A stretch of DNA of 56,181 nt, from IMG/VR virus record IMGVR_UViG_2565956618_000007; one strand, given 5' to 3'. The notes under the pieces were generated by a model. The model was not told the origin of the DNA, ran no database searches, and saw only the letters and a program-made list of their open reading frames with translations. The DNA is from a virus (lineage: Duplodnaviria; Heunggongvirae; Uroviricota; Caudoviricetes). Position numbers and translations under genes: made by a program. Of this stretch, positions 1 to 56,181 are shown piece after piece (positions within the stretch are counted from its first letter, which is position 1; each line of letters opens with the position of its first letter).

Positions 1-187
1 TACCAATAACGGCGAGTAAGTAGTACGCATCTTACCTCTTTTTTAGAGATAACCATTATGACAATAGAAAAACACGAAAGAAGTACTAAGGATTTGGTGA
101 AAGCAGCAGTATCGGGATGGTTGGGCACTGCGCTTGAATTTATGGATTTCAAGAGTCATGCGTGTTAACTATTTGATAAATATTAAA

Positions 188-1483
188 TTAATTTTTCATT
201 GCTTCGTTATGGGGCATGGTTGGGGCAAACTCGCTTAACTGTGTATTTAACAAAGCTACCTGTGCATTATTGTTTTCAGACATCCATTTTCCGTATACCT
301 GAAATACCATTTGCGCATCTGCATGGCCCATCTGGTTTGCTATAAATGCCGGGTTAGCACCAGCTGTCAGCGACCAGCAGGCATAAGTATGTCTCGACTG
401 ATATGATTTTCGATGGCGGAGTCCGGCACGTTTTATCGCTACGTCCCACATCTGCCTTATTGAGTCAACGGTAAAATGGTCACCATAATTTTTTACTCTC
501 GCTGACACTTCAGGTTGAAAAACAAAGGTGCATTTTTGTTTTTCTGTTCTGCCATACTCTCTGAGGTGAACATCAATGATATGCTCTTTGCTCAGTCTCG
601 TTAATGTCATCTGACTCCGGAGAGCGTCGATTGCTGGCTTAATAAGATGAATGACCCGATTGGTTCCCGCCTGTGTTTTTGGTACCGTGAAACGGTCTTT
701 TGCTAAATTTCTCCTGATCATCATTGTTCCATTTTTCAGATCTATGTCCTCCCATCCAAGTGCACACAGCTCACCAGGGCGAACGCCAGTATAAACAGAA
801 ACACACCATAAATTTTTTGCTTGCTGATTTCTGCACGCATCGATAAGACGGATAAATTCTTCCCGCGAAAGAGGATCCGGAATGGTTCTTGATTCCTTTA
901 ATGGCGAGATCCCCTTAAACGGATTATCTGCCAGGTAACCGTTATCAACACCAAACTGGAACACGGCGTTAAGATTTGTCATGTAATTATTTACAGTTAC
1001 AGCCGATCTCCCTGGTTGTGTAACAATATAGTTACTTTTGGGGATCTGGTATCCAGTCAGTAACTCTTTACGAACCTCCAGTAATTTTTCTTTATTAATC
1101 GATGAGGCAAGATTTTTTTCACCGATTATGCTCAGGATATTTTTGATGACGGCACGGTATGTGTTGAGTGATGTTTTGGCGACTTCAGTTTCTTTCAGTG
1201 CCAGAAATTTTTCAGCCAGTTCTTTTATGGTTAAATCTTGTCGGGCCTCACCAAATTTTTCCAGATTGCGTGAGGAGGGAAACTGTTTTGCATAGTCGAA
1301 AACACCAGTTTTTATTGCGTAACAAACAGAGGAGCGTAGTTCACCTGCAACGCGCCTGTTTTTTGCTGTGTCAGGAACCCCCAGATTTTCCCTGACTCTT
1401 ACGCCTTTATAAACAAACCAGATACGTAATTTCCCTCCATGGTTTTCCACGCCTGTCGGATATTTCATTTCAACTTCTCTCAT
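188..1483 (-). CDS. int: Tyrosine recombinase / phage integrase (Rac IntR-like)
   Basis: 431-aa ORF; C-terminal catalytic region (…LRHRKSYQSRHTYACW…GHADAQMVFQVYGKW) fits the R..H-x-x-R..Y integrase signature; N-terminus resembles IntR-type integrases from memory. Alternative start at 1468 (MKYPTG). Confidence 0.9.
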   Translation of the reverse strand: MREVEMKYPTGVENHGGKLRIWFVYKGVRVRENLGVPDTAKNRRVAGELRSSVCYAIKTGVFDYAKQFPSSRNLEKFGEARQDLTIKELAEKFLALKETEVAKTSLNTYRAVIKNILSIIGEKNLASSINKEKLLEVRKELLTGYQIPKSNYIVTQPGRSAVTVNNYMTNLNAVFQFGVDNGYLADNPFKGISPLKESRTIPDPLSREEFIRLIDACRNQQAKNLWCVSVYTGVRPGELCALGWEDIDLKNGTMMIRRNLAKDRFTVPKTQAGTNRVIHLIKPAIDALRSQMTLTRLSKEHIIDVHLREYGRTEKQKCTFVFQPEVSARVKNYGDHFTVDSIRQMWDVAIKRAGLRHRKSYQSRHTYACWSLTAGANPAFIANQMGHADAQMVFQVYGKWMSENNNAQVALLNTQLSEFAPTMPHNEAMKN

Positions 1484-1502
1484 TAGTTAGTGTGGCTTTT
1501 AG

Positions 1503-1754
1503 TCAAGTAAGATGACGTCTTGGTCTCGCTGATGCCTGGCGCTCAATCCAGCGATCAATTTCTTCCAGGTTGTAAAAGCATGGACTGTTATCCCATGGCA
1601 TACCGTCATGAGCGACATGCTTATATTCCCTTCCTTCCATAAACGATTTTTCCCGGGCCTTTTTTAACGTACCTTTTTTTATTCCTTTCAGCGCAATTAA
1701 CTGCTCTTCGGATACCCATTTGCCGGGAGAGACAATCATGATTACTTCGCTCAT
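1503..1754 (-). CDS. xis: Excisionase-like small protein
   Basis: 83-aa basic ORF immediately upstream of and co-directional with int, 19-bp spacing; position and size typical of Xis. No sequence-level identification. Confidence 0.6.
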   Translation of the reverse strand: MSEVIMIVSPGKWVSEEQLIALKGIKKGTLKKAREKSFMEGREYKHVAHDGMPWDNSPCFYNLEEIDRWIERQASARPRRHLT

Positions 1755-1826
1755 CGATTTCTTTATCTCTTACATCAGACGAGCGCCGGTTGCAGAATAC
1801 CAGTCACAACCGGCGACAGTTGAACA

Positions 1827-4334
1827 TTAAGAATCAGCCTGACTCGGGATCAGTTTTTGCCAGATAACTGAAACGTATTTTGCCTGGTAACGGGCGTCAT
1901 CAAGTGCATTATGGCGCTCACCTTCGAATGGAATAGCCGTTCTGGCATCGAAGTCTATGGCTTTCCCCAGCTCAACGATTGTGCGTACATCGCGATCGTT
2001 GTAGTAACGCCACGGGCAGGGGATCCCCTGCCGTTCGTATGAACGGCGCAAAATCGTGTTGTCGAAGTTGGCTCCATTTCCCCAAACCTGAACAAAAAAT
2101 TCACCGGAGTTTTCGTCGATAAATTCCCGCAATTGTAACAGTGCATCATCTAACGGGATTTCATCGGTCATAATGGCAGATTGCGCTTCGCGTGATTGCT
2201 TAAGCCACCATTTAATGGTGTCCCGATCAATGACTCCGCCAGCAGTTTCCAGATCGATAGTCTTACTAAATTCCGGTCCCATATCTCCGGTTTGCGGATC
2301 GAAAAATATTGCACCTATTGAGATGATCGGGGCATCAGGATTTTTTCCCATGGTTTCAAGGTCGATCATTAGATGGTCACACGCCCTGCTGGTGGATGTG
2401 ATTTCGTGATGACCGTTCACCTTAATTGGGTGATCTGCCGTCTCGCCAGTTTCATTATCGCTATTGTGATGCTGATTGCCGCCAGTGTTCTCCTTGTGTG
2501 GATGTTCAGCGCCTTGCATTTCCTCCGGATCATCTTCCTGAACTTCAACCTGATACTCTTCATCGAATGTTTCCTGGTATGTTGCGTCGCCCATCACCGC
2601 GCCACAATCAGGGCAGTTGCCGCCGCCGGTCTGACCGCAGGCGGTGCAGACTTTTTCCACTTCCTGTTGCGCTACTGGTTCAGGCTGTTTCGTTACTGGC
2701 TCGTTTTGTAACGCATTTGGACTGTTTTGTTCCGCTTTTTGGTAGTTCCGTTCCGATTCATGCTGGTTCTGGTTCACAGAATCGCGGGTCTGGATCCCCT
2801 TAACCCATTTCGGATCATTCGGGTCACTAATCCCTTCAACAAATTCACCACGTGATGCAGCAAGCAACTTATCAGCGTCAGGCTGGCTGATATTGGCTGC
2901 CTGCATAATTTTGTTTACTTCGTCAGCGGTAACTTTTATCGGCTCTGGTTGTTCTGAATCTTCAGCGGTATCTACATTTTGCGGTAAGCCCGTGTATGTG
3001 CCATTTTTTCGGGCAAAATATTCTTCTTTTGTGATTTCAGTGGCGCCAGCAGCCAGTGCCTTATCCAGACCAGAAAGTTTGTTTGCGCGACCGTATTTTT
3101 CTCCGTCCTTATCTGCGAAGAGGAAATAGAACGGCCCCTCACGCTCTACAGATGGTTCAGCTTCCGGCGCGGTTTCATTTTTTGGGATATCAGATACCTC
3201 AGTTTCCACTGCATCAGTTTGTGTTTCTGATGACTGGAGAACATCAACAGTGCCCAGGTCTGTTTCTTCATTCTCAAACACGCCCTTTGTCGTCAGGTAT
3301 TCGCAGATATATTTGTTCAGTGCTACGGGATCTTTGTGAATGTCGATCGGACGCTCACGGACAAGGCCAAAAATAGTCTGGCGGTCGTAGCGAAGGGCAT
3401 CAGGCTGTTTGCGCATTGATGCCGAGATACGCTTCCAGTCTTCGCGGTCGTTGTCGATAACTTCTTTTTTTGCCCAGCGATGGATGCTGCCGTCAATGTT
3501 TCCGGCATCCACATCACCAGGCCAGAGAGCGTAGGCCAGTTCGTCATCCAGTGTTTTCCATGTCTGCTTGTATTCGCGATGAATGGCAGCAATGACCGGG
3601 CTGATTTTTCCTGTTGAATTTTCAGTGTACTGTTGATTGGCTCTGGCGCGGGCGAGATCAACAACAGACGTGTATTTTCCGGTTTCCTTGCGTTCACCTT
3701 CGCGACGTTTTTTCCAGATGCGCATCTCTGCCTGAATTTCGGGCCATTTAGCACCAGGAATACATTTATGCTTAACCCACCCAATGGCGTGCAACTTAAG
3801 CTCCGGATACATGGCGTTAACTTCTGGCATTTTCATCAACGCTTCAACGATATGTCCGTCGAATGTTGCCATGTCTTCCTGCAACAATTCCTGTGCGCTA
3901 ATAACCATATCAACGGTGATGTTTTCACATGTGTCGAACTTAACCATGACAGCGTTCTGTACTTCAGGGGCCAGCTTGTCAAAAGTGACGTTCATCGGAT
4001 CGGATTCAGTCTCAACCGGGACAAAAGAAGCAGACTCCTCATCCCAGCGGTTTTCCTGCATATATTCAGCATCCCATGAATCGAGGGCAGGGCGGGGTAT
4101 GCCAGGTTTATCCTCGCAGACAATAAATTTATAAGCGCAGTCCTGAGCAGCCGGATAATGTTCCAGGAATTGCCAGTGAAATTTTGCTCGAGCACGGCGT
4201 TCGTCGCCAGCTTCAATGGCTGTGGCTACAGCCACAGCGCCTTCTTCCCTTGTTGCCAGTTCGTCAGGAATAGCGGCGCAAATAAAGACTTTACTCATTT
4301 GTTTTAACCTCATGACAGATTTAAGGATGAACAA
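1827..4334 (-). CDS. RecE-like (exonuclease VIII family) protein with C-terminal DnaQ/DEDDh-type 3'-5' exonuclease domain
   Basis: 835-aa ORF; internal segment KLLAASRGEFVEGISDPNDPKWVKGIQTRD matches remembered RecE sequence; C-terminus carries D-x-E (MIDLETMG), FD and H-x4-D (HNALDDA) motifs typical of DEDDh exonucleases. No recT-like gene adjacent. Confidence 0.8.
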   Translation of the reverse strand: MFILKSVMRLKQMSKVFICAAIPDELATREEGAVAVATAIEAGDERRARAKFHWQFLEHYPAAQDCAYKFIVCEDKPGIPRPALDSWDAEYMQENRWDEESASFVPVETESDPMNVTFDKLAPEVQNAVMVKFDTCENITVDMVISAQELLQEDMATFDGHIVEALMKMPEVNAMYPELKLHAIGWVKHKCIPGAKWPEIQAEMRIWKKRREGERKETGKYTSVVDLARARANQQYTENSTGKISPVIAAIHREYKQTWKTLDDELAYALWPGDVDAGNIDGSIHRWAKKEVIDNDREDWKRISASMRKQPDALRYDRQTIFGLVRERPIDIHKDPVALNKYICEYLTTKGVFENEETDLGTVDVLQSSETQTDAVETEVSDIPKNETAPEAEPSVEREGPFYFLFADKDGEKYGRANKLSGLDKALAAGATEITKEEYFARKNGTYTGLPQNVDTAEDSEQPEPIKVTADEVNKIMQAANISQPDADKLLAASRGEFVEGISDPNDPKWVKGIQTRDSVNQNQHESERNYQKAEQNSPNALQNEPVTKQPEPVAQQEVEKVCTACGQTGGGNCPDCGAVMGDATYQETFDEEYQVEVQEDDPEEMQGAEHPHKENTGGNQHHNSDNETGETADHPIKVNGHHEITSTSRACDHLMIDLETMGKNPDAPIISIGAIFFDPQTGDMGPEFSKTIDLETAGGVIDRDTIKWWLKQSREAQSAIMTDEIPLDDALLQLREFIDENSGEFFVQVWGNGANFDNTILRRSYERQGIPCPWRYYNDRDVRTIVELGKAIDFDARTAIPFEGERHNALDDARYQAKYVSVIWQKLIPSQADS

Positions 4335-4390
4335 ATCCCTGCCATTGCTGGCATATAAGAATGAAACCGGATATTTATTACGGAACTGTT

Positions 4391-4582
4391 TTAAAGACCT
4401 GCCGGGATTTCGATATTATCCTGGTGAATAACTTTATCGACCGGGTAACAGTTACCGGGAATTTTCTGTTCGGTTGCTGCAGTCATACACTCCTGCATTG
4501 TCCTGTGAACACTGACTGCAATATCAACTGGCTCTCCGGAAACAAGAAAAACTGTCAGAACAAGCACAAATGCTGAATTCAT
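4391..4582 (-). CDS. ydfD: YdfD-like small lysis protein with N-terminal hydrophobic helix
   Basis: 63-aa product from internal Met (MNSAFVLVLTVFLVSGEP…); start overlaps stop of upstream gene (ATGA coupling); size and position after dicB match Qin ydfD. Confidence 0.55.
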   Translation of the reverse strand: MNSAFVLVLTVFLVSGEPVDIAVSVHRTMQECMTAATEQKIPGNCYPVDKVIHQDNIEIPAGL

Positions 4583-4767
4583 TGTGCACATCCTTTTGGC
4601 ATCAGACGTAAACGAGCCAGCATTGAAACAATGCATATTTTATTTAATAGCTCCCGTTCTTGTTTTCTCTTGTTAATGGCATCTTCAGTAAATACTGGGT
4701 TACTGATAGTGACACCAATTTCAAAACAACCTTCAGACGTATTAACGTTTGGTAATAACGTTTTCAT
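4579..4767 (-). CDS. dicB: DicB-like cell-division inhibitor
   Basis: 62-aa product from internal Met (MKTLLPNVNTSEGCFEIG…); lies immediately downstream of the DicF sRNA, as in the dicB operon. Confidence 0.6.
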   Translation of the reverse strand: MKTLLPNVNTSEGCFEIGVTISNPVFTEDAINKRKQERELLNKICIVSMLARLRLMPKGCAQ

Positions 4768-4935
4768 TATCGCGTCCTCAACAATGAATTTTGTGATGCA
4801 GTGCCTGGTGCCTCCAGGTGACGTTAACCAGTTAACAATTAACGCCGGATACAGAGAATCCACCCATAACACTGTTTTTGGTTTTAACTGTTCCGCGTGC
4901 GCTCAGCCGCATTCACCACATCACAAAATTCACTT

Positions 4936-4994
4936 TAAAAAGGGCGGCAGAGCAGTCACGGAGTAAAACTGATACCGCCAAACGTCACCAGAAA
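4936..4994 (-). ncRNA. dicF: DicF small RNA with intrinsic terminator
   Basis: Reverse complement reads TTTCTGGTGACGTTTGGCGGTATCAGTTTTACTCCGTGACTGCTCTGCCGCCCTTTTT, which matches DicF as remembered, including the GC stem and U-run; sits between the upstream ORF and dicB. Confidence 0.75.
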
Positions 4995-5253
4995 ATTGAT
5001 AACAGAGGGCGTTGCAGCGGGGTTGTCACTTAAGCGTATGGTCAACCTGACAACCCGGTGTCCTCAACGGGGAAGGAATAACCCCGCCATACTTACCGCC
5101 GCGCCATTTTGCGGGTTGCCACAACCGGAAGCGCACGGTCGAATTAAATTTAACGACACCGTACAGTGAGACGAACTTCGCCGTGCGCTTTCGTGTTGTG
5201 TGCCTGCTTTTAACCACGTCAGGCGAGGTGGTATCCTTAAAATCACCACAGTT

Positions 5254-5829
5254 TTAAGGATTCATTAAGCAATGTCGCAACCACCAATAAATCCGCTTAA
5301 GAACATGAAAATTGATTACTGGTATAAAGCGCTTACAGTTGTTGGCGCTGCGTTGTTTGTCTTTAATGGAACGTCTTTTTTTGACAGATATCCCGTTGTT
5401 CCATTGGGTTTTTTGTCCTCCGGCATCTTTTTTATTGGTTTGGGGGAGTGGATTAATCACCCTCTCAAAGTGAGATTTATTGGCCCTGGAGTTTGGACTC
5501 GTGGATATAATCGTTTTTCGTGCGCACTCGGTATCATCTTCGACATACTTGGTTGTTTCCTGATTGTTACAGGAGTCGTCAAGTTCTTCTGATGTAAAAC
5601 CGCAAATGGGGCACGTAACGGGAATTTTGAAAAGCGTTTCTCCGGGTTCCAGAACAAAATTTTCTGCGGTCTGATTTTGCTTCTCATATTTGTGCTCCGC
5701 GTCATTGTGAGAGCACATTCTTATTCTGAGTGCCTGTTTAAACTCACTGAAGCTGAGAGCTTCTTCGCCTTCGGCAAGGCCTTCGAAGTATTCTTCGTAA
5801 GCCTTTTCCATGATTGTGTCGAAATCCAT
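5254..5829 (-). CDS. Hypothetical dicB-operon protein (ydfABC position); acidic N-terminal domain with Cys-x2-Cys motif
   Basis: Start at MDFDTIMEK with RBS AGGTGAG about 7 nt upstream; N-terminal ~90 aa look protein-like (…KIPVTCPICGF…); C-terminal basic tail is less convincing but no stop occurs before 5254. Confidence 0.5.
   Translation of the reverse strand: MDFDTIMEKAYEEYFEGLAEGEEALSFSEFKQALRIRMCSHNDAEHKYEKQNQTAENFVLEPGETLFKIPVTCPICGFTSEELDDSCNNQETTKYVEDDTECARKTIISTSPNSRANKSHFERVINPLPQTNKKDAGGQKTQWNNGISVKKRRSIKDKQRSANNCKRFIPVINFHVLKRIYWWLRHCLMNP
5272..5592 (+). CDS. Possible small membrane protein encoded antisense within 5254..5829; may be a shadow ORF
   Basis: 106-aa ORF with three hydrophobic stretches; fully embedded antisense in the Lys/Asn-rich tail of the opposite ORF, which could create the hydrophobicity artefactually. 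Confidence 0.25.
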   Translation: MSQPPINPLKNMKIDYWYKALTVVGAALFVFNGTSFFDRYPVVPLGFLSSGIFFIGLGEWINHPLKVRFIGPGVWTRGYNRFSCALGIIFDILGCFLIVTGVVKFF

Positions 5830-6099
5830 ATCACTCACCTGAGTTTCTTTCCAGCCAGCGACGGGCACCATTTTCGGTTTTAAACGTTTTGCTTTTGGTA
5901 TACGTCATCGCGGTGAACGTGCCGTCCTGGTTGGGGAACACGCCACATACCAGAGATTCGCTGTTGCCAAGATCGATAGTATCCATGCTGACCTCATTTC
6001 CCCTTAACGCCGGGGTAGCGGAACTGTTTGCTGAGAACACCGTGCGGTGTCTTGATGGAAAGTAATTTAGAATAACCTAACATGAGAGGCAAGTGTTTT

Positions 6100-6119
6100 T
6101 TGTTAGATTAGTCTAACAA
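6100..6119. promoter_or_regulatory. Operator-like perfect palindrome TTGTTAGA-N4-TCTAACAA downstream of the repressor gene (OL-like)
   Basis: 20-bp perfect inverted repeat read directly; sits at the head of the leftward dicB-type operon and shares its half-site with the palindrome at 6612-6629. Confidence 0.5.
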
Positions 6120-6154
6120 AAAGAGTGGGCGCAACTAATCACTTGAAAAGAATG

Positions 6155-6562
6155 TTATTTTATTGATTTATTTTTACGCGCTTTAAGCATTTCTTCGAAG
6201 AGTTTGTTGAAGTTTTCTACTCTTGCGCGCATTTCAGACAGCAAGGCTTCCTGCTCGGAAGATGGAAGAGCATCGAATAATTCGATCAATTCTTTGTGGT
6301 TGGGAGTTAGCTCTGTTTCCACATGAAGTTCTTGTGCAGGCACTGGTGCCTTGTCTTCGTCACCAAACATTAGCCATGTAGGTGAGCACTTCAGAGCATC
6401 CGCTAAAGCAAACAATCGTTTTCCGACTGGCTGGGTTTCGTCTCTTTCCCATTGTGAAATTGTGACGTGAGCAACTCCAGCGAGGCGCGCAGCTTCTCGT
6501 TGTGTTAAGCGTAATTCTTTTCGTCGCGCCAGAACTCGCTGGCCTAGGGTTCTTGTATCCAT
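6155..6562 (-). CDS. dicA: CI-type HTH repressor, DicA-like
   Basis: 135-aa ORF; HTH region (LTQREAARLAGVAHVTISQWE) and C-terminal …CSPTWLMFGDEDK…ELIELFDALPSSEQ…EMRARVENFNKLFEEMLKAR match remembered DicA; divergent from Cro-like gene. Confidence 0.85.
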   Translation of the reverse strand: MDTRTLGQRVLARRKELRLTQREAARLAGVAHVTISQWERDETQPVGKRLFALADALKCSPTWLMFGDEDKAPVPAQELHVETELTPNHKELIELFDALPSSEQEALLSEMRARVENFNKLFEEMLKARKNKSIK

Positions 6563-6584
6563 AGTTAGGTAATTCTAATTTTTC

Positions 6585-6629
6585 TTGACTTAGATATCCC
6601 GCGCACAATAATGTTAGAAAAGTCTAACA
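6585..6629 (+). promoter_or_regulatory. Rightward promoter (TTGACT-17 bp-ATAATG) overlapping operator palindrome TGTTAGA-N4-TCTAACA
   Basis: Near-consensus sigma70 -35/-10 with 17-bp spacer read directly; the palindrome overlaps the -10 and predicted start; located in the dicA-dicC intergenic region. Confidence 0.5.
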
Positions 6630-6642
6630 AGAGGGGGCTTTG

Positions 6643-6870
6643 ATGCTTAAAGTTGACGCAATTACTTTTTTTGGCAGCAAAACAAAGCTTGCCAATGCCG
6701 CAGGAGTGAGACTGGCAAGTGTTGCTGCTTGGGGGATACTGGTTCCTGAAGGTCGCGCGATGCGTCTACAGGAGGCATCTGGCGGGGAGCTTCTGTATGA
6801 TCCCAAGGTTTATGACGAATATCGTAAGACGAAGCGGGCGGGGCGGTTGAACAATGAAAATCACTCCTGA
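6643..6870 (+). CDS. dicC: Cro-like HTH protein, DicC-like
   Basis: ATG at 6643 preceded by RBS GAGGGGG; 75-aa product with …FGSKTKLANAAGVRLASVAAWG…PEGRAMRLQ… Cro/DicC-type signature; divergent from repressor. Confidence 0.8.
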   Translation: MLKVDAITFFGSKTKLANAAGVRLASVAAWGILVPEGRAMRLQEASGGELLYDPKVYDEYRKTKRAGRLNNENHS

Positions 6871-7375
6871 ACAGGCTCGTGAGGCTCTGGATGCCTGGAT
6901 ATGTCGACCAGGAATGACACAGGAGCAGGCGACGATATTAATCACTGAAGCATTCTGGGCTTTGAAAGAGCGCCCGAACATCGATGTTCAGCGTGTCACA
7001 GATGAAGGTGGCGCGGTTGATCAGCGAGCGCTTGGCGTTAATCGAGTGAAGATATTCGAACGCTGGAAGGCTATCGACACCAGGGATAAGCGTGAAAAGT
7101 TCACGGCGCTAGTGCCTGCAATTATGGAGGCTATCCGGATTAATGATTTCAGGTTGTATCGTGAAATTAGTGACGGAAAAAGCATCACGTACATGATCGC
7201 CGGGTTAAACAAAGAATATGGCGATGTGGTGGAGTCCGGACTGCTTTTTGCTGATCCTGCCGTAGTGGATCGTGAAACTGACGAACTTATAGAAAAAGCA
7301 ATTGCTTTCAAACTTGCGTATCGACAGCAATACCAACAAAAAGCTGGATGGAATTATGAGCCTTCTTTTTGCTGA
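6854..7375 (+). CDS. YdaT-like early-operon protein
   Basis: 173-aa ORF overlapping the end of the Cro-like gene; position matches ydaT-type genes after cro in Rac/Qin-like prophages; sequence assignment tentative. Confidence 0.55.
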   Translation: MKITPEQAREALDAWICRPGMTQEQATILITEAFWALKERPNIDVQRVTDEGGAVDQRALGVNRVKIFERWKAIDTRDKREKFTALVPAIMEAIRINDFRLYREISDGKSITYMIAGLNKEYGDVVESGLLFADPAVVDRETDELIEKAIAFKLAYRQQYQQKAGWNYEPSFC

Positions 7376-8321
7376 ACGCCCACTGGTTATAAACACACAG
7401 CTTGCGATGAAGATTGGCTTAAATGAAGCCATTGTGTTGCAGCAGTTGCATTACTGGTTGAGAGATACCAATTCCGGCATGGAATGTGATGGTGTTCGCT
7501 GGATTTACAACACAACGGAACAATGGCTGGAACAGTTCCCATTCTGGTCAGAGTCAACGTTAAAGCGCGCGTTTGCAAGTCTGAAAACGCTGGGGCTTTT
7601 GCGTTGTGAAAAGCTCAATAAATCAAAGCGCGATATGACCAATTTCTACACGATTAACTATGGGAGCGAGCTTTTAGATGATGGCAAATTGAGCGAATCC
7701 ATCGGTTCAAAATGCGCCGCTCCATCAGGTCAAAATGACACGATGGAAGAGGTCAAAATGAAACGCTCCATTGGTTCAAAACGACCCAATGTCATCGGGT
7801 CAAAATGGCCCGATGATCCTACAGAGAATACAACAGAGATTACTACAGAGAATAAAAACACTTTTCGTCCGGAAGCTTCGCAACCGGACCCGCAGACGGC
7901 TGAACAGGATTTTTTAATCCGGCACCCTGGCGCAGTTGTGTTTAGTGCGAAAAAACGCCAGTGGGGTAGCCAGGAGGATCTGGCGTGTGCGCAGTGGATA
8001 TGGGGGCGGATCGTGGGTCTCTACGAACAGGCCGCCAGTGATGATGGCGAGATCATGCGACCAAAAGAGCCTAACTGGACTGTCTGGGCCAATGATGTGC
8101 GCACAATGCGGATGCTGGATGGCAGAAGCCACAGACAAATTTGTGAAATGTTTGGTCGGGTACAGCGGGATCCATTCTGGGTAAAAAACATCATGAGCCC
8201 GTCAAAGCTCCGCGAAAAATGGGACGAACTGGTCATCCGCCTGGGGCGTTCACCTGTACAGCGTTGTGTTAATCATATTTCTGAACCGGATACAGAAATT
8301 CCGCCTGGTTTCAGAGGATAA
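7356..8321 (+). CDS. Phage replication initiation protein (O-like, iteron-containing; C-terminal DnaT-like region)
   Basis: ATG at 7356 (the 7302 start in the ORF track is TTG inside the upstream gene); N-terminal wHTH-like segment; internal repeated SIGSK/IGSK peptide motifs encoded by DNA iterons; position after cro-like genes. Confidence 0.7.
   Translation: MSLLFAERPLVINTQLAMKIGLNEAIVLQQLHYWLRDTNSGMECDGVRWIYNTTEQWLEQFPFWSESTLKRAFASLKTLGLLRCEKLNKSKRDMTNFYTINYGSELLDDGKLSESIGSKCAAPSGQNDTMEEVKMKRSIGSKRPNVIGSKWPDDPTENTTEITTENKNTFRPEASQPDPQTAEQDFLIRHPGAVVFSAKKRQWGSQEDLACAQWIWGRIVGLYEQAASDDGEIMRPKEPNWTVWANDVRTMRMLDGRSHRQICEMFGRVQRDPFWVKNIMSPSKLREKWDELVIRLGRSPVQRCVNHISEPDTEIPPGFRG
7704..7809 (+). 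repeat. Five iterons GGT(T/C)CAAAA(T/C)G at 22-26 bp spacing inside the replication gene, followed by AT-rich ACAGAGAATA direct repeats: candidate ori
   Basis: Copies start at about 7704, 7728, 7751, 7773 and 7799; arrangement mirrors lambda ori inside gene O (iterons followed by an AT-rich segment). Confidence 0.6.
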
Positions 8322-8361
8322 GTTTTGATTTCAGGTCATGAGGTAATTTTAAGGGGGACTT

Positions 8362-8763
8362 GTGGCAAAAGTTTTTACACAAGAAGAGCGGGAAAAAATT
8401 AAAGGGCAGGTGGTGGAACTCGTGCGCCAGAGCGGTCGTGAGACGTTACGGCAACTGGAAGCTAAAACAGGTGCGACTAGATATCTGATGAGCGTTCTTG
8501 CCAGAGAGCTGGTAGCCAGTGGCGATGTATACAACTCCGGCTACGGGTTATTCCCGTCTGAACAGGCGCGTAAGGACTGGCAAAACGCCCGCAAAAAACT
8601 CTCGAGGGCAAAGGTGAAGAAAACAGCTGTGGTTGATCCGGACCTTATCTGGTCGTTACCTGATGGAGAAATACGTCGCTACGACAGTCGCCTAAACATA
8701 ATCTGTCGCGAGTGCCGGATGAGTGAAGTTATGCAGCGCATACTGGCATTTTATCAGGGATAA
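8362..8763 (+). CDS. Hypothetical protein (GTG start)
   Basis: 133-aa ORF with RBS AAGGGGG 5 nt upstream of GTG; basic, possibly DNA-binding; no family recognised. Confidence 0.55.
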   Translation: MAKVFTQEEREKIKGQVVELVRQSGRETLRQLEAKTGATRYLMSVLARELVASGDVYNSGYGLFPSEQARKDWQNARKKLSRAKVKKTAVVDPDLIWSLPDGEIRRYDSRLNIICRECRMSEVMQRILAFYQG

Positions 8764-8981
8764 TGTTAGGTATTTTAGACGTTACTAGATTAAAAAGCAT
8801 TAGTTCAGGAGTGAATTGACATTCTCATTTTTCATGGCACAGGGTAGATCTGGCGTGGTTGTCCGCTTTGTGCCAAAAGCGGACATCGAATAATTTCAGC
8901 AGCACTCAACCTTATTAACCAAATCGCCTCAACTCATATGGACATGCATCCGGAAGTGCCAACTTCGTAAACTTATTCACT

Positions 8982-10769
8982 TTAAGTCTGAGCCTCACTC
9001 TCTTGGCCATAAGTGGCTTGCCAGTATCTCGCCGTAGGGTTCATTAGAATGTGCAATACAAGCCACCATGCAAAAATGCAGGGAGGTTGATTGTAGTAAC
9101 CGGCAGGCACATATCCGTGAGCTAGTTGATTTCGTAAATCACCATAGATTTTATCTACCAGTAAGGCCTGAAGATTGCCAATTATGTCTACGCCGAAAGC
9201 TTCAATAATCAGTGGATTATCTAGTAATCCCTTGAGTCCATTTCGCTCTTGCGAACCGTCCCCGTGAAGCTGCGATGGTTCCTCACCTTTAATTTTAGCC
9301 ACATATCTCAGACTATTTTCGATCTGGGGAATCAACACGTGGCATGCCGTCATAAAATCTCCATTGAAACCGCAAACCATACCCTTGATGAAAAACTCTT
9401 CATGCCCAAACGGGATGAAGGGATGATTGATGAACATATCGCGAAAAAACGCCTCCGAGATTGGATATTTCATTGTGATCTCATCTGTAGCAGGAATAAT
9501 TTGCCCAGCTACTGCCAACTCATGGTCGATACGCATTCTCGTCATCATTATGGGCCAAATAACTGCCCCATTTGCATCATCAATCCCCAATCCTGCGGGT
9601 ATGCGAGCAAGTGTCATTCCCTCATGATCAATATGTGTTGATCCAAACATCCAAGCTATGCTGTTGGCCTTTTGTTCTATTGCTTGAGCCTTAAGTCTCT
9701 CAATGCTGGTTGGCCGACAGACCAGCATCGCAAGTCTGAAAACCATATCAAACAAATCTCTTCCGACTACCCGACTCTTGGCTTGATGGACAATCTCACT
9801 AATATCTTGAGGGGGAGACTGAAGGATAGACATCTGGTGACGGGATTCGATTTGGTAATCACGCATTTCTTCATACAGCGCAAGACGTTCTATTCGGGTT
9901 CCTGGAATATTAGCCAGTGCTTCAATAGCATTCTGCATGCAGGCTGCCGAAATCATACCGCCATCTTGGAATTTTGACTCTTCCAGATGTGTATCGGCAA
10001 GAAGCCGCCAGAATTCAAACTGTGTATCTCTGTCACAGCACCTATTCGCAATCGGGATTGCGGTTTTACAGGCATCGACGGCAAATGAAAATAATTTTTG
10101 AGCCAGATAGTTTTTTGTCAGAAACAGGAGTTCCTGGGCAATAAAAGATGGCTCACTCACTTTACAGTCGATATCGAGTTGCAGGAGTCGCAGCGGATAA
10201 GGTGAATCGCCTTGTTCTCTGGTACGTTCATACTCTGCTAGTAGATGTGCCGAAAGCTGATCAAATTCATCCCTGAAATCAGTATGCTTTCGAAAAAAAC
10301 AACACAGCCTAAGCGCACGCTCTAGGCGTTCTAAAGCACTAACCCACGTCCCTTGCGATGTCATAATAGCTATACTGGACGCATAATAAGCACGGACTGC
10401 CAGCAAAGGAAAACGGATTCCACCAATTTTACGAACCCAAAGTGTATCAGCAATACGAGCTTGAAGTTCGGGTAGCTCTATCGTCGGGCAAAATTGAGAA
10501 AGTACCTCCAGCGACAACCCGTTAATGTCATCCGGAATTGCAGATCTACCTTGGCTGCTTTGAAAGCACGGACCAAATGGTACCTGTGGATTTTCGGGAC
10601 GAAAGTGAAAACCGCAAATATGGGTTAGCAGTCTTATCTCCGCTCTTCCATCACCTAGGCTAGAAAGATACTTTGTGATATCAAAGCAGGTAACTGGCAG
10701 CTTACTCTGGATTAAGGGGGATAAATCAATAGTGTTAAGTTCGTCGAGGCTGATATTAATATCGTCCAT
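8982..10769 (-). CDS. Large hypothetical protein with C-terminal HEPN-like R-x4-H motif; candidate defence / abortive-infection moron
   Basis: 595-aa ORF on the strand opposite to flanking phage genes, in a visibly AT-richer segment flanked by long intergenic regions; C-terminal …DKIYGDLRNQLAHGY… fits the HEPN R-x4-6-H signature. Confidence 0.8.
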   Translation of the reverse strand: MDDINISLDELNTIDLSPLIQSKLPVTCFDITKYLSSLGDGRAEIRLLTHICGFHFRPENPQVPFGPCFQSSQGRSAIPDDINGLSLEVLSQFCPTIELPELQARIADTLWVRKIGGIRFPLLAVRAYYASSIAIMTSQGTWVSALERLERALRLCCFFRKHTDFRDEFDQLSAHLLAEYERTREQGDSPYPLRLLQLDIDCKVSEPSFIAQELLFLTKNYLAQKLFSFAVDACKTAIPIANRCCDRDTQFEFWRLLADTHLEESKFQDGGMISAACMQNAIEALANIPGTRIERLALYEEMRDYQIESRHQMSILQSPPQDISEIVHQAKSRVVGRDLFDMVFRLAMLVCRPTSIERLKAQAIEQKANSIAWMFGSTHIDHEGMTLARIPAGLGIDDANGAVIWPIMMTRMRIDHELAVAGQIIPATDEITMKYPISEAFFRDMFINHPFIPFGHEEFFIKGMVCGFNGDFMTACHVLIPQIENSLRYVAKIKGEEPSQLHGDGSQERNGLKGLLDNPLIIEAFGVDIIGNLQALLVDKIYGDLRNQLAHGYVPAGYYNQPPCIFAWWLVLHILMNPTARYWQATYGQESEAQT

Positions 10770-11279
10770 GTCGTCACCTTGATGATTTGTTAATGCGGGG
10801 GCAACATTAATAAATGTACTTGAGACCGCAATTTGTCGATGGAGCCAACATTTATAACTATGTGCTTCTACCCTCTGAATTTTTACATGTGAATTGCTAG
10901 CTTGAATAGCTCTATCATTATATACGTGGCACTAAATTATGGCTGTTTTTCGCTCAAAGCGGACTAGAAGGTTAGCTTGTGTCGGACTTTGCGTATTAAA
11001 AGAAGTGCTGGTGGTGACTAGTGGTTGTGCCCCATTTCCACAGAAAAAATCAGAGAAACTATACCCAATAGTTGTATTGAATCACTGACGAGACAGCCTC
11101 ATATTCATCAGGACTGGTCTACGTCCAATACAGGAGGTTGTGGTGCTGGTTCTCAAATGTGCGCTGGCTATTACGGCTGTAATGGCGATTTATTGTCTTG
11201 CTATTGTTCTTATGGATCGCCTTTCTGACTGATTTCACATTGGCGAGGTAACGGTAGTTAAGTAGAATGGCTGCGGGTG

Positions 11280-11400
11280 CTTGAGGCTATCTGCCTCGGG
11301 CATGAACACCAACGGCAGATAGAGAAAAGCCCCAGTTAACATTACGCGTCCTGCAAGACGCTTAACATTAATCTGAGGCCAATTTCATGCTAGACATATG
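11280..11400 (-). ncRNA. Expected location of a Sok-type antisense RNA for the hok locus (not demonstrated)
   Basis: By analogy with hok/sok loci the antisense RNA overlaps the leader/upstream in-frame extension of hok; no promoter or terminator confidently identified. Confidence 0.2.
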
Positions 11401-11443
11401 TAGGTTAGCCTCTTACGTGCCGAAAGGCAAGGAGAAGCAGGCT

Positions 11444-11599
11444 ATGAAGCAGCAAAAGGCGATGTTAATCGCCCTGATCGTCATCTGTTTAACCGTCATA
11501 GTGACGGCACTGGTAACGAGGAAAGACCTCTGCGAGGTACGAATCCGAACCGGCCAGACGGAGGTCGCTGTCTTCACAGCTTACGAACCTGAGGAGTAA
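11444..11599 (+). CDS. hokD: Hok/Gef-family type I toxin
   Basis: 51-aa peptide MKQQKAMLIALIVICLTVIVTALVTRKDLCEVRIRTGQTEVAVFTAYEPEE matches remembered HokD/RelF; ORF track shows an in-frame upstream extension from 11387 (mok-like). Confidence 0.85.
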   Translation: MKQQKAMLIALIVICLTVIVTALVTRKDLCEVRIRTGQTEVAVFTAYEPEE

Positions 11600-11667
11600 G
11601 AAACCCGGCGAGGGAGAAATCCCTCGCCACCTCTGATGTGGCAGGCATCCTCAACGCACCCGCACTT

Positions 11668-11698
11668 AACCCGCTTCGGCGGGTTTTTGTTTTTATTT
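11668..11698 (+). terminator. Intrinsic terminator downstream of hok
   Basis: GC stem CCCGC-TTCG-GCGGG followed by TTTTTGTTTTT. Confidence 0.6.
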
Positions 11699-11815
11699 TC
11701 AACGCGTTTGAAGTTCTGGACGGTGCCGGAATAGAATCAAAAATACTTAAGTAGCGCGCAGGGATAAGAGGGATGGTCCCTTAAAGGGGAGAGCTAATTA
11801 TCCGGAAGGATTCTG

Positions 11816-12067
11816 ATGATGAACATCGAAGAACTGCGTAAAATTTTTTGTGAAGATGGCCTCTATGCTGTGTGCGTTGAAAATGGAAATCTTGTTAGTC
11901 ATTACCGCATTATGTGTTTGCGAAAGAATGGGGCTGCGTTAATTAATTTTGTGGATGGTCGAGTGACAGACGGATTTATCTTGCGCGAAGGTGAGTTTGT
12001 CACTTCATTACAGGCACTGAAAGAGATCGGAATAAAAGCAGGCTTTTCAGCTTTTGCAGAAGAATAA
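11816..12067 (+). CDS. Small hypothetical protein (Rem-like position and size)
   Basis: 83-aa ORF with RBS AAGGA; position between hok and the DUF968-like gene matches Qin rem; no sequence-level recognition. Confidence 0.5.
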   Translation: MMNIEELRKIFCEDGLYAVCVENGNLVSHYRIMCLRKNGAALINFVDGRVTDGFILREGEFVTSLQALKEIGIKAGFSAFAEE

Positions 12068-12133
12068 ACTCATCTACAATCTTGCGCGGGGCTGAACTCC
12101 CGCTGAGTAACACCGTGCCACCGGAGAAAACCG

Positions 12134-12412
12134 ATGGCACGCAACGTAAAATATTACAATTCTGATAATTCGCCCGTTCTTGTCTGCACGCACGAGCGGT
12201 ATTCTCACGCATTCAAGTCTGAATGGTTCCAACACCCTCCATGCACTGAAGAGCAGGCTGAATGGATAATTCAGTGTTACCGCAGGCGCGGATACGAGGT
12301 TAAGAAAGCCCTTAGCCTCGACTACCGTCACTGGATAATCTCAGTCAGATTGCCTTACTCCGAACGCCCACCACGTGCGTCCCGCACTTTCCAGCAACGG
12401 ATCTGGAGGTAA
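12134..12412 (+). CDS. Hypothetical protein, translationally coupled to the downstream DUF968-like gene
   Basis: 92-aa ORF; its stop TAA overlaps the RBS GGAGG of the downstream GTG start at 12414. Confidence 0.5.
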   Translation: MARNVKYYNSDNSPVLVCTHERYSHAFKSEWFQHPPCTEEQAEWIIQCYRRRGYEVKKALSLDYRHWIISVRLPYSERPPRASRTFQQRIWR

Positions 12413-12413
12413 C

Positions 12414-13463
12414 GTGCGGGTATTACTTAGACCTGTTCTGGTGCCTGAGCTTGGGCTGGTGGTCCTTAAGCCGGGCCGTGAATCCATACAGATATTTCAT
12501 AATCCTCGAGTGCTGGTGGAACCGGAACCAAAAAGCATGCGTAATCTGCCATCCGGAGTCGTTCCTGCCGTTCGCCAGTCGCTGGCGGAAGACAAAACAT
12601 TGCTGCCGTTTTTTAGTAACGAACGGGTGATTCGTGCTGCTGGCGGTGTTGGCGCATTGTCTGACTGGCTATTACGTCATGTTACATCCTGCCAGTGGCC
12701 TAATGGCGATTACCATCACTCTGAAACAGTCATTCACCGTTATGGTACCGGCGCAATGGTGTTGTGTTGGCACTGCGACAACCAACTGCGTGACCAGACA
12801 TCGGAATCACTGGAGCTGCTTGCTCAACAAAATCTGACAGCATGGGTGATTGACGTCATCCGTCACGCAATAAGCGGTACGCAGGAGCGGGAATTATCTT
12901 TGGCTGAATTATCCTGGTGGGCGGTCTGCAATCAGGTGGTGGATGCACTACCTGAGGCTGTATCGCGTCGTTCGCTGGGATTACCAGCGGAAAAAATCTG
13001 CTCGGTGTACCGCGAAAGCGACATCGTACCGGGAGAGCAGACCGCCACCAGCATATTGAAACAACGCACAAAAAATCTTGCACCGTTGCCTTACGCCCAC
13101 CAGCAACAAAAAACACCACAGGAAAAGACGGTGGTAAGCATCACCGTTGATCCAGAGTCTCCGGAATCTTTCATGAAGCTGCCTAAACGTCGCCGCTGGG
13201 TTAAGGAGAAATACACACGTTGGGTTAAGACACAGCCGTGTGCTTGCTGCGGTATGCCAGCCGACGATCCGCATCATCTGATTGGTCACGGGCAGGGCGG
13301 AATGGGAACAAAAGCACATGATCTCTTTGTGTTGCCTTTGTGCAGAAAGCATCACAACGAGCTGCATACGGATACAGTGGCATTTGAAGAGAAGTATGGC
13401 TCCCAACTGGAGCTGATATTTCGTTTTATCGATCGCGCGCTGGCAATTGGCGTACTGGCGTAA
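12414..13463 (+). CDS. ydfU: DUF968-family phage protein (YdfU-like) with C-terminal Cys/His-rich HNH-like motif
   Basis: GTG start after RBS GGAGG; 349-aa product; C-terminus CACCGMPADDPHHLIGHG…CRKHHNELH; position upstream of Q as in Qin. Confidence 0.7.
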   Translation: MRVLLRPVLVPELGLVVLKPGRESIQIFHNPRVLVEPEPKSMRNLPSGVVPAVRQSLAEDKTLLPFFSNERVIRAAGGVGALSDWLLRHVTSCQWPNGDYHHSETVIHRYGTGAMVLCWHCDNQLRDQTSESLELLAQQNLTAWVIDVIRHAISGTQERELSLAELSWWAVCNQVVDALPEAVSRRSLGLPAEKICSVYRESDIVPGEQTATSILKQRTKNLAPLPYAHQQQKTPQEKTVVSITVDPESPESFMKLPKRRRWVKEKYTRWVKTQPCACCGMPADDPHHLIGHGQGGMGTKAHDLFVLPLCRKHHNELHTDTVAFEEKYGSQLELIFRFIDRALAIGVLA

Positions 13464-13476
13464 GTGGAGAACGAGC

Positions 13477-14229
13477 ATGAACCTTGAAGCCTTACCAAAA
13501 TATTACTCCCCAAAATCTCCAAAATTGAGCGATGACGCTCCAGCGACAGGCACCGGTTGTTTAACAATTACGGATGTAATGGCAGCGCAGGGGATGGTGC
13601 AGTCGAAAGCACCACTTGGGTTGGCCTTATTTCTGGCAAAAGTTGGTGTTCAGGACGCTCAGTTTGCGATTGAAGGCCTGCTAAATTACGCGATGGCACT
13701 GGATAACCCGACATTGAACAAATTGAGTGAAGAAATCCGGTTACAGATTATTCCTTACCTCGTGAATTTTGCCTTTGCTGATTACTCCAGGTCTGCGGCA
13801 AGTAAGGCTCGCTGTGAGCATTGTTCAGGTACGGGATTTTATAATGTATTGCGCGAAGTGGTGAAACACTACAGACGCGGGGAATCTGTAATCAAGGAAG
13901 AATGGGTGAAGGAACTATGTCAGCATTGCCATGGTAAGGGCGAAGTCAGCACAGCGTGCAGAGGGTGTAAGGGTAAAGGGATTGTTCTGGATGAAAAAAG
14001 AACCCGGTTTCATGGCGTACCGGTATATAAGATTTGTGGGCGTTGTAATGGAAACCGGTTTAGTCGTTTACCGACCACGCTGGCACGACGTCATGTCCAG
14101 AAGCTGGTACCAGACCTGACCGATTATCAGTGGTATAAGGGGTATGCGGACGTCATTGGTAAACTGGTAACAAAGTGCTGGCAGGAAGAAGCATACGCGG
14201 AAGCGCAATTGAGGAAGGTGACGAGATAA
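13477..14229 (+). CDS. quuQ: Late-gene antiterminator Q
   Basis: 250-aa product from MNLEALPK; paired Cys-x2-Cys motifs (CEHCSGTG…CQHCHGKG…CRGCKGKG…CGRCNG) typical of Q-family zinc fingers; followed by a short-transcript terminator. Confidence 0.8.
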
Positions 14230-14335
14230 ATGATTTTTGCTGAAGATGGCGACATGATGTTTGCATTTTTCAAAAAACATGGATAAGATTTTCTCAACGA
14301 TGGGCTTTGTGTATCCGACGTTTAGAAAAAAGTAG

Positions 14336-14362
14336 AAAACCCGCTTATAAGCGGGTTTTTGT
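14336..14362 (+). terminator. tR'-like intrinsic terminator downstream of Q (Q-antitermination target)
   Basis: Hairpin CCCGCTTATAAGCGGG followed by TTTTT about 110 bp after Q; matches lambdoid pR'-tR' architecture. Confidence 0.6.
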
Positions 14363-14904
14363 GCTTTAAATGGGGCAATAGAGATATTGAATCTCATCCC
14401 GGGATAAACATTGGCAGTTGAAGGTCCACGCGAACCATTTATCCAGCAAAATTCCACGCGTAATCCTGTGGTAATTTCTTCTGCATCTCGAAGATTGAGA
14501 GCTGAAACGTGAAGCTGGGCATCGATACGCCATCGGATGGGAATATAAGACCTTTGCTGCTTTTGTAGTCAAAGTTTTTGACAATTCCTGTCATTTTAGG
14601 GGACAGAAAAACTCCTTAATACTGATAACCTGGTGCACCATACACACGTTCCTGGAGAAAACTACTTTTTTGATAGGATTGAAGGTGGCTGGATGTCTAA
14701 AATAAACATTGCTTCATATGTTCAACTATGAGTTAATGACTGCGTCGGTTTGAAGAACAGACGATATACGAAGTAGTTTACTAAAGCAGTTCTCATTTCA
14801 GGTGTTATTCACTTATTCCTTCTTTGAGTCTCTCCAATTAAGTACGAAGTCGTTTCTGTTATGCAAACCATTTATGCCGAAAGGCTCAAGTTAAGGAATG
14901 TAGA

Positions 14905-15120
14905 ATGTCAAATAAAATGACTGGTTTAGTAAAATGGTTTAACGCTGATAAAGGTTTCGGCTTTATTTCTCCTGTTGATGGTAGTAAAGATGTGTTTGTG
15001 CATTTTTCTGCGATTCAGAATGATAATTATCGAACCTTATTTGAAGGTCAAAAGGTTACCTTCTCTATAGAGAGTGGTGCTAAAGGTCCTGCAGCAGCAA
15101 ATGTCATCATTACTGATTAA
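14905..15120 (+). CDS. cspB: Cold-shock protein CspB-like
   Basis: 71-aa product [21 protein letters not shown]… with RNP motifs; long upstream leader typical of csp genes. Confidence 0.9.
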
Positions 15121-15401
15121 AATTCATCGCTCGTCTGTATACGATAACGAAGAAGGCTGATGCCTGAGTAGAGATACGGACAGAGTAGTGAATATTGGAT
15201 CTCTTTAATAAAAAGTAAGGAGGTCCAATACATGAAACAATGGCTAGTATATTTGGCAAAATCTTAATCAGGAAAAGTATGCTAACCATTGTGGTGAAGT
15301 GCAGGTTTGCTGCATGAATAGTTTCACAGCAGAAGCTAACTGCTGGCATCGCAAAACAAAGTGCGTAAGTGGATGACTCCCACAAAAAGCACCACAATCT
15401 C

Positions 15402-15426
15402 AAACCCGCTCAGGCGGGTTTTTTAT
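15402..15426 (+). terminator. Intrinsic terminator
   Basis: Hairpin CCCGCTCAGGCGGG followed by TTTTTTATT. Confidence 0.55.
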
Positions 15427-15483
15427 TATCTGCTTTAAATATATTATTAAAATATAAAAAATACTTGTTACTAATAAAATCAA

Positions 15484-15657
15484 TCAGGCTACAGCTTTAA
15501 GATTTGTCTGGAATACTTTGTTGCAATGAGGGCAGATCAAAAGGGCACCTTTTTGTACTCTTGAAAAACTGTGTTCTGACTCTTGGGTGCAGTTTGGGCA
15601 GGAACATTTGACGAGATAATTACGGCGTGATTTTGAGTCTTTACGTTCTGACATAGG
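15484..15657 (-). CDS. Small zinc-ribbon protein (two Cys-x2-Cys pairs)
   Basis: 57-aa product from internal Met (MSERKDSKSRRNYLVKCSCPNC…CPHCNK…) with RBS AGGAAAAG; the ORF-track start at 15705 lacks an RBS. Confidence 0.5.
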   Translation of the reverse strand, partial: PMSERKDSKSRRNYLVKCSCPNCTQESEHSFSRVQKGALLICPHCNKVFQTNLKAVA

Positions 15658-15874
15658 CTTTTCCTGTATAAATGGCCGTATACAGTACACTAAATATGAA
15701 AACATTTCTCGTATTATTATTTTATATATGACTTTCTTTCAAAATAATTACTCACATTTTTAATGTGTATGTTTCTTTAGCGCCGTTGAGAACAACGTGT
15801 GCTGTCAAAACTACCCCGTAGACTCCGATCTTTTTCAAACATATTGCACCATCCGTGTACATCGGGGTGAGGAT

Positions 15875-16090
15875 ATGAAATCAATGGATAAGTTAACAAC
15901 AGGTGTTGCCTATGGCACATCGGCGGGTAATGCTGGTTTCTGGGCATTACAGTTACTCGATAAAGTAACTCCGTCACAGTGGGCTGCAATCGGTGTGCTG
16001 GGTAGCCTGGTTTTTGGCCTGCTGACGTATCTGACAAATCTTTATTTCAAGATTAAAGAAGACAGGCGTAAGGCTGCGAGAGGAGAGTAA
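15875..16090 (+). CDS. essQ: Pinholin, S21-family (EssQ-like) with dual-start motif MKSM
   Basis: 71-aa product [18 protein letters not shown]…[11 protein letters not shown] closely resembles remembered phage 21 S pinholin; RBS GGGGTGAGGA; two Mets three codons apart. Confidence 0.85.
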
Positions 16091-16094
16091 TCCA

Positions 16095-16402
16095 ATGACT
16101 CAAGACTATGAACTGGTTGTGAAAGGAGTCCGTAATTTTGAGAATAAAGTTACGGTAACTGTAGCCTTACAGGACAAGGAACGCTTTGACGGTGAAATTT
16201 TTGACCTGGATGTCGCCATGGACCGTGTTGAAGGAGCTGCGCTGGAGTTTTATGAGGCAGCAGCCAGAAGGAGCGTCCGGCAAGTCTTCCTGGAAGTAGC
16301 AGAAAAATTGTCAGAAAAAGTTGAGTCTTATCTGCAGCATCAGTACTCCTTTAAGATTGAAAATCCTGCCAATAAGCACGAGCGTCCTCATCATAAATAT
16401 AT

Positions 16403-16406
<4 letters not shown>
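16095..16406 (+). CDS. ydfR: YdfR-like acidic protein between holin and endolysin
   Basis: 103-aa ORF 4 bp after the holin stop, overlapping the endolysin start; same size and position as Qin ydfR. Confidence 0.6.
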
Positions 16407-17430
<1,024 letters not shown>

Positions 17431-17792
17431 GGTAATATTAAATCGGAACATTTACATCGCGGAATGTAAAATTTAAATAAAAAGGACTCTTCCATGAGCC
17501 AAAATTCCTGAAATCTTAAGGGTAAGATAAAAGGTCTTAATCAGAATGACACGTTTTATTAATAAATAAAGCTATTCTTTCATTGCTGTGTTTTTCTTTA
17601 CAAAAGTAATCCTTGCTATGGGTGGTTAATCATGCGTTAATGGTGTTCTGGTTTGTTACAAATTTATCTGAAGCAGTCATTGTTATAATTTTATTATTTG
17701 TACCTCTTGAGATTTCCTTGTTGGTTTTTCTCTCTGATATTTTTTTTCGGACCATTCTGCCCAAGGGCTAATTTCTTCAAAAGGTAATAATT

Positions 17793-18005
17793 ATGTCTAA
17801 CAAAATGACTGGTTTAGTGAAATGGTTTAACCCTGAAAAAGGTTTTGGTTTCATCACGCCGAAAGATGGCAGCAAAGATGTGTTTGTCCATTTCTCAGCA
17901 ATTCAGAGCAACGATTTCAAAACATTAACTGAGAATCAGGAAGTTGAATTTGGTATTGAGAACGGACCTAAAGGTCCTGCCGCTGTTCATGTAGTGGCGC
18001 TTTGA
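17793..18005 (+). CDS. cspI: Cold-shock protein CspI-like
   Basis: 70-aa product [34 protein letters not shown]…; RBS AAGG upstream. Confidence 0.9.
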
Positions 18006-18208
18006 GGTAGACAATATTACAAACCATATTCACTTTAGATGCCCGTGTTGTCATGGTTCCCAGTATAGAACATCATCTTTTGATGTTTCTGACATGAATC
18101 CTTTCGGGGCAAAATGTATCTTTTGTAAATCAATGATGATTACATTTGATAATATTTCACAATACTTAAATGCCAGCCGTCTGTCGTTGGATTTAAAAAA
18201 GTGAAAAT

Positions 18209-18234
18209 GAAGGCTCCTTCGGGAGCTTTTTTGC
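18209..18234 (+). terminator. Intrinsic terminator downstream of cspI region
   Basis: Hairpin GCTCC-TTCG-GGAGC followed by TTTTTTG. Confidence 0.55.
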
Positions 18235-18276
18235 TTGGTATCTATTCGATGGATACTCACATACTACGGTAACATC

Positions 18277-18507
18277 ATGAAAAAAATCATAGTTTTTTTT
18301 AACTCTGAACCAGCAGTGGTAGTGCCAGCGATGACTGGAGTTAACACCATCATGCGTGAATATCCAAATGGCGAAAAAACACACCTTACTGTAATGGCCG
18401 CAGGGTTTCCATCTCTGACCGGAGATCATAAAGTCATTTATGTAGCCGCGGATCGACATGTTACTTCAGAAGAAATTCTGGAAGCAGCAATAAGGCTCTT
18501 GAGTTGA
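18277..18507 (+). CDS. Small hypothetical protein (YnfN-like position)
   Basis: 76-aa product from internal Met MKKIIVFF…; no family recognised. Confidence 0.5.
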   Translation: MKKIIVFFNSEPAVVVPAMTGVNTIMREYPNGEKTHLTVMAAGFPSLTGDHKVIYVAADRHVTSEEILEAAIRLLS

Positions 18508-18678
18508 TTTGATGCTATTGTATTGATAATTCAGGAAAATTCTCTTTGTCTGTTTGTGTAAAATTTAGACTATCGTATGTTGATTATTGCGATGTTTCAT
18601 CTTATCTTTTACACGTTTGCACCATATAATCGACTTACTGTGTAACTGGAAAGTCATAACAGACTAAAAGAGGAAATG

Positions 18679-18852
18679 ATGAATATTGAAAACTTAAAAA
18701 CAAAAGCAGAAGCAGATATTTCTGAATATATAACAAAAAAAATTATTGAACTTAAGAAAAAGACCGGGAAAGAAGTTACCAGTATTCAGTTTACCGCACG
18801 GGAAAAAATGACGGGTCTTGAAAGCTATGATGTCAAGATTAATTTAATCTGA
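18679..18852 (+). CDS. gnsB: GnsB-like small protein
   Basis: 57-aa ORF (below ORF-track cutoff) MNIENLKTKAEADISEYI…FTAREKMTGLESYDVKINLI with RBS AGAGGAA; C-terminal REKMTGLESYDVKI matches remembered GnsA/GnsB. Confidence 0.7.
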   Translation: MNIENLKTKAEADISEYITKKIIELKKKTGKEVTSIQFTAREKMTGLESYDVKINLI

Positions 18853-19003
18853 TGTATTCAATAATAAAATTTATCCATAAACCTCGTTTTTACGGGGTTT
18901 TGTTATATTTGAATGGTTCCGAATATCTAAATCACAATTGTTGATGGTTTTTATTAAACCAATGCAGTCCGGCTCAGGAGTGAGAGAAGCCGGACGTTAT
19001 GGT

Positions 19004-19414
19004 TTAGCGTGGTAAGATCTGTGTAGTTTTCTGGATGCTTTCAGTAAATAGTAATGAGTTATCAAAGGCATAGTAATATCTTTGGTGTTCCTGGATATTT
19101 GTAACCCATCGGAAAACTCCTGCTTTAGCAAGATTTTCCCTGTATTGTTGAAATGTGATTTCTTTTGATTTCAACTTATTATAGGAGGTCTCTATAAGAT
19201 GTTTGTTTCTGGAGAATTTAACATTTACAACCTTTTTGAGTCCTTTTACTAACACTATGTTGTCGTTTTCTAACACAATGTGAATATTATCTGTGGCTAA
19301 ATAGTAAATATAAAGTGAGACATTGTGACGTTTTAGCTCAGAATAAAATAATTCACAGTTTAAATCTTTACGCACTTGATCGAATATTTCTTTAAAAATG
19401 GCAGCCTGAGCCAT
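19004..19414 (-). CDS. ydfO: YdfO-like DUF1398 protein
   Basis: 136-aa product from [18 protein letters not shown]…; resembles remembered Qin YdfO; ORF track offers an upstream start at 19429. Confidence 0.7.
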
Positions 19415-19714
19415 TGGTAAACCTTCCATGTGATACGATGGCGCGTAGTTAGCATTATCGTGTTTATTGTTTCAATCTGGTCTGACCTCTTTGTGTTTTG
19501 TTGATGATTTATGTCAAATATTAAGCCTGTTTTTGATGAATAGTGTTGATTGCGTAACAAAATTGAGCCTTGCTGGCATCCAGGAGGGATATGCAACCGA
19601 CAGATGTATGTAAGGTCGATGTACTCAAACTTTCATACTTTTCCTCTTTTATGCAGTAAGATTTGAAGTAATATTTTAACCGCTAGATGACGAGCAAACG
19701 CATGGAGCGACAAA

Positions 19715-19921
19715 ATGAATAAAGAACAATCTGCTGATGAACTCTCGTTGGATCTGATTCGTGTAAAAAATATGCTTAATAGCACCATTTCTATGAGTTA
19801 CCCGGATGTTGTAATTGCATGTATAGAACATCAGGTGTCTCTGGAAGCATTCAGGGCAATTGAGGCAGCGTTGGTGAAGCACGATAAGAATTCGAAGGAT
19901 TATTCCCTGGTGGTTGACTGA
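19715..19921 (+). CDS. Small hypothetical protein (YnfO-like position)
   Basis: 68-aa ORF upstream of the cos-like region. Confidence 0.5.
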
Positions 19922-20249
19922 GCACCATAACTGCTAATCATTCAAACTATTTCACCTGTGACAGAGTCAATATCGCATTCTGTCACTGTCAGGCTAATAC
20001 AGAGCTGCAATTCAACTACTGCAATGTCCTCGTAATTAGGTGAATTTACAATATCGTCCTGTTCGGATGCCTGTTGCATTGCTGAAGATGAGGCATTTAT
20101 GGTTCGCATATTTTCCCCTCATGCTCGTCAGTCCTGTGCGTAGGAAGAAACAGGACACTCACACTAATTTGTGTGGGCATGCTGTGATGTCCTTCTGAAT
20201 TATTCCTATGCCATTATGTAAAGCGCTGTATCAGATGCTCATCACGGCT

Positions 20250-20305
20250 GTCAGGCTGTCAGGCTGTCGGGTCCTCCCGGTGGGGGCCCCTGCCACGGGG
20301 CGGGA
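20250..20305. other. Candidate cos region: three tandem octamers GTCAGGCT/GTCAGGCT/GTCGGGTC followed by a GC-rich element with central GGGGCCCC palindrome and TCCCG…CGGGA inverted arms
   Basis: Read directly; lies about 180-230 bp upstream of the Nu1-like small terminase gene, where lambdoid cos sites sit; no match to lambda cosN recalled. Confidence 0.3.
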
Positions 20306-20480
20306 GCGTCGCGGAAAAAGACTAGTTTTTGCATTTCCATGGCGGCGGCAGCATGTTTGGTAATTTATTGATAATTAAAAGTTATTTCTCTTTTCACCTG
20401 TACAATATTTTTTCTCCCTGTCATTAGACCAGTTTGCAATTAATTGAAATATATAAATAAACCTGATTTTCACCTGCCAG

Positions 20481-21020
20481 ATGGAGTTGCTTATGTCAAA
20501 TGTGAGCGGGATCGGTGATGCTTATTACTGGAGTGTTTTTAAAATCGCCGAGGCCTTTGGGCTTCACCGGGACACAGTAAAAAAACGGCTCCTCGCGGCC
20601 AACACTCCTGTGGCTGCGACTGTCAGGGGGAACCCCGTTTACGCCCTGCAGCATGTCGGGCCCGCCCTGTTTAGTGTGAAGCATGAGGCAGCAGACTCTG
20701 TTCATGATCCATCCCGTATGGAGCCGAAAGAGAGAAAAGACTGGTACCAGTCTGAAAATGAAAGGATCAAGCTGGAAAAGGAGCAGCGAAAACTCATCCC
20801 AGTTGATGAAGTAGTCATCGTCTATTCGTCCATGAGAAAGGCTGTCGTCCAGGTTCTGGAGACAATTCCGGATGTTCTTGAACGCGATTGCGCCCTGACT
20901 CCTCAGGCCGTCGGCGTTGTACAGCAGGCCATTGATGACCTGCGATACACTCTTCAGGAAAAATCCTACGAGGCTTGTGCTGCTGAATTAATTCCTGATG
21001 AGGAAGGAGAGAGTCTCTAG
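20481..21020 (+). CDS. nohA: Terminase small subunit (Nu1/NohA-like)
   Basis: 179-aa product with N-terminal HTH-like segment and acidic C-terminus; immediately upstream of a large-terminase N-terminal fragment. Confidence 0.75.
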   Translation: MELLMSNVSGIGDAYYWSVFKIAEAFGLHRDTVKKRLLAANTPVAATVRGNPVYALQHVGPALFSVKHEAADSVHDPSRMEPKERKDWYQSENERIKLEKEQRKLIPVDEVVIVYSSMRKAVVQVLETIPDVLERDCALTPQAVGVVQQAIDDLRYTLQEKSYEACAAELIPDEEGESL

Positions 21021-21028
21021 GAGGAATA

Positions 21029-21352
21029 ATGGGTTTTTCATCAGCCCGAAATTTGGGAAGGGACATATCGGCAGGATTTTCCCCACCACGTCGCATGCCG
21101 ATTTCGGAGGCTGTTAAAAAATTCATGCGTGTTCCCAAGGGGGCTGGTAACTCGGTGCCATGGGATCCTGAACTGACACCCTACATCATTGAGCCCATGA
21201 ACTGCCTGGCATCGCGTGAATACGATGCGGTGATTTTTGTTGGTCCTGCGCGAACAGGGAAGACCATTGGTCTGATCGATGGATGGATTGTCTATACCAT
21301 CGTTTGCGATCCTTCGGACATGCTCGTTGTGCAGATGACCGAAGATAAGTGA
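21029..21352 (+). pseudogene. Terminase large subunit (GpA-like), N-terminal 107-codon fragment; truncated
   Basis: RBS AGGAGGAATA then ATG; the product ends after …VQMTEDK at the point where Mu-like prophage DNA appears to begin; intact GpA-type terminases exceed 600 aa. Confidence 0.65.
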
Positions 21353-21359
21353 TCAGACA

Positions 21360-21392
21360 TGAGATAAATGAAGGGGGATCCGTGAGATAAAT
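21360..21392. repeat. Direct 10-bp repeats TGAGATAAAT x2 (23-bp spacing) at the prophage end: candidate transposase-binding end repeats
   Basis: Read directly just after the terminase truncation; Mu-type ends carry repeated transposase-binding sites a few bp from the terminus; identity unverified. Confidence 0.3.
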
Positions 21393-21545
21393 AACGAATT
21401 GGAGTGGGTTAACATGGGTTCTGGTGAACAGAACTGAAATTCTTTTCCGCTATACGATAGATAAGTCGGGCATTGAAATCATCCTTCCTGGCAACTTAGA
21501 ATCGAGTTTGCTGAAACATGACCCGCAACAAAAAGGATGATTCCA

Positions 21546-21707
21546 ATGACTACTCAAAACAATAAGCATGATAGCCTGGATTACTCAGAAAAGCCCAAAA
21601 GCAAGCACATCGTGACGTTCGAGCGCGATTCCGGTAGAAAAGGAGAATCGTCTTCCTCTGCCAATAAAACCACTATGCCGGCAGCCCCTGCCCCAGGGAA
21701 AAAATAA
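21546..21707 (+). CDS. Small hydrophilic hypothetical protein
   Basis: 53-aa ORF (below ORF-track cutoff) with RBS AAAAGGA 8 nt upstream; convergent with the membrane-protein gene. Confidence 0.3.
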   Translation: MTTQNNKHDSLDYSEKPKSKHIVTFERDSGRKGESSSSANKTTMPAAPAPGKK

Positions 21708-21710
21708 ACA

Positions 21711-22343
21711 TCATTCATCGTTCGTTGCACGAACGCGCCTGATCTCCACTCTGGCAATCTGATCTGCTGGAATATAGGTTGCCAGAGCTCCCCAGTACTT
21801 ATCAACCACGCCTTTATACTCTTCCCATTCGTTACTGCCTGAAGGGCTGCTGTGCGTGACGTAAAGAACCATATCGCCTTTATTCCCCAGGGTAAACGGA
21901 CCGTTAGGCCACTCTTCAAAGTTCCCTGGCAGCCGTGACATCATACCGGAACCATCGCGAAGAATCACTCTGACCTCGGTAACGCTGAAGCCTGTTTGAT
22001 CAAACATTGCCTGCCATGCTGAGCTGGTATCGTCAGACCATGAAACATCATTATTCCACAGTAATCTGTACATCCATTTGCGACCGTACCTGCGCCACCA
22101 CGCACCGCATGTAACGGCACACAGAAGTGCTGGTGGTGTTGCCAGCCAGGCATTCAGACCTGCCCACATAACAGCCTGGTAAGCCATCATTGCTGTCAGG
22201 CCAAAAATCAGCGAAGAAAAAGTCACCTCAATGGGCTTGTGGTGATCCTTCAGTCCCACATTCGCAATAAAATACCCAATATAGCCACTGGTCAGGGTCA
22301 CCAGTGTTGCCCATGGCAGATTTAACAACGAAACGTCAAACAT
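21711..22343 (-). CDS. Membrane protein with three N-terminal TM helices and a soluble C-terminal domain; candidate moron (superinfection exclusion?)
   Basis: 210-aa product from MFDVSLLNLPWATLVTLTSGYIGYF… with RBS AGGGAGA; separated from Mor by an intrinsic terminator; last gene before the prophage end. Confidence 0.7.
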   Translation of the reverse strand: MFDVSLLNLPWATLVTLTSGYIGYFIANVGLKDHHKPIEVTFSSLIFGLTAMMAYQAVMWAGLNAWLATPPALLCAVTCGAWWRRYGRKWMYRLLWNNDVSWSDDTSSAWQAMFDQTGFSVTEVRVILRDGSGMMSRLPGNFEEWPNGPFTLGNKGDMVLYVTHSSPSGSNEWEEYKGVVDKYWGALATYIPADQIARVEIRRVRATNDE

Positions 22344-22381
22344 ATTTTCTCCCTGCATCCTGAATACTAAAGAGAGAGCAT

Positions 22382-22411
22382 AAAAAAAGCACGGTAAGGG
22401 GTCTACCGTGC
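22382..22411 (-). terminator. Intrinsic terminator downstream of mor (minus strand)
   Basis: Stem GCACGGTA/TACCGTGC with 7-nt loop, followed on the minus strand by a run of seven U. Confidence 0.6.
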
Positions 22412-22457
22412 TTTTATACAATAAGGAGATTTTTGAAAGGACTTTAACAAGCAGGAA

Positions 22458-22856
22458 TTATCTGGATTTGTTAACGTCTTTCGTCTCCTCTGGCAGATCT
22501 TCATCAAACAACCTGCCCTGCATCCGATCCAGTTCTTCTTTTCTGACCCGCTTAACCACGCTGTAGACCCACTGAAGCGAAACACCAAACTTGCGGGCCA
22601 GTTCGTGGTGGTTGCGTCCGTTAAACTCCCTGAAGATTTCCCGGTCGCGCTGACTGACCTTCCATACCATGCCCATCGGGAAATAAACGTTTTGCCCGCC
22701 CCAGACCTGCATCATTCGGTTCGCGACGGCCTGACCAATCTGGTCGGCAATTGCGGGCTCAATATCAATAATCTCGCGAACGGTCTCAGAGGTATGCTGT
22801 GCCAGCTCCACCAGGAGTTCCGGCCCTTTACTTCGAAACTGATTCAGGTCGCTCAT
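22458..22856 (-). CDS. mor: Mor-family middle transcription activator
   Basis: 132-aa product; C-terminal …WGGQNVYFPMGMVWKVSQRDREIFREFNGRNHHELARKFGVSLQWVYSVVKRVR aligns with remembered Mu Mor. Confidence 0.85.
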   Translation of the reverse strand: MSDLNQFRSKGPELLVELAQHTSETVREIIDIEPAIADQIGQAVANRMMQVWGGQNVYFPMGMVWKVSQRDREIFREFNGRNHHELARKFGVSLQWVYSVVKRVRKEELDRMQGRLFDEDLPEETKDVNKSR

Positions 22857-23277
22857 GTTTTACTCCCGCAGCTCTGTGCTGCCACTTCTTCAGTTTCTCA
22901 ATAACACTGCTTGCCTGTTCAGTATTGAGCCAGCGCAGGGCGCTGATGCCCGTTTCCCGCTTGATCCACCGCGCTAATGCATTTTCTGAACGGTCACGAA
23001 CAATGCCGGCAGCAGCCATTTCAAGCCATAGCGCACGAATTTTCCTGGACTGCGGATGGTTATCCAGCGGTAAACCGGAGCTGGCTTTTCTGGCTGGTTT
23101 AACGCGAAAGCCTTTCTTTTTCATGGATTCCAGCACGCAGTTTAGTTGTGTGGTATCCATTCCTTTGGTTGAGGCTTTACCGGTCAGCCCCTGTAACATC
23201 TGGCGGTAGGTGTCTTCATCCATACCCAGTTCATTACGGGCAATATGGATAAGCTGTATCAGGCGTTTTTTCTGCAT
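22828..23277 (-). CDS. GemA-like (Mu gp16 family) protein
   Basis: 149-aa ORF overlapping mor by 29 nt; position and size as Mu gemA; assignment tentative. Confidence 0.55.
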   Translation of the reverse strand: MQKKRLIQLIHIARNELGMDEDTYRQMLQGLTGKASTKGMDTTQLNCVLESMKKKGFRVKPARKASSGLPLDNHPQSRKIRALWLEMAAAGIVRDRSENALARWIKRETGISALRWLNTEQASSVIEKLKKWQHRAAGVKHERPESVSK

Positions 23278-23278
23278 A

Positions 23279-23485
23279 TCATCTCCTTTTTTTCAGTCTG
23301 TCGGCAACAATGTCGGTTGCAGCTGGCAGGGTGACTGGCCAGAACAACATGACGGCGGTCATGTACAGGATGTAATGCGCGGTGTCGTAGTGCCTGCCAT
23401 AGCCCAGGGAACGATGAAGTCTTGCGCTGCATGATCCTGCGTACATATACCAGAAAAGAAAACAGACAATGGTTTCAGTAGTCAT
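23279..23485 (-). CDS. Small membrane protein
   Basis: 68-aa product from internal Met (MTTETIVCFLFWYMYAGS…) with two hydrophobic segments. Confidence 0.45.
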   Translation of the reverse strand: MTTETIVCFLFWYMYAGSCSARLHRSLGYGRHYDTAHYILYMTAVMLFWPVTLPAATDIVADRLKKRR

Positions 23486-23705
23486 TCTGAATACCTCCCC
23501 ATTCGATATGAATATTACGGGCAGCAATGACAGGGTCGTTATTCCACCATGCACCTGACATGTATTTTTCAACCTGTTCGCGTCCGGCAATAACACCAAT
23601 TGTGATCCCCGGCCTGACGTTCTTAAAAAAGGCGCGGGCAAAAAGGTATCTGGCAGATATTCGGCAGGCTTTTAATTTCCGGCTGTTACCTGATAGCGTA
23701 ATCAT
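23475..23705 (-). CDS. Hypothetical early protein
   Basis: 76-aa ORF; start overlaps the upstream stop (ATGA coupling). Confidence 0.45.
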   Translation of the reverse strand: MITLSGNSRKLKACRISARYLFARAFFKNVRPGITIGVIAGREQVEKYMSGAWWNNDPVIAARNIHIEWGGIQNDY

Positions 23706-24385
23706 CTGGCCTCCAGTTTCTGTTGTTCCTGCCCACTGACCGGGCGGTGCAGTCTGACGTTCTGCCCTTCACGAAACCCCGCATAGCGCGAGGCGTCGCC
23801 ATTGCGGCTTCTTCCCGGTTTACGCGCCCTGGTGGTTTGCGTCTGCGGGTATTTATGTTCCAGCCACTGTTGCATCAGTTCACGCTCATCATCGGTCAGG
23901 GCAAAGGACTGTATTTCACTGATAACGGCCAGTACCCAGCCTTCAGCAAACTGGTCTCCACGGCTGGTACGGGTGGCGTTTTTTATTCTTTTGTTCTGTG
24001 CGCTGATATACTGCTGACGCGCCTTTTTCAGCTGGCGGACCAGCACTTCCCAGGTGTACGCAGCCAGTGCCGCTCGTTCCCGGTTACCGTAGAACCCCAC
24101 AGACGGATGCGTGCCGGGGTGAATGATGGAGTTAACACCAAATGCCTCGCGGATGATGTTCATCAGGCCCAGCATGTAGCGCGGTGGACGGAGACTGCCT
24201 GTCGGCCAGTAATGACTGATGGTTTCATCAATATCACTCATAGCAATGTCGGAATGTGTGATGCCGTGAACATCCATCAGTTTACGGGCTCGGCGCAGTG
24301 CCAGAGCGGCCTCGTGCGGGTTGCCGGATGCGGCCAGCGCCAGCAACTTTTTCAGTTTCTCAATGTGTTTATTCTGGTCTGTCAT
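23702..24385 (-). CDS. Hypothetical early protein (DUF2786-like N-terminus)
   Basis: 227-aa product from MTDQNKHIEKLKKLLALAASGNPHEAALAL…; ATGA overlap with upstream gene. Confidence 0.6.
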   Translation of the reverse strand: MTDQNKHIEKLKKLLALAASGNPHEAALALRRARKLMDVHGITHSDIAMSDIDETISHYWPTGSLRPPRYMLGLMNIIREAFGVNSIIHPGTHPSVGFYGNRERAALAAYTWEVLVRQLKKARQQYISAQNKRIKNATRTSRGDQFAEGWVLAVISEIQSFALTDDERELMQQWLEHKYPQTQTTRARKPGRSRNGDASRYAGFREGQNVRLHRPVSGQEQQKLEAR

Positions 24386-24597
24386 TGTTCTGTATCTCCG
24401 GTATTTTTCTGCCGTTTCCATGCCCGGACAGCGTCGGACAGCTCTTTCAGGCTGTATGCTGCTTTAAGCTTTTCCCATAACCACTGTGTTGTTATGTGCA
24501 TCAGCAGGGCAGCCAGGGCTGCCCCCGCACTGAGGCATGTCGCCAGGCCAGTAAGAATCAGTGTCCATGCGGTGATTTCCCTGAGTATGTCAGCCAT
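24382..24597 (-). CDS. Small membrane protein
   Basis: 71-aa ORF with one central hydrophobic helix. Confidence 0.5.
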   Translation of the reverse strand: MADILREITAWTLILTGLATCLSAGAALAALLMHITTQWLWEKLKAAYSLKELSDAVRAWKRQKNTGDTEQ

Positions 24598-24611
24598 TGA
24601 ATGCCTCCCGG

Positions 24612-24908
24612 TTACTCGTTCGTGTAAATCACGCCCAGTCGTGCAGCCAGACGTTCCAGTTTTTTCTGTTTGTGGAAGTCAATCAGCCGGTCCATCCCCT
24701 GAAGGCGCAGTTGCTCTGTCATGATTTCCACGTCTGCCAGCTCTGCCGCGAGGTCACTTTCGCTGCCCTGTCCGTTCAGATTGCGGGCAGCACTGGCCGC
24801 CAGTTCAGCGGCCTCTTCTGTCAGTTTCAGGGCCTGTGCGTCCGGCCCGAAACGCTGCAGGGCCAGACGGTAGAGGGCGGTGCGGGTGAGTTCGGTGTTT
24901 CGTGTCAT
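24612..24908 (-). CDS. MazG-like nucleotide pyrophosphohydrolase domain protein
   Basis: 98-aa all-alpha product with EEAAEL…E…DL..ELADV acidic motifs typical of small MazG/HisE-type NTP-PPases. Confidence 0.6.
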   Translation of the reverse strand: MTRNTELTRTALYRLALQRFGPDAQALKLTEEAAELAASAARNLNGQGSESDLAAELADVEIMTEQLRLQGMDRLIDFHKQKKLERLAARLGVIYTNE

Positions 24909-24917
24909 GCCGCGCCC

Positions 24918-25190
24918 TCAGTGCTTCCGGCTGACGGTGATGTGCAGGCCGCCTTCTGCAGTGGTTTCCATCCGGTACGGCACCTCATGCTCTGCCGTGT
25001 GGGTGAGTGTGTTCATCAGTACCTGCAGGGCAGCCTCCTTTCCGTTGGTCGCCACAATGGCCTGTGTGGCCATGCTGATTAGCGCCGTCAGGACGTGCTT
25101 CACATCGGTGAGGTCGCGGCATTCACACTCGTTGACATAGTGTTCAACAAGAGTTCGGGTGCGCTGTCGTGCTTCCTGTGGGGTAATCAT
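24918..25190 (-). CDS. Hypothetical early protein
   Basis: 90-aa ORF in the early operon. Confidence 0.5.
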   Translation of the reverse strand: MITPQEARQRTRTLVEHYVNECECRDLTDVKHVLTALISMATQAIVATNGKEAALQVLMNTLTHTAEHEVPYRMETTAEGGLHITVSRKH

Positions 25191-25381
25191 TGCGCGTCCT
25201 CCCTGTCAGGGCGGGAGAATTCTATGACGGGCACGTCCGCCGAAAAATGCTGGCTGCAGTACGGGCAGACCAGGGTGACACGTACTGCAGGTATGTGATA
25301 CTTACCGGACATCACGGCGATGGCGCTGTGAAAACGCAGGGCTGTTATATCCCTCTCGCACTGAATACATTTAAATATCAT
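25187..25381 (-). CDS. Small zinc-ribbon protein
   Basis: 64-aa ORF with CxxC…CPYC motifs. Confidence 0.5.
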   Translation of the reverse strand: MIFKCIQCERDITALRFHSAIAVMSGKYHIPAVRVTLVCPYCSQHFSADVPVIEFSRPDREDAQ

Positions 25382-25478
25382 AATTTAATTCTCCTCTGTT
25401 TCCGGCGTGCAGAAGCCCGCGGCGCTGACGCCGGAATAAAAAAGAAAATGTTTTTATTAAATAATTAACGTGGTGTGT

Positions 25479-26009
25479 TTACTGCACATCCTGCTCAAAA
25501 GGAATTATTGAAAAATCCTCAATATCACTTTTTATGGTAATACCGGGAATATTTTTCACAGCCTCTTTTTCATTCAGAATGGCATCTTTATTTATTTCCT
25601 CCTTTACACGAATAAAGCGCTCAAGCCCCAGACGTCTCAGTAATTCAATAACATTATCCGCCCCGCGAATGCTGACTGACGGCGGACGGTTTCGCCACTG
25701 CACCTCGCCGGTGGTGAGGTTAGCGAACTTCACCTTCCCGTTGCCGGTCAGTTCATCACGGTGCGCCTCACACCATGTCTGGATACCGGACTGCAGTTCG
25801 GCCATGCGTTTTTTCAGGCTCTCGGTGAGCGGGGCATAACGTGCAGTGATGTCGCCAATGGTGTCATTCATTTCTGTTTCAGCCCTGACCAGTTCACGTT
25901 GCGCGTCACCAAGCAGTCTGATTCCCTCAATGACCTCTTCGCGTGTCCCCGGCACCCAGAGTGCTGCTGCGGCTTTGATACGTTTTGCCCCTTTTGTACT
26001 TTTTGCCAT
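25479..26009 (-). CDS. gam: Gam-like host-nuclease inhibitor (Mu Gam family)
   Basis: 176-aa product; …ETEMNDTIGDIT…WCEAHRDELT…PPSVSIRG…GITIKSDIEDFSIIPFEQ closely matches remembered Mu Gam. Confidence 0.9.
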   Translation of the reverse strand: MAKSTKGAKRIKAAAALWVPGTREEVIEGIRLLGDAQRELVRAETEMNDTIGDITARYAPLTESLKKRMAELQSGIQTWCEAHRDELTGNGKVKFANLTTGEVQWRNRPPSVSIRGADNVIELLRRLGLERFIRVKEEINKDAILNEKEAVKNIPGITIKSDIEDFSIIPFEQDVQ

Positions 26010-26036
26010 ATTTTATGACTCCTCCTGTTGTGCTGA

Positions 26037-26306
26037 TTACCACAAAGATTCCGGCCACACGACGCGACAGCCGTGCAGTTCGAAAACGCCCTGACGGAAA
26101 TGTCCCCTGTGGTCATGACCGGTATACAGATAACAGGCCTTTCCCTGCTCAAGCATGCGCATGCAATGCGCACTCCGGGAAACGCGGATGACAGGTTTGT
26201 TACCCCTGATGGTGATGCTTTGTACATCCGTGTTCGTCGCCTTAAGCGCCATAATGGCTGACTGCACTTTGCTGATTTGCTGGTTGATACCTGTGGTGGA
26301 TTTCAT
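26037..26306 (-). CDS. Hypothetical early protein (kil-region position)
   Basis: 89-aa ORF between B and gam. Confidence 0.5.
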   Translation of the reverse strand: MKSTTGINQQISKVQSAIMALKATNTDVQSITIRGNKPVIRVSRSAHCMRMLEQGKACYLYTGHDHRGHFRQGVFELHGCRVVWPESLW

Positions 26307-26308
26307 TA

Positions 26309-27475
26309 TTAAACCCCTTTGACAACGTCAGCGTTGACCTGTGGAACCCCGATTTCAGCGGCCAGATTCATGGCGGCTATTACCAGGTTACTGACGGCCA
26401 GCGGATACAGCAGGCTGACCATATTTTTACGATGACTTCCCGGATTGCTCAGGCGGGCACGTATGGCATCCACTGCGCTGGCGTCCATAATGTCCGTCAG
26501 TTGTTTACCGGCCCGTTGCAGTTTGAACGTCAGAAACTCTTCAAGGTTATTGTCCAGAGGCAGAAGTTCGACCACCTCACAGCGCTGAACGACTTCACGG
26601 ACTTCCATATTGCGTTCAGACAGTTTTGTCGCCAGTTCCGGCTGGCCAATCAGCACGATGGACAGCAGTTTTTTGAAACCGGACTCCAGCTCAAAAAAGC
26701 GTTTGAGGTGTTTCAGTGTCGGAATGGGCAGACTGTGGGCCTCCTCAATCACCAGAACGTGGCTGAACCCCGCCTGGCTGCTGTCTTTCAGGACGCGATG
26801 CAACTGGCGAAAGCGGGCGTCCTGACTGCGTCTGATGCTTTCCAGTGGTGCGATGGTACTGATAATGGCTTCGGCAATCGCTGCTGCCTTCAGGGTTTTC
26901 CCTTTCACATCGTTGTCTTCCATAGCGATGATGTATGGCTCGATAACAATTACCGGCGCATTCTCGCGGTTGATACGTTCAGTCAGGTCGCGGCGCAGCG
27001 TGGATTTACCCGCACCGGACTCACCGATGACGGCCATAAACCCACCATGACGGGCTGTCTGGTACAACGCCTCACGCACGTAGCGAATATCCGGGGTGGT
27101 GAACACATCATCAGAACCCTGCATGGCTTCGTCGGCGAACGGGTCACGGAAAAGACCAAACGCTTTTTTGGTTGCTGGAAATAACACCTGTTTTTTGAGT
27201 AACATATTCTCTTCCTCACTGAGGCTCGTTTTATCTGTGGTACCCGCTGTACGGGGCGTGGCCGCGCCCTGTACAGCATCAAAACTCTTCGTTGTATCAA
27301 TCCCCTGACTTTCCAGCCAGGACGCAAGACGCCGGCGCACTTCTCCGGGGCTGGTGCGGGGCCACGCGTTATGATTCACAATCTGGGCCAGCGTGGCCTC
27401 AGAAACATCGACAGCTCTCGCCACCACCGCCTGTGGAATACGGGCCTCTTTCAGTTGCTGCTTCAGTACCAGCAT
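26309..27475 (-). CDS. Mu B-like transposition ATPase (AAA+)
   Basis: Start at MLVLKQQLK with RBS GAGGAGGG; N-terminal HTH, Walker A VIGESGAGKST, Walker B-like VLVIEEAH; directly downstream of the transposase. Confidence 0.85.
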   Translation of the reverse strand: MLVLKQQLKEARIPQAVVARAVDVSEATLAQIVNHNAWPRTSPGEVRRRLASWLESQGIDTTKSFDAVQGAATPRTAGTTDKTSLSEEENMLLKKQVLFPATKKAFGLFRDPFADEAMQGSDDVFTTPDIRYVREALYQTARHGGFMAVIGESGAGKSTLRRDLTERINRENAPVIVIEPYIIAMEDNDVKGKTLKAAAIAEAIISTIAPLESIRRSQDARFRQLHRVLKDSSQAGFSHVLVIEEAHSLPIPTLKHLKRFFELESGFKKLLSIVLIGQPELATKLSERNMEVREVVQRCEVVELLPLDNNLEEFLTFKLQRAGKQLTDIMDASAVDAIRARLSNPGSHRKNMVSLLYPLAVSNLVIAAMNLAAEIGVPQVNADVVKGV

Positions 27476-27485
27476 GTTTCCCTCC

Positions 27486-29255
27486 TCAGTTGCCGTTAAC
27501 AATGCTGATAACACTGCTGCTGGCCGGTGTGGTCAGCGTGGCCATGACTTCATCCAGTGCGGCTTCCGGTACGCCGTCCGGGTACTGTGCCGTTAACTGG
27601 CGGTAATGTTCCGGCGTCCAGGTAAGGCCGTCGGCGCTGAACTTATCGCGCAGGGCTTTCGCGGCCTCCACATGAGTCATGGGACGTTGTTCAGTGCGCG
27701 GCCCGCGTACGTCAGAGGCCTGACCACGCTTCGGCATATAGGCCGGAAGTGTGGTGTCGTCGATATGTTTATACGGGTCAAGCCGCCCGCCGAACGGCAG
27801 CGCCTTCGCCTTGCGTGCGGCGGCTGCATCTGCGGCGTTGTCTGTACCGGTAACCAGCGCTTCAGTTTCTTTTGCCGCCATCTGTGCCGGGGTTTCCGGC
27901 AGGGCTTTGTAACTTTCGCCAAATACCGCCGCGCCTTCAGCAAAGCCAAACTCGTTCTTTCTGACCTCTTCGACCAGGAAGAACGTCTCGTGGCCGTCCT
28001 CACCGGTCAGAACCACCTGTGCCACATCGCTGCGCCATGGGTTACGGGTAATCATCAGTTTTTCACCAACCAGTACGCCCGGTACCGTTGATACGTCAAA
28101 TTCAGTGCCCCGGAACGAGACACGAAGTTTTGGCGTGACTTTGCGGAGTTCTGGTGCCGCCACAGCCAGTTCACGACATACCTCAACGGAAGGCGCTTTT
28201 TTCAGCTGCTCAGCAGTAATCTTCAGCCAGATATCCGTGCGGGTTTTACCGTGGCGGCTGTGAACAGCCGTGGCGTTAAAGTGGCTGCGCCATTTCGCGG
28301 CCAGCGCGTTGAGTTCTTCCAGACTGTGAACCGGCCGGAACTTCAGACCCGGCTCCAGCTTGCGTTCGATAATGTCCCGCGCCTTTTCCACCTGTCCGGT
28401 GGCGCGGGCGTTATGCGGCTTGTGCGCTATCAGGTCAATGCCCAGTGAGCGGCACATGTTTTTCGTCATACCCGCGGTGTTTGCCGAGCCGGGGTCGAGA
28501 TAGAGTATTTTTGGCACGCCGTGCAGCACGTCTGCGCCGCCACGCTCCTGCATGGCGTTGATAAGCACAGAACACAGGTTCTCACCGGATTCCGCACCCG
28601 TCACATACTCAACGTAAATCCAGCCGCTGGCATGGTCGGTAATCTCATAACTCCACACGCGGTCACTGGCGATACGGGCAAGGTTAGCGGGCTTGTTCTT
28701 GTAGAATTTCGCGCTGTCCATCACCTGCAGCCCTTTGTGTCCATTGCTCAGGTAGTAAAGCGTGCAGAGCGAGGCATCAATCTGCCAGACGTGATTGGGA
28801 TGCAGACTGGCCACTTCGGTATGCGGCGCAGGGGCATCCAGTTGTTCCGGGTGCAGGCCATAGTTACGCAGGGCACGGCTGATGGCATCTTCGGACAACG
28901 GGAAAAACTCACCGGTGGTTTCATCTGTTCTGCCTGCGGAGATAAAGCCGTTAGCCCGCAGGGTTTCCACTGCATCTGCGATGGAATAGAGACGCTTACC
29001 GTTCTTGCGGGTGGCCTCACGCAGTGTGGCAGATATCAGCGCGGCTTCGTCGCGGGTCAGGGCGCTGCGCCCGGCATCGGCGCGTTTTTTGCGTTTATCA
29101 GTCACAGAGACCTCCTTCAGCCTGCGCAGCAGAGTGGCGCGGGACATGCCAAGTTCAGCACAGGCAGCGTCGTATATTGCACCGCGTTTACCATGCCCCG
29201 CGTCACGTGCCGCGCGGGCGACATAAACCAGTCGTTCAGTCAGGGCAGCATTCAT
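27486..29255 (-). CDS. Mu A-like DDE transposase
   Basis: 589-aa product with N-terminal DNA-binding region and rve-type core (…HVWQIDAS…LYLDPGSAN… and a downstream E). Confidence 0.9.
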   Translation of the reverse strand: MNAALTERLVYVARAARDAGHGKRGAIYDAACAELGMSRATLLRRLKEVSVTDKRKKRADAGRSALTRDEAALISATLREATRKNGKRLYSIADAVETLRANGFISAGRTDETTGEFFPLSEDAISRALRNYGLHPEQLDAPAPHTEVASLHPNHVWQIDASLCTLYYLSNGHKGLQVMDSAKFYKNKPANLARIASDRVWSYEITDHASGWIYVEYVTGAESGENLCSVLINAMQERGGADVLHGVPKILYLDPGSANTAGMTKNMCRSLGIDLIAHKPHNARATGQVEKARDIIERKLEPGLKFRPVHSLEELNALAAKWRSHFNATAVHSRHGKTRTDIWLKITAEQLKKAPSVEVCRELAVAAPELRKVTPKLRVSFRGTEFDVSTVPGVLVGEKLMITRNPWRSDVAQVVLTGEDGHETFFLVEEVRKNEFGFAEGAAVFGESYKALPETPAQMAAKETEALVTGTDNAADAAAARKAKALPFGGRLDPYKHIDDTTLPAYMPKRGQASDVRGPRTEQRPMTHVEAAKALRDKFSADGLTWTPEHYRQLTAQYPDGVPEAALDEVMATLTTPASSSVISIVNGN

Positions 29256-29258
29256 TGG

Positions 29259-30170
29259 TTATGCCTCCAGCCCGTTAATCTGTGGCGTCGGCTCAGTCAG
29301 CCATGAAGGCGCGACATCGCCTGTTGGCTCGTCCGGCAGGTCAAATGTGGAGCGCAGGCTACGCGCTGTGCTTTCCAGTTGACAGACCAGGCCTGCCATG
29401 AAGTCTCTGGGGGTATCAATCATGTTTTCAGCACAATATGCGCACAGTGTCTCAAAAGCGCTGGACAGTCGAACGGCGATGGCAGATTCCGCCTCAACCG
29501 CTAATGCTGTCACTTCCGCCCGCAGCTTCTTAACCTCCTCATCAGGCTCAGGCAGCTGAATACGGGATTTCTTTTCCAGTCTGGTAGAGAGAGAATCAAT
29601 TTTTTCATTTTTATCGGCGAGTACGCGCTGTTGTGCTGCGTTGGTTTCGCGCGCTTCGCGCAGGGCCTGGCGAAGTTCGCGTACTGACATGCGATCAACG
29701 TCGTCAAGCGTCAGGCCGGCAACTGTGCCGCCGTCGGCCAGTTCGGCAAGCTCTTCGTCGTCTTCTGTCATTAATTCGAAAAGTTTGGCTTTTCCCAAAT
29801 GTGCCAACGTTGGCACATTTGGTTTCAGCGCCGGGGATAAGTATTTTGTCGATGCTTGCATCATTCTCACAGATGTCCGGTATGCCAGCCCCAACTCACT
29901 TTCAAGAATCTTTATAAACTCCCCGTGTGGTTCATTTTCCTTAAGGATTATCAGCCGCTTACCTGCCTCCAGCATGGCCTCAGCGCTCTGTGCCATATAA
30001 AAGCGTGCCTCATGGACAACACGATCGCGCTCATAAGGCAGACCATCGCCGAACTGTTGCATGATTTCCATGCGATGCTGTGTCATGGCGTTTAGACTGA
30101 CATTGAGATCATCCGACAGCGGTACCTCGACGTTCAGTTCAGTGCTAACCGGTGATTTGGTGCGTCCCAT
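29259..30170 (-). CDS. Hypothetical early protein (DUF3102-like)
   Basis: 303-aa ORF between ner-proximal regulators and the transposase. Confidence 0.55.
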   Translation of the reverse strand: MGRTKSPVSTELNVEVPLSDDLNVSLNAMTQHRMEIMQQFGDGLPYERDRVVHEARFYMAQSAEAMLEAGKRLIILKENEPHGEFIKILESELGLAYRTSVRMMQASTKYLSPALKPNVPTLAHLGKAKLFELMTEDDEELAELADGGTVAGLTLDDVDRMSVRELRQALREARETNAAQQRVLADKNEKIDSLSTRLEKKSRIQLPEPDEEVKKLRAEVTALAVEAESAIAVRLSSAFETLCAYCAENMIDTPRDFMAGLVCQLESTARSLRSTFDLPDEPTGDVAPSWLTEPTPQINGLEA

Positions 30171-30180
30171 TGATTACTCC

Positions 30181-30489
30181 TTACAAACGACTACCTGAAA
30201 TAACACGTTGGTTGATTTCGTTAATGCGATCCTGTGCACGTGCCATCTCGTTACTGTGGGCCATGGCGATCTGCAGCAACTGGATGCCTGGTGCGAAACG
30301 CCCGTTTTCTAGTTTCAGAGCCAACCCTTCTTCAATGAGCGTGTTAAGTGCCCGGTTGATGTTTGCCGGTGATTCGTGCAGTGCAACCGCTAGTTCCCCG
30401 TTAGAAACACCGTTCAAAGCGTGGCCACGTAAGGCCTTAAGAACGCGCAAAATACGGATACCTGAGCTTGATGTATTTGGTTTATTCAT
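30181..30489 (-). CDS. Winged-helix DNA-binding protein
   Basis: 102-aa ORF; GVSNGELAVALHESPANINRALNTLIEEGLA resembles IclR/MarR-type wHTH. Confidence 0.55.
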   Translation of the reverse strand: MNKPNTSSSGIRILRVLKALRGHALNGVSNGELAVALHESPANINRALNTLIEEGLALKLENGRFAPGIQLLQIAMAHSNEMARAQDRINEINQRVISGSRL

Positions 30490-30716
30490 GACGCCTCCTT
30501 AAGGATACCGGGGGTAACTTCTTTACCTATTGCAACCGATAGATCTCGCAAAATCCGATAAGTCAAACGACCGCGAGGTAGTTCACTTTTACCAGCCCAG
30601 CGACTGACTGCCTGGGTGACTGTTCGTGGTTCATAGCCCGCGTTAAGCGCGAACTGGCGCAAGCTACTGCCTCGTTCAACCAGCCGTGCCCGAACTTGTT
30701 GTTTGTTCATATGCAC
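30486..30716 (-). CDS. ner: Ner-like DNA-binding protein (Ner/Nlp family)
   Basis: 76-aa product, first gene of the leftward operon, divergent from the repressor; …SLRQFALNAGYEPRTVTQAVSRW… follows the Ner HTH pattern. Confidence 0.65.
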   Translation of the reverse strand: MHMNKQQVRARLVERGSSLRQFALNAGYEPRTVTQAVSRWAGKSELPRGRLTYRILRDLSVAIGKEVTPGILKEAS

Positions 30717-30798
30717 CGTGTTCCTGTTAGGTTATGATGTACTCTATTGGGTCTATTGTACACACCCAAATGAGTGTGTCAAATTGAGATATGTTCAA
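30717..30798. promoter_or_regulatory. Divergent promoter/operator region between ner and repressor; near-palindrome CACACCC-N4-GAGTGTG
   Basis: 82-bp intergenic region between divergent regulator genes; imperfect inverted repeat at about 30763-30780; promoters not mapped. Confidence 0.45.
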
Positions 30799-31206
30799 AT
30801 GAGTACAAAAGAGAGATTGCGTGAAGTGATGGATGCTAATGGCATGACAATAAAGGCATTATCTGACTTATCAAAAATTCCATATCGCTCACTTCAAAAC
30901 TATTTGCGTGGAGAGAGAGAACCAAACGCAGAGGCTCTTGTTGCGCTAAGTACCCATTTGGGTGTATCAATCGATTGGCTACTTACCGGTAAAGAACATA
31001 TTCCATCTAAAGAAATTGTTGCTGTACCAACACAACATCAATTCAGCCCGTCAGACCTTAAAATGCTTGAACTTCTAAACCAGTTAGATCCTGAGGTTCG
31101 GCGAGATCTCATGCGAGGCGCTGAAGAAAAACAGCGTGTGATTGAGATGGAAAAACAACTGAAGGAATTATCCGCAACGATTGAGCGGTTAAAAAATGTG
31201 GGTTAA
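30799..31206 (+). CDS. XRE-family HTH repressor of the Mu-like prophage (c-repressor analogue)
   Basis: 135-aa product from MSTKERLREVMDANGMTIKALSDLSKIPYRSLQNYLRG…; HTH_XRE N-terminus, coiled-coil C-terminus; divergent from ner. Confidence 0.75.
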   Translation: MSTKERLREVMDANGMTIKALSDLSKIPYRSLQNYLRGEREPNAEALVALSTHLGVSIDWLLTGKEHIPSKEIVAVPTQHQFSPSDLKMLELLNQLDPEVRRDLMRGAEEKQRVIEMEKQLKELSATIERLKNVG

Positions 31207-31276
31207 TGTGTTCCTAACGAGAACATATAGCAGAAATTATTTGCCATTAAGCAATAAAAAATAAGGTGGATAGCCA

Positions 31277-32284
31277 ATGTCTGAGCAGACCATTGAAGTT
31301 AAACACGTTGTAGTTCACATTTTAGACAAACAACAAAATGGAGACGCTTCTGAGAGATTGAGTCCTGAAGAAGGTCTAGTTACTGAAGCCTCTCAGCGCC
31401 TTATAAACGATATTTGTGCAAAATATGCAGGACGCACAGGTAAAGGTTATGGCTATTTTGAAGGCGATACGGATAACTATCCTATGGAACGAATGGCTGG
31501 GGACTTTCTCGAAGGTGTTGATGATTTCTACCAAAGTTCCTGCCGAATGATGCATCACCTGACGGAACGTTCTCAGCGAGAAAACATGGCTACTGGTGGT
31601 TATGTTCTTTTTGCAAATATCGTGATAGGACACAATGAACACCTGTTGATAGCTATTGTAAGCGCTACCATTGGGTCCACTGTCACAGATGATTTTAACA
31701 TCCAAGATAGTACCTATCTTGATATTGCTAAGCTGCGTATGGCTGGGCGCATTGACTTAACCGCGTGGGAAAGTGGCGCAGAGCGCTATATCAGTTTTCT
31801 TAAGGGGCAAGGTAATGTTTCAAACTATTTTAAACAGTTCCTAGGCTGTAATGATGTCTTAATCGCCAAACGAGAGTCTGAAAAGTTACGTGACGTTTTA
31901 AAAGCATTTGCGGCAGAGAAAGGACTTGACGGCGCTGAAAAAGATGCATTTCTTAAGAGTGCGTTTGAACACTTACATGCACTAAGTAAGGCTGGTGAAC
32001 CACTTAGTCTTGAAACCCTTGTTAATGCCATTTGGCCCCAGGCTCCCGAGGAGTTATCTGGTAAACTTGCTGCTGAAGAGTTGGAGTTATCGGATGGCTT
32101 CGTTCCTGATGGTCGAGTCATTCGGGCTCTGGTATCTTTTAAAGGCAAGTCTAAATATTGGGAACTTAAGTTTGACCGGGAAGGGAAAACTGAAGGCTAT
32201 ATTGATTATGATCCGGAAACAAATATTATCACCCTACGTAATGTACCTGAAGAATTTAGGGAAATGTGGATGACTGAGGTTTAA
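31277..32284 (+). CDS. NdpA/YejK-family nucleoid-associated-protein homologue; first gene of repressor-linked accessory module
   Basis: 335-aa product; GGYVLFANIVIGHNEHLLIAIV and RIDLTAWESGAERYISFLKGQGNVSNYFKQFLGCNDVL align with remembered E. coli YejK; AT-richer than flanks. Confidence 0.85.
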   Translation: MSEQTIEVKHVVVHILDKQQNGDASERLSPEEGLVTEASQRLINDICAKYAGRTGKGYGYFEGDTDNYPMERMAGDFLEGVDDFYQSSCRMMHHLTERSQRENMATGGYVLFANIVIGHNEHLLIAIVSATIGSTVTDDFNIQDSTYLDIAKLRMAGRIDLTAWESGAERYISFLKGQGNVSNYFKQFLGCNDVLIAKRESEKLRDVLKAFAAEKGLDGAEKDAFLKSAFEHLHALSKAGEPLSLETLVNAIWPQAPEELSGKLAAEELELSDGFVPDGRVIRALVSFKGKSKYWELKFDREGKTEGYIDYDPETNIITLRNVPEEFREMWMTEV

Positions 32285-32286
32285 TC

Positions 32287-33492
32287 GTGGCGATTTCATT
32301 TGAGATGCTGACAGCTCTGTATCGTCGTATGGAATTCCAAGAGGGGTTTCGTGTCGGTTCGCTGTTGCTCTTAGATCAGTCCGATTGTGATCTGGTTGAT
32401 ACTTTGCTTGATGATCCTCGTGAATATGGTCTTTCTATTGATACAGGCACTATCGCTCCAGGTAACACGATCATCCTACGTGTGACGTCACCACGGAGTG
32501 GACTGGGACTTGTGTTTTCCACCCATGAAAAATTGCTAAATGCTCCAAAGCATCAGTGCCTTGAGCCAGCTAATTACTTCATCCTAGAAACAAAATTTCG
32601 TAATGATGATGAAGATATCCCCGTTTTCATCAGCAACTACCGGAAGATTCTCGAGTTCGTTAACCTGCTAAAAGAGGCCGCGGCCTACTTTGATAACTCA
32701 ACTTGTCAGTTAGTTTTTCTGAAAAAAGAAGTTATCAAGCTATTACCGCACTTCGCTGCAGAAAATGTACAAAATTTGCAAAGGGAGTATCTTGATAACC
32801 TTATAGCTTGTTTCAATGATGATACCCATAAGGATCAGAAGCTAGATATTCTGATTGAAAGTATTCAAGCAGTTAGTGATGGAATTGATTCACCTCTAGT
32901 ATTCGCTTATTTACTGGACAATATTCAGCGTCTGCATGAAAAGTTTCTGAAAGGGTATCGTATCTACTCTTCTGGATTCTCTTATGACAAAGTAATGGAT
33001 CAACTGCGTGCTGCAAAAGTCGAAGAAATGGGTAAAATCCACAAAGCGTTTTCAGATATCCAGAACCATATACTTGGCATTCCTGTTGCCTCTGTTATCG
33101 TAGCTACCCAATTCAAAGTGGCTACGAAATGGTCAGGCCAAGGGATAACAAACACAATAATTCTTCTGGGATGCATTTTTGCTGCAACGTTAATCTGGCT
33201 GGCACTTTCGAACCAGATGCAATCTATAAAGGCCTTAGGCGAAGAAATTGAATACAAAGAAAAACAGATTAATAAGGAATATTCCTTCATTAAAGATGAC
33301 GTGGCTGGTGTATTTAGCAGTATTTCTGCGCGACTAGACACGCAGAAACGTACGTTCTGGATTATACGTGGTGTTCTAGTTATGGGAATTATTACCGCTA
33401 TCACTGTTTATTTTTGGTACACAAAACCAGCCCTTGACTTCATGCAGTACTTGATTCACTGCATGAAGTCTTACTATTCGGTCAAAAGTTGA
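32287..33492 (+). CDS. Protein with soluble N-terminal domain and two C-terminal TM helices; second gene of accessory module (candidate membrane effector)
   Basis: GTG start 2 nt after the upstream stop (alternative ATG at 32305); hydrophobic segments ITNTIILLGCIFAATLIWLALS and TFWIIRGVLVMGIITAITVYFWY; no family recognised. Confidence 0.8.
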   Translation: MAISFEMLTALYRRMEFQEGFRVGSLLLLDQSDCDLVDTLLDDPREYGLSIDTGTIAPGNTIILRVTSPRSGLGLVFSTHEKLLNAPKHQCLEPANYFILETKFRNDDEDIPVFISNYRKILEFVNLLKEAAAYFDNSTCQLVFLKKEVIKLLPHFAAENVQNLQREYLDNLIACFNDDTHKDQKLDILIESIQAVSDGIDSPLVFAYLLDNIQRLHEKFLKGYRIYSSGFSYDKVMDQLRAAKVEEMGKIHKAFSDIQNHILGIPVASVIVATQFKVATKWSGQGITNTIILLGCIFAATLIWLALSNQMQSIKALGEEIEYKEKQINKEYSFIKDDVAGVFSSISARLDTQKRTFWIIRGVLVMGIITAITVYFWYTKPALDFMQYLIHCMKSYYSVKS

Positions 33493-34252
33493 GGATAATG
33501 AGTTCCTTCTTGCGACTGGATTTGCCAGTGATCTTGAGGTTGTAGCTGATATCAACCGACTGAATATTTAGACCGTTGAATGCCTGCCGCATTTCCGGGA
33601 TATCGTTCACCGATATAATCATCTTCCCTTTGATCCTGCGTGCTAAATCTGCCATATGATCATAATTTTCTAGTCCGAACTCCACACCATAACCTTCCGT
33701 TCCCCAGTATGGAGGGTCACAGTAGAACAACGTATGCGGGCGATCATATCGTTCTATGCACTGTTGCCAGTCCATGTGTTCTATGACCGTTCTGGAAAGC
33801 CGCAGGTGTGCCGCTGACAGTTCTTCTTCAATACGCAGCAGGTTGAAGCGTGGCGGGGATATGGTGGAGGTACCAAAGCTGTGCTCCGCCACCTTGCCCC
33901 CAAACGCCTGCTTCTGAAGGTAGTAGAACCGTGCTGCACGCTGGATATCCGTCAGTGTTTCTTCCGGGGTGATCTGCAGCCATTTGTAGATCTGCCGGCT
34001 GACCAGCGCCCATTTGAACTGGCGTACAAATTCTTCCAGATGATGTTTTACCACCCGATACAGGTTCACCAGCTCACCGTTGATATCATTAATGACTTCG
34101 ATCTTGCCGGGTACCTTAAGAAAATAGAGCGCTGCTGCCCCACAAAACGGCTCCACATAACATTCATGCGCCGGAAACAGCGGCAGGATGTGTTTTGCAA
34201 GGCGGCGTTTGCCACCAATCCATGGAACGATGGGTAATGTCTGCATTTTCAT
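33482..34252 (-). CDS. dam: DNA N6-adenine methyltransferase (Dam-like)
   Basis: 256-aa product with FCGAAALYF (SAM-binding motif I) and DPPY catalytic motif; convergent with the accessory module, overlapping by 11 nt. Confidence 0.85.
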   Translation of the reverse strand: MKMQTLPIVPWIGGKRRLAKHILPLFPAHECYVEPFCGAAALYFLKVPGKIEVINDINGELVNLYRVVKHHLEEFVRQFKWALVSRQIYKWLQITPEETLTDIQRAARFYYLQKQAFGGKVAEHSFGTSTISPPRFNLLRIEEELSAAHLRLSRTVIEHMDWQQCIERYDRPHTLFYCDPPYWGTEGYGVEFGLENYDHMADLARRIKGKMIISVNDIPEMRQAFNGLNIQSVDISYNLKITGKSSRKKELIILNF

Positions 34253-34499
34253 AATCTGTAAGCCTTTTACAATTATAAAAAATATGGCAGGCTAGTCTGG
34301 TCTCGCGAGACTGACTGAACCTTGGTCGGCTCACAGCGCATTCCTGTGGGGCGATGGCCAGCCCGGTGTTCGGGTACCGGGCTGGTCGTTCTTTCAAAGC
34401 CATCATGCAGTGCACGTTTACATCTTCACTATTAACGCTGTTTAAAATCCGTATCCCGCCACATTTGTGATGCTGTCTCCACCAAACGAGGAGACACAC

Positions 34500-34850
34500 A
34501 TGAAAAACCTGAAAAAATTCATTCCCCCTGTTAAAAAACCTCGCCTCAGCGGCTGGCTGCTGACCTCAGTGCTGTTGCTGGGCATCATCGCTCTGGTCTC
34601 GCCACAGCAGTTGCCTGTTGTGATCTACAAGCTGGCACTCATCACGCTGGCAGCAGTGCTGGGGTACTGGCTTGACCGTTCGCTCTTCCCCAAAGCCCGT
34701 CCCGGTCAGTACCTGAAACATGAAGACAGGCTGATGGCTGAAGGGCGTTTCCCTGTGCAGACCGGCCTTCACCTTGTATTTTCTGCTGCGTTAATCCGCC
34801 GTGCACTGATTGTTGCAGCTGTCTGTCTGGCTGTTGCGATGGGGCTTTAA
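34500..34850 (+). CDS. Holin-like membrane protein (three TM segments), first gene of lysis cassette
   Basis: 116-aa product from MKNLKKFIPP with RBS GAGGAG; three hydrophobic helices; immediately upstream of the transglycosylase. Confidence 0.6.
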   Translation: MKNLKKFIPPVKKPRLSGWLLTSVLLLGIIALVSPQQLPVVIYKLALITLAAVLGYWLDRSLFPKARPGQYLKHEDRLMAEGRFPVQTGLHLVFSAALIRRALIVAAVCLAVAMGL

Positions 34851-34852
34851 TC

Positions 34853-35593
34853 ATGAACTGGCCGCAGATCACCTGGATTGTATGCATGTCCCTGAAACTG
34901 GCTTTCGAAGCCTTTCGGGTCTTCATCAGAACCGAACGCCTGTCAGTCCGCGCCGGGACCTTTCTGGTTCATATGGCATGGGTATTCTTTGTCGCAATGT
35001 TGCTCTGGTGTGGCGGCTTTTTCAGCCAGGCATGCGCAGCGCAGCCTCCGCAGGTTGCGCTGCAGTATCGCGATGATGTGATCCGTAATGCCCGGCTTGA
35101 ATGGGGACTGTCTGCGCCGGTGGCCGACTTCGCCGCGCAGCTGCATCAGGAAAGCGGCTGGCGACCTGATGCGGTCTCGCCGGCTGGCGCTCAGGGACTG
35201 GCGCAGTTTATGCCCACCACCGCTGACTGGATAAGTCAGCTGATGCCGGGGCTTAACAGCCGTGAACCGTTTAATCCGGCGTGGGCCATCCGGGCGCTGG
35301 TCAGCTATGACCGCTGGCTGTGGCAACGCGTCAGCGCCGCCAGTGACTGCGAGCGTATGGCCATGACGCTGTCAGGCTATAACGGTGGTCTGGGCTGGGT
35401 ACAGCGGGACAAACGGCTGGCCTCGCAGCAGGGGCTGGACAGCACCCGCTGGTTCGGACATGTCGCCACGGTGAATGCCGGACGCAATGCGGCCAGCTGG
35501 CGGGAGAACCGCCATTATCCGCAGCGCATCCTGCGCGAACTGGCACCGCGATATCTCACATGGGGAGGCAGCAGTTGTGTGGCATCTGGTTAA
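34853..35593 (+). CDS. Endolysin, lytic transglycosylase (SLT domain); possible N-terminal signal/SAR segment
   Basis: SLT motif …ESGWRPDAVSPAGAQGLAQFMP…; internal Met MAWVFFVAMLLWCGGFFSQACA↓AQ resembles a signal peptide, so the true start may be 34973. Confidence 0.8.
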   Translation: MNWPQITWIVCMSLKLAFEAFRVFIRTERLSVRAGTFLVHMAWVFFVAMLLWCGGFFSQACAAQPPQVALQYRDDVIRNARLEWGLSAPVADFAAQLHQESGWRPDAVSPAGAQGLAQFMPTTADWISQLMPGLNSREPFNPAWAIRALVSYDRWLWQRVSAASDCERMAMTLSGYNGGLGWVQRDKRLASQQGLDSTRWFGHVATVNAGRNAASWRENRHYPQRILRELAPRYLTWGGSSCVASG

Positions 35594-36227
35594 AAAGCTG
35601 CCGTGGCGCGGCATTCTGCTGGCCATTCTTATCAATGCCTTTCTGGTCGGCCTGTATGCCATGGGATACAGAAGTGGTCATGACTCTGCAAAGCGTGACG
35701 GTGATACCGCGCTCAGTCAGTTGCAGTCAGCGTTCGACACGTACAAAACGGAGCAGGCAACGCTTGAGAATGCTGCGCTGCGGGCCTGGGCCAGACGGTA
35801 TCAGGAGCAGGTGGCCGCCGGGCAGCGGGCTGAAGCCGGTTATCTTGAGCAGATTGCTCAACTGGAGAGCCGGAATAAACAACTACAGGGGCAAATTAAC
35901 GATGTCACACAGCGCTGGATTGATGAAAAAGGTAAGAGCCATCCCATTGAGTGCGTGTTTACTCGCGGTTTCGTGCGCCAGTACAACGCCGCACTCGGAT
36001 ATGACAACGCATCCGTCGACACCGGTCATTCAGACTCAGTTGCCGCCGCTGGCACCCGCTCTGGCACAGCGACCGGGCAACCTGAAACCACTGACACCCG
36101 GTTACGCGATTCGGGTGTCTCCCAGCGTGACGTTCTCGCCAACATCATCGACAACGCAGGACAATGTCGTCGCTGGCGGAACCAGATAAACGCGTTACTG
36201 GATGAACGGGAAGGATTACAGAAATGA
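35577..36227 (+). CDS. i-spanin (Rz-like), GTG start
   Basis: RBS GGGGAGG then GTG; N-terminal TM helix ILLAILINAFLVGLYAM, coiled-coil-like periplasmic region; contains the embedded o-spanin. Confidence 0.65.
   Translation: MWHLVKKLPWRGILLAILINAFLVGLYAMGYRSGHDSAKRDGDTALSQLQSAFDTYKTEQATLENAALRAWARRYQEQVAAGQRAEAGYLEQIAQLESRNKQLQGQINDVTQRWIDEKGKSHPIECVFTRGFVRQYNAALGYDNASVDTGHSDSVAAAGTRSGTATGQPETTDTRLRDSGVSQRDVLANIIDNAGQCRRWRNQINALLDEREGLQK
35923..36189 (+). CDS. o-spanin (Rz1-like lipoprotein) embedded in the i-spanin gene
   Basis: 88-aa product MKKVRAIPLSACLLAVSCASTTP… with lipobox LAVSC and Pro/Thr/Ser-rich mature region, in a different frame from the i-spanin. Confidence 0.65.
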   Translation: MKKVRAIPLSACLLAVSCASTTPHSDMTTHPSTPVIQTQLPPLAPALAQRPGNLKPLTPGYAIRVSPSVTFSPTSSTTQDNVVAGGTR

Positions 36228-36550
36228 CACTGCAGGTTGAATTCTGGACGGTGGTGAGTTTTCTGCTCACCTTCATGGGGTTTGTGGGAGGGCTCGCCAA
36301 ATGGTTGTTCAGTAAAACAGAAGAACGCCAGGCGGCACGATTCGCCTCCCTTGAACAGGCCCTGCAACAATCCGCCTCCAACTGGGGCGAGCTGGAAAAA
36401 GAATTTATGCGATTTAAAGCGGATTTACCGCTGAATTATGTCCGTCGAGAGGATTATATCCGTGGCCAGACAGTCATTGAGGCCAAACTGGACGCGCTTT
36501 ATAACAAACTGGAAGTGGTACAGCAGTACCGCAATACCGGAGGTCAATAA
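36224..36550 (+). CDS. Membrane-anchored hypothetical protein (N-terminal TM)
   Basis: 108-aa ORF overlapping the spanin stop; one N-terminal hydrophobic helix. Confidence 0.55.
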   Translation: MTLQVEFWTVVSFLLTFMGFVGGLAKWLFSKTEERQAARFASLEQALQQSASNWGELEKEFMRFKADLPLNYVRREDYIRGQTVIEAKLDALYNKLEVVQQYRNTGGQ

Positions 36551-36861
36551 TGGTCGATATTACCCGGGTACGCCGCGAATCCCTGCGCTGGAGTCTGCTG
36601 GTTGCCCTGAACAAAACCCGCCCTTACACCGCCAGCGAGACGTTGCTGCTGGACGTGTCCCGTGCCATCTACCCGGACACCACGCAACTGGAGCTGCGCC
36701 GGGAGCTTGATTATCTGGCAGATCGCAAAATGGTGGAGCTGGAGAAGAGACCGTCCGGTGACTGGTTTGCCGATCTGAGTCGCCTTGGTGTGGATATTGT
36801 GGAATACACCGTGGAATGCGGCCCGGGTATTGCCCGCCCGGAAAAATACTGGAGTGAGTGA
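36550..36861 (+). CDS. Hypothetical protein upstream of the terminase module
   Basis: 103-aa ORF tightly packed in the late operon. Confidence 0.55.
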   Translation: MVDITRVRRESLRWSLLVALNKTRPYTASETLLLDVSRAIYPDTTQLELRRELDYLADRKMVELEKRPSGDWFADLSRLGVDIVEYTVECGPGIARPEKYWSE

Positions 36862-37412
36862 TTATGGGACGTCGCAGCAGCATTGATTCTCTGCCGACGG
36901 AGGTCCGCCGCTGGCTGGAGCGGGCACTGACGGAGAATAACTTCAGTGGATATGCCCGGCTGGAAGCCCTGCTGAAGGAGAAGGGATACGTCATCACCCG
37001 CTCTTCCCTGCAGCGGTTTGGCTACAAAATGGAGCGACAACTGGCCCGCATCCGCGCCGCCACCGAGGCCGCGCGTCTGATGGCACAGGAAGCCGGTGAC
37101 GAGGCGGACGATCGTTCTGCCGGGATGATGGCACTTATTCAGACCGAGATGCTGGATGTTCTGATGCGTCTGCAGGAAATCGGGGAAAATGATGACCCTG
37201 CAAAACGCGCAAAACTGCTGGCCACTGCTTCGGAAAGTATAGCCACACTGGTACGTGCTTCGGTGACCCACAAGCGATTCCGGGCCGAGGTGCTGGCAAA
37301 AATTGAGGCGCGGATGAATGCTCTGGAAAAACAGGCGAAGTCCGGCGACACCCGCCTGAGTCTGGAAACCCTGAAGATGGTGCGGGAACAGATTTACGGG
37401 GTGATCTCATGA
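36858..37412 (+). CDS. Mu gp27-like protein (DUF3486; terminase small-subunit-like)
   Basis: 184-aa product immediately upstream of the terminase large subunit; N-terminal pattern as remembered for Mu gp27. Confidence 0.65.
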   Translation: MIMGRRSSIDSLPTEVRRWLERALTENNFSGYARLEALLKEKGYVITRSSLQRFGYKMERQLARIRAATEAARLMAQEAGDEADDRSAGMMALIQTEMLDVLMRLQEIGENDDPAKRAKLLATASESIATLVRASVTHKRFRAEVLAKIEARMNALEKQAKSGDTRLSLETLKMVREQIYGVIS

Positions 37413-38725
37413 CAGCAGCCATTCAGCTGTATCCCTACCAGCAGGCGTGGTTTCTGGATCGTGCCCGTTTCAAGATTGGCATGTTTGCCCGCCAGACGGG
37501 CAAGACGTTCACCACCACGCTGGAACTGGTTGATGACTGTTTTGAAACAGAGGCATCAGGGGGACGCACTCGCTGGGTGATCCTATCGCGTGGGGAGCGT
37601 CAGGCAAAAGAAGCCATGGTGGAGGGGGTGAAAAAACACTGCAGCGCCTACCGGATGGCGGCCCGTGAGGTGGAAAGTTATTACCGTGCTGAAAGCGGCG
37701 AACGCTACACCATGCTTGAGGTGGAGTTACCCGGTGGCTCCCGTATCACGGCCCTGCCGGCAAATCCCGACACGGCACGTGGGTTTGCGGCTAACGTCTT
37801 TCTGGATGAGTTCGCCTTCCATGCCGACAGTCGCAAAATCTGGACCGCCCTGTTTCCGGTCATTTCCAACGGCTACAGACTGCGTGTGACATCGACGCCG
37901 AACGGCAAGGGAAACAAGTTTTATGAACTGATGACCAGCAACGCCCTTGAAAATGTCTGGTCACGTCACATCGTGGATATTTACCGTGCCGTGCGCGACG
38001 GCCTTCCGCGTGACATTGCACAGATGCGACAGGCGCTCAACGATGATGACGCCTGGGCACAGGAGTTTGAACTGAAGTGGCTGGATGAGGCATCGGCCTG
38101 GCTGACGTTTGAACTGATTGACGGCGTGGAGCACGATGCTGCCGGACTGCCGGTGCACTATACGGGTGGCCCCTGCTTTGTGGGGGTGGATATTGCTGTC
38201 CGTAATGACCTGTTTGTGATCTGGGTGCTTGAACAGGTGGGGGATGTCTACTGGACCCGGGAAATCATCACCCGTAAACGGGCCACCTTTGCTGAGCAGG
38301 ATGCTTTGCTGGATGACGTATTTTTCCGTTATCGCGTGCTGCGCTGCTGTATGGATCAGACAGGAATGGGGGAAAAGCCTGTGGAAGATGCTCAGGAGCG
38401 CCACGGCAGGAGTCGTGTGGAGGGGGTGATATTTAACAGCCCGAACAAGCTCACCCTCGCGACCCGTGGCAGGGAGATGTTTGAGGACCGCCGCCTGCGT
38501 ATTCCGGCGGGAGATGTGGTACTGCGCAGTGATCTGCATAAACTCCGTAAGATCACCGGACCTACCGGAGCGCCTCGCTTTGTGGCGGAAAGTGATGCAG
38601 CAGGTCACGCCGACCGTACATGGGCCTGTTTTCTGGCTATTAACGCCACTGACGGACCGTCAGGGCCGGTGGTGGCGCGTTCGCGCCGCCGCCGTGAAGC
38701 CGCCCGCATGCTGGAGGGATTCTGA
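37409..38725 (+). CDS. Terminase large subunit (Mu gp28-like)
   Basis: 438-aa product with Walker A-like FARQTGKT and acidic nuclease-type C-terminus; precedes the portal gene. Confidence 0.8.
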   Translation: MTAAIQLYPYQQAWFLDRARFKIGMFARQTGKTFTTTLELVDDCFETEASGGRTRWVILSRGERQAKEAMVEGVKKHCSAYRMAAREVESYYRAESGERYTMLEVELPGGSRITALPANPDTARGFAANVFLDEFAFHADSRKIWTALFPVISNGYRLRVTSTPNGKGNKFYELMTSNALENVWSRHIVDIYRAVRDGLPRDIAQMRQALNDDDAWAQEFELKWLDEASAWLTFELIDGVEHDAAGLPVHYTGGPCFVGVDIAVRNDLFVIWVLEQVGDVYWTREIITRKRATFAEQDALLDDVFFRYRVLRCCMDQTGMGEKPVEDAQERHGRSRVEGVIFNSPNKLTLATRGREMFEDRRLRIPAGDVVLRSDLHKLRKITGPTGAPRFVAESDAAGHADRTWACFLAINATDGPSGPVVARSRRRREAARMLEGF

Positions 38726-40221
38726 TGGCAAAAGGTATCTGGGTTTCACCCGATGAGTTCGTGGCGTTCACCGAACCCAAAAAATCACTGACCGCGCAGA
38801 TTGCCTCGCGCAGTCGCGCCATCGACTTTTACGCTCTGGGAATGTACCTGCCCAACCCTGATCCCATTCTCAAGGCTCAGGGACGGGATATCCGTATCTA
38901 CCGCGAACTGCGCACCGACCCGCTGGTCGGGGGCTGTATCCGCAGACGTAAAGCAGCGCTCAAATCACTGGAGCGTGGACTGGAGCGCGGTCACGCTTCT
39001 GCCCGGGTCTTCCGTTTCATCCGCGACATGCTCGACGATCTGGATCTGTCCCGCATCATCGGTGAGATGAGCGATGCCGTGCTCTACGGGTATCAGCCCT
39101 GTGAAATCATGTGGGGCCGTTCGGTCAGGGCGTGGGCGGTGACGGATATTGTCGGCAAACCGCCTGAGTGGTTTCAGTTTGATACGGACAACTGCCTGCG
39201 CTTCCGGGCGCGTGATGCGGGTGTGGAGGGTGAGCTGCTGTCACCGTCAAAATTCGTGGTGCCGGCACAGGATGCCTCGTATGACAATCCTTACGGTTTC
39301 CCTGACCTGTCCATGTGCTTCTGGCCGGTCGCCTTCAAGAAAGGCGGGATGAAATTCTGGCTCCGCTTTGCCGAAAAGTTTGGCTCCCCATGGGTGATCG
39401 GTAAGCACCCGAGGGGTGCAAATGATGCAGAGATTGAAAAACTGCTGGACTCCATGGAGCAGATGGTGGAGGACGCGGTGGCCGCCATCCCCGATGACAG
39501 CAGCATCGAACTCAAAGCCGCGGATGGCAAGGCGGACAGCAGCGAGGTATTCCGCGAGCTGATCACGCTGTCACGCAGTGAGATCTCCATTGCATTACTC
39601 GGTCAGAATCAGACCACGGAAGCGAACAGTAACAAGGCCTCTGCACAGGCCGGGCTGGAGGTAACGGCTGATATCCGCGATGCGGATGCGGACATCATTC
39701 AGGCGGCAGTGAATCAGGTCATCAGAACGGTGGTCACCCTGAACTTCGGCGATGTGCCGTGTCCGGTCTGGGCCATGTGGGAACAGGAGGCCATTGATGA
39801 CACCCGTGCCACCCGCGACGAAAAACTCACCCGGGCGGGTCTGCGTCTGACCCCGCAATACTTCAAGCGTGAGTACCAGCTGCAGGACGGCGATATTGAC
39901 GAGACACCACCGTCAGAACGCGAGAAGAACATGCTGCCGCTGTCATTTGCCGAGGCGATTGATGCCGATATTCAGGCTCAGCAGCAGCTTGACGACGCGC
40001 TGGACATTCTGATGAACGGAGGTGTGTTAAATGGCACGCTGGAACCCGTCCTGGCACCTCTGTTTAAGCGGGTCGAAAACGGGGTTAACCCGTCTGAGCT
40101 GCTGGGCGAACTGGCGGAGCTCTACCCTCAGATGAACACGGACGATCTGCAGGAACGGCTGGCCCGCATTCTCTTTGTGGCAAATATCTGGGGGCGTCTG
40201 CATGAGCGTGACAACGGCTGA
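38725..40221 (+). CDS. Portal protein (Mu gp29-like, DUF935)
   Basis: 498-aa ORF between terminase and F-like gene. Confidence 0.8.
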   Translation: MAKGIWVSPDEFVAFTEPKKSLTAQIASRSRAIDFYALGMYLPNPDPILKAQGRDIRIYRELRTDPLVGGCIRRRKAALKSLERGLERGHASARVFRFIRDMLDDLDLSRIIGEMSDAVLYGYQPCEIMWGRSVRAWAVTDIVGKPPEWFQFDTDNCLRFRARDAGVEGELLSPSKFVVPAQDASYDNPYGFPDLSMCFWPVAFKKGGMKFWLRFAEKFGSPWVIGKHPRGANDAEIEKLLDSMEQMVEDAVAAIPDDSSIELKAADGKADSSEVFRELITLSRSEISIALLGQNQTTEANSNKASAQAGLEVTADIRDADADIIQAAVNQVIRTVVTLNFGDVPCPVWAMWEQEAIDDTRATRDEKLTRAGLRLTPQYFKREYQLQDGDIDETPPSEREKNMLPLSFAEAIDADIQAQQQLDDALDILMNGGVLNGTLEPVLAPLFKRVENGVNPSELLGELAELYPQMNTDDLQERLARILFVANIWGRLHERDNG

Positions 40222-41023
40222 ACTGGCGTACTGCATGACGCTTCCCCCGAAGCGGGCAGTCAGTTACCTGAAGTCCAAAGGGTATCAGATTACCTGGGAC
40301 TGGGAAGAAATGTGGCAGGAAGCCCATGCCCGCGCCTTTACCGTCGCTAAAGTGACCCGCCTGGATATTCTGGAAGATATTCGCGGGGCACTGCAGCAGG
40401 CTGTCGATGAAGGAAAAACCGATCGCTGGTTCCGGCAGGAGCTGGAGCCGGTGCTGAAGCGTAAGGGATGGTGGGGACCACGTGACACGACTGACCCGGT
40501 AACGGGTGAGCCGGTCACCATTCAGCAGGGCAGTCCGTGGCGGCTCGATACCATCTTTCGCACCAATATGTCCGTACTCTACAGCGCCGGTCGTTGGGCG
40601 GAACAGATGGAAAACGTCGACGACAGGCCGTACTGGATGTATACCGGCATCAACGACAGCCATACCCGCAGGAGCCATCTGGCGCTGCATGGTCTGGTGC
40701 TGCGCTGGGATGACCCGTTCTGGCAGGCATTTTACCCGCCGAACGGCTGGCGCTGCCGCTGTAGTGTGATTGCCCTGAGTGCGGCGGATGTACGTGCCCG
40801 TGGCCTGAAGGTTATCAGCTCCGGCTCTGCCATGGGCCAGGAACTGAAACTGGTCTCAGAGAAAACCGGCGAAATGCGGAACGTGGCCACCTTTAATACC
40901 GGCACTACGAAGGTGACCACCGACGTCGGCTGGTCTTATGCACCGGGGGCAGCATACCGTCCCGACCTGGCCCGCTATCAGGGTACGCTTCAGCCACTGG
41001 CACAACAGGAACTGAGAGGATAA
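40202..41023 (+). CDS. Head morphogenesis protein (Mu F-like)
   Basis: ATG at 40202 overlapping the portal stop; about 273-aa product with C-terminal …GWRCRCSVIA… region typical of Mu F/SPP1 gp7 family. Confidence 0.75.
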   Translation: MSVTTAELAYCMTLPPKRAVSYLKSKGYQITWDWEEMWQEAHARAFTVAKVTRLDILEDIRGALQQAVDEGKTDRWFRQELEPVLKRKGWWGPRDTTDPVTGEPVTIQQGSPWRLDTIFRTNMSVLYSAGRWAEQMENVDDRPYWMYTGINDSHTRRSHLALHGLVLRWDDPFWQAFYPPNGWRCRCSVIALSAADVRARGLKVISSGSAMGQELKLVSEKTGEMRNVATFNTGTTKVTTDVGWSYAPGAAYRPDLARYQGTLQPLAQQELRG

Positions 41024-41025
41024 CA

Positions 41026-41484
41026 ATGGCTTCCGATAACCTGGTCAGTATCACCATTAACGATAAATCCCTGCGCCGGAGCCTCCGTGCGCTGGATCTG
41101 GCTGCCACAGACCTGGAGCCCGCGATGCGCAAAATCGCCGGAACCCTGCTGGCGGAAACACAGTTTAACTTTCTTGATGAGGGGCGTCCGGGGTGGATGC
41201 CCTCGCTGGCAGCGGAAGAACGTGACGGGCAGACACTGCAGGATACCGGGCGTCTGATGGGGTCAGTATCAACCGACCATGACGACCGGCAGGCTGTTGT
41301 GGGGACCAACGTTGTTTACGGTACCATTCACCAGTTCGGGGGTAAAACGGGGCGTAATGAGTCTGTTGAACTTCCGGCCCGCCCGTTCCTGCCGGTGACG
41401 GGGGATGGAGAACTACAGCCTGAAGTGGTAATCCCCATCCTCGATACCATTGTCCGCCATCTTGAATCAGCGGCCCGTCGCTGA
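41026..41484 (+). CDS. Virion morphogenesis protein (Mu G-like)
   Basis: 152-aa ORF after the F-like gene. Confidence 0.7.
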   Translation: MASDNLVSITINDKSLRRSLRALDLAATDLEPAMRKIAGTLLAETQFNFLDEGRPGWMPSLAAEERDGQTLQDTGRLMGSVSTDHDDRQAVVGTNVVYGTIHQFGGKTGRNESVELPARPFLPVTGDGELQPEVVIPILDTIVRHLESAARR

Positions 41485-41530
41485 GTTTTCTCTCTTCAGG
41501 CGGGTGATTTATCATTGCCAGCGAATGAGG

Positions 41531-41562
41531 GGCTGTATTACCTTTATAAAGGCTTTACAGCC
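41531..41562 (+). promoter_or_regulatory. Inverted repeat GGCTGTA-N18-TACAGCC in the intergenic region upstream of the I-like gene (candidate late-promoter element or weak terminator)
   Basis: 7-bp arms read directly; lies in the only sizeable gap (about 214 bp) within the head operon, where Mu carries its P_I late promoter. Confidence 0.3.
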
Positions 41563-41698
41563 TCTGTTTTATAACCGCTTCCGGTTCACCGCATTGCTTT
41601 CCCTGTCCTTCTCCCCTGATGTTTTCTAAAGCAGATTAAAATCGCCGGGCCTGCATTTCTCACAAACTGTCTCCGACAACATAACGCGGGACAGCAAA

Positions 41699-42814
41699 AT
41701 GTCAGCCATTCACATTTTTAAAGCCGGTACTCATACCGATATGCACGGCAAAAAACTGCCGTTCACGCCAGACGATCTTGCCGCCTGCGTGAAAGCCTAT
41801 GACCCGTCCGTCCATGAAGCACCACTCGTGATTGGTCATCCCAGAACGGAAGACCCGGCGTGGGGCTGGGTGAAAGCCCTGTCGCTCAGCGGCGTCGATC
41901 TGATGGCAGAGCCTGCCCAGCTGGACCCGCAGTTTGCTGAGATGGTCACCAACGGACGATTCAAAAAAGTGTCCGCCTCTTTCTACCTCCCGGATTCACC
42001 GTCCAATCCGAAGCCCGGCGTGCTCTACCTGCGCCATGTGGGCTTTCTCGGGGCACAGCCACCTTCCGTCAAGGGGCTGAAACAGGTGTCCTTCAGTGAG
42101 CAGGAAGAAGGTGTGGTGGAGTTCGCCGACTGGCAGGCCATCACGAATGCCTCCCTGTGGGGAAAGCTGCGCGATTTTCTGATCGCCCGCTTCAGTCTGG
42201 ACGAAGCAGAAAAAGTCCTGCCGGAATGGCAGCTCAACAATCTGCGCGAAGAGGCGTACCGCGACGCACCGTCGCAGGATGCAGCAGGTGCACAATTCAG
42301 TGAGACAGGCCAGGTGCCGTCTTCCGCAAGTAACGAGGAATCATCGATGACAAAAGAAGAGATTGAAGCCCTTCAGGAGGAGAACCGCCGCCTGAAGCAG
42401 CAGGCTGCTGATCGCGATGCGCGTGATGCACAGGCCAGACAGGAGCAACTGCATAAGGACAATGTGGCCTTTGCAGAAAAACTGGTCGCAGAGGGGCGTC
42501 TGGCTCCCCGCGCCTCCTCCGTGGTGGTTGCCCTGCTGGATGCCGTCGCCGGTGGCGACAAGCCGGTGGAGTTTGCTGAGGGGGAAAGCCGCACGCCGCT
42601 GGCCACCGCCTTCCGTTCATTGCTCTCCGACGGGGAGCCGGTGATGAATTTCGCCGAACAGGCCACAAAGGAGCGTGTCGGCGACACGGTGAAGGTGGAT
42701 GTGGCGGAGTTTGCGGAAGCCGATCCTGAGCGTCTGGCCCTGCATCAGAAAGCAGTGGCCCTGTCCAAAAAAGAAGGCATCAGCTATGAGGCTGCTGTCG
42801 CACGCTGCCTGTAA
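41699..42814 (+). CDS. Head maturation protease / scaffold (Mu I-like)
   Basis: 371-aa product with N-terminal protease-like domain and charged, coiled-coil-rich C-terminal scaffold region; precedes the major capsid gene. Confidence 0.75.
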   Translation: MSAIHIFKAGTHTDMHGKKLPFTPDDLAACVKAYDPSVHEAPLVIGHPRTEDPAWGWVKALSLSGVDLMAEPAQLDPQFAEMVTNGRFKKVSASFYLPDSPSNPKPGVLYLRHVGFLGAQPPSVKGLKQVSFSEQEEGVVEFADWQAITNASLWGKLRDFLIARFSLDEAEKVLPEWQLNNLREEAYRDAPSQDAAGAQFSETGQVPSSASNEESSMTKEEIEALQEENRRLKQQAADRDARDAQARQEQLHKDNVAFAEKLVAEGRLAPRASSVVVALLDAVAGGDKPVEFAEGESRTPLATAFRSLLSDGEPVMNFAEQATKERVGDTVKVDVAEFAEADPERLALHQKAVALSKKEGISYEAAVARCL

Positions 42815-42828
42815 TTTAAGGAGAAATC

Positions 42829-43782
42829 ATGTCTGATTACTTAAAAGGTAAACGTGTCGTTGATCCGGTACTGACCAGTATCGCCCGAGGCTATAAAAAT
42901 GCCGCATTCATTGGCGAACGTATTTTCCCCGTCGTGCTGACGGACAAGGAAGGCGTGCGTGTGCCGACCTTCGGGAAAACCGCCTTTGTGGAATATGACA
43001 CTGAGCGTGCCGTCGGGGCGGACAGCAATGTTCTGGTCCGTGAGAAAACCGGCACACTGGATCTGGTGCTGGGTGAACACGATCTGGCAGCACCGGTGGA
43101 TTACCGCGAACAGGCGGAGTCCATGTTTAACGAAGAGAGCAAGGCCATCCGTCGCGCCACGAATGGCGTGAACCTGCGCCGTGAACTTATCGCCGCCCGT
43201 CTGGCTCAGGATCAAAAGGTCTACCGTACCGGGCACGTTAAAAAACTGACAGCCAGTGATCGCTGGGCCGGTGGTAAGGGGGACCCCATCGGGGTGATTG
43301 AAGCCGGTATGGAAGCGGTCCGTACGGCCACGGGGCTGCGTCCTAACCTGATGACCATGGGTGCCGGCGTGATGGCGCTGCTGAAGTTCCATCCGGCACT
43401 TCAGGCTGCCATCGGAGCCAACGAACGCAAGCGCATCACCACAGAAATCCTGCAGGACCTCTTTCAGATCGAAGAGATCGTCATCGGTGCGCCTGTCTCC
43501 CTGCCGTCCATGAAAGCGGCAATGGATAAGGACAGCGTGCCGGCGGATATCTGGGGAGACAACCTGATGCTGCACTATGTCGGCAAACCGCAGCCCGGGG
43601 CGGACAGCGCGGACGAGAACGAGCCGTCCTTCGGCTACACCCTGCGTCGTAAGGGGATGCCTGTTGCTGACAAATACGACGGAGCCGGTGGCAAGGTGAA
43701 GTACTGCCGTTATACCGATATCTACAAAGTCGCCGTGGTTGGTGGCGATGCCGGGTATCTCATCACCGGTATCAGTAAATAA
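42829..43782 (+). CDS. Major capsid protein (Mu T-like)
   Basis: 317-aa ORF with RBS AAGGAGA, directly after the protease/scaffold. Confidence 0.8.
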   Translation: MSDYLKGKRVVDPVLTSIARGYKNAAFIGERIFPVVLTDKEGVRVPTFGKTAFVEYDTERAVGADSNVLVREKTGTLDLVLGEHDLAAPVDYREQAESMFNEESKAIRRATNGVNLRRELIAARLAQDQKVYRTGHVKKLTASDRWAGGKGDPIGVIEAGMEAVRTATGLRPNLMTMGAGVMALLKFHPALQAAIGANERKRITTEILQDLFQIEEIVIGAPVSLPSMKAAMDKDSVPADIWGDNLMLHYVGKPQPGADSADENEPSFGYTLRRKGMPVADKYDGAGGKVKYCRYTDIYKVAVVGGDAGYLITGISK

Positions 43783-43791
43783 GGAGGCGTT

Positions 43792-44130
43792 ATGGGAACC
43801 ACTCAGCAGGTCATTCTGATCACAACCGTAACGGCAGGGGCCGCACTGACACAGCAGCGTTTTGTCGGGGCAGATAATACCCCCTGTAAAGCCGGTGCCG
43901 CAGCGCTCGGGGTTGCCGAAGTGGATGCTGTTACCGGCGACAGCACGCCGGTGAGCGTTCTGGGCATTATTGCTGTCGAGGCCGGGGCCGCTGTCAGCCG
44001 TGGTGTGGCTGTTCAGTCAGATGCTCAGGCCAGAGCCGTGCCGCAGTCCGGCGACGGTAAATCCTGTGGTATTGCACTTGATGAAGCCGGGGGTGAAGGC
44101 GACGTCATTCGTATCCTGCGCGGGGTGTGA
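43792..44130 (+). CDS. Small head-associated hypothetical protein
   Basis: 112-aa Gly/Ala/Val-rich ORF with RBS AAGGAGG. Confidence 0.55.
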   Translation: MGTTQQVILITTVTAGAALTQQRFVGADNTPCKAGAAALGVAEVDAVTGDSTPVSVLGIIAVEAGAAVSRGVAVQSDAQARAVPQSGDGKSCGIALDEAGGEGDVIRILRGV

Positions 44131-44131
44131 C

Positions 44132-44578
44132 ATGTACTGCACCCTGGAGGATTTGCTTGCGCAGGTGCCGGAGCGGACGCTTATCGAACTCACCAGTGAA
44201 GAGATGGACTTCGACTCGCCTGCAACAGTGAATACCCGTGTGGTGGACAGCTGTATCCGCTATGCCGACGAGCTGATTGATGCCCATCTGCGCGGACGCT
44301 ATATCCTGCCACTGGCAGAGATACCGACTGTTCTGCGGGACATTGCCATCACGCTGGTCCGTTACCGGCTCTACGCCCGCCGCCCGGAAGGTGACCTCCC
44401 GGATACGGTGAAGGATGACCACAAAGAAGCGCTGCGGCAACTCAGGGAGTTACGTGATAACAGGCTCACGCTGGGGCTGCCGTCCACTCAGAAAGATGTG
44501 CCTGAGCCTGGCGAGTTTCGTGTACGCAGTCGCCCGGCCACTTTCGGCGGTCGTGACGGTTTACTGGAGAAATACTGA
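44132..44578 (+). CDS. Mu gp36-like protein (DUF1320)
   Basis: 148-aa product from ATG at 44132, just after the upstream stop. Confidence 0.6.
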   Translation: MYCTLEDLLAQVPERTLIELTSEEMDFDSPATVNTRVVDSCIRYADELIDAHLRGRYILPLAEIPTVLRDIAITLVRYRLYARRPEGDLPDTVKDDHKEALRQLRELRDNRLTLGLPSTQKDVPEPGEFRVRSRPATFGGRDGLLEKY

Positions 44579-45042
44579 TGAACGTTCTGCCCGTCCTTGA
44601 TGCGGTACTGGCCCGGTTACGCGAGAAGCTGCCGCAACTGCAGGTGGAGTACTTCCCGGAGAAACCGGCTGAATATCGCCTGAACCATCCGGTTGGCGCG
44701 TTGCTGTTGAGCTATGCCGGTTCGCGCTTTGACAGGCCGGATGATACCGGTGCGGTGATCCAGTCTCAGACTATCCAGCTCTGCGTCACGGTGGTCTTCC
44801 GCCAGCTCAACGGTAAAAAAGGGGCGATTAATGTCCTGGATGCTGTCCGCCGCATTCTCGGTGGCCACACCCCGCCCGGCTGCCGCCGCCGTATCTGGCT
44901 GACCCGCGAGGTGTTTATCGGTGAAGTCAGGGGGCTGTGGCAGTACGCCCTCGACTTCGCGACTGAAAGCGTCTTTATCGAAGACAGCGATTTACCGTCC
45001 GGCCCGCTGTTAACCGAAGTGAACTATGAGGAAAGCGAGTGA
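44578..45042 (+). CDS. Mu gp37-like protein (DUF1834)
   Basis: 154-aa ORF with overlapping stop/start. Confidence 0.6.
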   Translation: MNVLPVLDAVLARLREKLPQLQVEYFPEKPAEYRLNHPVGALLLSYAGSRFDRPDDTGAVIQSQTIQLCVTVVFRQLNGKKGAINVLDAVRRILGGHTPPGCRRRIWLTREVFIGEVRGLWQYALDFATESVFIEDSDLPSGPLLTEVNYEESE

Positions 45043-45293
45043 TGAAAGAATACCGCTATTCCGGCCCGGCCAGCGGCGTCACGCTGTCGGACGGAACCGA
45101 AATCCTGCTCTGGCCGGGGAAGACGGTTTCCCTGCCGGAGGAGCATGACTACGTGAAGGTACTGGTGGCGCTGAAACATCTGACGCCGGTACCTGAAGAG
45201 ACTAAACCCGCCGGCACACCGGCTGTGCAGTCACCAAAGCGCAGAAGCAGCAGTGACAGCGAAGTGAAAACGGAGGACACCCATGGCAGCTAA
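45039..45293 (+). CDS. Small hypothetical protein (Mu gp38 position)
   Basis: 84-aa ORF between gp37-like and the sheath gene. Confidence 0.55.
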   Translation: MMKEYRYSGPASGVTLSDGTEILLWPGKTVSLPEEHDYVKVLVALKHLTPVPEETKPAGTPAVQSPKRRSSSDSEVKTEDTHGS

Positions 45294-46710
45294 CTATCTG
45301 CATGGTCCCGAAACCATTGAGGTGGAAAACGGTGCCCGCCCGGTTAAAACGGTGAAATCTGCCGTTATTGGCCTGATTGGTACCGCCCCGATGGGGGATG
45401 TCAATACGCTGGTACAGTGCCTGTCTGAGAAAGACGCAGCGGCATTTGGCAGCCAGTTCACCGGCTTTACCATTCCGCAGGCGCTGGATGCGATTTATGA
45501 CCATGGTGCAGGCACCGTTCTGGTCATTAACGTCCTCGACCCGGCGAAACATAAAACGGCGATCGAGGATGAGGTGGTTACCTTTGACAAATCGACAGGG
45601 CAGGCCAGACTGGCGCATCCGGTTGTCGCTAATGTGGTGGTGAAAAACAGTGAAGGCAGCACCACCCACACGGCGAACACGGACTACCGTGTTGATGCGC
45701 AGGCGGGTGTGCTCACGAACCTGGGCAAGGCTATTGAGGCCGGTGGCAGCGTGAAGGTGAGCTATGAGTACGCGGACCCGTCGAAGGTGACTGCGGCGGA
45801 CATCATCGGCGGGGTGAACAGCGCCGGAAACCGAACCGGCATGAAGCTGCTTAACGACAGCTTCAACCTGTACGGCTATTTCGCCAAAATTCTGATTGCG
45901 CCGGTGTTCTGCACCCAGAAGAGTGTCGCAGTTGAGCTTATCGCCATGGCAGAGAAGCTGGGCGCGGTAACCTACATTGATGCGCCTGTCGGTACCACCT
46001 TTGCACAGGCTCTGGCAGGTCGTGGCCCGGAAGGCACCATCAACTTCAATACCAGCTCCGACCGCGTCCGTCTGTGCTATCCGCATGTGAAGGTATATGA
46101 CCCGGTGACAAACACAGAGCGTCTGGAGCCGCTCAGCCAGCGTGCAGCAGGTCTGCGTGCCAGAGTCGATCTGGACAAGGGCTACTGGTGGTCATCCTCC
46201 AATCAGGAGATTCTGGGGATCACCGGCGTGGAGCGCCAGCTGTCCGCGATGATTGATGACCCGCAGAGTGAGGTGAACCTGCTTAACGAACAGGGGATCA
46301 CCACGGTATTCAGCAGTTACGGCAGCGGCCTTCGTCTGTGGGGTAACCGGACGGCAGCATGGCCAACGGTCACCCATATGCGTAACTTTGAGAACGTTCG
46401 CCGCACCGGTGATGTGATCAACGAGTCCATTCGTTATTTCAGCCAGCAGTACATCGACATGCCGATTACTCAGGCGCTGATTGATGCACTGACGGAGTCG
46501 GTCAACGCCTACGGTCGCAAAATGACTGGTGATGGTGCGGTACTGGGCTTCCGTTGCTGGTTTGATCCGGCCCGCAATCCGGAGACGGAGCTGGCCGCCG
46601 GGCACCTGTTGCTGAGCTACAAATATACGCCACCACCGCCGCTGGAGCGACTGACGTTTGAGACTGAGATCACCTCGGAATACCTGTTAACCCTGAAAGG
46701 GGGCAACTGA
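45283..46710 (+). CDS. Contractile tail sheath protein (Mu L-like)
   Basis: 475-aa ORF followed by the tube gene. Confidence 0.8.
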   Translation: MAANYLHGPETIEVENGARPVKTVKSAVIGLIGTAPMGDVNTLVQCLSEKDAAAFGSQFTGFTIPQALDAIYDHGAGTVLVINVLDPAKHKTAIEDEVVTFDKSTGQARLAHPVVANVVVKNSEGSTTHTANTDYRVDAQAGVLTNLGKAIEAGGSVKVSYEYADPSKVTAADIIGGVNSAGNRTGMKLLNDSFNLYGYFAKILIAPVFCTQKSVAVELIAMAEKLGAVTYIDAPVGTTFAQALAGRGPEGTINFNTSSDRVRLCYPHVKVYDPVTNTERLEPLSQRAAGLRARVDLDKGYWWSSSNQEILGITGVERQLSAMIDDPQSEVNLLNEQGITTVFSSYGSGLRLWGNRTAAWPTVTHMRNFENVRRTGDVINESIRYFSQQYIDMPITQALIDALTESVNAYGRKMTGDGAVLGFRCWFDPARNPETELAAGHLLLSYKYTPPPPLERLTFETEITSEYLLTLKGGN

Positions 46711-47231
46711 TGTCAAAGATTGAGATAAACCGCATCACGAATGCCAACATCTATCTGGATGGTACTAACCTGCTGGGACGGGCTGAGGAAGTTAAACTCC
46801 CCGATGTCTCCATGATTATGCAGGAACACAAGGCGCTGGGGATGGTGGGTAAGGTGGAACTCCCGGCTGGTTTTGACAAACTGGAAGGCGAAATCAAATG
46901 GAACAGCTTTTACCGCGATGCGATGCTGTCTGCCGCGAACCCGTACAGGTCGCTGGCACTGCAGTGTCGTTCCAGCGTCCAGCGCTACAGCTCGCAGGGG
47001 CTGATTGACGAAATCCCGCTGGTCACCTTCCTGACGATTATGTTCAAGAAGAACCCGCTGGGGACGTTCAAACAGCACGAGAACGCCGAGTTCTCCAGTA
47101 GCTTCACCTGCACGTATATCAGACAGGTACTGGATGGTGAAGAGCTGCTGCAACTGGACTATCTGGCCAACATCTTCCGGGTCGGCGGTGTTGATCAACT
47201 GACTGACTACCGTATCAATATCGGGGGCTGA
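46710..47231 (+). CDS. Tail tube protein (Mu M / P2 FII-like)
   Basis: 173-aa ORF directly after the sheath. Confidence 0.8.
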   Translation: MSKIEINRITNANIYLDGTNLLGRAEEVKLPDVSMIMQEHKALGMVGKVELPAGFDKLEGEIKWNSFYRDAMLSAANPYRSLALQCRSSVQRYSSQGLIDEIPLVTFLTIMFKKNPLGTFKQHENAEFSSSFTCTYIRQVLDGEELLQLDYLANIFRVGGVDQLTDYRINIGG

Positions 47232-47281
47232 CGGTGAGTGTTGAACTGACGGATAAAGGAGGACGATGTGCGGCACTGGGC

Positions 47282-47515
47282 ATGTCAAATGGTACGTGGT
47301 TTACCCTCCTTGATATTCCGGGGGTGGAAACCCTTTTTAATACCCGTAAAACCAATGACCCGATTGACTGCACACGTTCAAAGGCCCGCAAACTGGCGGA
47401 TTTGATTGAAGCATGGGAGCCTCCCGACCACTGGTTCTCCGGCATCGGCAAATCTGAGGGAAAGACGCTTCTCATCGCTTTCCTGCGTAACTGCAAGGGG
47501 TTTCGCACTTGCTGA
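47282..47515 (+). CDS. Small hypothetical protein
   Basis: 77-aa product from internal Met with RBS AAAGGAGGA upstream. Confidence 0.45.
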   Translation: MSNGTWFTLLDIPGVETLFNTRKTNDPIDCTRSKARKLADLIEAWEPPDHWFSGIGKSEGKTLLIAFLRNCKGFRTC

Positions 47516-47612
47516 CATCACAGGGGCTCCGGCCCCTTCTTCTTAATCTCCTTTAATATCCGTCACGCGCTTCTCCCGACATACTGCCCTGAACTTACAC
47601 AGGAGCACAATC

Positions 47613-47948
47613 ATGTCACAGACCCCATCCGATACTTTTAAATTGTCTTATCCCTTCACCACTGCTGCAGGTACCAGAATTGAGCTGGTTGAACTGAAAC
47701 GCCTGACGGTAAAAGACCTGAAGCAGGTGCGCAAAATCAGCAAAAACCCGGCAGACTGGGACGAACCGCTGATTGCCCGCAGTACTGGTCTTCTCCCGGA
47801 AGATCTCGACAATATGGATCTGGCTGATTACCTGCAGTTACAGAAACGATTTCAGCTCATCACGGGGATGGGTGAGAGCAACCAGGGCGCTGACGCAGGC
47901 GCAGGGGCTGCTGGCGAGATGGTTCCGGTTTCAGCCGGGGGAGATTGA
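47613..47948 (+). CDS. Tail assembly chaperone (zero-frame product)
   Basis: 111-aa acidic ORF with RBS CAGGAG, between tube and tape measure. Confidence 0.65.
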   Translation: MSQTPSDTFKLSYPFTTAAGTRIELVELKRLTVKDLKQVRKISKNPADWDEPLIARSTGLLPEDLDNMDLADYLQLQKRFQLITGMGESNQGADAGAGAAGEMVPVSAGGD

Positions 47949-48030
47949 TGCCCTCGATACTGACGATCTGGAGATGTGGCTGGAGCAGGCTGAAGAGCAA
48001 ATAAAAAGCGAGTACGGCGACAAATCATAG
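47613..48030 (+). other. Putative frameshift-extended tail assembly chaperone (+1 frame continuation ending at 48030)
   Basis: A second ORF overlaps the chaperone 3' end in the +1 frame and encodes an acidic tail (…QPGEIDALDTDDLEMWLEQAEEQIKSEYGDKS); overlap includes a G-run (CCGGGGGAG). Confidence 0.35.
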
Positions 48031-48105
48031 TACAGACAGCCGCCAGTAGCGGCTGTTCTGCGTTATCCCCTCACGTCTTTTCACCTTCCCCGGAGGTTAA
48101 CCACT

Positions 48106-51057
48106 ATGTCGGGACAGTTTTCAGTCGGCGTTGTTATCGGCGGGATGATTGGCAGCACATTCCGTTCTGCAATGAGCGGTACCCGCCGTGCGCTTGATTC
48201 CCTGAGCGATACCTCACGCCGCCTGCAGGAACGTCAGAACGCTTTAACCCGTGCAACAGAACGTTATGGTCAACTGGGTTCTTCCCGGATGCAGCATCTC
48301 AACAGCGAGCTGCTGCGGGTAAGCCGCACCATGGAGCAAATTGAGCGCCAGCAGCGCCGTCTGTCAGCGGCATCCGCTACCAGTGATGCGCTGAAAGCTA
48401 ACCGCATGGCGCTGTATGGTCAGGGGATTGAAGCGTATGGCATGGCACAGACTGTTTATCATACGGTTTCCCCTGCCGTTCAGCAGTCCATGTCTTTTCA
48501 GGACAAAATGATTGATATGTCGATCACCGCAAAATATGACAATAAAACGCGGGATGCACTTGCCGGACAGATAAAAGGCTGGGCGCTTAAATACAATCAG
48601 TATCAGGATGAGCTGCAGGAGGCGGTGGGTTCACTCATCAGCGACAATATTGATAATGTGTCAGATATCGGTTTTCTGATGCCGGATATTGCCCGCGCGG
48701 CAACGGCAACACGCACGTCTGCTCAGGACTGGGCAAAAGTGGCCGCAGTCTGGCAAAACTCCCTGAAAGGTGCGGCCAGAGATTTTGGTGCCGTTCAGAA
48801 TATTATGGCTTATGCCGGTGACCAGGGGTCATTTGAAATCCCGGATCAGGTCAAGTGGATGCAGTCCCTGGCCCCAATGATGGCGGGTATTGCCAGTGGA
48901 AAAGAGGCTGTTGCTGAAATCGGGGCCAGTCTCCAGATAGCAAAAATCGGTGCAGGTTCCACCGACGAAGCAGCCAATAATTTTAAAAACTTTCTTACCA
49001 AAATTTTTGCCCGCGATACTCAGAAACAGTTTGCTGATCTGGGTATTGATTTGCAGGGATCTATTGCGAGTTATAAAGCTGCGGGGATCTCTCCGATTGA
49101 AGGGATGTTGAGTGTTATAGAACGTTACCTCAATGCCAAAAGCCCCGAAGCGCTGGCCGGCTTCAAATCAGCCATGAAAATAAAGAATGATACGGCAAGA
49201 GATGAGGCACTTCAGGCTCTGGCGAAAAACTTTGGTCTGGGCGATATGTTCGCGGATATGCAGGTCATGGCATTTATCCGCCCGATGCTGGCCAACATGG
49301 ACAGATATCGAGAGATCCGTGCCGGTGCTCTCAGGGCTGCGGATAACGATTTGCTTGCCAGTGCTTATGATCAGCGGCTGAAATCTCCCCTTGAAGCCAC
49401 TAAAACACTTATGGTCAGCAGTCGCGATCTGGCAATTACGCTGGGCGATCAATTAGCTCCATCTTTTATTTCTTTGACTCAGGAACTGCTTCCACTCATT
49501 CAGGGGGCAAAACACTGGGTAGCGACTCACCCGCAATTTGTCAGTGGGGCTTTTAAGCTCATCAGTGCGCTCCTTGCGATTAAGATAGCGACTGTTGGTC
49601 TCAAACTGGGGCTGAATCTCCTTATTTCCCCCTTTGTAAGTGTCTGGAAAAATGCTGTTTTACTTCGGGCCAACTGGCTTCGTCTGTCGCTCGCACTGGG
49701 GCAAGGCGGTAAGCTCCGCTGGCTGGTGACCGGATTTAGCGCCGTCGCCAGAGGAGCCAGAACACTGAGTGGCGTGCTCTCCGGGGGGCTGGTTCGCGGA
49801 ATTATGCTCGCCGGACGTGCTGTTCTCTGGATTGGACGTGCGCTGATGATGAATCCCATCGGTCTCGTTATCACCGCTGTCGCGGCAGCAGCTTACCTTA
49901 TCTACCGCAACTGGGGGGCAGTCAGTGGCTGGTTTAAACAGCGCTGGGCAGACATTCAGGAAGCCTTTAACGGCGGCATTGTGGGAATTGGTAAGTTACT
50001 GATTAACTGGTCGCCGGCAGGCCTGCTCTATAAAGCCTTTGCGGCTGCGCTGAAATATTTCGGCGTTGCTCTGCCGGCAAAGTTCACCGACTTCGGTGGC
50101 CATCTTATCGACGGTCTGATTAACGGTATCAAAAACAAATGGGGGTCGCTCAAATCCAGTGTAACCGGAATGGGTGACAGCATCAGTAGCTGGTTTAAAC
50201 AGTGCTGGGCTGACATTCAGGAAGCCTTTAACGGCGGTATCGCGGGAACTGGTAAGCTGCTGATTAACTGGTCGCCGGCAGGTCTGCTCTATAAAGCCTT
50301 TGCAGCTGCGCTGAAATATCTTGGTGTTGATCTGCCGGCAAAGTTCACCGACTTCGGTGGCCATCTTATCGACGGTCTGATTAACGGTATCAAAAACAAA
50401 TGGGGGTCGCTCAAATCCAGTGTAACCGGAATGGGTGACAGCATCAGTGGCTGGTTCAGTGAAAAGCTGGGTATTCATTCGCCGAGCCGCGTGTTTATGG
50501 GCTTTGGTGACAATATCGCGCAGGGGGCCGCCATTGGCCTGCAGCGGACCACTCCGCTTGCAGCTCTGGCCGGGCAGCGAATGGCCAGTGAACTGCTCCC
50601 CAGAATGCCCGTGAGCATTCAGGGGCCAGAAATACGGGATAACACTTCAGGTGTTCGCTTCAGTATGCCGTTGCCCGATATCAACGGGTTTATGTCGTCT
50701 GCTAAAAATGCGATCGGAGCCGTAATCAATAGTTTGTCTTCCATGCCCGCTATCCCGCTCTCCACCCGGACATCGATTTTACCAGGGCAACGTCTGGCAA
50801 ATGAGATGACACCGGATGTTCCCCGTATCCCCTCGCCTGAAATCATGGCTGCCGGATATTCAGGCCGTGGTGCAGCTGCAACCGGCGGTGGAACGTCTGG
50901 TGGTATCCAGGTCAGCTTTAATCCTCAGTTTTTCCTCAATGGCAGGGAAACCACAGCGCCTGCAGGACTGACTGGTGCTCTGAATATGAGTCTGCATGAG
51001 CTGGAAAAAATGCTGGAGCGTCTGCTGGCTCAGAAACAACGTAAGGAGTACCGCTGA
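48106..51057 (+). CDS. Tail tape measure protein
   Basis: 983-aa product with RBS GGAGG, alpha-helical N-terminus, hydrophobic central segments; contains a tandem 87-codon duplication. Confidence 0.85.
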   Translation: MSGQFSVGVVIGGMIGSTFRSAMSGTRRALDSLSDTSRRLQERQNALTRATERYGQLGSSRMQHLNSELLRVSRTMEQIERQQRRLSAASATSDALKANRMALYGQGIEAYGMAQTVYHTVSPAVQQSMSFQDKMIDMSITAKYDNKTRDALAGQIKGWALKYNQYQDELQEAVGSLISDNIDNVSDIGFLMPDIARAATATRTSAQDWAKVAAVWQNSLKGAARDFGAVQNIMAYAGDQGSFEIPDQVKWMQSLAPMMAGIASGKEAVAEIGASLQIAKIGAGSTDEAANNFKNFLTKIFARDTQKQFADLGIDLQGSIASYKAAGISPIEGMLSVIERYLNAKSPEALAGFKSAMKIKNDTARDEALQALAKNFGLGDMFADMQVMAFIRPMLANMDRYREIRAGALRAADNDLLASAYDQRLKSPLEATKTLMVSSRDLAITLGDQLAPSFISLTQELLPLIQGAKHWVATHPQFVSGAFKLISALLAIKIATVGLKLGLNLLISPFVSVWKNAVLLRANWLRLSLALGQGGKLRWLVTGFSAVARGARTLSGVLSGGLVRGIMLAGRAVLWIGRALMMNPIGLVITAVAAAAYLIYRNWGAVSGWFKQRWADIQEAFNGGIVGIGKLLINWSPAGLLYKAFAAALKYFGVALPAKFTDFGGHLIDGLINGIKNKWGSLKSSVTGMGDSISSWFKQCWADIQEAFNGGIAGTGKLLINWSPAGLLYKAFAAALKYLGVDLPAKFTDFGGHLIDGLINGIKNKWGSLKSSVTGMGDSISGWFSEKLGIHSPSRVFMGFGDNIAQGAAIGLQRTTPLAALAGQRMASELLPRMPVSIQGPEIRDNTSGVRFSMPLPDINGFMSSAKNAIGAVINSLSSMPAIPLSTRTSILPGQRLANEMTPDVPRIPSPEIMAAGYSGRGAAATGGGTSGGIQVSFNPQFFLNGRETTAPAGLTGALNMSLHELEKMLERLLAQKQRKEYR
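49930..50451 (+). repeat. Tandem in-frame duplication, 2 x 261 bp (87 codons), inside the tape measure gene
   Basis: Protein residues 609-695 and 696-782 are near-identical (WFKQRWADIQEAFNGGIVGIGKLLINWSPAGLLYKAF… vs WFKQCWADIQEAFNGGIAGTGKLLINWSPAGLLYKAF…). Confidence 0.9.
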
Positions 51058-51941
51058 TGTTTGCCGTACTGGGTGATATTGAGTTTGAGCTGATTACCTA
51101 CTGGGACGGCTTCGAGGCCACGTTCGGCGTCGATTATGCGGAGCATGCCCGCATCGGGGGTAAGCCTGGCCTGCAGTTCGTCGGCGACAGGCTGGACGAA
51201 ATCCAGATAACTCTGGTTTTCCATCAGCATTATTGTGTACCCGATGTGGAGCTGGCGAGACTGCGAACAGCCATGAAAGCCCATCAGGCACTGGCGCTGG
51301 TCTTCGGCAACGGTGACTATCGCGGCTGGTTCGTGATTACCGATGTGACTGCAACCAGCGAGCAGACTGACAGTACCGGCAACGTGCTGGCTGTCAGTGC
51401 CACCGTGTCTCTCTGGGAATACACCGGTGACCCGAAAAATACTCTGCAACCACCGGCAATACGCACGAAGCTCCCGGGTGTCGGGGCGGTCTCCGGTGCC
51501 ATACCTTCACCTTCAGGGGTGGCGCAGTTCATCCGCAACGGCGTCAACTATGCGAAACAGGCGCAGTCTGTACTCCAGACCACTATCAGCGCCGTTCGGG
51601 TGACACAGAAAATGAAGGATAACCCCGTTGTCGCACTGACCCGTGTGCCGGGGCTGATGAGCGGACTGGGTAATATCTCCGGGGCTCTGGGGAAAAGTGT
51701 TCCGGCGTTTAACGCACTCTCTGAATCCATGCCCGATGCCATCAGTCTGGCCAGAACAGCCAGCGAAGCAGTCACGTATGTACAGCAGGCACAGTCTGCG
51801 CTGAGTGGTGTGGACAAAAGAAATATTGCAGGTGCTCTGGATACCGTTTCCGGGCAGCTTAACGCCGCCGGCACAGCATTCAACCGCATGTCTCCGGGAT
51901 TAAGTGCAATGGCCGCCAGAATACTGACGAGGAGTGTGTGA
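51057..51941 (+). CDS. Tail protein (Mu P/gp43-like, DNA-circularisation-protein family)
   Basis: 294-aa ORF directly after the tape measure. Confidence 0.6.
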   Translation: MFAVLGDIEFELITYWDGFEATFGVDYAEHARIGGKPGLQFVGDRLDEIQITLVFHQHYCVPDVELARLRTAMKAHQALALVFGNGDYRGWFVITDVTATSEQTDSTGNVLAVSATVSLWEYTGDPKNTLQPPAIRTKLPGVGAVSGAIPSPSGVAQFIRNGVNYAKQAQSVLQTTISAVRVTQKMKDNPVVALTRVPGLMSGLGNISGALGKSVPAFNALSESMPDAISLARTASEAVTYVQQAQSALSGVDKRNIAGALDTVSGQLNAAGTAFNRMSPGLSAMAARILTRSV

Positions 51942-52153
51942 TGTTTCTTGAACATGTTACCCGTGACGGAGAGCGCTGGGATTCGCTGGCATGGCAGTAC
52001 TACGGCGACCCGCTGGGCTATCCCCGGATTATTGCCGCCAATCCGCACGTGGCCATCACGCCGGTGCTGCCCTCCGGGCTGTTGTTACTGATCCCGGTGA
52101 TTGAGGCTGAAGAAGCCCGTACAGAAGAGGATATTGCCCCATGGCTGAGATAA
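51938..52153 (+). CDS. Tail protein X-like (LysM-like)
   Basis: 71-aa ORF overlapping neighbours; size and position as P2 gpX. Confidence 0.6.
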   Translation: MMFLEHVTRDGERWDSLAWQYYGDPLGYPRIIAANPHVAITPVLPSGLLLLIPVIEAEEARTEEDIAPWLR

Positions 52154-53313
52154 ACAGCACTGCGCAAGTCACATCAGCGTTAACCGGCGTCAGCGATGTG
52201 CTGACACCGGTGTTCACTTTGTGGTATCTGCAGAAAAACATCACCTCTGATATCGCGCCTTATGTCACCCGTGTGACCTGGAGCGATAACATCAAAAATG
52301 AGTCCGATACCATTGAGGTGGAGCTGGACGACACCGATGGCCGCTGGCTGGATAAATGGTATCCGGGCAAGGGTGACACGCTGACGCTGAAAATGGGCTA
52401 TCAGGGCGAGAAGCTGCTGTCCTGCGGTACGTTCTCTATAGACGAGATCGAAGTGAGTTCGCCCGCTTCCGTTGTTTCTATCCGTGGGGTGGCCACCTCG
52501 GTTAACAGTGCCCTGCGGACTAAAACCAGTCGTGGTTTTGAGAACACCACGCTGGCAGCTGTTGCGGGGCGGATTGCCAGAAAGCACCGACTGAAACTGG
52601 TGGGCAGCATTGAGTCCATCAGAATCGACCGGGTGACCCAGTATGCTGAAACCGACGTGGGTTTTCTGCGCCGGCTGGCCAGCGAGTATGGTTATGCAGT
52701 GAAAGTGGTCAGTGACCAGCTGATTTTTTCTCATCTGGCCACACTGCGCAGTCAGGAGCCGGTCAGGCAGTTAAAACCGCAGGATGTGGCCCGCTTTTCC
52801 CTGCGTGACACCATCAACCGGGTCTATAAATCTGCAAAGGTAAAACACCAGAAAAGCAGCAGTAAAAAACTGATCGTCTACGAAGCTGATGGTGGTACCC
52901 GTGAAAGCGACAAAAAGCTCAAAGGTGGTAAGGTTACCAGCGCTGACTCACTTAAAGTTAACAGCCGCGTCAGCGACCCGGACAGTGCCCGGATTAAAGC
53001 GGATTCAGCACTGGCCAGACATAACGAATACCAGCAGAACGGCTCCCTGACGCTGACGGGAACACCTCAACTGACAGCAGGCAACAAAATTGAACTGGTG
53101 GGTTTTGGGCAGTTATCCGGGCCATGGCTCATAACCACTGCCCTCCATGCGTTTGAGCGTAACAGCGGCTACACCACAGAGCTGGAAGTGGCACGGGGGC
53201 CGGTCACACAGGGCAAGGCGAAGAAAGGTAAAAAAACCGGCAAAACCCGGACGCTGACCATCTATAAACCGGACGGCAGCACGTCCACAGTAATAAGAGA
53301 GAAGAAAAAATGA
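52141..53313 (+). CDS. Baseplate hub / late control D-like tail protein
   Basis: 390-aa ORF preceding the V-like spike gene. Confidence 0.7.
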   Translation: MAEINSTAQVTSALTGVSDVLTPVFTLWYLQKNITSDIAPYVTRVTWSDNIKNESDTIEVELDDTDGRWLDKWYPGKGDTLTLKMGYQGEKLLSCGTFSIDEIEVSSPASVVSIRGVATSVNSALRTKTSRGFENTTLAAVAGRIARKHRLKLVGSIESIRIDRVTQYAETDVGFLRRLASEYGYAVKVVSDQLIFSHLATLRSQEPVRQLKPQDVARFSLRDTINRVYKSAKVKHQKSSSKKLIVYEADGGTRESDKKLKGGKVTSADSLKVNSRVSDPDSARIKADSALARHNEYQQNGSLTLTGTPQLTAGNKIELVGFGQLSGPWLITTALHAFERNSGYTTELEVARGPVTQGKAKKGKKTGKTRTLTIYKPDGSTSTVIREKKK

Positions 53314-53837
53314 CTGGTGTCACTCGTCAGGTCGGTACGGTCAGTGCCGTTGATGCCGACAGGGTTCAGGCCCGCGTTCGTCTGCCTGAATGCGATAACC
53401 TGCGCACAAACTGGCTTAACGTGCTGCAGCGCAATACCCAGGATAACAAAGATTACTGGCTCCCTGACGTGGGGGAGCAGGTTGAGGTGCTGCTCGATGC
53501 CAACGGCGAGGATGGTGTTATTCTGGGCGCGGTGTATTCAGACGTCGATAAACCACCGTTCAGTGATAAAAACGTCCGGGGCACGAAGTACGCTGATGGC
53601 GCGGAGTTCAGTTATAACCGCGCGACCCATACGCTGACGGTCAGAGGAGGTATTGAGCGTATCGTGGTGGAGGTTGCCGCCGATATCTCACTGGAAGGGA
53701 AAAGCATTGACCTCACGGGAGTTACCACAATCAACGGCAACGCGACACTCAACGGTGATCTGGAAATCAACGGAAGCGCCCATGCAACGGGTGACATATT
53801 TGCCGATGGTCAGAACTCTAATCACCATTCCCATTGA
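53310..53837 (+). CDS. Baseplate spike protein (gpV-like)
   Basis: 175-aa product with N-terminal OB-fold-like region and C-terminal repeats (…TINGNATLNGDLEINGSAHATGD…). Confidence 0.75.
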   Translation: MTGVTRQVGTVSAVDADRVQARVRLPECDNLRTNWLNVLQRNTQDNKDYWLPDVGEQVEVLLDANGEDGVILGAVYSDVDKPPFSDKNVRGTKYADGAEFSYNRATHTLTVRGGIERIVVEVAADISLEGKSIDLTGVTTINGNATLNGDLEINGSAHATGDIFADGQNSNHHSH

Positions 53838-53893
53838 ACCTTCTTAAACGCCTTTAATATCGGCGCTTACTTCCCGGGGGCAATACTGCCTCC

Positions 53894-54241
53894 ATGAAAA
53901 CGACCTCAGTATTCTGGCAACCAGCTCTGCAGGCTTCCGGCGAAATCGTCAGGGGGCTGGATGATATCCGGCAGTCCATCCAAATCATCCTGCGGACTCC
54001 CCGCGGCAGCGACCCGCATCGCCCGGAGTTCGGCAGCAATCTGCACCTTTATATCGACTGGCCTGTCGACCGGGCCATTCCGCATGTGGTTCGCGAATCC
54101 GTCGATGCCATCCGGCGCTGGGAGCCCCGCTGCCAGCTTATGTCAGTTAAACCCGCCGTCGACGGCGAACATCTTACGCTCCGGGTGAGCTGGAAAGGCT
54201 CAGACGGACAGACCCGGACTCAGGAGCTGCTATGGCGCTGA
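53894..54241 (+). CDS. Baseplate wedge protein (gpW / gp25-like)
   Basis: 115-aa ORF immediately upstream of the J-like gene. Confidence 0.75.
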   Translation: MKTTSVFWQPALQASGEIVRGLDDIRQSIQIILRTPRGSDPHRPEFGSNLHLYIDWPVDRAIPHVVRESVDAIRRWEPRCQLMSVKPAVDGEHLTLRVSWKGSDGQTRTQELLWR

Positions 54242-55335
54242 CAGAACCCGATTTTATTGAACGCGATGCCGACAAAATCACGGCAGAAATGATTGCGAAG
54301 TATGAAGCGGATACCGGCAAAACGCTGTACCCGGCACAGGCAGAGCGTCTGCTGATTGATCTGTGGGCCTATCGCGAAATGCTGGTCAGGGTTGCGGTAC
54401 AGGAGGCAGCAAAGCAGAATCTGGTCGCCTTTGCCCGTGAGCCGATGATTGATTACCTCGGTGAACTGGTCGGTGTATACCGTCTTGCCGCGCAGCCTGC
54501 CACTACCACGCTCCAGTTCTCCGTAGATGAGGCACTGGCCATTGATGTGCTGATCCCGGCAGGCACCCGCGTCAGCGCTTCCGACAGCGTTATTTTTGCC
54601 ACCGATACAGATGTGGTACTGAAGGCCGGATTGCTGCTGGTCAATGTCACGTCCACCTGTACCGAACCCGGTACCGCTGGTAACGGCTGGCAACCTGCGC
54701 AGGTCAGTCAGTTACTCGATGAGATTGATAACGTCGACCTGCTGGTGAGCAATCTGACGGCCAGTTCCGGCGGTTCAGAACAGGAAGACGATGACAGGCT
54801 CCGGGAGCGTATCAGGCTGGCCCCGGAGTCATTCACCAATGCCGGAAGCCGTGGCGCATACCGCTTTCATGCCATGCAGGCCCATCCCAACATTGTCGAT
54901 GTTGCTGTGCTTTCCCCGGTTCCCGGGACCGTAGATCTGTATCCGCTGCTCAGTACCGGTCTGCCGGACGGCGGTGTTCTCACGCTGGTAGAGAGTTTCT
55001 GCTCTGATGAGAAAGTCAGGCCACTCACTGATACAGTGCGGGCTAAAACACCAGTGAAGGTGGATTACACCATTGAAGCCAGGATTACGATCTATCGTGA
55101 TCAGGATGCCAGGTCTGTAAAAGATGCCGCTAACAGCGCCATACAGAACTGGGTGGCATCACGTGCCGCCACGCTGGGGCGTGATATTGTCCCCAGCCAG
55201 ATTATCAGTGCATTGTCCGTTTCCGGGGTGTACCAGGTTGAACTGGTGACACCGGCACTGAGGGTGGTGGCAGAAAACGAATGGGCAAACTGTACGGCGA
55301 TCACACTTAACATGAGTGGAGTGTCTGATGACTGA
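54232..55335 (+). CDS. Baseplate protein J-like
   Basis: 367-aa ORF between W-like and I-like genes. Confidence 0.75.
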   Translation: MALTEPDFIERDADKITAEMIAKYEADTGKTLYPAQAERLLIDLWAYREMLVRVAVQEAAKQNLVAFAREPMIDYLGELVGVYRLAAQPATTTLQFSVDEALAIDVLIPAGTRVSASDSVIFATDTDVVLKAGLLLVNVTSTCTEPGTAGNGWQPAQVSQLLDEIDNVDLLVSNLTASSGGSEQEDDDRLRERIRLAPESFTNAGSRGAYRFHAMQAHPNIVDVAVLSPVPGTVDLYPLLSTGLPDGGVLTLVESFCSDEKVRPLTDTVRAKTPVKVDYTIEARITIYRDQDARSVKDAANSAIQNWVASRAATLGRDIVPSQIISALSVSGVYQVELVTPALRVVAENEWANCTAITLNMSGVSDD

Positions 55336-55906
55336 GCCATTACAACTCCCGCCACCGCTTGAGGGTGATATCAGTCTCAGGACGCTGGGAAGACTGGCAG
55401 GACGGCTGGATAACATCGACCTGAGCGTACTGATGGTCTTTCTCGTCGATATCGTCGACAGTTCCGCGCTGCCATGGCTGGGCGAGCAGTTCTCACTGTC
55501 TGGCGATGGCTGGGAGCTGGCGGAATCGGACGATGTTCGCCGCATGCTTATAAAAGCAGCCATCGAACTGCACCGGTATAAAGGGACGCCGTGGTCAATC
55601 CGGGAAGTTATCCGCCGTTTTGGCTTTGGTGAAGTGGATCTGATTGAAGGCACAGGTCGTCTCAGTTACGACGGCAATCGCAGCTATAACGGACTGTTTG
55701 TTCATGGAGATGCAGCCGCCTGGGCAGTTTATCGCGTTATTCTGAAACAGCCCATTACTAACGATCAGGCCGCGATGCTGCGTCAGACGCTGGCTGCATT
55801 TGCACCGGCCCGCTGCCATCTGGCCAGCCTGGAGTATCAGTCTGTGGCCATTCGCTATAACAATACCGCCATCCATGATGGCAGTTATAACCACGGGAGC
55901 AGTTGA
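55328..55906 (+). CDS. Tail protein I-like
   Basis: 192-aa product from MTEPLQLPP overlapping the J-like stop. Confidence 0.7.
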   Translation: MTEPLQLPPPLEGDISLRTLGRLAGRLDNIDLSVLMVFLVDIVDSSALPWLGEQFSLSGDGWELAESDDVRRMLIKAAIELHRYKGTPWSIREVIRRFGFGEVDLIEGTGRLSYDGNRSYNGLFVHGDAAAWAVYRVILKQPITNDQAAMLRQTLAAFAPARCHLASLEYQSVAIRYNNTAIHDGSYNHGSS

Positions 55907-55908
55907 TT

Positions 55909-56181
55909 ATGGGAAACCTGAATGAAACAGAAAAGTGGGAAGAAAATATCTATCAACTGGAGACATCAGATCCGGTTCTGGGTGGTGCAGACGGGATATC
56001 AAATCGAGCCCCCCGGCAACTGGCAAACAGGACGAAATGGCTGAAGAAGAAAACGGAGGAAGCCGCACAGTCACTGGCTGAACACGTACGTTCCCGTAAC
56101 CACCCGGACGCGACACTGACAGCTAAGGGGTTCACCCAACTGAGCAGTGCCACCAACAGCACCTCTGAAACGCTGGCCGCC
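55909..56181 (+). CDS. Tail fibre protein (P2 H-like), N-terminal 91 codons only; truncated by window end
   Basis: ATG at 55909 two nt after the I-like stop; N-terminus MGNLNETEKWEENIYQLETSDPVLGG… is a conserved tail-fibre attachment motif; the ORF runs off the window. Confidence 0.75.
   Translation, partial: MGNLNETEKWEENIYQLETSDPVLGGADGISNRAPRQLANRTKWLKKKTEEAAQSLAEHVRSRNHPDATLTAKGFTQLSSATNSTSETLAA

What the first reader, a model, noticed from the sequence alone, without database searches (positions are those of the whole stretch)
22458..34499. Bidirectional layout of a Mu-like genome: early genes leftward, late genes rightward from a central immunity region
Canonical Mu has ner-A-B-gam-mor and all late genes on one strand. 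Here the Mu-homologous early genes run on the minus strand (30716 down to 22458) and the lysis, head and tail genes on the plus strand (34500 onward), diverging from the repressor region. I recall a similar layout for BcepMu-type phages, but this element's early proteins look closer to Mu itself, so it may be a mosaic.
Basis: partly seen in the sequence, partly recalled or inferred. Interest (0 to 1): 0.4.

Follow-up and report, generated by a model that had tools for sequence, protein, structure and literature searches.

The report
BcepMu-type transposable prophage, ordinary divergent layout
The two-armed gene layout is real, but it is the standard, already published organisation of BcepMu/B3-type transposable phages, a family present in about one in nine complete E. 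coli genomes, and not an unusual Mu mosaic or an assembly error.

Summary
From an 88-bp control region (30711-30798) an early operon runs leftward (Ner-like gene, transposase, ATPase, gam, gemA, mor; 30710 down to 22458). The lysis, head and tail genes run rightward from 34500.

The interpretation does not hold. The transposase is 69% identical to BcepMu gp09 and 57% to Pseudomonas phage B3, with no detectable match to MuA. The ATPase partner is an ExeA/AAA_22 protein, 59% identical to BcepMu gp08, not MuB. Mor and GemA are closer to BcepMu than to Mu. Gam is absent from BcepMu and B3, and is 66-67% identical to Pseudomonas D3112-type phages against 61.5% to Mu.

BcepMu, B3, Klebsiella phage KP12 and Escherichia phage PhiKM (filed as Bcepmuvirus) all share this layout, which the literature describes. 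The transposition module occurs in 628 of 5426 complete E. coli genomes, so this is not an artefact.

The prophage starts at 21350, inside another prophage's terminase gene, and its right end lies beyond the window.

The "immunity region" is a variable slot. It holds a cI-like repressor, a low-GC two-gene cassette (YejK-like protein plus membrane protein) that resembles recently reported anti-phage systems, and a dam methylase.

Low interest; already known.

The parts
21350..21392 (+). Left terminus of the prophage. It begins with TG (TGATCAGACA) and carries two GAGATAAAT repeats 23 bp apart, the presumed transposase binding sites.
   Evidence: The host match (an uninterrupted lambdoid terminase gene in other strains) ends at 21349. 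Identity to the N61 copy starts at 21344-21350. The same architecture is found at both ends of BcepMu and B3 and at the N61 right end. The motif occurs only here within the prophage part of the window.
21546..22343 (.). Left-end cargo of unknown function: a 53-aa gene (+, 21546-21707) and a 210-aa gene (-, 21711-22343).
   Evidence: Matches phrog_15726 and phrog_12870, with no Pfam or PADLOC hit. Homology to most family members begins only at about 22498, so this segment is variable.
22385..22415 (-). Intrinsic terminator closing the leftward early operon, about 43 bp after the mor stop codon.
   Evidence: 13-bp stem followed by a T-run on the minus strand. Folding energy -19.1 kcal/mol, z-score -7.2.
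22458..23277 (-). mor (22458-22856) and gemA (22828-23277), the last genes of the early operon.
   Evidence: Pfam Mor 1e-43 and GemA 1e-40. Identity 56% and 43% to BcepMu gp01 and gp02 against 31% and 36% to Mu.
23279..26306 (-). Small early genes, including DUF2786/DUF7168, a MazG-like gene and gam (25479-26009).
   Evidence: Gam matches Pfam Phage_Mu_Gam at 1e-40 and is 66-67% identical to D3112-type phages against 61.5% to Mu.
26309..27475 (-). Transposition ATPase of ExeA/AAA_22 type, the functional analogue of MuB.
   Evidence: Pfam AAA_22 3.6e-20. 59% identical to BcepMu gp08 and 55% to B3 ORF11, with no Mu hit. Matches phrog_296, DNA transposition protein.
27486..29255 (-). DDE (rve) transposase of BcepMu/B3 type.
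   Evidence: Only the Pfam rve domain is found, with no Mu-specific domains. 68.5% identical to BcepMu and 57% to B3. None of the 69 phage records with a hit is Mu, D108 or SfMu. No MuA among PDB hits.
29259..30710 (-). DUF3102 protein, a small IclR-type HTH protein and the Ner-like/BcepMu-gp16-like first gene of the early operon.
   Evidence: TIGR04111 BcepMu_gp16 at E 7e-7, below the curated cut-off.
30711..30798 (.). Divergent control region. It holds a leftward early promoter (TTGACA-16-TACAAT, 30782 to 30755) overlapped by operator-like inverted half-sites ACTCTATTGGGT / ACCCAAATGAGT.
   Evidence: Promoter scan gives 11 of 12 matches. Repeats. Function is inferred.
30799..31206 (+). cI/DicA-like HTH repressor of 135 aa, with no peptidase domain.
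   Evidence: Pfam HTH_3 3e-12 and Phage_CI_repr 1.5e-6. Repressor PHROGs. Same position as BcepMu gp17 and B3 ORF18.
31277..33492 (+). Two-gene low-GC (41.5%) cassette: a YejK/NA37-like protein (31277-32284) and a 401-aa protein with an acidic soluble N-domain and three C-terminal TM segments (32287-33492). Candidate anti-phage system.
   Evidence: NA37 1e-80. TM segments and charge. Sub-threshold hits of both proteins to NCBIfam DS1_1/DS1_2 anti-phage models. The pair is conserved in moron slots of unrelated prophages. Architecture matches type II PANGU.
33482..34252 (-). Dam-type N6-adenine DNA methyltransferase.
   Evidence: Pfam MethyltransfD12 7e-28. 66% identical to B3 Dam and 88% to PhiKM.
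34353..34391 (+). Strong hairpin followed by a T-rich tail. Inferred insulator or terminator between the rightward repressor/cargo transcript and the late genes.
   Evidence: Perfect 10-bp arms. Folding energy -32.8 kcal/mol, z-score -4.4. Role is inferred only.
34433..34447 (+). Conserved box TAACGCTGTTTAAAA, 53 bp upstream of the holin. Inferred Mor-dependent late promoter element.
   Evidence: Conserved in PhiKM, KP12 and BcepMu. The pattern occurs only twice in the window and only twice in BcepMu, at equivalent sites.
41627..41641 (+). Second copy of the late box (TAAAGCAGATTAAAA), 58 bp upstream of the protease/scaffold gene.
   Evidence: BcepMu has its second copy upstream of gene 32, the protease.
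34500..56181 (+). Late region: holin, SLT endolysin, spanin, terminase, portal, Mu F/G-like proteins, protease/scaffold, capsid and a P2-like contractile tail. It runs off the window.
   Evidence: Collinear with BcepMu genes 21-51 at 31-76% identity (apart from TerL, 24%), for example sheath 76% and portal 60%.

Best explanation
This is the left 34.8 kb of a roughly 38-kb BcepMu/B3-type transposable (Mu-like) prophage of E. coli. The divergent layout is the normal, ancestral organisation of that phage group.

How it most likely works:
1. In the lysogen, the cI-like repressor (30799-31206) is transcribed rightward, probably together with the downstream two-gene cassette. It shuts the strong leftward early promoter in the 88-bp control region.
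2. On induction, the early operon is transcribed leftward: Ner/gp16-like regulator, rve transposase, AAA+ ATPase, gam, gemA, mor. It stops at an intrinsic terminator just before the left-end cargo.
3. The transposase acts on TG...CA ends that carry paired 9-bp repeats, and replicative transposition leaves a 6-bp target duplication.
4. Mor, a diffusible activator, turns on rightward late promoters marked by a conserved box upstream of the holin and of the protease/scaffold gene.

Because early and late expression are coupled in trans by Mor and not by read-through, the orientation of the early block relative to the late block is functionally free.

Shown here: gene content, orientation, homologies, ends, target duplication and prevalence. 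Inferred: promoter, operator, terminator and late-box functions, and co-transcription of the cassette with the repressor.
For: - Gene order and strands.
- Domains: only rve in the transposase, AAA_22 in the ATPase, plus Mor, GemA, Gam; holin, SLT, Dam.
- Protein matrix: every backbone protein from mor to gpI with a BcepMu counterpart has its best or only match in BcepMu or B3. The transposase and ATPase have no Mu match.
- 69 phage records carry the transposase (Burkholderia, Pseudomonas B3-type, PhiKM, KP12), none of them Mu.
- BcepMu, B3, KP12 and PhiKM show the same two-arm map.
- (Lavigne et al. 2009, PMC2771037): BcepMu genes 1-13 lie on the bottom strand and 17-52 on the top strand, with lysogeny control at the interface, a Tn552/IS1604-type transposase unrelated to MuA, and terminal CA dinucleotides.
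- Ends and 6-bp duplication GATAGC.
- Promoter, terminator and late boxes.
- Prevalence: 628 of 5426 complete E. coli genomes.
- Two different insertion sites for sequence-identical copies.
Against: - Nucleotide similarity to BcepMu itself is only patchy, about 65-70%, so membership of the genus in the strict ICTV sense is not shown. GenBank files the 95%-identical PhiKM as Bcepmuvirus.
- Unlike BcepMu, this lineage has Gam and, in the identical N61 copy, a Gin-like invertase with inverted tail-fibre genes. BcepMu is described as lacking an inversion system.
- All regulatory sites are consensus or conservation inferences.
- The right end and the target duplication of the window's own copy cannot be seen.
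Confidence: 0.93

Rival explanations
1. A hybrid element: a Mu-proper early region (ner-A-B-gam-mor) recombined in inverted orientation onto a BcepMu-type late region.
For: Mor, GemA and Gam belong to Mu-named Pfam families. Gam is 61.5% identical to Mu Gam and absent from BcepMu and B3. [quoted passage not shown]
Against: The transposase and ATPase have no Mu match but are 69% and 59% identical to BcepMu. Mor and GemA are closer to BcepMu. The first early gene hits the BcepMu_gp16 model. The ends are BcepMu/B3-type. The target duplication is 6 bp, whereas Mu makes 5 bp (established knowledge). Gam is nearer to D3112-type phages than to Mu.
Confidence: 0.03
2. An assembly error or inversion artefact created the apparent divergence at about 30.7 kb and 34.4 kb.
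For: None found. The GC drop at 30.8-33.5 kb could look suspicious on its own.
Against: The whole 13 kb is found in single aligned pieces at 99.2-100% identity in several independent complete genomes (H6-H12; 18 records cover at least 80%). The same orientation is seen in the phage isolates PhiKM and KP12 and in BcepMu and B3. The low-GC segment is a discrete mobile cassette also seen in other prophages.
Confidence: 0.01
3. A defective prophage remnant whose layout carries no functional meaning.
For: The right end is not in the window. The element sits inside another prophage.
Against: All backbone ORFs are intact and collinear with BcepMu. The identical N61 copy has both ends and a 6-bp duplication. 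Copies that are 100% identical lie at different sites in different strains. Close relatives have been isolated as phages, PhiKM and KP12.
Confidence: 0.05

Closest known systems
Burkholderia phage BcepMu (Bcepmuvirus; Summer et al. 2004, as summarised in Lavigne et al. 2009, PMC2771037)
   Same: - Two divergent gene clusters with the repressor and gp16-like genes at the interface.
- An rve transposase (69% identical), an ExeA-type ATPase (59%), and mor and gemA at the left tip.
- TG...CA ends with paired repeats at the same positions.
- Holin, SLT and Rz lysis genes, Mu-like head genes and a P2-like tail (sheath 76% identical).
- The same late-promoter box at the two equivalent positions.
   Different: - Enterobacterial host and lower GC.
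- Has Gam, Dam and DUF2786. It lacks BcepMu gp03-05 (SSB/HU/DUF3164) and the gp53 acyltransferase.
- Different immunity genes and different cargo between the repressor and the holin.
- The N61 copy has a Gin-type invertase with inverted tail-fibre genes, which BcepMu lacks.
- The terminase large subunit is only 24% identical.
Escherichia phage PhiKM (PQ738613), Klebsiella phage KP12 clone 2 (OM835952) and Escherichia phage Phi06_2974 B
   Same: 95% (PhiKM) and about 86% (KP12 and Phi06_2974 B) nucleotide identity across most of the early and late arms, with the same layout. KP12 also carries the invertase.
   Different: The segment 30490-33540 (Ner-like, cI-like, NA37 cassette) and the TerS/TerL genes are replaced by unrelated sequence in PhiKM. 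The left-end cargo also differs.
Pseudomonas phage B3 (Beetrevirus; AF232233)
   Same: The same divergent layout. Transposase 57% identical and ATPase 55%. DUF3102 (52%) and the small HTH protein (56%) are closer than in BcepMu. Dam is 66% identical. The end architecture is similar.
   Different: B3 is a siphovirus with an unrelated tail. Its Dam lies in the tail region. It has no Gam.
Escherichia phage Mu (Muvirus)
   Same: Lifestyle of replicative transposition with random insertion. Shares the Mor, GemA and Gam families, Mu F/G-like and portal homologues, and the early gene order regulator-transposase-ATPase...gam...gemA-mor in the direction of transcription. The N61 copy has a Gin-like invertase.
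   Different: In Mu all of these genes are on one strand, with c at the left tip. MuA and MuB are unrelated in sequence to the proteins here. Mu makes a 5-bp duplication against 6 bp here. Mu has two activators (Mor, then C) against one here. The tail and lysis genes differ.
Type II PANGU (bioRxiv 10.64898/2026.04.06.716658) and NCBIfam DS1_1/DS1_2 anti-phage pair. This applies to the cassette at 31277-33492 only.
   Same: A YejK-like nucleoid-associated protein gene immediately followed by a gene for a protein with an acidic soluble N-domain and a C-terminal TM domain. Both proteins hit the two DS1 models.
   Different: The hits are far below the curated equivalog cut-offs (64 against 330 bits, and 76 against 315 bits). 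Sequence identity to the tested PANGU-Ecu could not be checked. No activity data exist for this copy.

Membership tests
BcepMu-like transposable phages (Bcepmuvirus sensu lato) | Two gene clusters on opposite strands: early/transposition genes on the bottom strand and lysis/head/tail genes on the top strand, with lysogeny control at the interface. | tested here: met
   compared with 11 and 26.
BcepMu-like transposable phages (Bcepmuvirus sensu lato) | Transposase of the rve/Tn552-IS1604 type, unrelated to MuA. | tested here: met
   Only rve in Pfam. 68.5% identical to BcepMu gp09 with no Mu hit. No MuA in the PDB search.
BcepMu-like transposable phages (Bcepmuvirus sensu lato) | ExeA/AAA_22-type transposition ATPase directly downstream of the transposase. 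| tested here: met
   (59% identical to gp08).
BcepMu-like transposable phages (Bcepmuvirus sensu lato) | TG...CA termini with paired terminal repeats, and insertion at varied sites with a short target duplication. | tested here: met
   Left end in the window; both ends and the 6-bp GATAGC duplication in the identical N61 copy; two different insertion sites. The right end of the window's own copy was not seen.
BcepMu-like transposable phages (Bcepmuvirus sensu lato) | P2-like contractile tail module and Mu-like head module. | tested here: met
   sheath 76%, tube 67%, homologues of gpU/X/D/V/W/J/I, portal 60%, F-like 60%.
BcepMu-like transposable phages (Bcepmuvirus sensu lato) | Genus-level nucleotide similarity to BcepMu (current ICTV practice of about 70% over the genome; from my own knowledge). 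| tested here: inconclusive
   Only patchy 65-70% blastn segments to BcepMu. GenBank nevertheless files the 95%-identical PhiKM under Bcepmuvirus.
BcepMu-like transposable phages (Bcepmuvirus sensu lato) | No tail-fibre inversion system (as described for BcepMu). | tested here: not met
   The identical N61 copy and KP12 carry a DNA invertase next to inverted tail-fibre genes, 76% identical to Mu Gin. This is a descriptive trait of BcepMu and not a defining one.
Muvirus (Mu, D108, SfMu) | MuA transposase (Mu-specific DNA-binding and C-terminal domains) and MuB. | tested here: not met
Muvirus (Mu, D108, SfMu) | Early and late genes co-oriented, with the repressor at the left tip. | tested here: not met
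   One search compared.
Muvirus (Mu, D108, SfMu) | 5-bp target site duplication (established knowledge). | tested here: not met
   6-bp duplication in the N61 copy.
Type II PANGU / DS1-like NAP defence (cassette 31277-33492) | Bicistronic operon: a YejK-like NAP plus a partner with an acidic N-domain and a C-terminal TM domain. | tested here: met
   The genes are 2 bp apart. The pairing is conserved in four unrelated contexts.
Type II PANGU / DS1-like NAP defence (cassette 31277-33492) | Sequence membership of the curated DS1_1/DS1_2 equivalog models. | tested here: not met
   E 1.4e-17 and 3e-21, but 64 and 76 bits against cut-offs of 330 and 315. It is a distant relative, not an equivalog.
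Type II PANGU / DS1-like NAP defence (cassette 31277-33492) | Protection against phage infection requiring both genes. | not testable with these tools
   Experimental. Reported for an E. coli UPEC operon in the preprint, whose sequence I could not compare.

The most novel reading that the evidence does not exclude
The slot between the repressor and the late operon of this very common E. coli transposable-prophage family may act as an exchangeable defence-gene bay. It would be expressed from the lysogenic promoter (a RexAB-like arrangement) and insulated from the lysis genes by the 34353-34391 hairpin. Here it would carry a divergent NAP-sensor/membrane-effector (type II PANGU-like) system. In addition, a single conserved box (TAAMGCNNWTTAAAA) may define the Mor-dependent late promoters across BcepMu-type phages from Burkholderia to E. 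coli.
Probability: 0.45. Interest if true: 0.35.

Novelty: already known. Interest (0 to 1): 0.15.

Why it matters
For the scan, this means the flagged oddity can be closed. A divergent early/late layout in a Mu-like element points to the BcepMu/B3 lineage of transposable phages and does not signal rearrangement.

There are three modest practical points:
- This family sits in about 12% of complete E. coli genomes.
- It inserts almost anywhere, here knocking out another prophage's terminase.
- Its central and left-end slots carry exchangeable cargo, including a probable anti-phage cassette of a type described only in 2026.

Tried and rejected
- **Rfam scan.** A scan of the prophage part of the window at gathering thresholds found nothing.
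- **PADLOC.** It gave only a weak KwaA hit for the 401-aa protein and nothing for the NA37 protein. I considered a Kiwa relationship and dropped it: a literature search linking KwaB to nucleoid-associated proteins found nothing relevant, and the NCBIfam DS1 pair explains both genes better.
- **Solved structures.** A PDB sequence search with the transposase and the ATPase gave no informative relatives. No structure prediction was run, because the family assignment was already unambiguous.
- **Internal transposase sites.** I looked for internal copies of the terminal repeat motif, such as a Mu-style enhancer near the operator. There are none in the prophage part of the window.
- **Source strain.** I tried to find the window's own strain in order to read its right end. 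No complete E. coli genome in the collection contains this exact insertion junction, so the right end and target duplication were taken from the sequence-identical copy in strain N61.
- **ORF 34164-34499 (-).** It has no support as a gene.


Full report
**1. Observation**

The ORF map and the PGAP annotation of a 100%-identical copy in E. coli N61 agree.
- An uninterrupted block of 16 minus-strand genes runs from 30710 down to 22458.
- A plus-strand block runs from the holin at 34500 to the end of the window.
- Between them lie a cI-like HTH gene (+, 30799-31206), two plus-strand genes (31277-32284 and 32287-33492) and a dam methylase (-, 33482-34252).

**2. What the element is**

*Domains.* Pfam identifies Mor, GemA and Gam. 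The 589-aa transposase contains only an rve core, with none of the Mu-specific transposase domains. Its partner is an AAA_22/ExeA-type ATPase, not MuB.

*Transposase relatives.* A translated search of 50,697 phage records gave 69 hits.
- PhiKM 98.6% and Phi06_2974 B 93.5%.
- The Burkholderia BcepMu group 68-69%.
- Pseudomonas B3-type phages 50-57%.
- No Mu, D108 or SfMu.

*Gene-by-gene comparison with Mu, BcepMu, B3 and PhiKM.*

| Protein | BcepMu | B3 | Mu |
|---|---|---|---|
| Transposase | 69% | 57% | none |
| ATPase | 59% | 55% | none |
| Mor | 56% | 29% | 31% |
| GemA | 43% | 37% | 36% |
| DUF3102 protein | 39% | 52% | none |
| Small HTH protein | 35% | 56% | none |

- The late genes from the holin to gpI are collinear with BcepMu genes 21-51 at 31-76% identity.
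- The first early gene hits NCBIfam "BcepMu_gp16 family".
- Gam is absent from BcepMu and B3. It is 66-67% identical to Pseudomonas D3112/DMS3-type phages and 61.5% to Mu, so it is a shared transposable-phage module and not a Mu-specific import.

*Closest records.* The nearest nucleotide relative among phage records, PhiKM (95% identity over 71% of the query), is filed in GenBank under Bcepmuvirus.

**3. The layout is the known one**

The annotated maps of BcepMu, B3, KP12 clone 2 and PhiKM all show the same arrangement. Mor sits at the left tip, the early genes point leftward, a Ner/gp16-like gene and a cI-like gene are back to back, and then lysis, head and tail genes point rightward.

Lavigne et al. 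2009 (PMC2771037) describe BcepMu in these terms:
[quoted passage not shown] - The transposase is a distant Tn552-IS1604 family member unrelated to Mu TnpA.
- The genome has terminal CA dinucleotides.

Mu itself has everything from ner to mom on one strand, except c, gp15 and the alternative G-segment genes.

**4. Ends and insertion**

- *Left junction.* The window matches an uninterrupted terminase-large-subunit gene of a lambdoid prophage in many strains up to 21349. It matches the N61 copy of the Mu-like prophage from 21344-21350 onward. The left end is therefore 21350: TGATCAGACA-TGAGATAAATG-N11-GTGAGATAAATA.
- *N61 copy.* In N61 the same prophage interrupts a cysteine-hydrolase gene. Its right end, read inward, is TGATGCGCCGC-GCGATAAATG-N11-GTGCGATAAATG. 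The flanks carry a 6-bp direct repeat, GATAGC.
- *Comparison with other phages.* BcepMu and B3 have the same arrangement: TG, then two related repeats at about positions 12 and 35 at each end. The Mu left end does not share this arrangement.
- *Size.* The prophage is about 38 kb, so its right 3.2 kb lies beyond the window.
- *Mobility.* Two sequence-identical copies at different loci point to recent transposition or infection.

**5. Not an artefact, and common**

The 13-kb query spanning both junctions aligns in a single piece at 99.2-100% identity in several independent complete genomes (H6-H12), and 18 records cover at least 80% of it. The transposase-ATPase segment is present at 80% coverage or more in 628 of 5426 complete E. 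coli genomes, mostly at 95-99% identity.

**6. How it most likely works**

Steps marked "inferred" rest on consensus scans or conservation only.
1. The 88-bp gap 30711-30798 holds a near-consensus leftward promoter (TTGACA-16-TACAAT, 11 of 12 matches). It is overlapped by inverted half-sites ACTCTATTGGGT / ACCCAAATGAGT, with a third copy at the cI-like start. These are inferred operators.
2. A strong intrinsic terminator follows mor on the minus strand (22415 to 22385). This inferred terminator defines the end of the early operon before the left-end cargo.
3. Upstream of the holin, a box TAACGCTGTTTAAAA is conserved in PhiKM, KP12 and even BcepMu.
4. The pattern TAAMGCNNWTTAAAA occurs exactly twice in the window: at 34433, 53 bp before the holin, and at 41627, 58 bp before the protease/scaffold gene. 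It also occurs exactly twice in BcepMu, before gene 21 (holin) and gene 32 (protease), against a chance expectation of 0.02.
5. I infer that these boxes mark Mor-dependent late promoters, comparable to Plys and PI of Mu (established knowledge).
6. Because a diffusible activator couples early to late expression, the relative orientation of the two blocks is not constrained. This makes the divergent arrangement unremarkable mechanistically.
7. A -32.8 kcal/mol hairpin with a T-rich tail at 34353-34391 lies between the rightward repressor/cargo genes and the late genes. It may insulate the late genes in the lysogen. This is inferred and was not called by the terminator scan.

**7. The "central immunity region" is a variable cargo slot**

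- Only 19 genomes carry the whole 30490-33540 segment, against about 630 with the family. PhiKM has unrelated sequence there.
- The segment is low in GC: 41.5%, against 54-56% for the two arms.
- It encodes a YejK/NA37-like protein (Pfam 1e-80).
- Two bases downstream begins a 401-aa protein with an acidic N-domain (pI 5.0) and three C-terminal hydrophobic segments.
- The same gene pair sits between antiterminator Q and the holin in lambdoid prophages of Morganella and Citrobacter, next to an Mrr-like gene in Paraburkholderia, and in Shewanella.
- Both proteins hit, below the curated cut-offs, the two NCBIfam models of an anti-phage pair, DS1_1 and DS1_2.
- The architecture matches "type II PANGU" (NAP sensor plus TM effector) in a 2026 preprint that validated an E. 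coli UPEC operon. DefensePredictor also lists a YejK-domain defence protein.

I regard the cassette as a probable member of that recently described kind. Its activity is untested.

**8. Real mosaicism, for the record**

- Gam, as described in section 2.
[quoted passage not shown] BcepMu is described as lacking an inversion system.
- TerS and TerL (36864-38725) are only 48% and 25% identical to those of PhiKM, although the flanks are 96-98% identical at the nucleotide level.
- The left-end cargo at 21546-22343 is variable.

None of this touches the transposition and regulatory core.

**9. Verdict**

The artefact explanation is excluded. The feature is the textbook organisation of a known phage group in a very common E. 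coli prophage. It is already known and of low interest.

Noticed in passing
window 31277-33492: A low-GC two-gene cassette directly downstream of the repressor: a YejK/NA37-like protein and a 401-aa protein with an acidic N-domain and three TM segments. The pair is conserved in moron slots of unrelated prophages. Both proteins give sub-threshold hits to the NCBIfam DS1_1/DS1_2 anti-phage models, and the architecture matches type II PANGU. Only 19 of 5426 E. coli genomes have it in this prophage family.
   Followed up: partly
window 21029-21352 (junction at 21349/21350): The Mu-like prophage is inserted inside the terminase large-subunit gene of a resident lambdoid prophage, a gene that is uninterrupted in ATCC 25922 and many other strains. 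The truncated ORF ends on the TGA supplied by the Mu-like terminus. This prophage-in-prophage insertion probably disables the resident phage.
   Followed up: partly
L004 4096-7465 (E. coli N61, right end of the identical prophage; outside the window): A Gin-like DNA invertase, 76% identical to Mu Gin, lies next to oppositely oriented tail-fibre and tail-fibre-assembly genes. This suggests a G-segment-like host-range switch, which BcepMu lacks. KP12 has one too.
   Followed up: partly
window 34433-34447 and 41627-41641; L003 (BcepMu) 11486-11500 and 18813-18827: A conserved box TAAMGCNNWTTAAAA occurs exactly twice in each genome, upstream of the holin and of the protease/scaffold gene. It is a candidate Mor-dependent late-promoter element shared from Burkholderia to E. 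coli phages.
   Followed up: partly
window 36858-38661: The small and large terminase genes are replaced relative to PhiKM (TerL 25% amino-acid identity, closest to B3 at 32%), although both flanks are 96-98% identical at the nucleotide level. This is a clean module swap.
   Followed up: no
window 21546-22343: The left-end cargo lies between the terminus and the early-operon terminator: a 53-aa (+) and a 210-aa (-) protein matching phrog_15726 and phrog_12870, of unknown function. Homology to most family members starts only at about 22498, so this is a second variable slot.
   Followed up: no
window 34353-34391: A very stable hairpin (-32.8 kcal/mol, z-score -4.4) with a T-rich tail on the plus strand, between dam and the holin. 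It is shared with PhiKM up to 34396, and PhiKM has an extra 1.4 kb inserted right after it. It may be an insulator terminator or a recombination boundary.
   Followed up: partly
window 14000-20000: A markedly low-GC stretch (36-43%) lies in the flanking lambdoid prophage and host region to the left of the element. Its content was not examined.
   Followed up: no

Follow-up and report, generated by a model that had tools for sequence, protein, structure and literature searches.

A coupled gene pair follows the repressor of a BcepMu-like prophage

The window, by which we mean the whole 56,181-nucleotide stretch of viral DNA that was analysed (IMG/VR record IMGVR_UViG_2565956618_000007), carries a transposable E. 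coli prophage of the BcepMu-like type. Its early and late arms are divergent, and its genes include a MuA-like rve transposase, a MuB/ExeA-like gene, Mor and Gam. The M-17 rstB locus and the window share only the prophage, at 99.4% identity from position 21350 onward. Two genes, here called gene 1 and gene 2, lie directly downstream of the prophage repressor and point in the same direction. The initial annotation had described this arrangement as two coupled, co-directional genes with a 2-nt spacing, about 70 bp 3′ of the repressor, and the coordinates agree, with gaps of 2 nt between the two genes and 70 nt between the repressor and gene 1 (Table 1). Genes 1 and 2 are translationally coupled. 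The convergent dam gene that had been named as the boundary of the segment is likewise in place, and its 3′ end overlaps gene 2 by 11 nt. RefSeq holds the two proteins (WP_000003711.1 and WP_001007984.1) only under the labels 'nucleoid-associated protein' and 'hypothetical protein'.

Table 1. Position and properties of the cassette, its genes and the flanking features in the window.
Feature	Position	Strand	Remarks
Prophage repressor	30799..31206	+	CI/DicA/RstR-type HTH; 135 aa from the RefSeq start
Spacer, repressor stop to gene 1 start	31207..31276	+	70 nt; holds the left cassette junction (31226/31227) and AAGGTGG
Whole cassette	31227..33500	+	2,274 bp; blastn breakpoints against sister prophages
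Cassette gene 1	31277-32284	+	335 aa; AAGGTGG ribosome-binding site 5′ of the start
Cassette gene 2	32287-33492	+	401 aa; GTG start; GAGG site within the end of gene 1
Gene 2, N-terminal alpha/beta domain	32287..32928	+	aa 1-214; acidic
Gene 2, long helix	32923..33111	+	aa 213-275 in the model; holds the best-conserved family motif
Gene 2, hydrophobic segment 1	33139..33219	+	aa 285-311; predicted transmembrane; Kyte-Doolittle 19-residue mean 2.33
Gene 2, hydrophobic segment 2	33352..33420	+	aa 356-378; predicted transmembrane; Kyte-Doolittle mean 1.95
Dam-family adenine methylase	33482..34252	-	Convergent; phage backbone; right boundary, outside the cassette

The repressor belongs to the phage backbone and lies outside the cassette. 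It matched Pfam HTH_3 (5.9e-12) and Phage_CI_repr (2.5e-6) as well as the DicA and RstR subfamilies of NCBIfam; the repressor that the initial annotation had called Mu-like is thus present, but by Pfam and NCBIfam it is of the CI/DicA/RstR type and no homologue of Mu c. A terminator and promoter scan of the 70-nt gap between the repressor and gene 1 revealed neither an intrinsic terminator nor a convincing promoter, the only promoter-like site nearby being weak and falling within the repressor gene, at its end; counts across the region equalled the shuffled expectation. The folding of the gap was unremarkable (z-score -0.11), and we therefore see no special structure in it. Because the gap holds no terminator and no convincing promoter, co-transcription of the cassette with the repressor is plausible. 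The repressor gene is the likely source of read-through transcription in lysogens.

The cassette is variable cargo of the prophage

The GC content of the cassette is 0.412, compared with 0.555 in the early operon, 0.499 in dam and 0.578 in the late genes. A segment richer in AT than the flanking phage genes, as had been proposed, is thus borne out against these neighbours, but not against the repressor gene, whose GC content is equally low (0.412), so that the AT-rich tract begins ∼500 bp before the cassette. When the window was compared by blastn with the sister prophages L008 and L002, homology extended from 29001 to 31226 and resumed at 33501. In these BcepMu-like relatives, a 615-bp segment that contains an unrelated ORF of 175 aa takes the place of the cassette; the repressor is 83% identical and dam, from 33501 onward, 86% identical. 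The dam product matched Pfam MethyltransfD12 (7e-28) and the NCBIfam dam model TIGR00571. Of 62 E. coli genomes with a repressor of this family, 19 contained the module. The precise swap in sister prophages and the patchy presence support the earlier suggestion that the segment is acquired cargo. Since the alternative cargo of the sister prophages (the 175-aa ORF and a DUF2441 protein) had no PADLOC or NCBIfam match, we call the repressor-adjacent position a variable cargo slot only; a proven defence hotspot cannot be claimed.

Gene 1 encodes a paralogue of the nucleoid protein YejK

The product of gene 1 had been annotated as an NdpA/YejK-family homologue, and profile searches agree with this family: amino acids 12-327 aligned with positions 1-324 of the 325-position Pfam NA37 profile (PF04245; E=1e-80, 272 bits vs a cut-off of 24.6). 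It also matched YejK of PDB entry 9be2 (E=6.8e-30) and corresponds to phrog_3767; PADLOC v2 (2023) had no model for it. With the YejK equivalog model of NCBIfam (NF001557), gene 1 reached 186.2 bits, below the cut-off of 341, and for this reason we regard it, by sequence, as a paralogue rather than an orthologue of the housekeeping yejK gene of the host. Specifically, chromosomal E. coli YejK/NdpA shares the same Pfam family over the full length, but gene 1 differs from it by being prophage-encoded, by always being accompanied by a membrane partner and by its sub-cut-off YejK score. Apart from NA37, neither protein of the cassette matched any Pfam family at E≤0.1.

Gene 2 encodes a predicted membrane protein with a large soluble domain

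Gene 2 (phrog_5023) had been described as a soluble domain followed by two hydrophobic helices. This description holds: a predicted cytoplasmic part of ∼280 aa precedes the two hydrophobic segments listed in Table 1, with a weaker hydrophobic segment at aa 262-280. The AF2 model has an overall pLDDT of 81.7, and of 93.7 in the N-domain. It places segment 1 within a helix spanning aa 285-331 and segment 2 within a helix spanning aa 333-378, and the two segments are predicted to pair as a C-terminal helical hairpin. The acidity of the N-terminal part is no more than moderate (a net charge of -11 across 262 aa, pI 5.1); the net charge of the N-domain is negative in 98% of homologues.

That gene 2 is a real gene is borne out by its family, which at E≤1e-3 comprises 1,285 representatives of clusters at 50% identity; some of these are named 'phage-related membrane protein' in UniRef. 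Its hallmark is the long helix with the motif GY..F.SGFSYDKV...FSDIQNQILGIPVAT; residues G223, F231, S232, Y233, K235, D257, I258, Q259, P266, A268 and T274 are invariant. A solved structural relative of the N-domain was not found, and a search with the gene 2 family profile against PDB sequences returned nothing. Resemblances of gene 2 to CorA and ClyA were not counted as evidence, and no fold is assigned.

The two genes form an obligate, mobile pair

Among 54 IMG/VR viral loci of the gene 2 family, 53 have an NA37 gene immediately 5′ on the same strand. The pair also occurs in Salmonella, Paraburkholderia, Shewanella, Sinorhizobium-phage, Acinetobacter, Citrobacter and Morganella loci. In lambdoid prophages it occupies the Q-holin moron slot, and in Paraburkholderia it resides in a non-phage island adjoining an Mrr-type restriction gene. 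The pair is thus an obligate, mobile cassette that Mu-like and lambdoid prophages carry in their accessory slots; co-occurrence in prophages or defence islands had been proposed as a check on the initial annotation, and the distribution agrees with it.

In L060, L062 and L066, which are distant transposable phages, the pair likewise lies directly 3′ of repressor-like genes. This matches the λ cI-rexA-rexB architecture with which the locus had been compared, as RexA-RexB are also encoded 3′ of, and co-directional with, a prophage repressor.

The pair is remotely homologous to the anti-phage system DS-1

DS-1 is a two-gene E. coli system discovered with DefensePredictor (DeWeirdt et al., Science 2026; PMC13092281). 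Cloned alone, it was shown to protect against phages (PMC13092281, Table S6), with -log EOP values of 7.6 on Bas1, 2.7 on Bas26 and 1.7 on T3 (PMC13092281). We compared the cassette with the DS-1 sequences of Table S8 of that study and with the two NCBIfam models of DS-1, NF053868 ('nucleoid-associated anti-phage protein') and NF053869 ('anti-phage protein'), whose equivalog cut-offs are 330 and 315 bits. Gene 1 matched NF053868 (DS1_1_antiphage) with E=1.4e-17 and 63.7 bits, and DS-1A in BLASTP with E=8e-9 at ∼23% identity. Gene 2 matched NF053869 (DS1_2_antiphage) with E=3e-21 and 75.9 bits, and DS-1B in BLASTP with 23% identity over 302 aa (E=6e-10; hhalign probability 95.7%). The DS1_2 model also recognized all 56 sampled homologues of gene 2. 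By these comparisons, the cassette proteins are remote but significant homologues of DS-1A and DS-1B, and the scores below both equivalog cut-offs assign the cassette to a different branch of the DS-1 superfamily.

The organization of the two systems is also alike. DS-1 is of E. coli origin, has the NA37/YejK-like gene first and a partner of ∼400 aa second, and shows the same 2-nt spacing (220602-221777 and 221780-222994); in DS-1B, the N-terminal half is acidic (net -8) and the C-terminal part hydrophobic. In contrast, DS-1A possesses an additional N-terminal extension of ∼40 aa that is zinc-ribbon-like (CxxC...CxxC) and is missing from gene 1, and the hydrophobic segments of DS-1B are weaker than those of gene 2, with none reaching a Kyte-Doolittle value of 1.6. 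The accessions of the window proteins were absent from the DefensePredictor supplements, and a literature search for the RefSeq accessions gave no match.

The pair shares the architecture of type II PANGU

Type II PANGU, reported in a preprint (Li et al., bioRxiv 2026; 10.64898/2026.04.06.716658), consists of a YejK-like nucleoid-associated protein (NAP), Pag2A, and its partner Pag2B, in which an acidic domain at the N-terminus is combined with a TM domain at the C-terminus. Defence requires both genes, the phenotype is abortive and growth stalls at high multiplicity of infection. The NAP departs from the nucleoid upon infection and binds the N-domain with a Kd of 19 nM; T4 escapes through denA, which encodes the host-DNA nuclease EndoII, and not through injection functions, and defence depends on this phage nuclease. 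The single genes and the pair are all non-toxic, and the NAP acts as an activator (all 10.64898/2026.04.06.716658).

The cassette has this bicistronic organization of a YejK-like NAP gene and a partner with a moderately acidic N-terminal part and a predicted C-terminal TM hairpin, a likeness that was judged by architecture and not by Pag2A/Pag2B sequence. Its YejK-like gene and 2-nt gap fall within the preprint's operon definition, an intergenic distance of under 40 bp (10.64898/2026.04.06.716658), and the C-terminal hydrophobic helices of gene 2 agree with the definition of the partner. One validated type II example comes from E. coli. The systems differ in location: PANGU systems were found by their linkage to defence islands, and prophages are mentioned 0 times in the preprint (10.64898/2026.04.06.716658), whereas the cassette is prophage-borne and sits beside a repressor. 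The cassette could be the tested PANGU system itself, a close relative or a separate branch.

Two earlier statements have to be withdrawn in the light of these systems. The locus had been called undescribed, but both proteins match the NCBIfam DS-1 models and type II PANGU shares their architecture. Likewise, no NdpA-family protein was thought to be part of a named defence system; NF053868 is such a component of DS-1, and the NAP of type II PANGU is YejK-like.

A model for cassette function and its alternatives

Judged from sequence homology, the cassette is very probably an anti-phage system that combines a DNA-binding sensor in the cytoplasm with an effector in the membrane. Specifically, we consider it likely that it represents a mobile anti-phage pair of the same kind as DS-1 and type II PANGU, which a BcepMu-like E. 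coli prophage carries as cargo. The logic of a nucleoid-release sensor and a membrane effector fits the anatomy of the cassette by analogy with PANGU. Gene 1 would then be the presumed infection sensor, resembling DS-1A and Pag2A, and gene 2 the presumed effector, a membrane protein resembling DS-1B and Pag2B, whose N-domain is a candidate dock for the nucleoid protein, the part that the PANGU preprint gives to an acidic, DNA-mimicking 'DMK' domain.

By this analogy, we infer the following course of events. A lysogen would transcribe the pair, the simplest route being read-through from the repressor gene, and the YejK-like product of gene 1 would reside on the nucleoid. An infecting lytic phage that degrades or displaces the host DNA would set this protein free, and the freed protein may bind the acidic N-domain of gene 2. 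The C-terminal hairpin of gene 2 would then damage the inner membrane, such that the cell would no longer support phage growth, i.e. abortive infection.

The membrane protein RexB is small and polytopic and lacks a large soluble domain; gene 2 differs from it by its predicted cytoplasmic part of 280 aa and its two-helix hairpin. Neither cassette protein showed homology to λ RexA or RexB in Pfam, even at E≤10. Of the Rex-like exclusion system that had been postulated, the defence function and the Rex-like logic are well supported by homology, but homology to the Rex sequences is missing. The remaining likeness would lie in the combination of a cytoplasmic DNA-binding with a membrane component, and in abortive infection of lysogens as the expected outcome.

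It is also possible, if rather unlikely, that the cassette belongs to a functionally distinct lineage of nucleoid-protein immunity. Expression from the lysogenic transcript of transposable and lambdoid prophages would make it a true analogue of Rex; the N-domain would be a new kind of receptor, the hairpin would act on the membrane in an undescribed manner and the trigger would perhaps be other than the T4 EndoII-type breakdown of host DNA. The basis of this reading is an identity to DS-1 of only ∼23%, together with the prophage-borne, repressor-adjacent location.

Exclusion of superinfecting phage without cell death is improbable. Here the membrane protein would block entry, or the DNA-binding partner would help to hold the DNA at the membrane, and the lysogen would survive. 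Exclusion genes typically lie beside the repressor, and a membrane protein with a large predicted cytoplasmic domain and a DNA-binding partner would suit such a role. Against this stand the growth arrest of type II PANGU cells at high multiplicity of infection, escape through EndoII rather than injection, and the departure of the NAP from the nucleoid; these data weigh against exclusion only if the cassette behaves like its distant relatives.

A role in the phage's own life cycle is very improbable. Mu uses HU and IHF, and since the carrier is transposable and NA37 proteins bind DNA, the phage might have brought its own nucleoid protein, membrane-anchored or regulated, as an aid to transposition, replication or nucleoid remodelling. 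Yet most sister prophages lack the pair and have unrelated cargo at the same site, non-transposing lambdoid prophages and a non-phage island contain it, its GC content is unlike that of the phage backbone and the homologous DS-1, cloned alone, protects against phages. Slightly less credible still is an addiction module of the toxin-antitoxin type that stabilizes the prophage; the membrane protein would be its toxin and the nucleoid protein its antidote. The tight coupling of the two genes and a potentially toxic membrane protein are compatible with such a module, but in the PANGU preprint the genes and the pair were non-toxic and the NAP was an activator rather than an antitoxin, and the NAP-first order and the equal, large sizes of the genes are atypical of such pairs.

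A Kiwa-like system, in which the C-terminal membrane part of gene 2 would be related to KwaA, as a PADLOC match suggested (aa 262-394, E=8.1e-5), is scarcely tenable: a KwaB/DUF4868 gene and Pfam support are absent, the match falls on hydrophobic helices, where composition alone gives weak matches, and we reject the link because only two of 56 members of the gene 2 family reproduced it at E≤1e-3.

Implications

The assignment to a DS-1/type II PANGU-like pair provides a name and a testable mechanism for two genes whose RefSeq labels say little. The guess that was made from architecture was essentially right, and literature of 2025-2026 already describes such systems. For mutagenesis, the N-domain of gene 2 and its conserved helix with FSYDKV...FSDIQNQILGIPVAT offer concrete targets. 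Collectively, immunity based on nucleoid proteins would appear to travel with temperate phages, for which Mu-like prophages use the slot close to the repressor and lambdoid ones the Q-holin slot.

The repressor-linked gene pair and its products

ORF listing and direct reading confirmed the gene pair described in the initial annotation, with its coordinates, 2-nt internal spacing and convergent dam gene; a 70-nt spacer separates the repressor stop from the start of gene 1. The cassette (GC 0.412) is AT-richer than the early operon (0.555), dam (0.499) and the late genes (0.578), as first noted, but the repressor gene shares this low value (0.412), which places the onset of the AT-rich stretch ahead of the cassette boundary.

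Features of the cassette, its carrier and related loci (window positions unless a locus is named)
Feature	Position	Remarks
Repressor gene (helix-turn-helix)	30799-31206	135 aa; start per RefSeq
Gene 1	31277-32284	335 aa; good AAGGTGG ribosome-binding site upstream
Gene 2	32287-33492	401 aa; GTG start; GAGG site within 3' end of gene 1
Dam-family methylase gene	33482-34252	minus strand, convergent; 11-nt overlap with end of gene 2
dam-holin slot	34397-34426	~30 bp
dam-holin slot, sister prophage L008	7042-8008	~970 bp
Alternative cargo ORF, sister prophage L008	5552-6079	site equals window 31227-33500
Alternative cargo ORF, sister prophage L002	8446-8979	site equals window 31227-33500
Pair and methyltransferase gene, phi2LM21 (L009)	628-3718	
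Citrobacter lambdoid prophage, competition/defence cargos	L068 11039-12265; L069 12976-13485	colicin domain, PF01024
Mu-like prophage	21350-56181	
Outside the Mu-like prophage	1-21349	
Match to ATCC 25922 prophage	16000-21349	100% identity

The gene 1 product belongs over its full length to the NA37/YejK family (Pfam, E = 1e-80; PDB YejK 9be2, E = 6.8e-30), in agreement with its first assignment as an NdpA/YejK homologue; at 186 bits it falls well under the cut-off (341) of the NCBIfam true-YejK model, and is thus a paralogue of YejK. No Pfam domain was found in gene 2. The AlphaFold2 prediction, which drew on 56 homologues (pLDDT 81.7), gives an N-terminal alpha/beta domain without a solved structural relative (aa 1-211; pLDDT 93.7 and pTM 0.89 when modelled separately), a long helix (aa 213-275) in which the family's best-conserved motif lies, and two helices paired as a hairpin (aa 285-331 and 333-378). 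This hairpin holds both segments of strong hydrophobicity (aa 285-311 and 356-378), matching the soluble domain and two hydrophobic helices originally proposed. Of the 56 homologues, 98% have an N-domain (aa 1-210) of negative net charge (mean -8.1); aa 1-262 of the window protein carry a net charge of -11.

Homology to DS-1 and resemblance to type II PANGU

In NCBIfam (release June 2026), gene 1 matches NF053868 ('DS1_1_antiphage, nucleoid-associated anti-phage protein'; E = 1.4e-17) and gene 2 matches NF053869 ('DS1_2_antiphage'; E = 3e-21, alignment aa 74-366), as do all 56 sampled gene 2 homologues. The source of DS-1, an E. coli anti-phage system, is DefensePredictor, where a 'YejK nucleoid-associated domain' is listed among the domains newly validated in defence (PMC13092281). 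Its locus (NZ_RRVY01000002.1, 220602-222994) has the NAP gene first and, after a 2-nt gap, a 404-aa partner second (PMC13092281, supplementary tables), as in the window pair; plaque data give -log EOP values of 7.6 for Bas1, 2.7 for Bas26 and 1.7 for Bas3 and T3 (PMC13092281). Sequence comparison confirmed remote homology of both components, gene 2 sharing 23% identity with DS-1B over 302 aa (E = 6e-10; profile-sequence hhalign, 95.7%) and gene 1 matching DS-1A with E = 8e-9. Both window proteins score far under the DS-1 equivalog cut-offs, and we assign the pair to a separate branch within the DS-1 superfamily, distinct from DS-1 itself. DS-1A differs further by an N-terminal CxxC...CxxC zinc-ribbon-like extension of ~40 aa, absent from gene 1 and its close relatives. 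Annotated as NinF-like in the authors' HHpred table (PMC13092281), this extension may be an addition particular to one lineage, with a part in regulation or DNA binding.

PANGU systems, introduced in a preprint of 2026, likewise use YejK-like proteins as infection sensors, and type II PANGU combines a NAP (Pag2A) with Pag2B, whose N-terminal domain is acidic and 'DNA-mimicking' and whose C-terminal domain is transmembrane (10.64898/2026.04.06.716658). In the E. coli example defence depends on both genes, neither gene is toxic by itself and the phenotype is abortive; T4 escapes via denA (endonuclease II) mutation, GFP-Pag2A departs the nucleoid upon infection, and the isolated Pag2B N-domain binds Pag2A with a Kd of 19 nM (10.64898/2026.04.06.716658). 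The window pair has the same architecture, and by this likeness may be the tested type II system, a relative of it or a separate branch. With YejK-family components now named in validated systems (DS-1, PANGU), the original remark that no NdpA-family protein was known from a named defence system no longer holds.

Pairing, cargo status and expression

Homologues of the two genes co-occur, a point raised by the initial annotation. Scanning IMG/VR with the gene 2 family alignment gave 56 loci, and an NA37 gene lies directly upstream on the same strand in 53 of the 54 with enough upstream sequence; in the single exception the gene 2 ORF is disrupted and the NA37 gene is still there. The pair is found in lambdoid prophages of Salmonella, Citrobacter and Morganella (in the slot between Q antiterminator and holin), in Sinorhizobium phage phi2LM21, in an Acinetobacter prophage, on a Shewanella contig and in a Paraburkholderia chromosomal island, where it adjoins an Mrr-type restriction gene. 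At 50% clustering, 1,285 representatives of the gene 2 family were counted (E <= 1e-3), uniformly ~390-420 aa long. The pair is an obligate, mobile unit.

In phi2LM21, an unrelated alphaproteobacterial phage, the gene directly after the pair is convergent and encodes an adenine methyltransferase, an arrangement shared with the window, which may be coincidence or a recurrent neighbourhood. In the Citrobacter lambdoid prophage the cassette homologue is accompanied by a gene for a colicin-domain protein and, in one copy, by one for a Schlafen/AlbA_2-domain protein, so that one prophage bears several competition/defence cargos.

Among complete E. coli genomes the repressor family occurs in 62, and both cassette genes in 19 of these. 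When aligned with the window, two relatives that lack the cassette, E. coli CFSAN051542 and the KP12-labelled contig, show homology up to 31226 that resumes at 33501; between these points, in place of the 2,274-bp cassette of the window, both contain a 615-bp stretch whose 175-aa ORF is unrelated. This precise replacement, together with the limited distribution, bears out the idea of acquired cargo: both genes are cargo of the prophage, and dam, outside the cassette, is assigned to the conserved backbone of the E. coli phages. In BcepMu-like phages the cassette sits either in the repressor-dam interval, as here, or past dam, ahead of the lysis genes (L015 and L026, two related phages); in distant members of the group it again follows a repressor-like gene.

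For the alternative cargo ORF of the sister prophages (175-177 aa), neither PADLOC nor NCBIfam gave a match, and phrog_10002 was matched in part only; the ORF may represent a further accessory gene expressed in lysogens. The dam-holin interval is a second variable slot: the sister prophages L008 and L002 have ~970 bp there, with a DUF2441 gene, where the window has ~30 bp.

No intrinsic terminator was found in a scan of the 70-nt spacer between repressor and gene 1, which has no unusual structure (fold z = -0.11). The sole promoter-like site nearby is weak and lies within the 3' end of the repressor gene, and promoter-like matches over the region are as numerous as in shuffled sequence. Given no terminator and no convincing promoter signal, the simplest reading is that the pair would be expressed by read-through of the lysogenic repressor transcript, as in lambda cI-rexA-rexB. 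Within lambdoid hosts the cassette is a free-standing unit, in some cases oriented against the neighbouring genes, and must therefore be able to use another promoter too.

The carrier prophage

By its gene content, the element around the cassette is a transposable Mu-like prophage, with an rve-type transposase, an ExeA/MuB-like gene, Gam, Mor, Mu-type head genes and a P2-like contractile tail. Its layout is BcepMu-like (central regulatory region, early genes leftward, late genes rightward). The 'Mu-like repressor' first reported is indeed the repressor of a Mu-like prophage, but the protein is of the CI/DicA/RstR HTH type and no homologue of Mu c. The same phage is present at 99.4% identity in E. 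coli M-17 (L001, L067), inserted between rstA and rstB and splitting this two-component operon; in the window its end abuts 21349/21350, within the large-terminase gene of a Qin-like lambdoid prophage. The element has thus transposed to different sites in different strains.

Here the Mu-like prophage is nested within another prophage: the adjoining sequence is identical to the Qin-like lambdoid prophage of E. coli ATCC 25922 (essD, rrrQ, rzpQ, cspI, gnsB, DUF1441), the match ending ~320 nt into the large-terminase gene of the latter. Contig OM835952.1 ('Klebsiella phage KP12 clone KP12_2', L002), deposited under a Vequintavirinae (lytic) name, is the genome of a BcepMu-like transposable phage, a close relative of the prophage in the window, and is probably a co-assembled or induced prophage outside the KP12 genome. 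The prophage dam matches the PADLOC MTase_II model PDLC03253 nearly end to end (E = 3.7e-115); no restriction partner was found nearby, and dam is an orphan phage methylase, plausibly with an anti-restriction role.

Proposed mechanism and alternatives

We consider it likely that the cassette combines a nucleoid-protein sensor with a membrane effector and aborts infection, and hold the details with less confidence. Beside the observed anatomy, homology, pairing and cargo status of the cassette, its trigger, docking and abortive outcome are taken over from homologous systems. In the lysogen, the YejK-like protein would coat the nucleoid while the membrane protein stays idle. Breakdown or displacement of host DNA by a lytic phage would free the nucleoid protein, which would dock on the acidic N-domain of its partner; the conserved helix and hairpin could then impair the inner membrane and thereby abort the infection.

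Non-lethal superinfection exclusion is an unlikely alternative to this abortive mechanism. A role of the nucleoid protein in the phage life cycle is more doubtful still, the pair being absent from most sister phages and present in unrelated phage types and a non-phage island. We give slightly less credence to a toxin-antitoxin addiction module, against which the reported non-toxicity of PANGU constructs argues, and hardly any to a relationship with Kiwa, as the weak KwaA match of gene 2 is reproduced by only two of 56 homologues.

The original proposal of an undescribed Rex-like exclusion system was largely right as to function, in view of the DS-1 homology and the PANGU architecture, but not as to novelty. 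Judged by homology, the cassette belongs to a superfamily of NdpA/YejK-based defence systems; YejK-type defence was already known from DS-1 and PANGU, and what is new here is a prophage-borne member.

Follow-up and report, generated by a model that had tools for sequence, protein, structure and literature searches.

A probable +1 frameshift at a CGA_UUU_C site in the P2-type tail assembly chaperone gene of a BcepMu-like prophage

The general G/GT-type frameshift of tail chaperone genes was reportedly set out by Xu, Hendrix and Duda in 2004. In the GenBank record of phage P2, the chaperone occurs as gpE (91 aa) and gpE+E' (142 aa), the longer form being made by a -1 shift at GGT_TTT_TTG. The homologous chaperone of phage Mu has an annotated and verified -2 shift on CGG_GGG_CGA (PMC5009743). 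Since -1, -2 and +1 frameshifts are all recognized already for tail chaperones (PMC5009743, PMC10885494), the locus described here is not a new kind of device. For +1 shifts, PMC5009743 and PMC3498833 describe UUU_Ynn as especially prone to +1 frameshifting in bacteria. PA-X of influenza A virus is made by a +1 shift on UCC_UUU_CGU through P-site slippage on UUU_C (PMC3498833), and in the HF1 group of haloviruses a +1 shift at TTT-CGC has been proposed for the chaperone pair from conservation alone (PMC7230728).

We analyzed a stretch of 56,181 nucleotides, called the window below, that forms the IMG/VR virus record IMGVR_UViG_2565956618_000007 (Caudoviricetes). A P2-type contractile-tail module spans approximately 45.3-52 kb of the window (Table 1). 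Over 1.5 kb around the chaperone locus, the window is 99.8% identical to Escherichia phage PhiKM (Bcepmuvirus), which combines Mu-like head genes with P2-like tail genes, and the same region is present as a prophage in 637 of 5426 complete E. coli genomes (about 12%). An earlier note, made from the letters of this DNA, had reported a 111-codon open reading frame (ORF1) between the tube and tape-measure genes whose 3' end is overlapped by a +1-frame ORF, and had recognized in this the position of the G/GT-type chaperone frameshift. These statements about the sequence all hold, and the Pfam matches of the two flanking genes bear out the position. As described below, the place of the shift proves to be different. 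Our preferred explanation is that a BcepMu-like (Bcepmuvirus) prophage makes its P2-type tail assembly chaperone in two forms from this region, the long one probably by a +1 shift at CGA_UUU_C. We put the probability of this explanation as a whole, including the shift at that site, at about 0.78 on the strength of sequence comparison. Some recoding into the +1 frame upstream of 47886 is more certain still.

Table 1. Features of the tail chaperone locus and its surroundings, in window coordinates
Feature	Position	Strand	Basis or remark
Sheath gene	45283-46710		P2-type contractile-tail module
Tail tube gene (P2 FII type)	46710-47231	+	Pfam Phage_tube, E 2.9e-53; upstream neighbor of ORF1
Small extra ORF	47234-47515		Between tube gene and ORF1
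Shine-Dalgarno-like AGGAG	47601-47605	+	7 nt 5' of the ORF1 ATG; read from the sequence
ORF1, short product (111 aa, gpE analogue)	47613-47948	+	ATG 47613, TGA 47946-47948
Proposed +1 shift site CGA_UUU_C	47847-47853	+	UUU 47850-47852, UUC 47851-47853; invariance and P2 alignment
+1 coding arm, E' analogue	47854-48030	+	58 codons and TAG
Apparent dual-read stretch: frame-0 tail of short form and long-form linker	47854-47885	+	Nonsynonymous/synonymous ratios, invariant Trp
ORF1 frame-0 tail with no detectable amino-acid constraint	47886-47948	+	Synonymous:nonsynonymous 10:98 and 1:27
G-run CCGGGGGAG	47935-47943	+	+1 frame gives Pro-Gly-Glu of E'; conserved shift site lies upstream
Hairpin	48036-48056	+	-18.1 kcal/mol, z -3.95; between E' stop and tape-measure start; stem kept in relatives
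Tape-measure gene	48106-51057	+	Pfam PhageMin_Tail, E 2e-20; downstream neighbor
gpU homologue	from 51057

Most of ORF1 consists of a recognizable chaperone domain. Residues 8-81 (nt 47634-47855) match Phage_TAC_7 (Pfam PF10109) with an E value of 5.5e-21 and 74.8 bits against a cut-off of 25. This family, titled 'Phage tail assembly chaperone proteins, E, or 41 or 14', is that of P2 gpE and Mu gp41. The +1 frame has no stop from 47773 until the TAG at 48028-48030 and overlaps ORF1 by 176 nt. Its peptide matches phrog_8286, a family of stand-alone ORF calls of about 54 aa, with an E value of 3e-34, and Pfam Phage_P2_GpE (PF06528) with an E value of 0.0015 and 18.4 bits, which is under the 23-bit cut-off. 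An alignment of 99 unique homologous extensions, compared by hhalign with the E' arm of P2, gave a probability of 88.7% and an E value of 2.6e-6. Where PGAP has called the +1 ORF, it carries the label 'GpE family phage tail protein'. Judged by these matches, the +1 extension is a homologue of the P2 E' domain. The most conserved part of E', LLARWFRFQP, lies inside the Pfam GpE match. The predicted long product has 138 aa and consists of ORF1 residues 1-80 followed by SSSRGWVRATRALTQAQGLLARWFRFQPGEIDALDTDDLEMWLEQAEEQIKSEYGDKS (SSSRGW...EYGDKS). The part beyond the G-run reads EIDALDTDDLEMWLEQAEEQIKSEYGDKS and is acidic, as the earlier note had said of the extension. Neither the short nor the long product had a match in NCBIfam, and a PDB sequence search returned none at E values up to 1.

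To see how the two domains are arranged elsewhere, we collected 187 loci containing both from IMG/VR, from one genome per GTDB species and from GenBank phages. Genome contigs were profile-searched with a three-sequence alignment, and frames were assigned by searching the three forward frames for both domains with HMMs. Relative to TAC_7, E' is +1 in 179 loci, -1 in four and in the same frame in four. The +1 type occurs in Enterobacterales, in Burkholderiales (Burkholderia, Ralstonia, Pandoraea), in Pseudomonas and in others. The -1 loci are P2 itself and three Pasteurellaceae elements with canonical A_AAG_GGA or G_GGA_AAG heptamers, and a single-base deletion explains each of the four same-frame loci. 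The Mu locus escaped detection by HMMs based on this family. Loss of the +1 ORF in relatives had been named beforehand as an outcome that would speak against a frameshift; the ORF is instead conserved, and the unusual direction, +1 rather than -1, is the rule among the loci. The related loci contain no +1-frame stop from the UUU codon to the E' domain, and in 112 of 140 loci, with nucleotide identity as low as 58%, exactly 178 nt separate UUU from the E' stop. Together with the prevalence of the +1 frame, this uninterrupted frame and fixed spacing put the overlap beyond chance. Nucleotide identity falls to 58% among the relatives, so they are not recent clonal copies.

The point at which the frames exchange can be bounded by stop codons, which we mapped on 103 and then on 38 further sequences. 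The +1 frame opens at the latest 11 nt before the end of UUU, and the earliest frame-0 stops follow 24-30 nt after it. This leaves about 35 nt (-11 to +24, counted from the end of UUU) in which no relative has a stop in either frame. The sole invariant motif in this interval is TTT in frame 0 with a C after it; every one of the 178 +1-type loci whose N-terminal domain is complete has it. Its contexts differ: CGA_TTT_CAG in the window, CGA_TTT_CTG, CAC_TTT_CGY, TCC_TTT_CGC in BcepMu, GTG_TTT_CGG and GCA_TTT_CAA. The motif persists even at 61-67% GC, where TTT makes up 0-18% of the Phe codons in neighboring genes. When background TTT_C frequencies are multiplied over 12 clusters sharing less than 80% identity, the product is about 1e-15, a crude figure since the clusters are not fully independent. 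At finer scale, positions 47847-47854 show no substitution in 77 unique sequences, compared with 3-12 at neighboring third positions. The third bases of CGA (47849) and of UUU (47852) never change, which coding in neither frame accounts for. In the protein alignment, F80 is invariant, P2 gpE+E' included, and corresponds to the Phe of the P2 slip site T_TTT_TTG. The window has a frame-0 UUU followed by a pyrimidine, a sequence on which tRNA-Phe can re-pair. A canonical slippery heptamer is indeed missing from the overlap, as had been noted before.

Selection on the two frames was compared by counting substitutions with Fitch parsimony on a neighbor-joining tree of 77 unique gap-free sequences. 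Upstream of UUU (before 47850), synonymous and nonsynonymous changes number 462:220 in frame 0 and 60:635 in the +1 frame. Downstream the pattern is reversed, with 10:98 in frame 0 and 78:23 in the +1 frame over 47886-47933, and 1:27 and 21:4, respectively, over 47934-47948. The coding phase thus switches at UUU, and the last 21 or so codons of the 111-codon ORF1 show no sign of amino-acid selection. Between these regions, at 47853-47885, nonsynonymous changes outnumber synonymous ones 2.6-fold in frame 0 and 1.4-fold in the +1 frame, against 6.5-fold for the third. Frame 0 and the +1 frame are apparently both partly constrained here, the pattern that two products read in two frames would leave, and selection within 47854-47885 is ambiguous between frame 0 and +1. 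The +1-frame Trp at 47869-47871 is invariant.

The end of ORF1 is correspondingly loose. Its length in relatives is 90, 104, 106, 111 or 113 aa as the stop position varies. In most relatives, ORF1 has 104 or 106 codons and ends with a TAG at the counterpart of 47931-47933. An allele of 90 codons, 98% identical to the window, stops at 47883-47885. The C-to-T change that shortens ORF1 is nonsense in frame 0 and synonymous (ACC to ACT) in the +1 frame.

One could suppose that the overlap has no function at all, being the remains of two degenerating prophage genes or a frame open by chance, beside a short product that alone matters. The region does belong to a widespread prophage, and nonsense or frameshift mutations interrupt the reading frames of three copies. 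Set against this are the strong purifying selection on the +1 frame, its retention in 179 loci over several bacterial orders and the homology of the extension to the essential E' arm of P2. We regard a functionless overlap as scarcely credible.

The frame-specific selection also bears on the G-run, where the earlier note had placed its candidate shift. A ribosome moving on GCC_GGG_GGA (47934-47942), either by +1 (GGG to GGG) or by a Mu-like -2 step, would make a product reading ...VSAG(G)EIDALD... The idea draws on the verified -2 shift of the homologous Mu chaperone and on the window's own ORF1, which spans a G5 run where +1 re-pairing is possible. In addition, two database proteins and two of the loci have single-nucleotide deletions at or beside the run that give exactly such a fusion, and one distant relative that lacks TTT_C has CGG_GGG_CTT. 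However, in most relatives the frame-0 stop lies 5' of the G-run, as it does in the 104- and 106-aa forms and in the 90-aa allele. The 50 nt 5' of the run are already under +1 constraint, and this extends to the subgroup of 17 sequences in which ORF1 spans the run (synonymous:nonsynonymous over 47886-47933, 13:8 in the +1 frame and 4:20 in frame 0). The run itself varies between G5 and G4 through changes among CCG, CCT and CCA that are synonymous in the +1 frame, and a shift there would leave out LLARWFRFQP. Nor does the locus have the conserved CGG_GGG_CGA near the frame-0 stop that characterizes Mu-type -2 recoding, the register GCC_GGG_GGA being different. The G-run is therefore a highly improbable shift site for the family, and the 29-residue extension counted from it gives way to one of 58 predicted residues that starts at CGA_UUU_C, about 85 bases upstream. 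Because ORF1 runs across the G-run in the window, a minor second shift route at the run is conceivable for this sequence; selection does not keep the run as a slip site.

Two other G-rich stretches were also examined and rejected. At the G4 run ACG_GGG_ATG (47862-47870), relatives have ACT_GGG_CTG and only a -1 shift would be possible. The second, GCA_GGG_GCT (47901-47909), is broken in relatives by changes (GGC, GGT, GGA) that are synonymous in the +1 frame.

A different way to produce E' would be as a separate small protein with its own start inside ORF1, for example the GTG at 47872, and no frameshift. Some E. coli genomes in RefSeq present it in this way, PGAP having annotated 'GpE family phage tail protein' as a CDS of its own at the equivalent of 47872-48030, and phrog_8286 is built from such short calls. 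We consider this very unlikely. In the region separating UUU from the E' core, no start codon is conserved: the best +1-frame column holds one in 43% of sequences, and GTG, TTG or ATG stands at 47872 in 17%. Conservation in the +1 frame, including the invariant Trp, reaches 5' of the candidate starts. In every locus that frame extends without a stop back to UUU; a stop just 11 nt before this codon is frequent, and none follows it. Moreover, E' of P2 has no ribosome-binding site and is described as a frameshift-made extension of E (PMC3931495).

Given the homology, the stop-codon interval and the selection data, we favor a +1 shift at CGA_UUU_C and propose the following sequence of events. Most ribosomes would stay in frame 0 on ORF1 and make the 111-aa short form, composed of the TAC_7 domain and a dispensable tail. 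A minority would shift at CGA_UUU_C: with UUU in the P site, peptidyl-tRNA-Phe (anticodon GAA) would give up its G·U-wobble pairing with UUU and re-pair with the overlapping Watson-Crick codon UUC. Reading would restart at AGC (47854) and continue for 58 codons to the TAG, yielding the 138-aa long form. Homology to P2 gpE and gpE+E', together with the parallel to lambda gpG and gpGT, suggests roles for the two products: both would bind the tape-measure protein, and the long one, the rarer, would use its E' arm to recruit the tube protein, so that a tail tube of the right length is built.

Other events at the UUU codon were considered as well. A -2 event is implausible, as tRNA-Phe could not pair with GAU, UGU, CAU or CCU, the codons it would meet after stepping back two bases. 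Transcriptional slippage was set aside, the only conserved homopolymer at the site being T3, which is too short.

The same product could arise within the same interval (47842-47879) by a different step. Phe-tRNA might bind UUC directly in the A site while tRNA-Arg(ICG), paired to CGA through an I·A wobble, occupies the P site, or the shift might take place at a neighboring codon. The CGA invites this suggestion: its third base is invariant in the enterobacterial and betaproteobacterial lineages, although CGA accounts for only 11% of the Arg codons in flanking genes. Elsewhere, in GC-rich lineages, CGA is replaced by TCC, GCC, GTG, GCA, CAC and others, whereas TTT_C is universal, and the codon before CGA is variable, leaving no alternative slippery codon there. 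We therefore think such a step unlikely, with the caveat that sequence data cannot separate slippage from out-of-frame decoding when the protein product is identical.

We also looked for features that might stimulate slippage of tRNA-Phe at UUU_C. The frame-0 A-site codon after UUU is CAG in the window and CAA, CAT, CTG or CGN in relatives. CAG is not rare in E. coli and gives no ready account of the pause to which +1 shifts are commonly attributed. RNAalifold on 24 diverse sequences found no conserved downstream RNA structure (z -0.6 to +0.7 near the site), and the fold of the window sequence near the site has a z of -1.7, with 12 of 200 shuffles folding as well. The region had no match in Rfam, and no upstream Shine-Dalgarno-like stimulatory element is evident at the shift site. 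Weak pairing in the P site or the E site promotes +1 shifts, and CGA, with its I·A wobble, could act in either. Effects of the E site on +1 shifting are discussed in PMC3498833. As a stimulator CGA is nevertheless speculative, since it is kept only in some lineages.

These observations could be joined into a broader reading that we hold to be possible but doubtful. CGA_UUU_C would be a minimal, structure-free +1 cassette in a large unannotated clade of P2-type E/E' chaperones that includes the prophage found in about 12% of E. coli genomes, with the invariant rare CGA as an E- or P-site stimulator. The family would have switched among -1 (T_TTT_TTG, G_GGA_AAG), +1 (UUU_C) and probably -2 (CGG_GGG_C) at or near one hinge. 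If true, it would offer a natural series on what sets the direction and efficiency of frameshifting.

The practical consequence of a shift at CGA_UUU_C concerns annotation. None of the records we examined shows the long chaperone form. PhiKM and KP12 carry the short ORF only, and E. coli genomes in RefSeq split the locus into two genes, named 'phage tail assembly protein' and 'GpE family phage tail protein'. For BcepMu, the GenBank record places the frameshift on gp42/gp43, whereas the comparative data point to gp41 and the C-terminal part of gp42. A rule of the form NNN_UUU_C would let approximately 180 loci be annotated correctly. We found no paper on this +1 site in BcepMu-like phages; our coverage of the literature is partial and an earlier description is possible. 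Overall, this is an ordinary phage device of modest interest that opens no new question, and the gain lies in a well-defined site and a correction of annotation. It would add a well-supported bacterial UUU_C +1 site with no obvious stimulator, and it leaves one homologous chaperone family with three recoding directions: -1, +1 and probably -2.

Among known systems, gpE and gpE+E' of P2 are the closest. Both loci combine a TAC_7 N-terminus with a GpE/E' extension, lie between the FII tube and tape-measure genes and shift, here by our proposal, on matching Phe codons where the TAC_7 domain ends, and in neither is a stimulatory RNA structure known (PMC3091744). They differ in that E' lies here in the +1 frame, that UUU_C comes with no T-run and that the overlap with frame 0 is about 95 nt. 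In addition, E' and the tape-measure gene are set apart here by 75 nt that include a hairpin. The T_TTT_TTG (T6G or T7G) of P2-type -1 recoding is absent, making this the same protein family with another type of recoding. Mu gp41/Mu_56 is alike in the name of the Pfam family ('E, or 41 or 14'), in a second frame that is +1/-2 and in the Mu-like genome, and differs in its verified -2 shift on CGG_GGG_CGA close to the frame-0 stop. Lambda gpG/gpGT has the same gene position and follows the same logic, in which recoding just before the tape-measure gene sets a fixed ratio of a short and a long product with a shared N-terminus (PMC5009743); there is no sequence similarity, and lambda uses a -1 shift on G_GGA_AAG.

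The shift site itself has its nearest counterparts among the UUU_Y sites. UUU_Ynn in E. coli, PA-X and the UUU_CGN of amalgaviruses share the tetranucleotide and the proposed move of tRNA-Phe from UUU to UUC, and TCC_TTT_CGC of BcepMu is nearly the PA-X cassette. These sites belong to other genes and hosts, however, and the pause in PA-X is attributed to a rare A-site CGU, in contrast to the usual CAG, CAA or CTG here. The HF1-group haloviruses, which are archaeal myoviruses, also have a +1 shift proposed at TTT_C between the tube and tape-measure genes; their site is close to the frame-0 stop, and the comparison covers site and position. Taken together, these comparisons indicate that in function this is a G/GT-type chaperone device and that by protein homology it is a member of the P2 gpE/E+E' family.

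In the window, the UUU of the proposed +1 site is directly preceded by CGA (47847-47849), a rare arginine codon that makes up 11% of arginine codons in the flanking genes. Its synonymous third base is unchanged in the 77 unique sequences, and in GC-rich lineages CGA before UUU is replaced by other codons.

A CAG to TAG change at the position equivalent to 47883 in the window (related loci L022 and L023; database protein P0026) cuts the short form to 90 aa. This allele is common in E. coli (914 contigs are listed for P0026) and is silent when read in the +1 frame, which suggests that the frame-0 tail past residue 90 is dispensable. Single-base deletions fuse the two frames in loci L091, L078 and L092 and in proteins P0007, P0009, P0023 and P0060; these could reflect either true mutations or sequencing errors in homopolymers.

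The genes and spacers around the chaperone pair carry further features, which are collected with the fusing deletions in the table. The 93-aa ORF matches phrog_1239 with an E-value of 5e-48, and its match to DUF7739 falls under the cut-off. Unlike the window, P2 has no gene at this place. The hairpin that follows E' is predicted at -18.1 kcal/mol (z -3.95), and relatives keep its stem but vary in the loop; it might act as an attenuator or serve in mRNA stability. The two copies of the tape-measure duplication, an 87-aa repeat, share 94% identity, and the duplication would give a longer tape measure. The record of the close relative PhiKM has a sequencing gap at the same site.

Features of the tail module and frame-fusing deletions in related sequences
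Feature	Sequence	Position	Context
93-aa ORF (phrog_1239)	window	47234-47515	between tube and chaperone genes
GC-rich terminator-like hairpin, T-rich tail	window	47522-47537	3' of the 93-aa ORF
Stable hairpin ACAGCCGC-CAGTA-GCGGCTGT	window	48036-48056	75-nt spacer, E' stop to tape-measure start
Tandem duplication, 261 bp	window	49922-50456	inside tape-measure gene
Frame-fusing deletion	L091		5 codons upstream of TTT
Frame-fusing deletion	L078, L092		directly before G-run
Frame-fusing deletion	P0007, P0009		inside G-run

The same chaperone family has further recoding solutions. A locus from a Gallionellaceae MAG (L146) is without TTT_C and has CTT_CGG_GGG_CTT, similar to the -2 site of Mu. In Pasteurellaceae elements (L086, L148, L149), E' lies in the -1 frame and the heptamers are canonical, A_AAG_GGA or G_GGA_AAG. 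For BcepMu (AY539836; L004 4603-5364), GenBank gives the G/T frameshift label to gp42/gp43. Homology to the window's pair points instead to gp41, which carries the TAC_7 domain, together with the C-terminal part of gp42; ribosomes would enter the latter through a +1 shift at TCC_TTT_CGC (L004 4819-4827), a near match to the influenza PA-X cassette.

Follow-up and report, generated by a model that had tools for sequence, protein, structure and literature searches.

The gene encoding the tail's tape measure protein (TMP) in the 56,181-nt viral DNA analysed here (the window) carries two head-to-tail, in-frame units of 261 bp, 87 codons each, on the + strand (49930-50451). This array is a widespread allele of long standing; the repeat exists in one to four copies among related prophages, and the array is neither recent nor unusual. 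The two-copy array is real, and we consider it likely that it goes back to a single-copy ancestor, one duplication and divergence of the copies into two sequence types, a and b, with later crossover and gene conversion, and that an effect on tail length is to be expected.

The original prediction of two near-identical units of 87 codons, head to tail and in frame, was borne out, positions 49930-50451 being exactly 2 x 261 bp. Since (49930-48106) mod 3 = 0, the first nt of the array opens a codon of the ORF 48106-51057 (+ strand). The units are identical at 246 of 261 nt (94.3%) with 15 nt differences and no indels, and the encoded copies differ at 6 of 87 aa. This similarity is far beyond chance. 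Tandem Repeats Finder (TRF) reported a single array at 49922-50456 with a period of 261, 2.0 copies, 94% matches, 0% indels and a score of 965. The array is followed by a 13-bp partial third copy, and the internal junction (50183-50195) carries the variant TCAGTAGCTGGTT of the 13-bp border motif. A border-like motif with 11 of 13 bases matching also flanks the single unit in the single-copy relatives L005 and L011. The border motif may thus mark the microhomology where the first duplication arose. A 160-aa antisense ORF at 49996-50478 overlaps the array and was set aside.

The differences between the units are clustered, 14 of 15 being located within the first 140 nt of the unit. A run of 118 identical nt had a probability of P = 0.0012 in a simulation with random placement of 15 differences. 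The tract at 50331-50448 is probably the product of gene conversion or of a crossover. Coordinates of all features are compiled in the table.

Table. Features of the window that bear on the TMP repeat.
Feature	Position	Strand	Remarks
AAA_22 protein (AAA ATPase)	26309-27514	-	opposite strand to late genes
rve-domain transposase	27486-29255	-	opposite strand to late genes
Tail sheath gene (contractile tail)	45283..46710	+	PF04984, PF17482; phrog_23
Tail tube gene	46710..47231	+	PF04985, E = 2.9e-53
gpE-type tail assembly chaperone gene	47613..47948	+	PF10109 Phage_TAC_7, E = 5.5e-21; upstream of TMP gene
gpE' extension frame	47890..48030	+	+1 (equivalently -2) relative to gpE; frame read from sequence
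TMP gene	48106..51057	+	ORF, 983 aa, 2952 bp; carries the repeat
TMP hydrophobic segment 1	49537..49629	+	aa 478-508; Kyte-Doolittle mean at least 1.6 over 19 residues
TMP hydrophobic segment 2	49840..49905	+	aa 579-600; directly upstream of repeat
13-bp border motif TCAGTGGCTGGTT	49922..49934 and 50444-50456	+	encodes Ser-Gly-Trp-Phe
Repeat unit copy 1	49930..50190	+	87 codons; pure a sequence type
Repeat unit copy 2	50191..50451	+	87 codons; mosaic of b and a types
118-nt tract identical between copies	50070-50187 (copy 1) = 50331..50448 (copy 2)	+	sequence comparison
gpU-, gpX-, gpD-like tail/baseplate hub genes	51057..53313	+	PF06995, PF05489, PF05954; downstream of TMP gene

The assignment of the host gene as a tape measure gene was confirmed. 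Its product matched PF10145 (PhageMin_Tail, TP901 family) at aa 159-340 with 74 bits against a cutoff of 33.2 and phrog_28, 'tail length tape measure protein', with E = 8.6e-135, as well as phrog_5690, and homologues in RefSeq bear the name 'phage tail tape measure protein'. The gene is positioned among tail genes, after those of the sheath, the tube and the gpE-type chaperone with its E' frame and before gpU, gpX and gpD. In L002 the corresponding position of gpE' carries the annotation 'GpE family phage tail protein'. PF10145 was the only Pfam match in the TMP and lies outside the repeat module; when all PDB chains were searched by sequence, none matched the TMP. The C-terminal half of the protein carries two membrane-like segments by the Kyte-Doolittle scale. 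A single-sequence AlphaFold2 model of aa 560-830 was nearly all helix at low confidence with a mean pLDDT of 43.

The element in the window is a BcepMu-like (Mu-like) transposable E. coli prophage with a contractile tail. Its nucleotide identity to Escherichia phage PhiKM (PQ738613, Bcepmuvirus) was 96.5-98%, and for the matching positions 22498-28113 and 38662-56181 the range was 92-98.5%. The arrangement typical of Bcepmuvirus, i.e. transposase and AAA ATPase on the - strand and late genes on the + strand, was found as well. Literature searches on PhiKM and on Mu-like prophages of ST131 yielded nothing that bears on the TMP gene.

Units of 261 bp are longer than short reads, and the PhiKM record has a gap of 100 N exactly at the repeat, its TMP being annotated as 'disrupted by sequencing gap' at this position. 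Both would fit a mis-assembly in which the true sequence has one or another number of copies. Yet, 15 differences between the copies are not creatable by false duplication, the structure recurs in many independently finished genomes and duplicate assemblies of the same strain agree (SCU-101; p11A/p11B). Moreover, the 2952-bp TMP gene matched in one piece, in a single alignment with 99.4-99.9% identity, in dozens of complete genomes. Thus a mis-assembly is extremely improbable. On the other hand, the warning that the repeat is prone to assembly collapse was justified. It breaks short-read phage assemblies such as that of PhiKM, and intact three-copy TMP genes are labelled as pseudogenes by NCBI's PGAP annotation pipeline, which could wrongly make the prophages look defective.

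The suggested comparison with related prophages showed the same unit in one to four copies. The TMP gene is carried by about 12% of complete E. coli genomes, ST131 included, and 704 TMP loci were present in 636 genomes, some of which contain two or more such prophages. A query with the internal junction detected the junction between two units in 572 of these 636 complete genomes, with 780 junctions in total; the genome with six junctions probably carries several prophages. Among E. coli prophages TMPs of 896, 983, 1070 and 1157 aa correspond to 1, 2, 3 and 4 units, and the spans from flank to flank were 1674, 1935, 2196 and 2457 bp, respectively. In a spread sample with 55 full matches, alleles of 1, 2, 3 and 4 units were counted 2, 41, 11 and 1 times, frequencies which reflect the clonal bias of the genome collection, rich in ST131 members, and which derive in part from a 60-row sample. 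Two copies are the commonest state, and the window has this commonest copy number. With seven synthetic units as the query, alleles of more than four units were not detected. RefSeq lists E. coli TMPs with one (WP_001485752.1), two (WP_000016538.1), three (WP_021551891.1) and four units (WP_180200967.1).

Coding sequences were intact at 2691 nt (EcPF7), 3213 nt (p11A) and 3474 nt (LH50-c). Because unequal crossover of 261-bp units always keeps the frame, intact frames with one to four copies are in themselves no evidence of function. In the lineage of the window, the flanks of one-, two- and three-copy alleles differed at 3-5 of 2208 nt on the left and at 13-28 of 2106 nt on the right.

Comparison of the units revealed that they are block-wise mosaics of the types a and b, which are distinguished by up to 20 diagnostic sites. 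Copy 2 of the window is b at the diagnostic sites of unit nt 13-140, a at 156-246 and b again at 259; a runs test gave P = 0.0013. The last copy of most other two-copy alleles retains the b-type residues I60V and S72E, while that of the window allele does not. The window allele is a minority variant; copy-1 sequence has probably replaced the 3' part of its copy 2. The single unit of EcPF7 combines an a-type 5' part with a b-type 3' part, the pattern expected of a deletion crossover, and the middle unit of p11A is of the inverse b-5'/a-3' type expected of an expansion crossover. Runs tests on the mosaic units yielded P values of about 1e-3 to 1e-4. The mosaics and the copy series appear to have been left by recurrent unequal crossover and gene conversion. 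The recombinational instability of the repeat proposed at the outset is in line with alleles of 1, 2, 3 and 4 units and with the crossover mosaics.

The types a and b differ with a dS of 0.17-0.26 and a dN/dS of 0.16-0.21; the repeat module is under purifying selection. For the whole TMP gene the dS between the window and the ST131 allele was 0.077. The two genes showed 89 differences, 53 of which fall within one 261-bp stretch.

The original prediction considered the duplication to be recent. A recent, strain-specific duplication of a single-copy gene with barely diverged copies would account for their identity of 94%, including 118 perfectly identical nt, and for the presence of just one copy in relatives outside E. 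coli. The pair is also young compared with the same module multiplied in other TMP families, where copies share 35-74% protein identity. However, the junction is common to 572 of 636 carriers, and two-copy arrays with the same copy-specific differences exist in hundreds of complete genomes from diverse strains. In addition, the dS between the copy types exceeds that between the window and ST131 alleles. At the diagnostic sites the outgroups show a and b states in roughly equal shares, which implies that both copies have diverged since the duplication. The identical tract, finally, would be a secondary homogenisation and is absent from most alleles. We thus dismiss 'recent' as a description of the duplication and regard such an origin as very improbable. 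Because gene conversion blurs the divergence, the first duplication is not properly datable.

A different source of the divergence was also considered. Types a and b could have differed from the outset, if an a-like and a b-like single-copy phage underwent unequal or illegitimate recombination at the border motif. The divergence would then be older than the duplication, so that it would be uninformative on the age of the latter. These prophages are strongly mosaic, as illustrated by the accumulation of window-ST131 differences in one stretch of 261 bp, recombination partners exist in view of more TMP loci than genomes, and conservation of the border motif extends to single-copy relatives. A few single units are identical to type a in a protein-level table; the DNA-level typing covered other single-copy alleles. 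Yet, the single-copy alleles read as DNA were of two sorts, clear products of crossover between a and b and distant outgroups which mix a and b site by site, and an extra, unobserved parent would be needed. An array from two different phages is therefore quite unlikely.

We favor the view that the duplication preceded the divergence. TMP relatives in 20 other Enterobacterales genomes had one unit in 20 of 20 cases, which agrees with the single-copy ancestor assumed in the original prediction and supports a single unit in the ancestor of the TMP gene. From this state one duplication would have occurred in what has become the common lineage in E. coli, with two flanking 13-bp motifs coding for Ser-x-Trp-Phe as the probable sites of illegitimate recombination or of slippage. 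The copies would then have diverged into types a and b under purifying selection. Subsequently, homologous unequal crossover and gene conversion may have acted on the direct repeats of 261 bp, and one-, three- and four-copy alleles and patchwork units would have arisen repeatedly in this way.

Because the length of the TMP sets the length of the tail, each 87-codon unit is predicted to lengthen the tail by about 13-15 nm. The rise per ring of a contractile tail is about 4 nm, and one unit is expected to correspond to approximately three additional rings of tube and sheath. The natural alleles with one to four copies would then be expected to form a series of tail lengths. The estimate follows from the ruler relation given in the literature, 0.15-0.17 nm per residue. 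In TP901-1 deletion of 347 aa from the TMP led to a loss of 53 nm of tail (PMC5099701), the tail of phiCbK fits 0.15 nm per aa (PMC3556154), and the Mu-like myophage KS10 has a TMP of 811 aa and a tail of 140 nm (PMC2628397).

The module might be more than a part of the ruler. As a functional domain its dosage could also tune the penetration of the envelope. A candidate is the TMP portion ejected to span the periplasm or to form a conduit for DNA, because the module is located directly after the two hydrophobic segments (aa 478-508 and 579-600). In favor of a domain, the module is widely conserved in TMPs (604 representative clusters at E <= 1e-3), it is always located in the C-terminal half and it is under purifying selection. 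Furthermore, hydrophobic regions and terminal repeats of the TP901-1 TMP affect infectivity besides length (PMC5099701). However, the sequence indicates no catalytic or binding domain, the only Pfam match being PF10145 elsewhere in the TMP, and copies vary freely from one to four and have a different period elsewhere among the lineages, which is how a spacer would behave. A dosage effect is compatible with a ruler effect. Taken together, we consider a function of the module beyond length unlikely.

A still more speculative idea is that the 261-bp array is a fast-switching tail-length locus, changing in steps of about 13 nm via RecA in lysogens, with the polymorphism being kept by selection from the host envelope. 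If so, lysogens would keep yielding phage subpopulations of differing tail length, the thickness of capsule or O-antigen would be the selecting factor and the polymorphism of one to four copies would not be neutral length drift. We regard this as improbable. Provided that the prediction of tail length holds, TMPs of 896-1157 aa in almost identical backgrounds are a ready natural allelic series. With its help the ruler rule could be calibrated for a Mu-like tail of the contractile type, and an influence of tail length on host range could be probed.

The same gene is present in PhiKM and in the RefSeq E. coli TMPs (95-99.9% nucleotide identity), and unit and borders agree as well. These differ from the window in copy number and in the a/b mosaic, the copy number of PhiKM being hidden by its sequencing gap. 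TMPs of other lineages (for example P0122, P0123 and P0132) contain a homologous module in two to four tandem copies in the same part of the protein. Yet, their periods are 76, 83 or 113-114 aa instead of 87 and their copies are 35-74% identical, which argues for older, independent duplications with different borders. The paper on Vibrio phage 24/X29 is not about a TMP duplication.

In-frame deletions and duplications engineered into lambda gpH (Katsura & Hendrix 1984) and the TP901-1 TMP alter tail length proportionally by about 0.15 nm per residue, and a duplication in the TP901-1 TMP did not lower the titre (Mahony et al. 2016, PMC5099701). Those variants are laboratory constructs of non-contractile tails, whereas the series described here is natural and belongs to a contractile Mu-like prophage. 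As reported for T4 gp29 (Abuladze et al. 1994), contractile tails obey the ruler principle too, and the window encodes a tail of this type; the T4 variants were engineered, and gp29 has no detectable sequence relationship to the TMP of the window.

Close precedents are the TMP repeats described by Belcaid, Bergeron & Poisson (2011, PMC3271669), in-frame tandem units which, like those here, differ in number among related phages and prophages. Their number changes by duplication and loss and was used to reconstruct duplication histories (PMC3271669). Likewise, the number of in-frame units varied from one to four in near-identical genes in our analysis. However, Belcaid-type units consist of 11 aa with W/F markers, while the unit of the window comprises 87 aa (261 bp), is present in one to four copies and shows crossover mosaics. 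A Trp/Phe period of 11 or 18 residues was not seen: at the nucleotide level (TRF, 47000-54000) the sole period in the gene was 261 nt, and 87 aa is not a multiple of 11. At 261 bp, the unit is long enough for homologous crossover of the RecA type. The array thus exemplifies an already known way by which phages vary the length of their tails.

The product of the ORF at 48106-51057 (+; 983 aa) matched the Pfam family PF10145 (PhageMin_Tail) with 74 bits at a cutoff of 33.2 and also the PHROG tape-measure families. The gene is preceded by those of a tail sheath, a tail tube and a gpE-type chaperone, the latter with a C-terminal extension encoded in a different reading frame, and followed by gpU-, gpX- and gpD-like genes. 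Identity to Escherichia phage PhiKM (classified Bcepmuvirus) is 92-98.5% from 22.5 kb to the end of the window, and the genes of a transposase (rve) and an ATPase (AAA) are located on the strand opposite to the late genes. Because of the profile matches, the neighbors, the PhiKM identity and the transposase with its ATPase, we assign the ORF as the tape measure protein (TMP) gene of a transposable, BcepMu-like prophage whose tail is contractile, in agreement with the original prediction of a tape measure gene. Two segments of the TMP are strongly hydrophobic, aa 478-508 and aa 579-600, and the second directly precedes the repeat.

The chaperone region covers 47613-48030. Its gpE' extension, to which relatives give the annotation 'GpE family phage tail protein', has a frame of +1 with respect to the chaperone ORF, equivalent to -2. 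In contrast, the usual frame for P2 or lambda is -1. For Mu a -2 shift was reported by Xu et al., as cited in the KS10 paper (PMC2628397). The left part of the window (188-4334, up to ~20 kb; table) is a different integrative element or prophage. Because the compared part of PhiKM shows detectable similarity from 22498 onward, the Mu-like prophage appears to adjoin or sit inside this element.

Tandem Repeats Finder detected a sole strong array at 49922-50456 with a period of 261, 2.0 copies, 94% matches, no indels and a score of 965. The interval 49930-50451 comprises exactly two 261-bp units and 49930 is a codon start, so the predicted head-to-tail, in-frame duplication was confirmed. Of the 261 nt, 15 differ between the copies, as do 6 of the 87 aa. 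A partial third unit of 13 bases directly follows the array, and hence the border motif TCAGTGGCTGGTT (Ser-Gly-Trp-Phe) is present at both the left and the right edge; at the junction of copies 1 and 2 it occurs in the variant form TCAGTAGCTGGTT. Fourteen of the 15 differences lie within nt 1-140 of the unit, and a 118-nt stretch is free of any (P = 0.0012 for a run that long by simulation). A 160-aa ATG ORF passes antisense through the repeat (49996-50478, -), and no sign emerged of its being a gene.

The TMP gene is carried by 636 of 5426 complete E. coli genomes. The full 2952-bp gene was recovered as a single alignment of 99.4-99.9% identity in dozens of them. A 100-nt query across the border of copies 1 and 2, with a threshold chosen to reject half-matches, located the unit-unit junction in 572 of the 636 carriers (780 junctions in total), and independent assemblies of one strain were concordant, e.g. 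SCU-101 and p11A/p11B. An assembly artefact, considered at the outset, was thus ruled out, all the more because a false duplication would not yield 15 differences between the copies. One complete E. coli genome had six junctions, although arrays in the collection did not exceed 4 units; two or three prophages of the family are presumably present in it. Contigs of the Arthrobacter sp. GMC3 and Y81 assemblies (L012, L032 and L034; coverage 1-7x) encode this TMP of the E. coli prophage (98-99% identity; L012 has two units) and are almost certainly E. coli contamination.

Homologous TMPs of 896, 983 and 1070 aa correspond to 1, 2 and 3 units. A query consisting of just the two flanks gave the copy number in complete genomes, where the distance from flank to flank was 1674, 1935, 2196 and 2457 bp for 1, 2, 3 and 4 units. 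Among 55 full-length matches sampled at even intervals these were found 2, 41, 11 and 1 times. The frequencies are approximate, since the collection has a clonal bias with numerous ST131 genomes. Two copies are clearly the modal state. A synthetic seven-unit query identified many 3-copy genomes, two with 4 copies and 16 closely related ones with a single copy, and no allele of more than 4 units among the genomes. The two-copy array is not private to the window, and among related prophages it varies from 1 to 4 units.

Features of the window, intact TMP genes of differing copy number, and a/b patterns of repeat units at 20 differing sites
Feature	Position or CDS	Product	a/b pattern	Fits
Tyrosine integrase with Arm DNA-binding domain	188-1483 (-)			
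Protein with Rv2179c-like 3'-5' exonuclease domain	1827-4334 (-)	835 aa		
DUF7380/DUF4209 protein	8982-10769 (-)			
DUF968/HNH-like protein	12375-13463			
EcPF7 TMP gene	intact annotated CDS, 2691 nt	896 aa		
p11A TMP gene	intact annotated CDS, 3213 nt	1070 aa		
LH50-c TMP gene	intact annotated CDS, 3474 nt	1157 aa		
EcPF7 single unit			aaaaaaaaabbbbbbbbbab	deletion by crossover between a copy and b copy
p11A (3-copy) middle unit			bbbbbbabaaaaaaaaaaaa	2-to-3 expansion by unequal crossover
ST131 copy 1			abbbbbbbaaaaaaaaaaaa	crossover or conversion
Window copy 2			bbbbbbbbbbbbbbaaaaab	crossover or conversion

Window copy 1 served as type a and the last copy in ST131-type alleles as type b, and units were typed at the 20 sites that separate the two. 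The resulting block patterns have P ~1e-3 to 1e-4 in exact runs tests. In protein sequence, the last copy of most 2-copy alleles retains the b-type I60V and S72E, and the window-type variant without both is rare (2 of ~70). The flanks of the window differ from those of 1-copy EcPF7 at 3/2208 and 13/2106 nt and from those of 3-copy p11A at 5/2208 and 28/2106 nt. With flanks this similar, copy number has changed within a single lineage. The near-identical flanks, the 1-4-copy alleles and the a/b mosaics lend good support to the predicted recombinational instability.

Between the window gene and the ST131 allele, 53 of 89 nt differences are clustered in 261 bp (49671-49931; TMP nt 1566-1826), the hydrophobic region directly 5' of the repeat, which indicates a putative recombinational mosaic boundary adjoining it. 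In a second length-variable segment of the TMP (50569-50781), ~71-75 aa are missing from 821-aa relatives (L005, Klebsiella phage KP12). Two motifs that resemble one another, AGQRMASELLPRMPVSIQGPEI and PGQRLANEMTPDVPRIPSPEI, bound the segment at a spacing of 71 aa, which points to an older duplication or to an indel mediated by microhomology.

The duplication had been regarded as recent, which the divergence of the units contradicts. Nei-Gojobori analysis of a versus b units yielded a dS of 0.17-0.26, as compared to 0.077 for the whole gene between window and ST131 allele and 0.44-0.55 between the unit and its single counterparts in the 821-aa relatives, which are more distant. The duplication would therefore predate the diversification of the E. 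coli-associated prophage group. With a dN/dS of 0.16-0.21, both copies have been kept as coding sequence. Outgroup units have about half of their states as a and half as b, intermingled at individual sites without any block structure, so that both copies probably diverged after duplication; that the array was born diverged, by recombination between two different phages, appears improbable. All 20 relatives in other Enterobacterales genomes (35-75% protein identity) have one unit, in some with a similar border motif already around it, which bears out the predicted single-copy ancestor. Thus we favor one duplication of a single-copy gene in the E. coli-associated lineage.

TMPs such as lambda gpH and T4 gp29 have been described as rulers. 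Removal of 347 aa shortened the TP901-1 tail from 118 nm to 65 nm, i.e. 0.153 nm per aa (PMC5099701), phiCbK fits 0.15 nm per aa (PMC3556154), and for the Mu-like myophage KS10 a TMP of 811 aa and a tail of 140 nm give ~0.17 nm per aa (PMC2628397). From these ratios it is plausible that each 87-residue unit would add ~13-15 nm of tail. With a ring rise of ~4 nm this predicted length would equal about three tube and sheath rings. The sole structural support for a ruler consequence was an all-helical model of low confidence; a search by sequence found no solved homologue of the TMP.

The repeat is indeed an assembly hazard, as suspected: the TMP CDS of PhiKM (L001, PQ738613) is 'disrupted by sequencing gap', with a run of N (13435-13534) exactly at the repeat. 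Annotation suffers likewise. The 3-unit genes at 385-3597 in both L006 (NZ_CP014522, strain ZH063) and L009 (NZ_CP119734, strain E92) are called pseudogenes by RefSeq/PGAP, either labelled 'incomplete; missing C-terminus' or divided into two parts. Both translate as an uninterrupted 1070-codon ORF with no indels versus the intact p11A gene, and many more 3-copy genomes have two annotated features under the TMP gene. The pseudogene calls look like an annotation artefact from the extra unit. The repeat is of value chiefly as an allelic series of 1-4 copies that occurs naturally in a very common prophage of E. coli.

At E <= 1e-3 the 87-aa unit matched 604 representative protein clusters, of which 323 reached E <= 1e-10. 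Among the top matches listed, 24 of 91 full-length representatives contain 2-4 near-complete copies of the module with periods of mostly 76 aa, some of 87 and 113-114 aa, and 35-74% identity inside one protein. These values show that the same TMP part underwent independent and much older multiplication in other lineages. Variation of TMP length via tandem units is already known (Belcaid et al. 2011, PMC3271669), and for TP901-1 repeats were proposed as a possible aid to domain duplication or deletion, giving flexibility of tail length (PMC5099701). The repeat of the window is a well-documented new example of this known variation.
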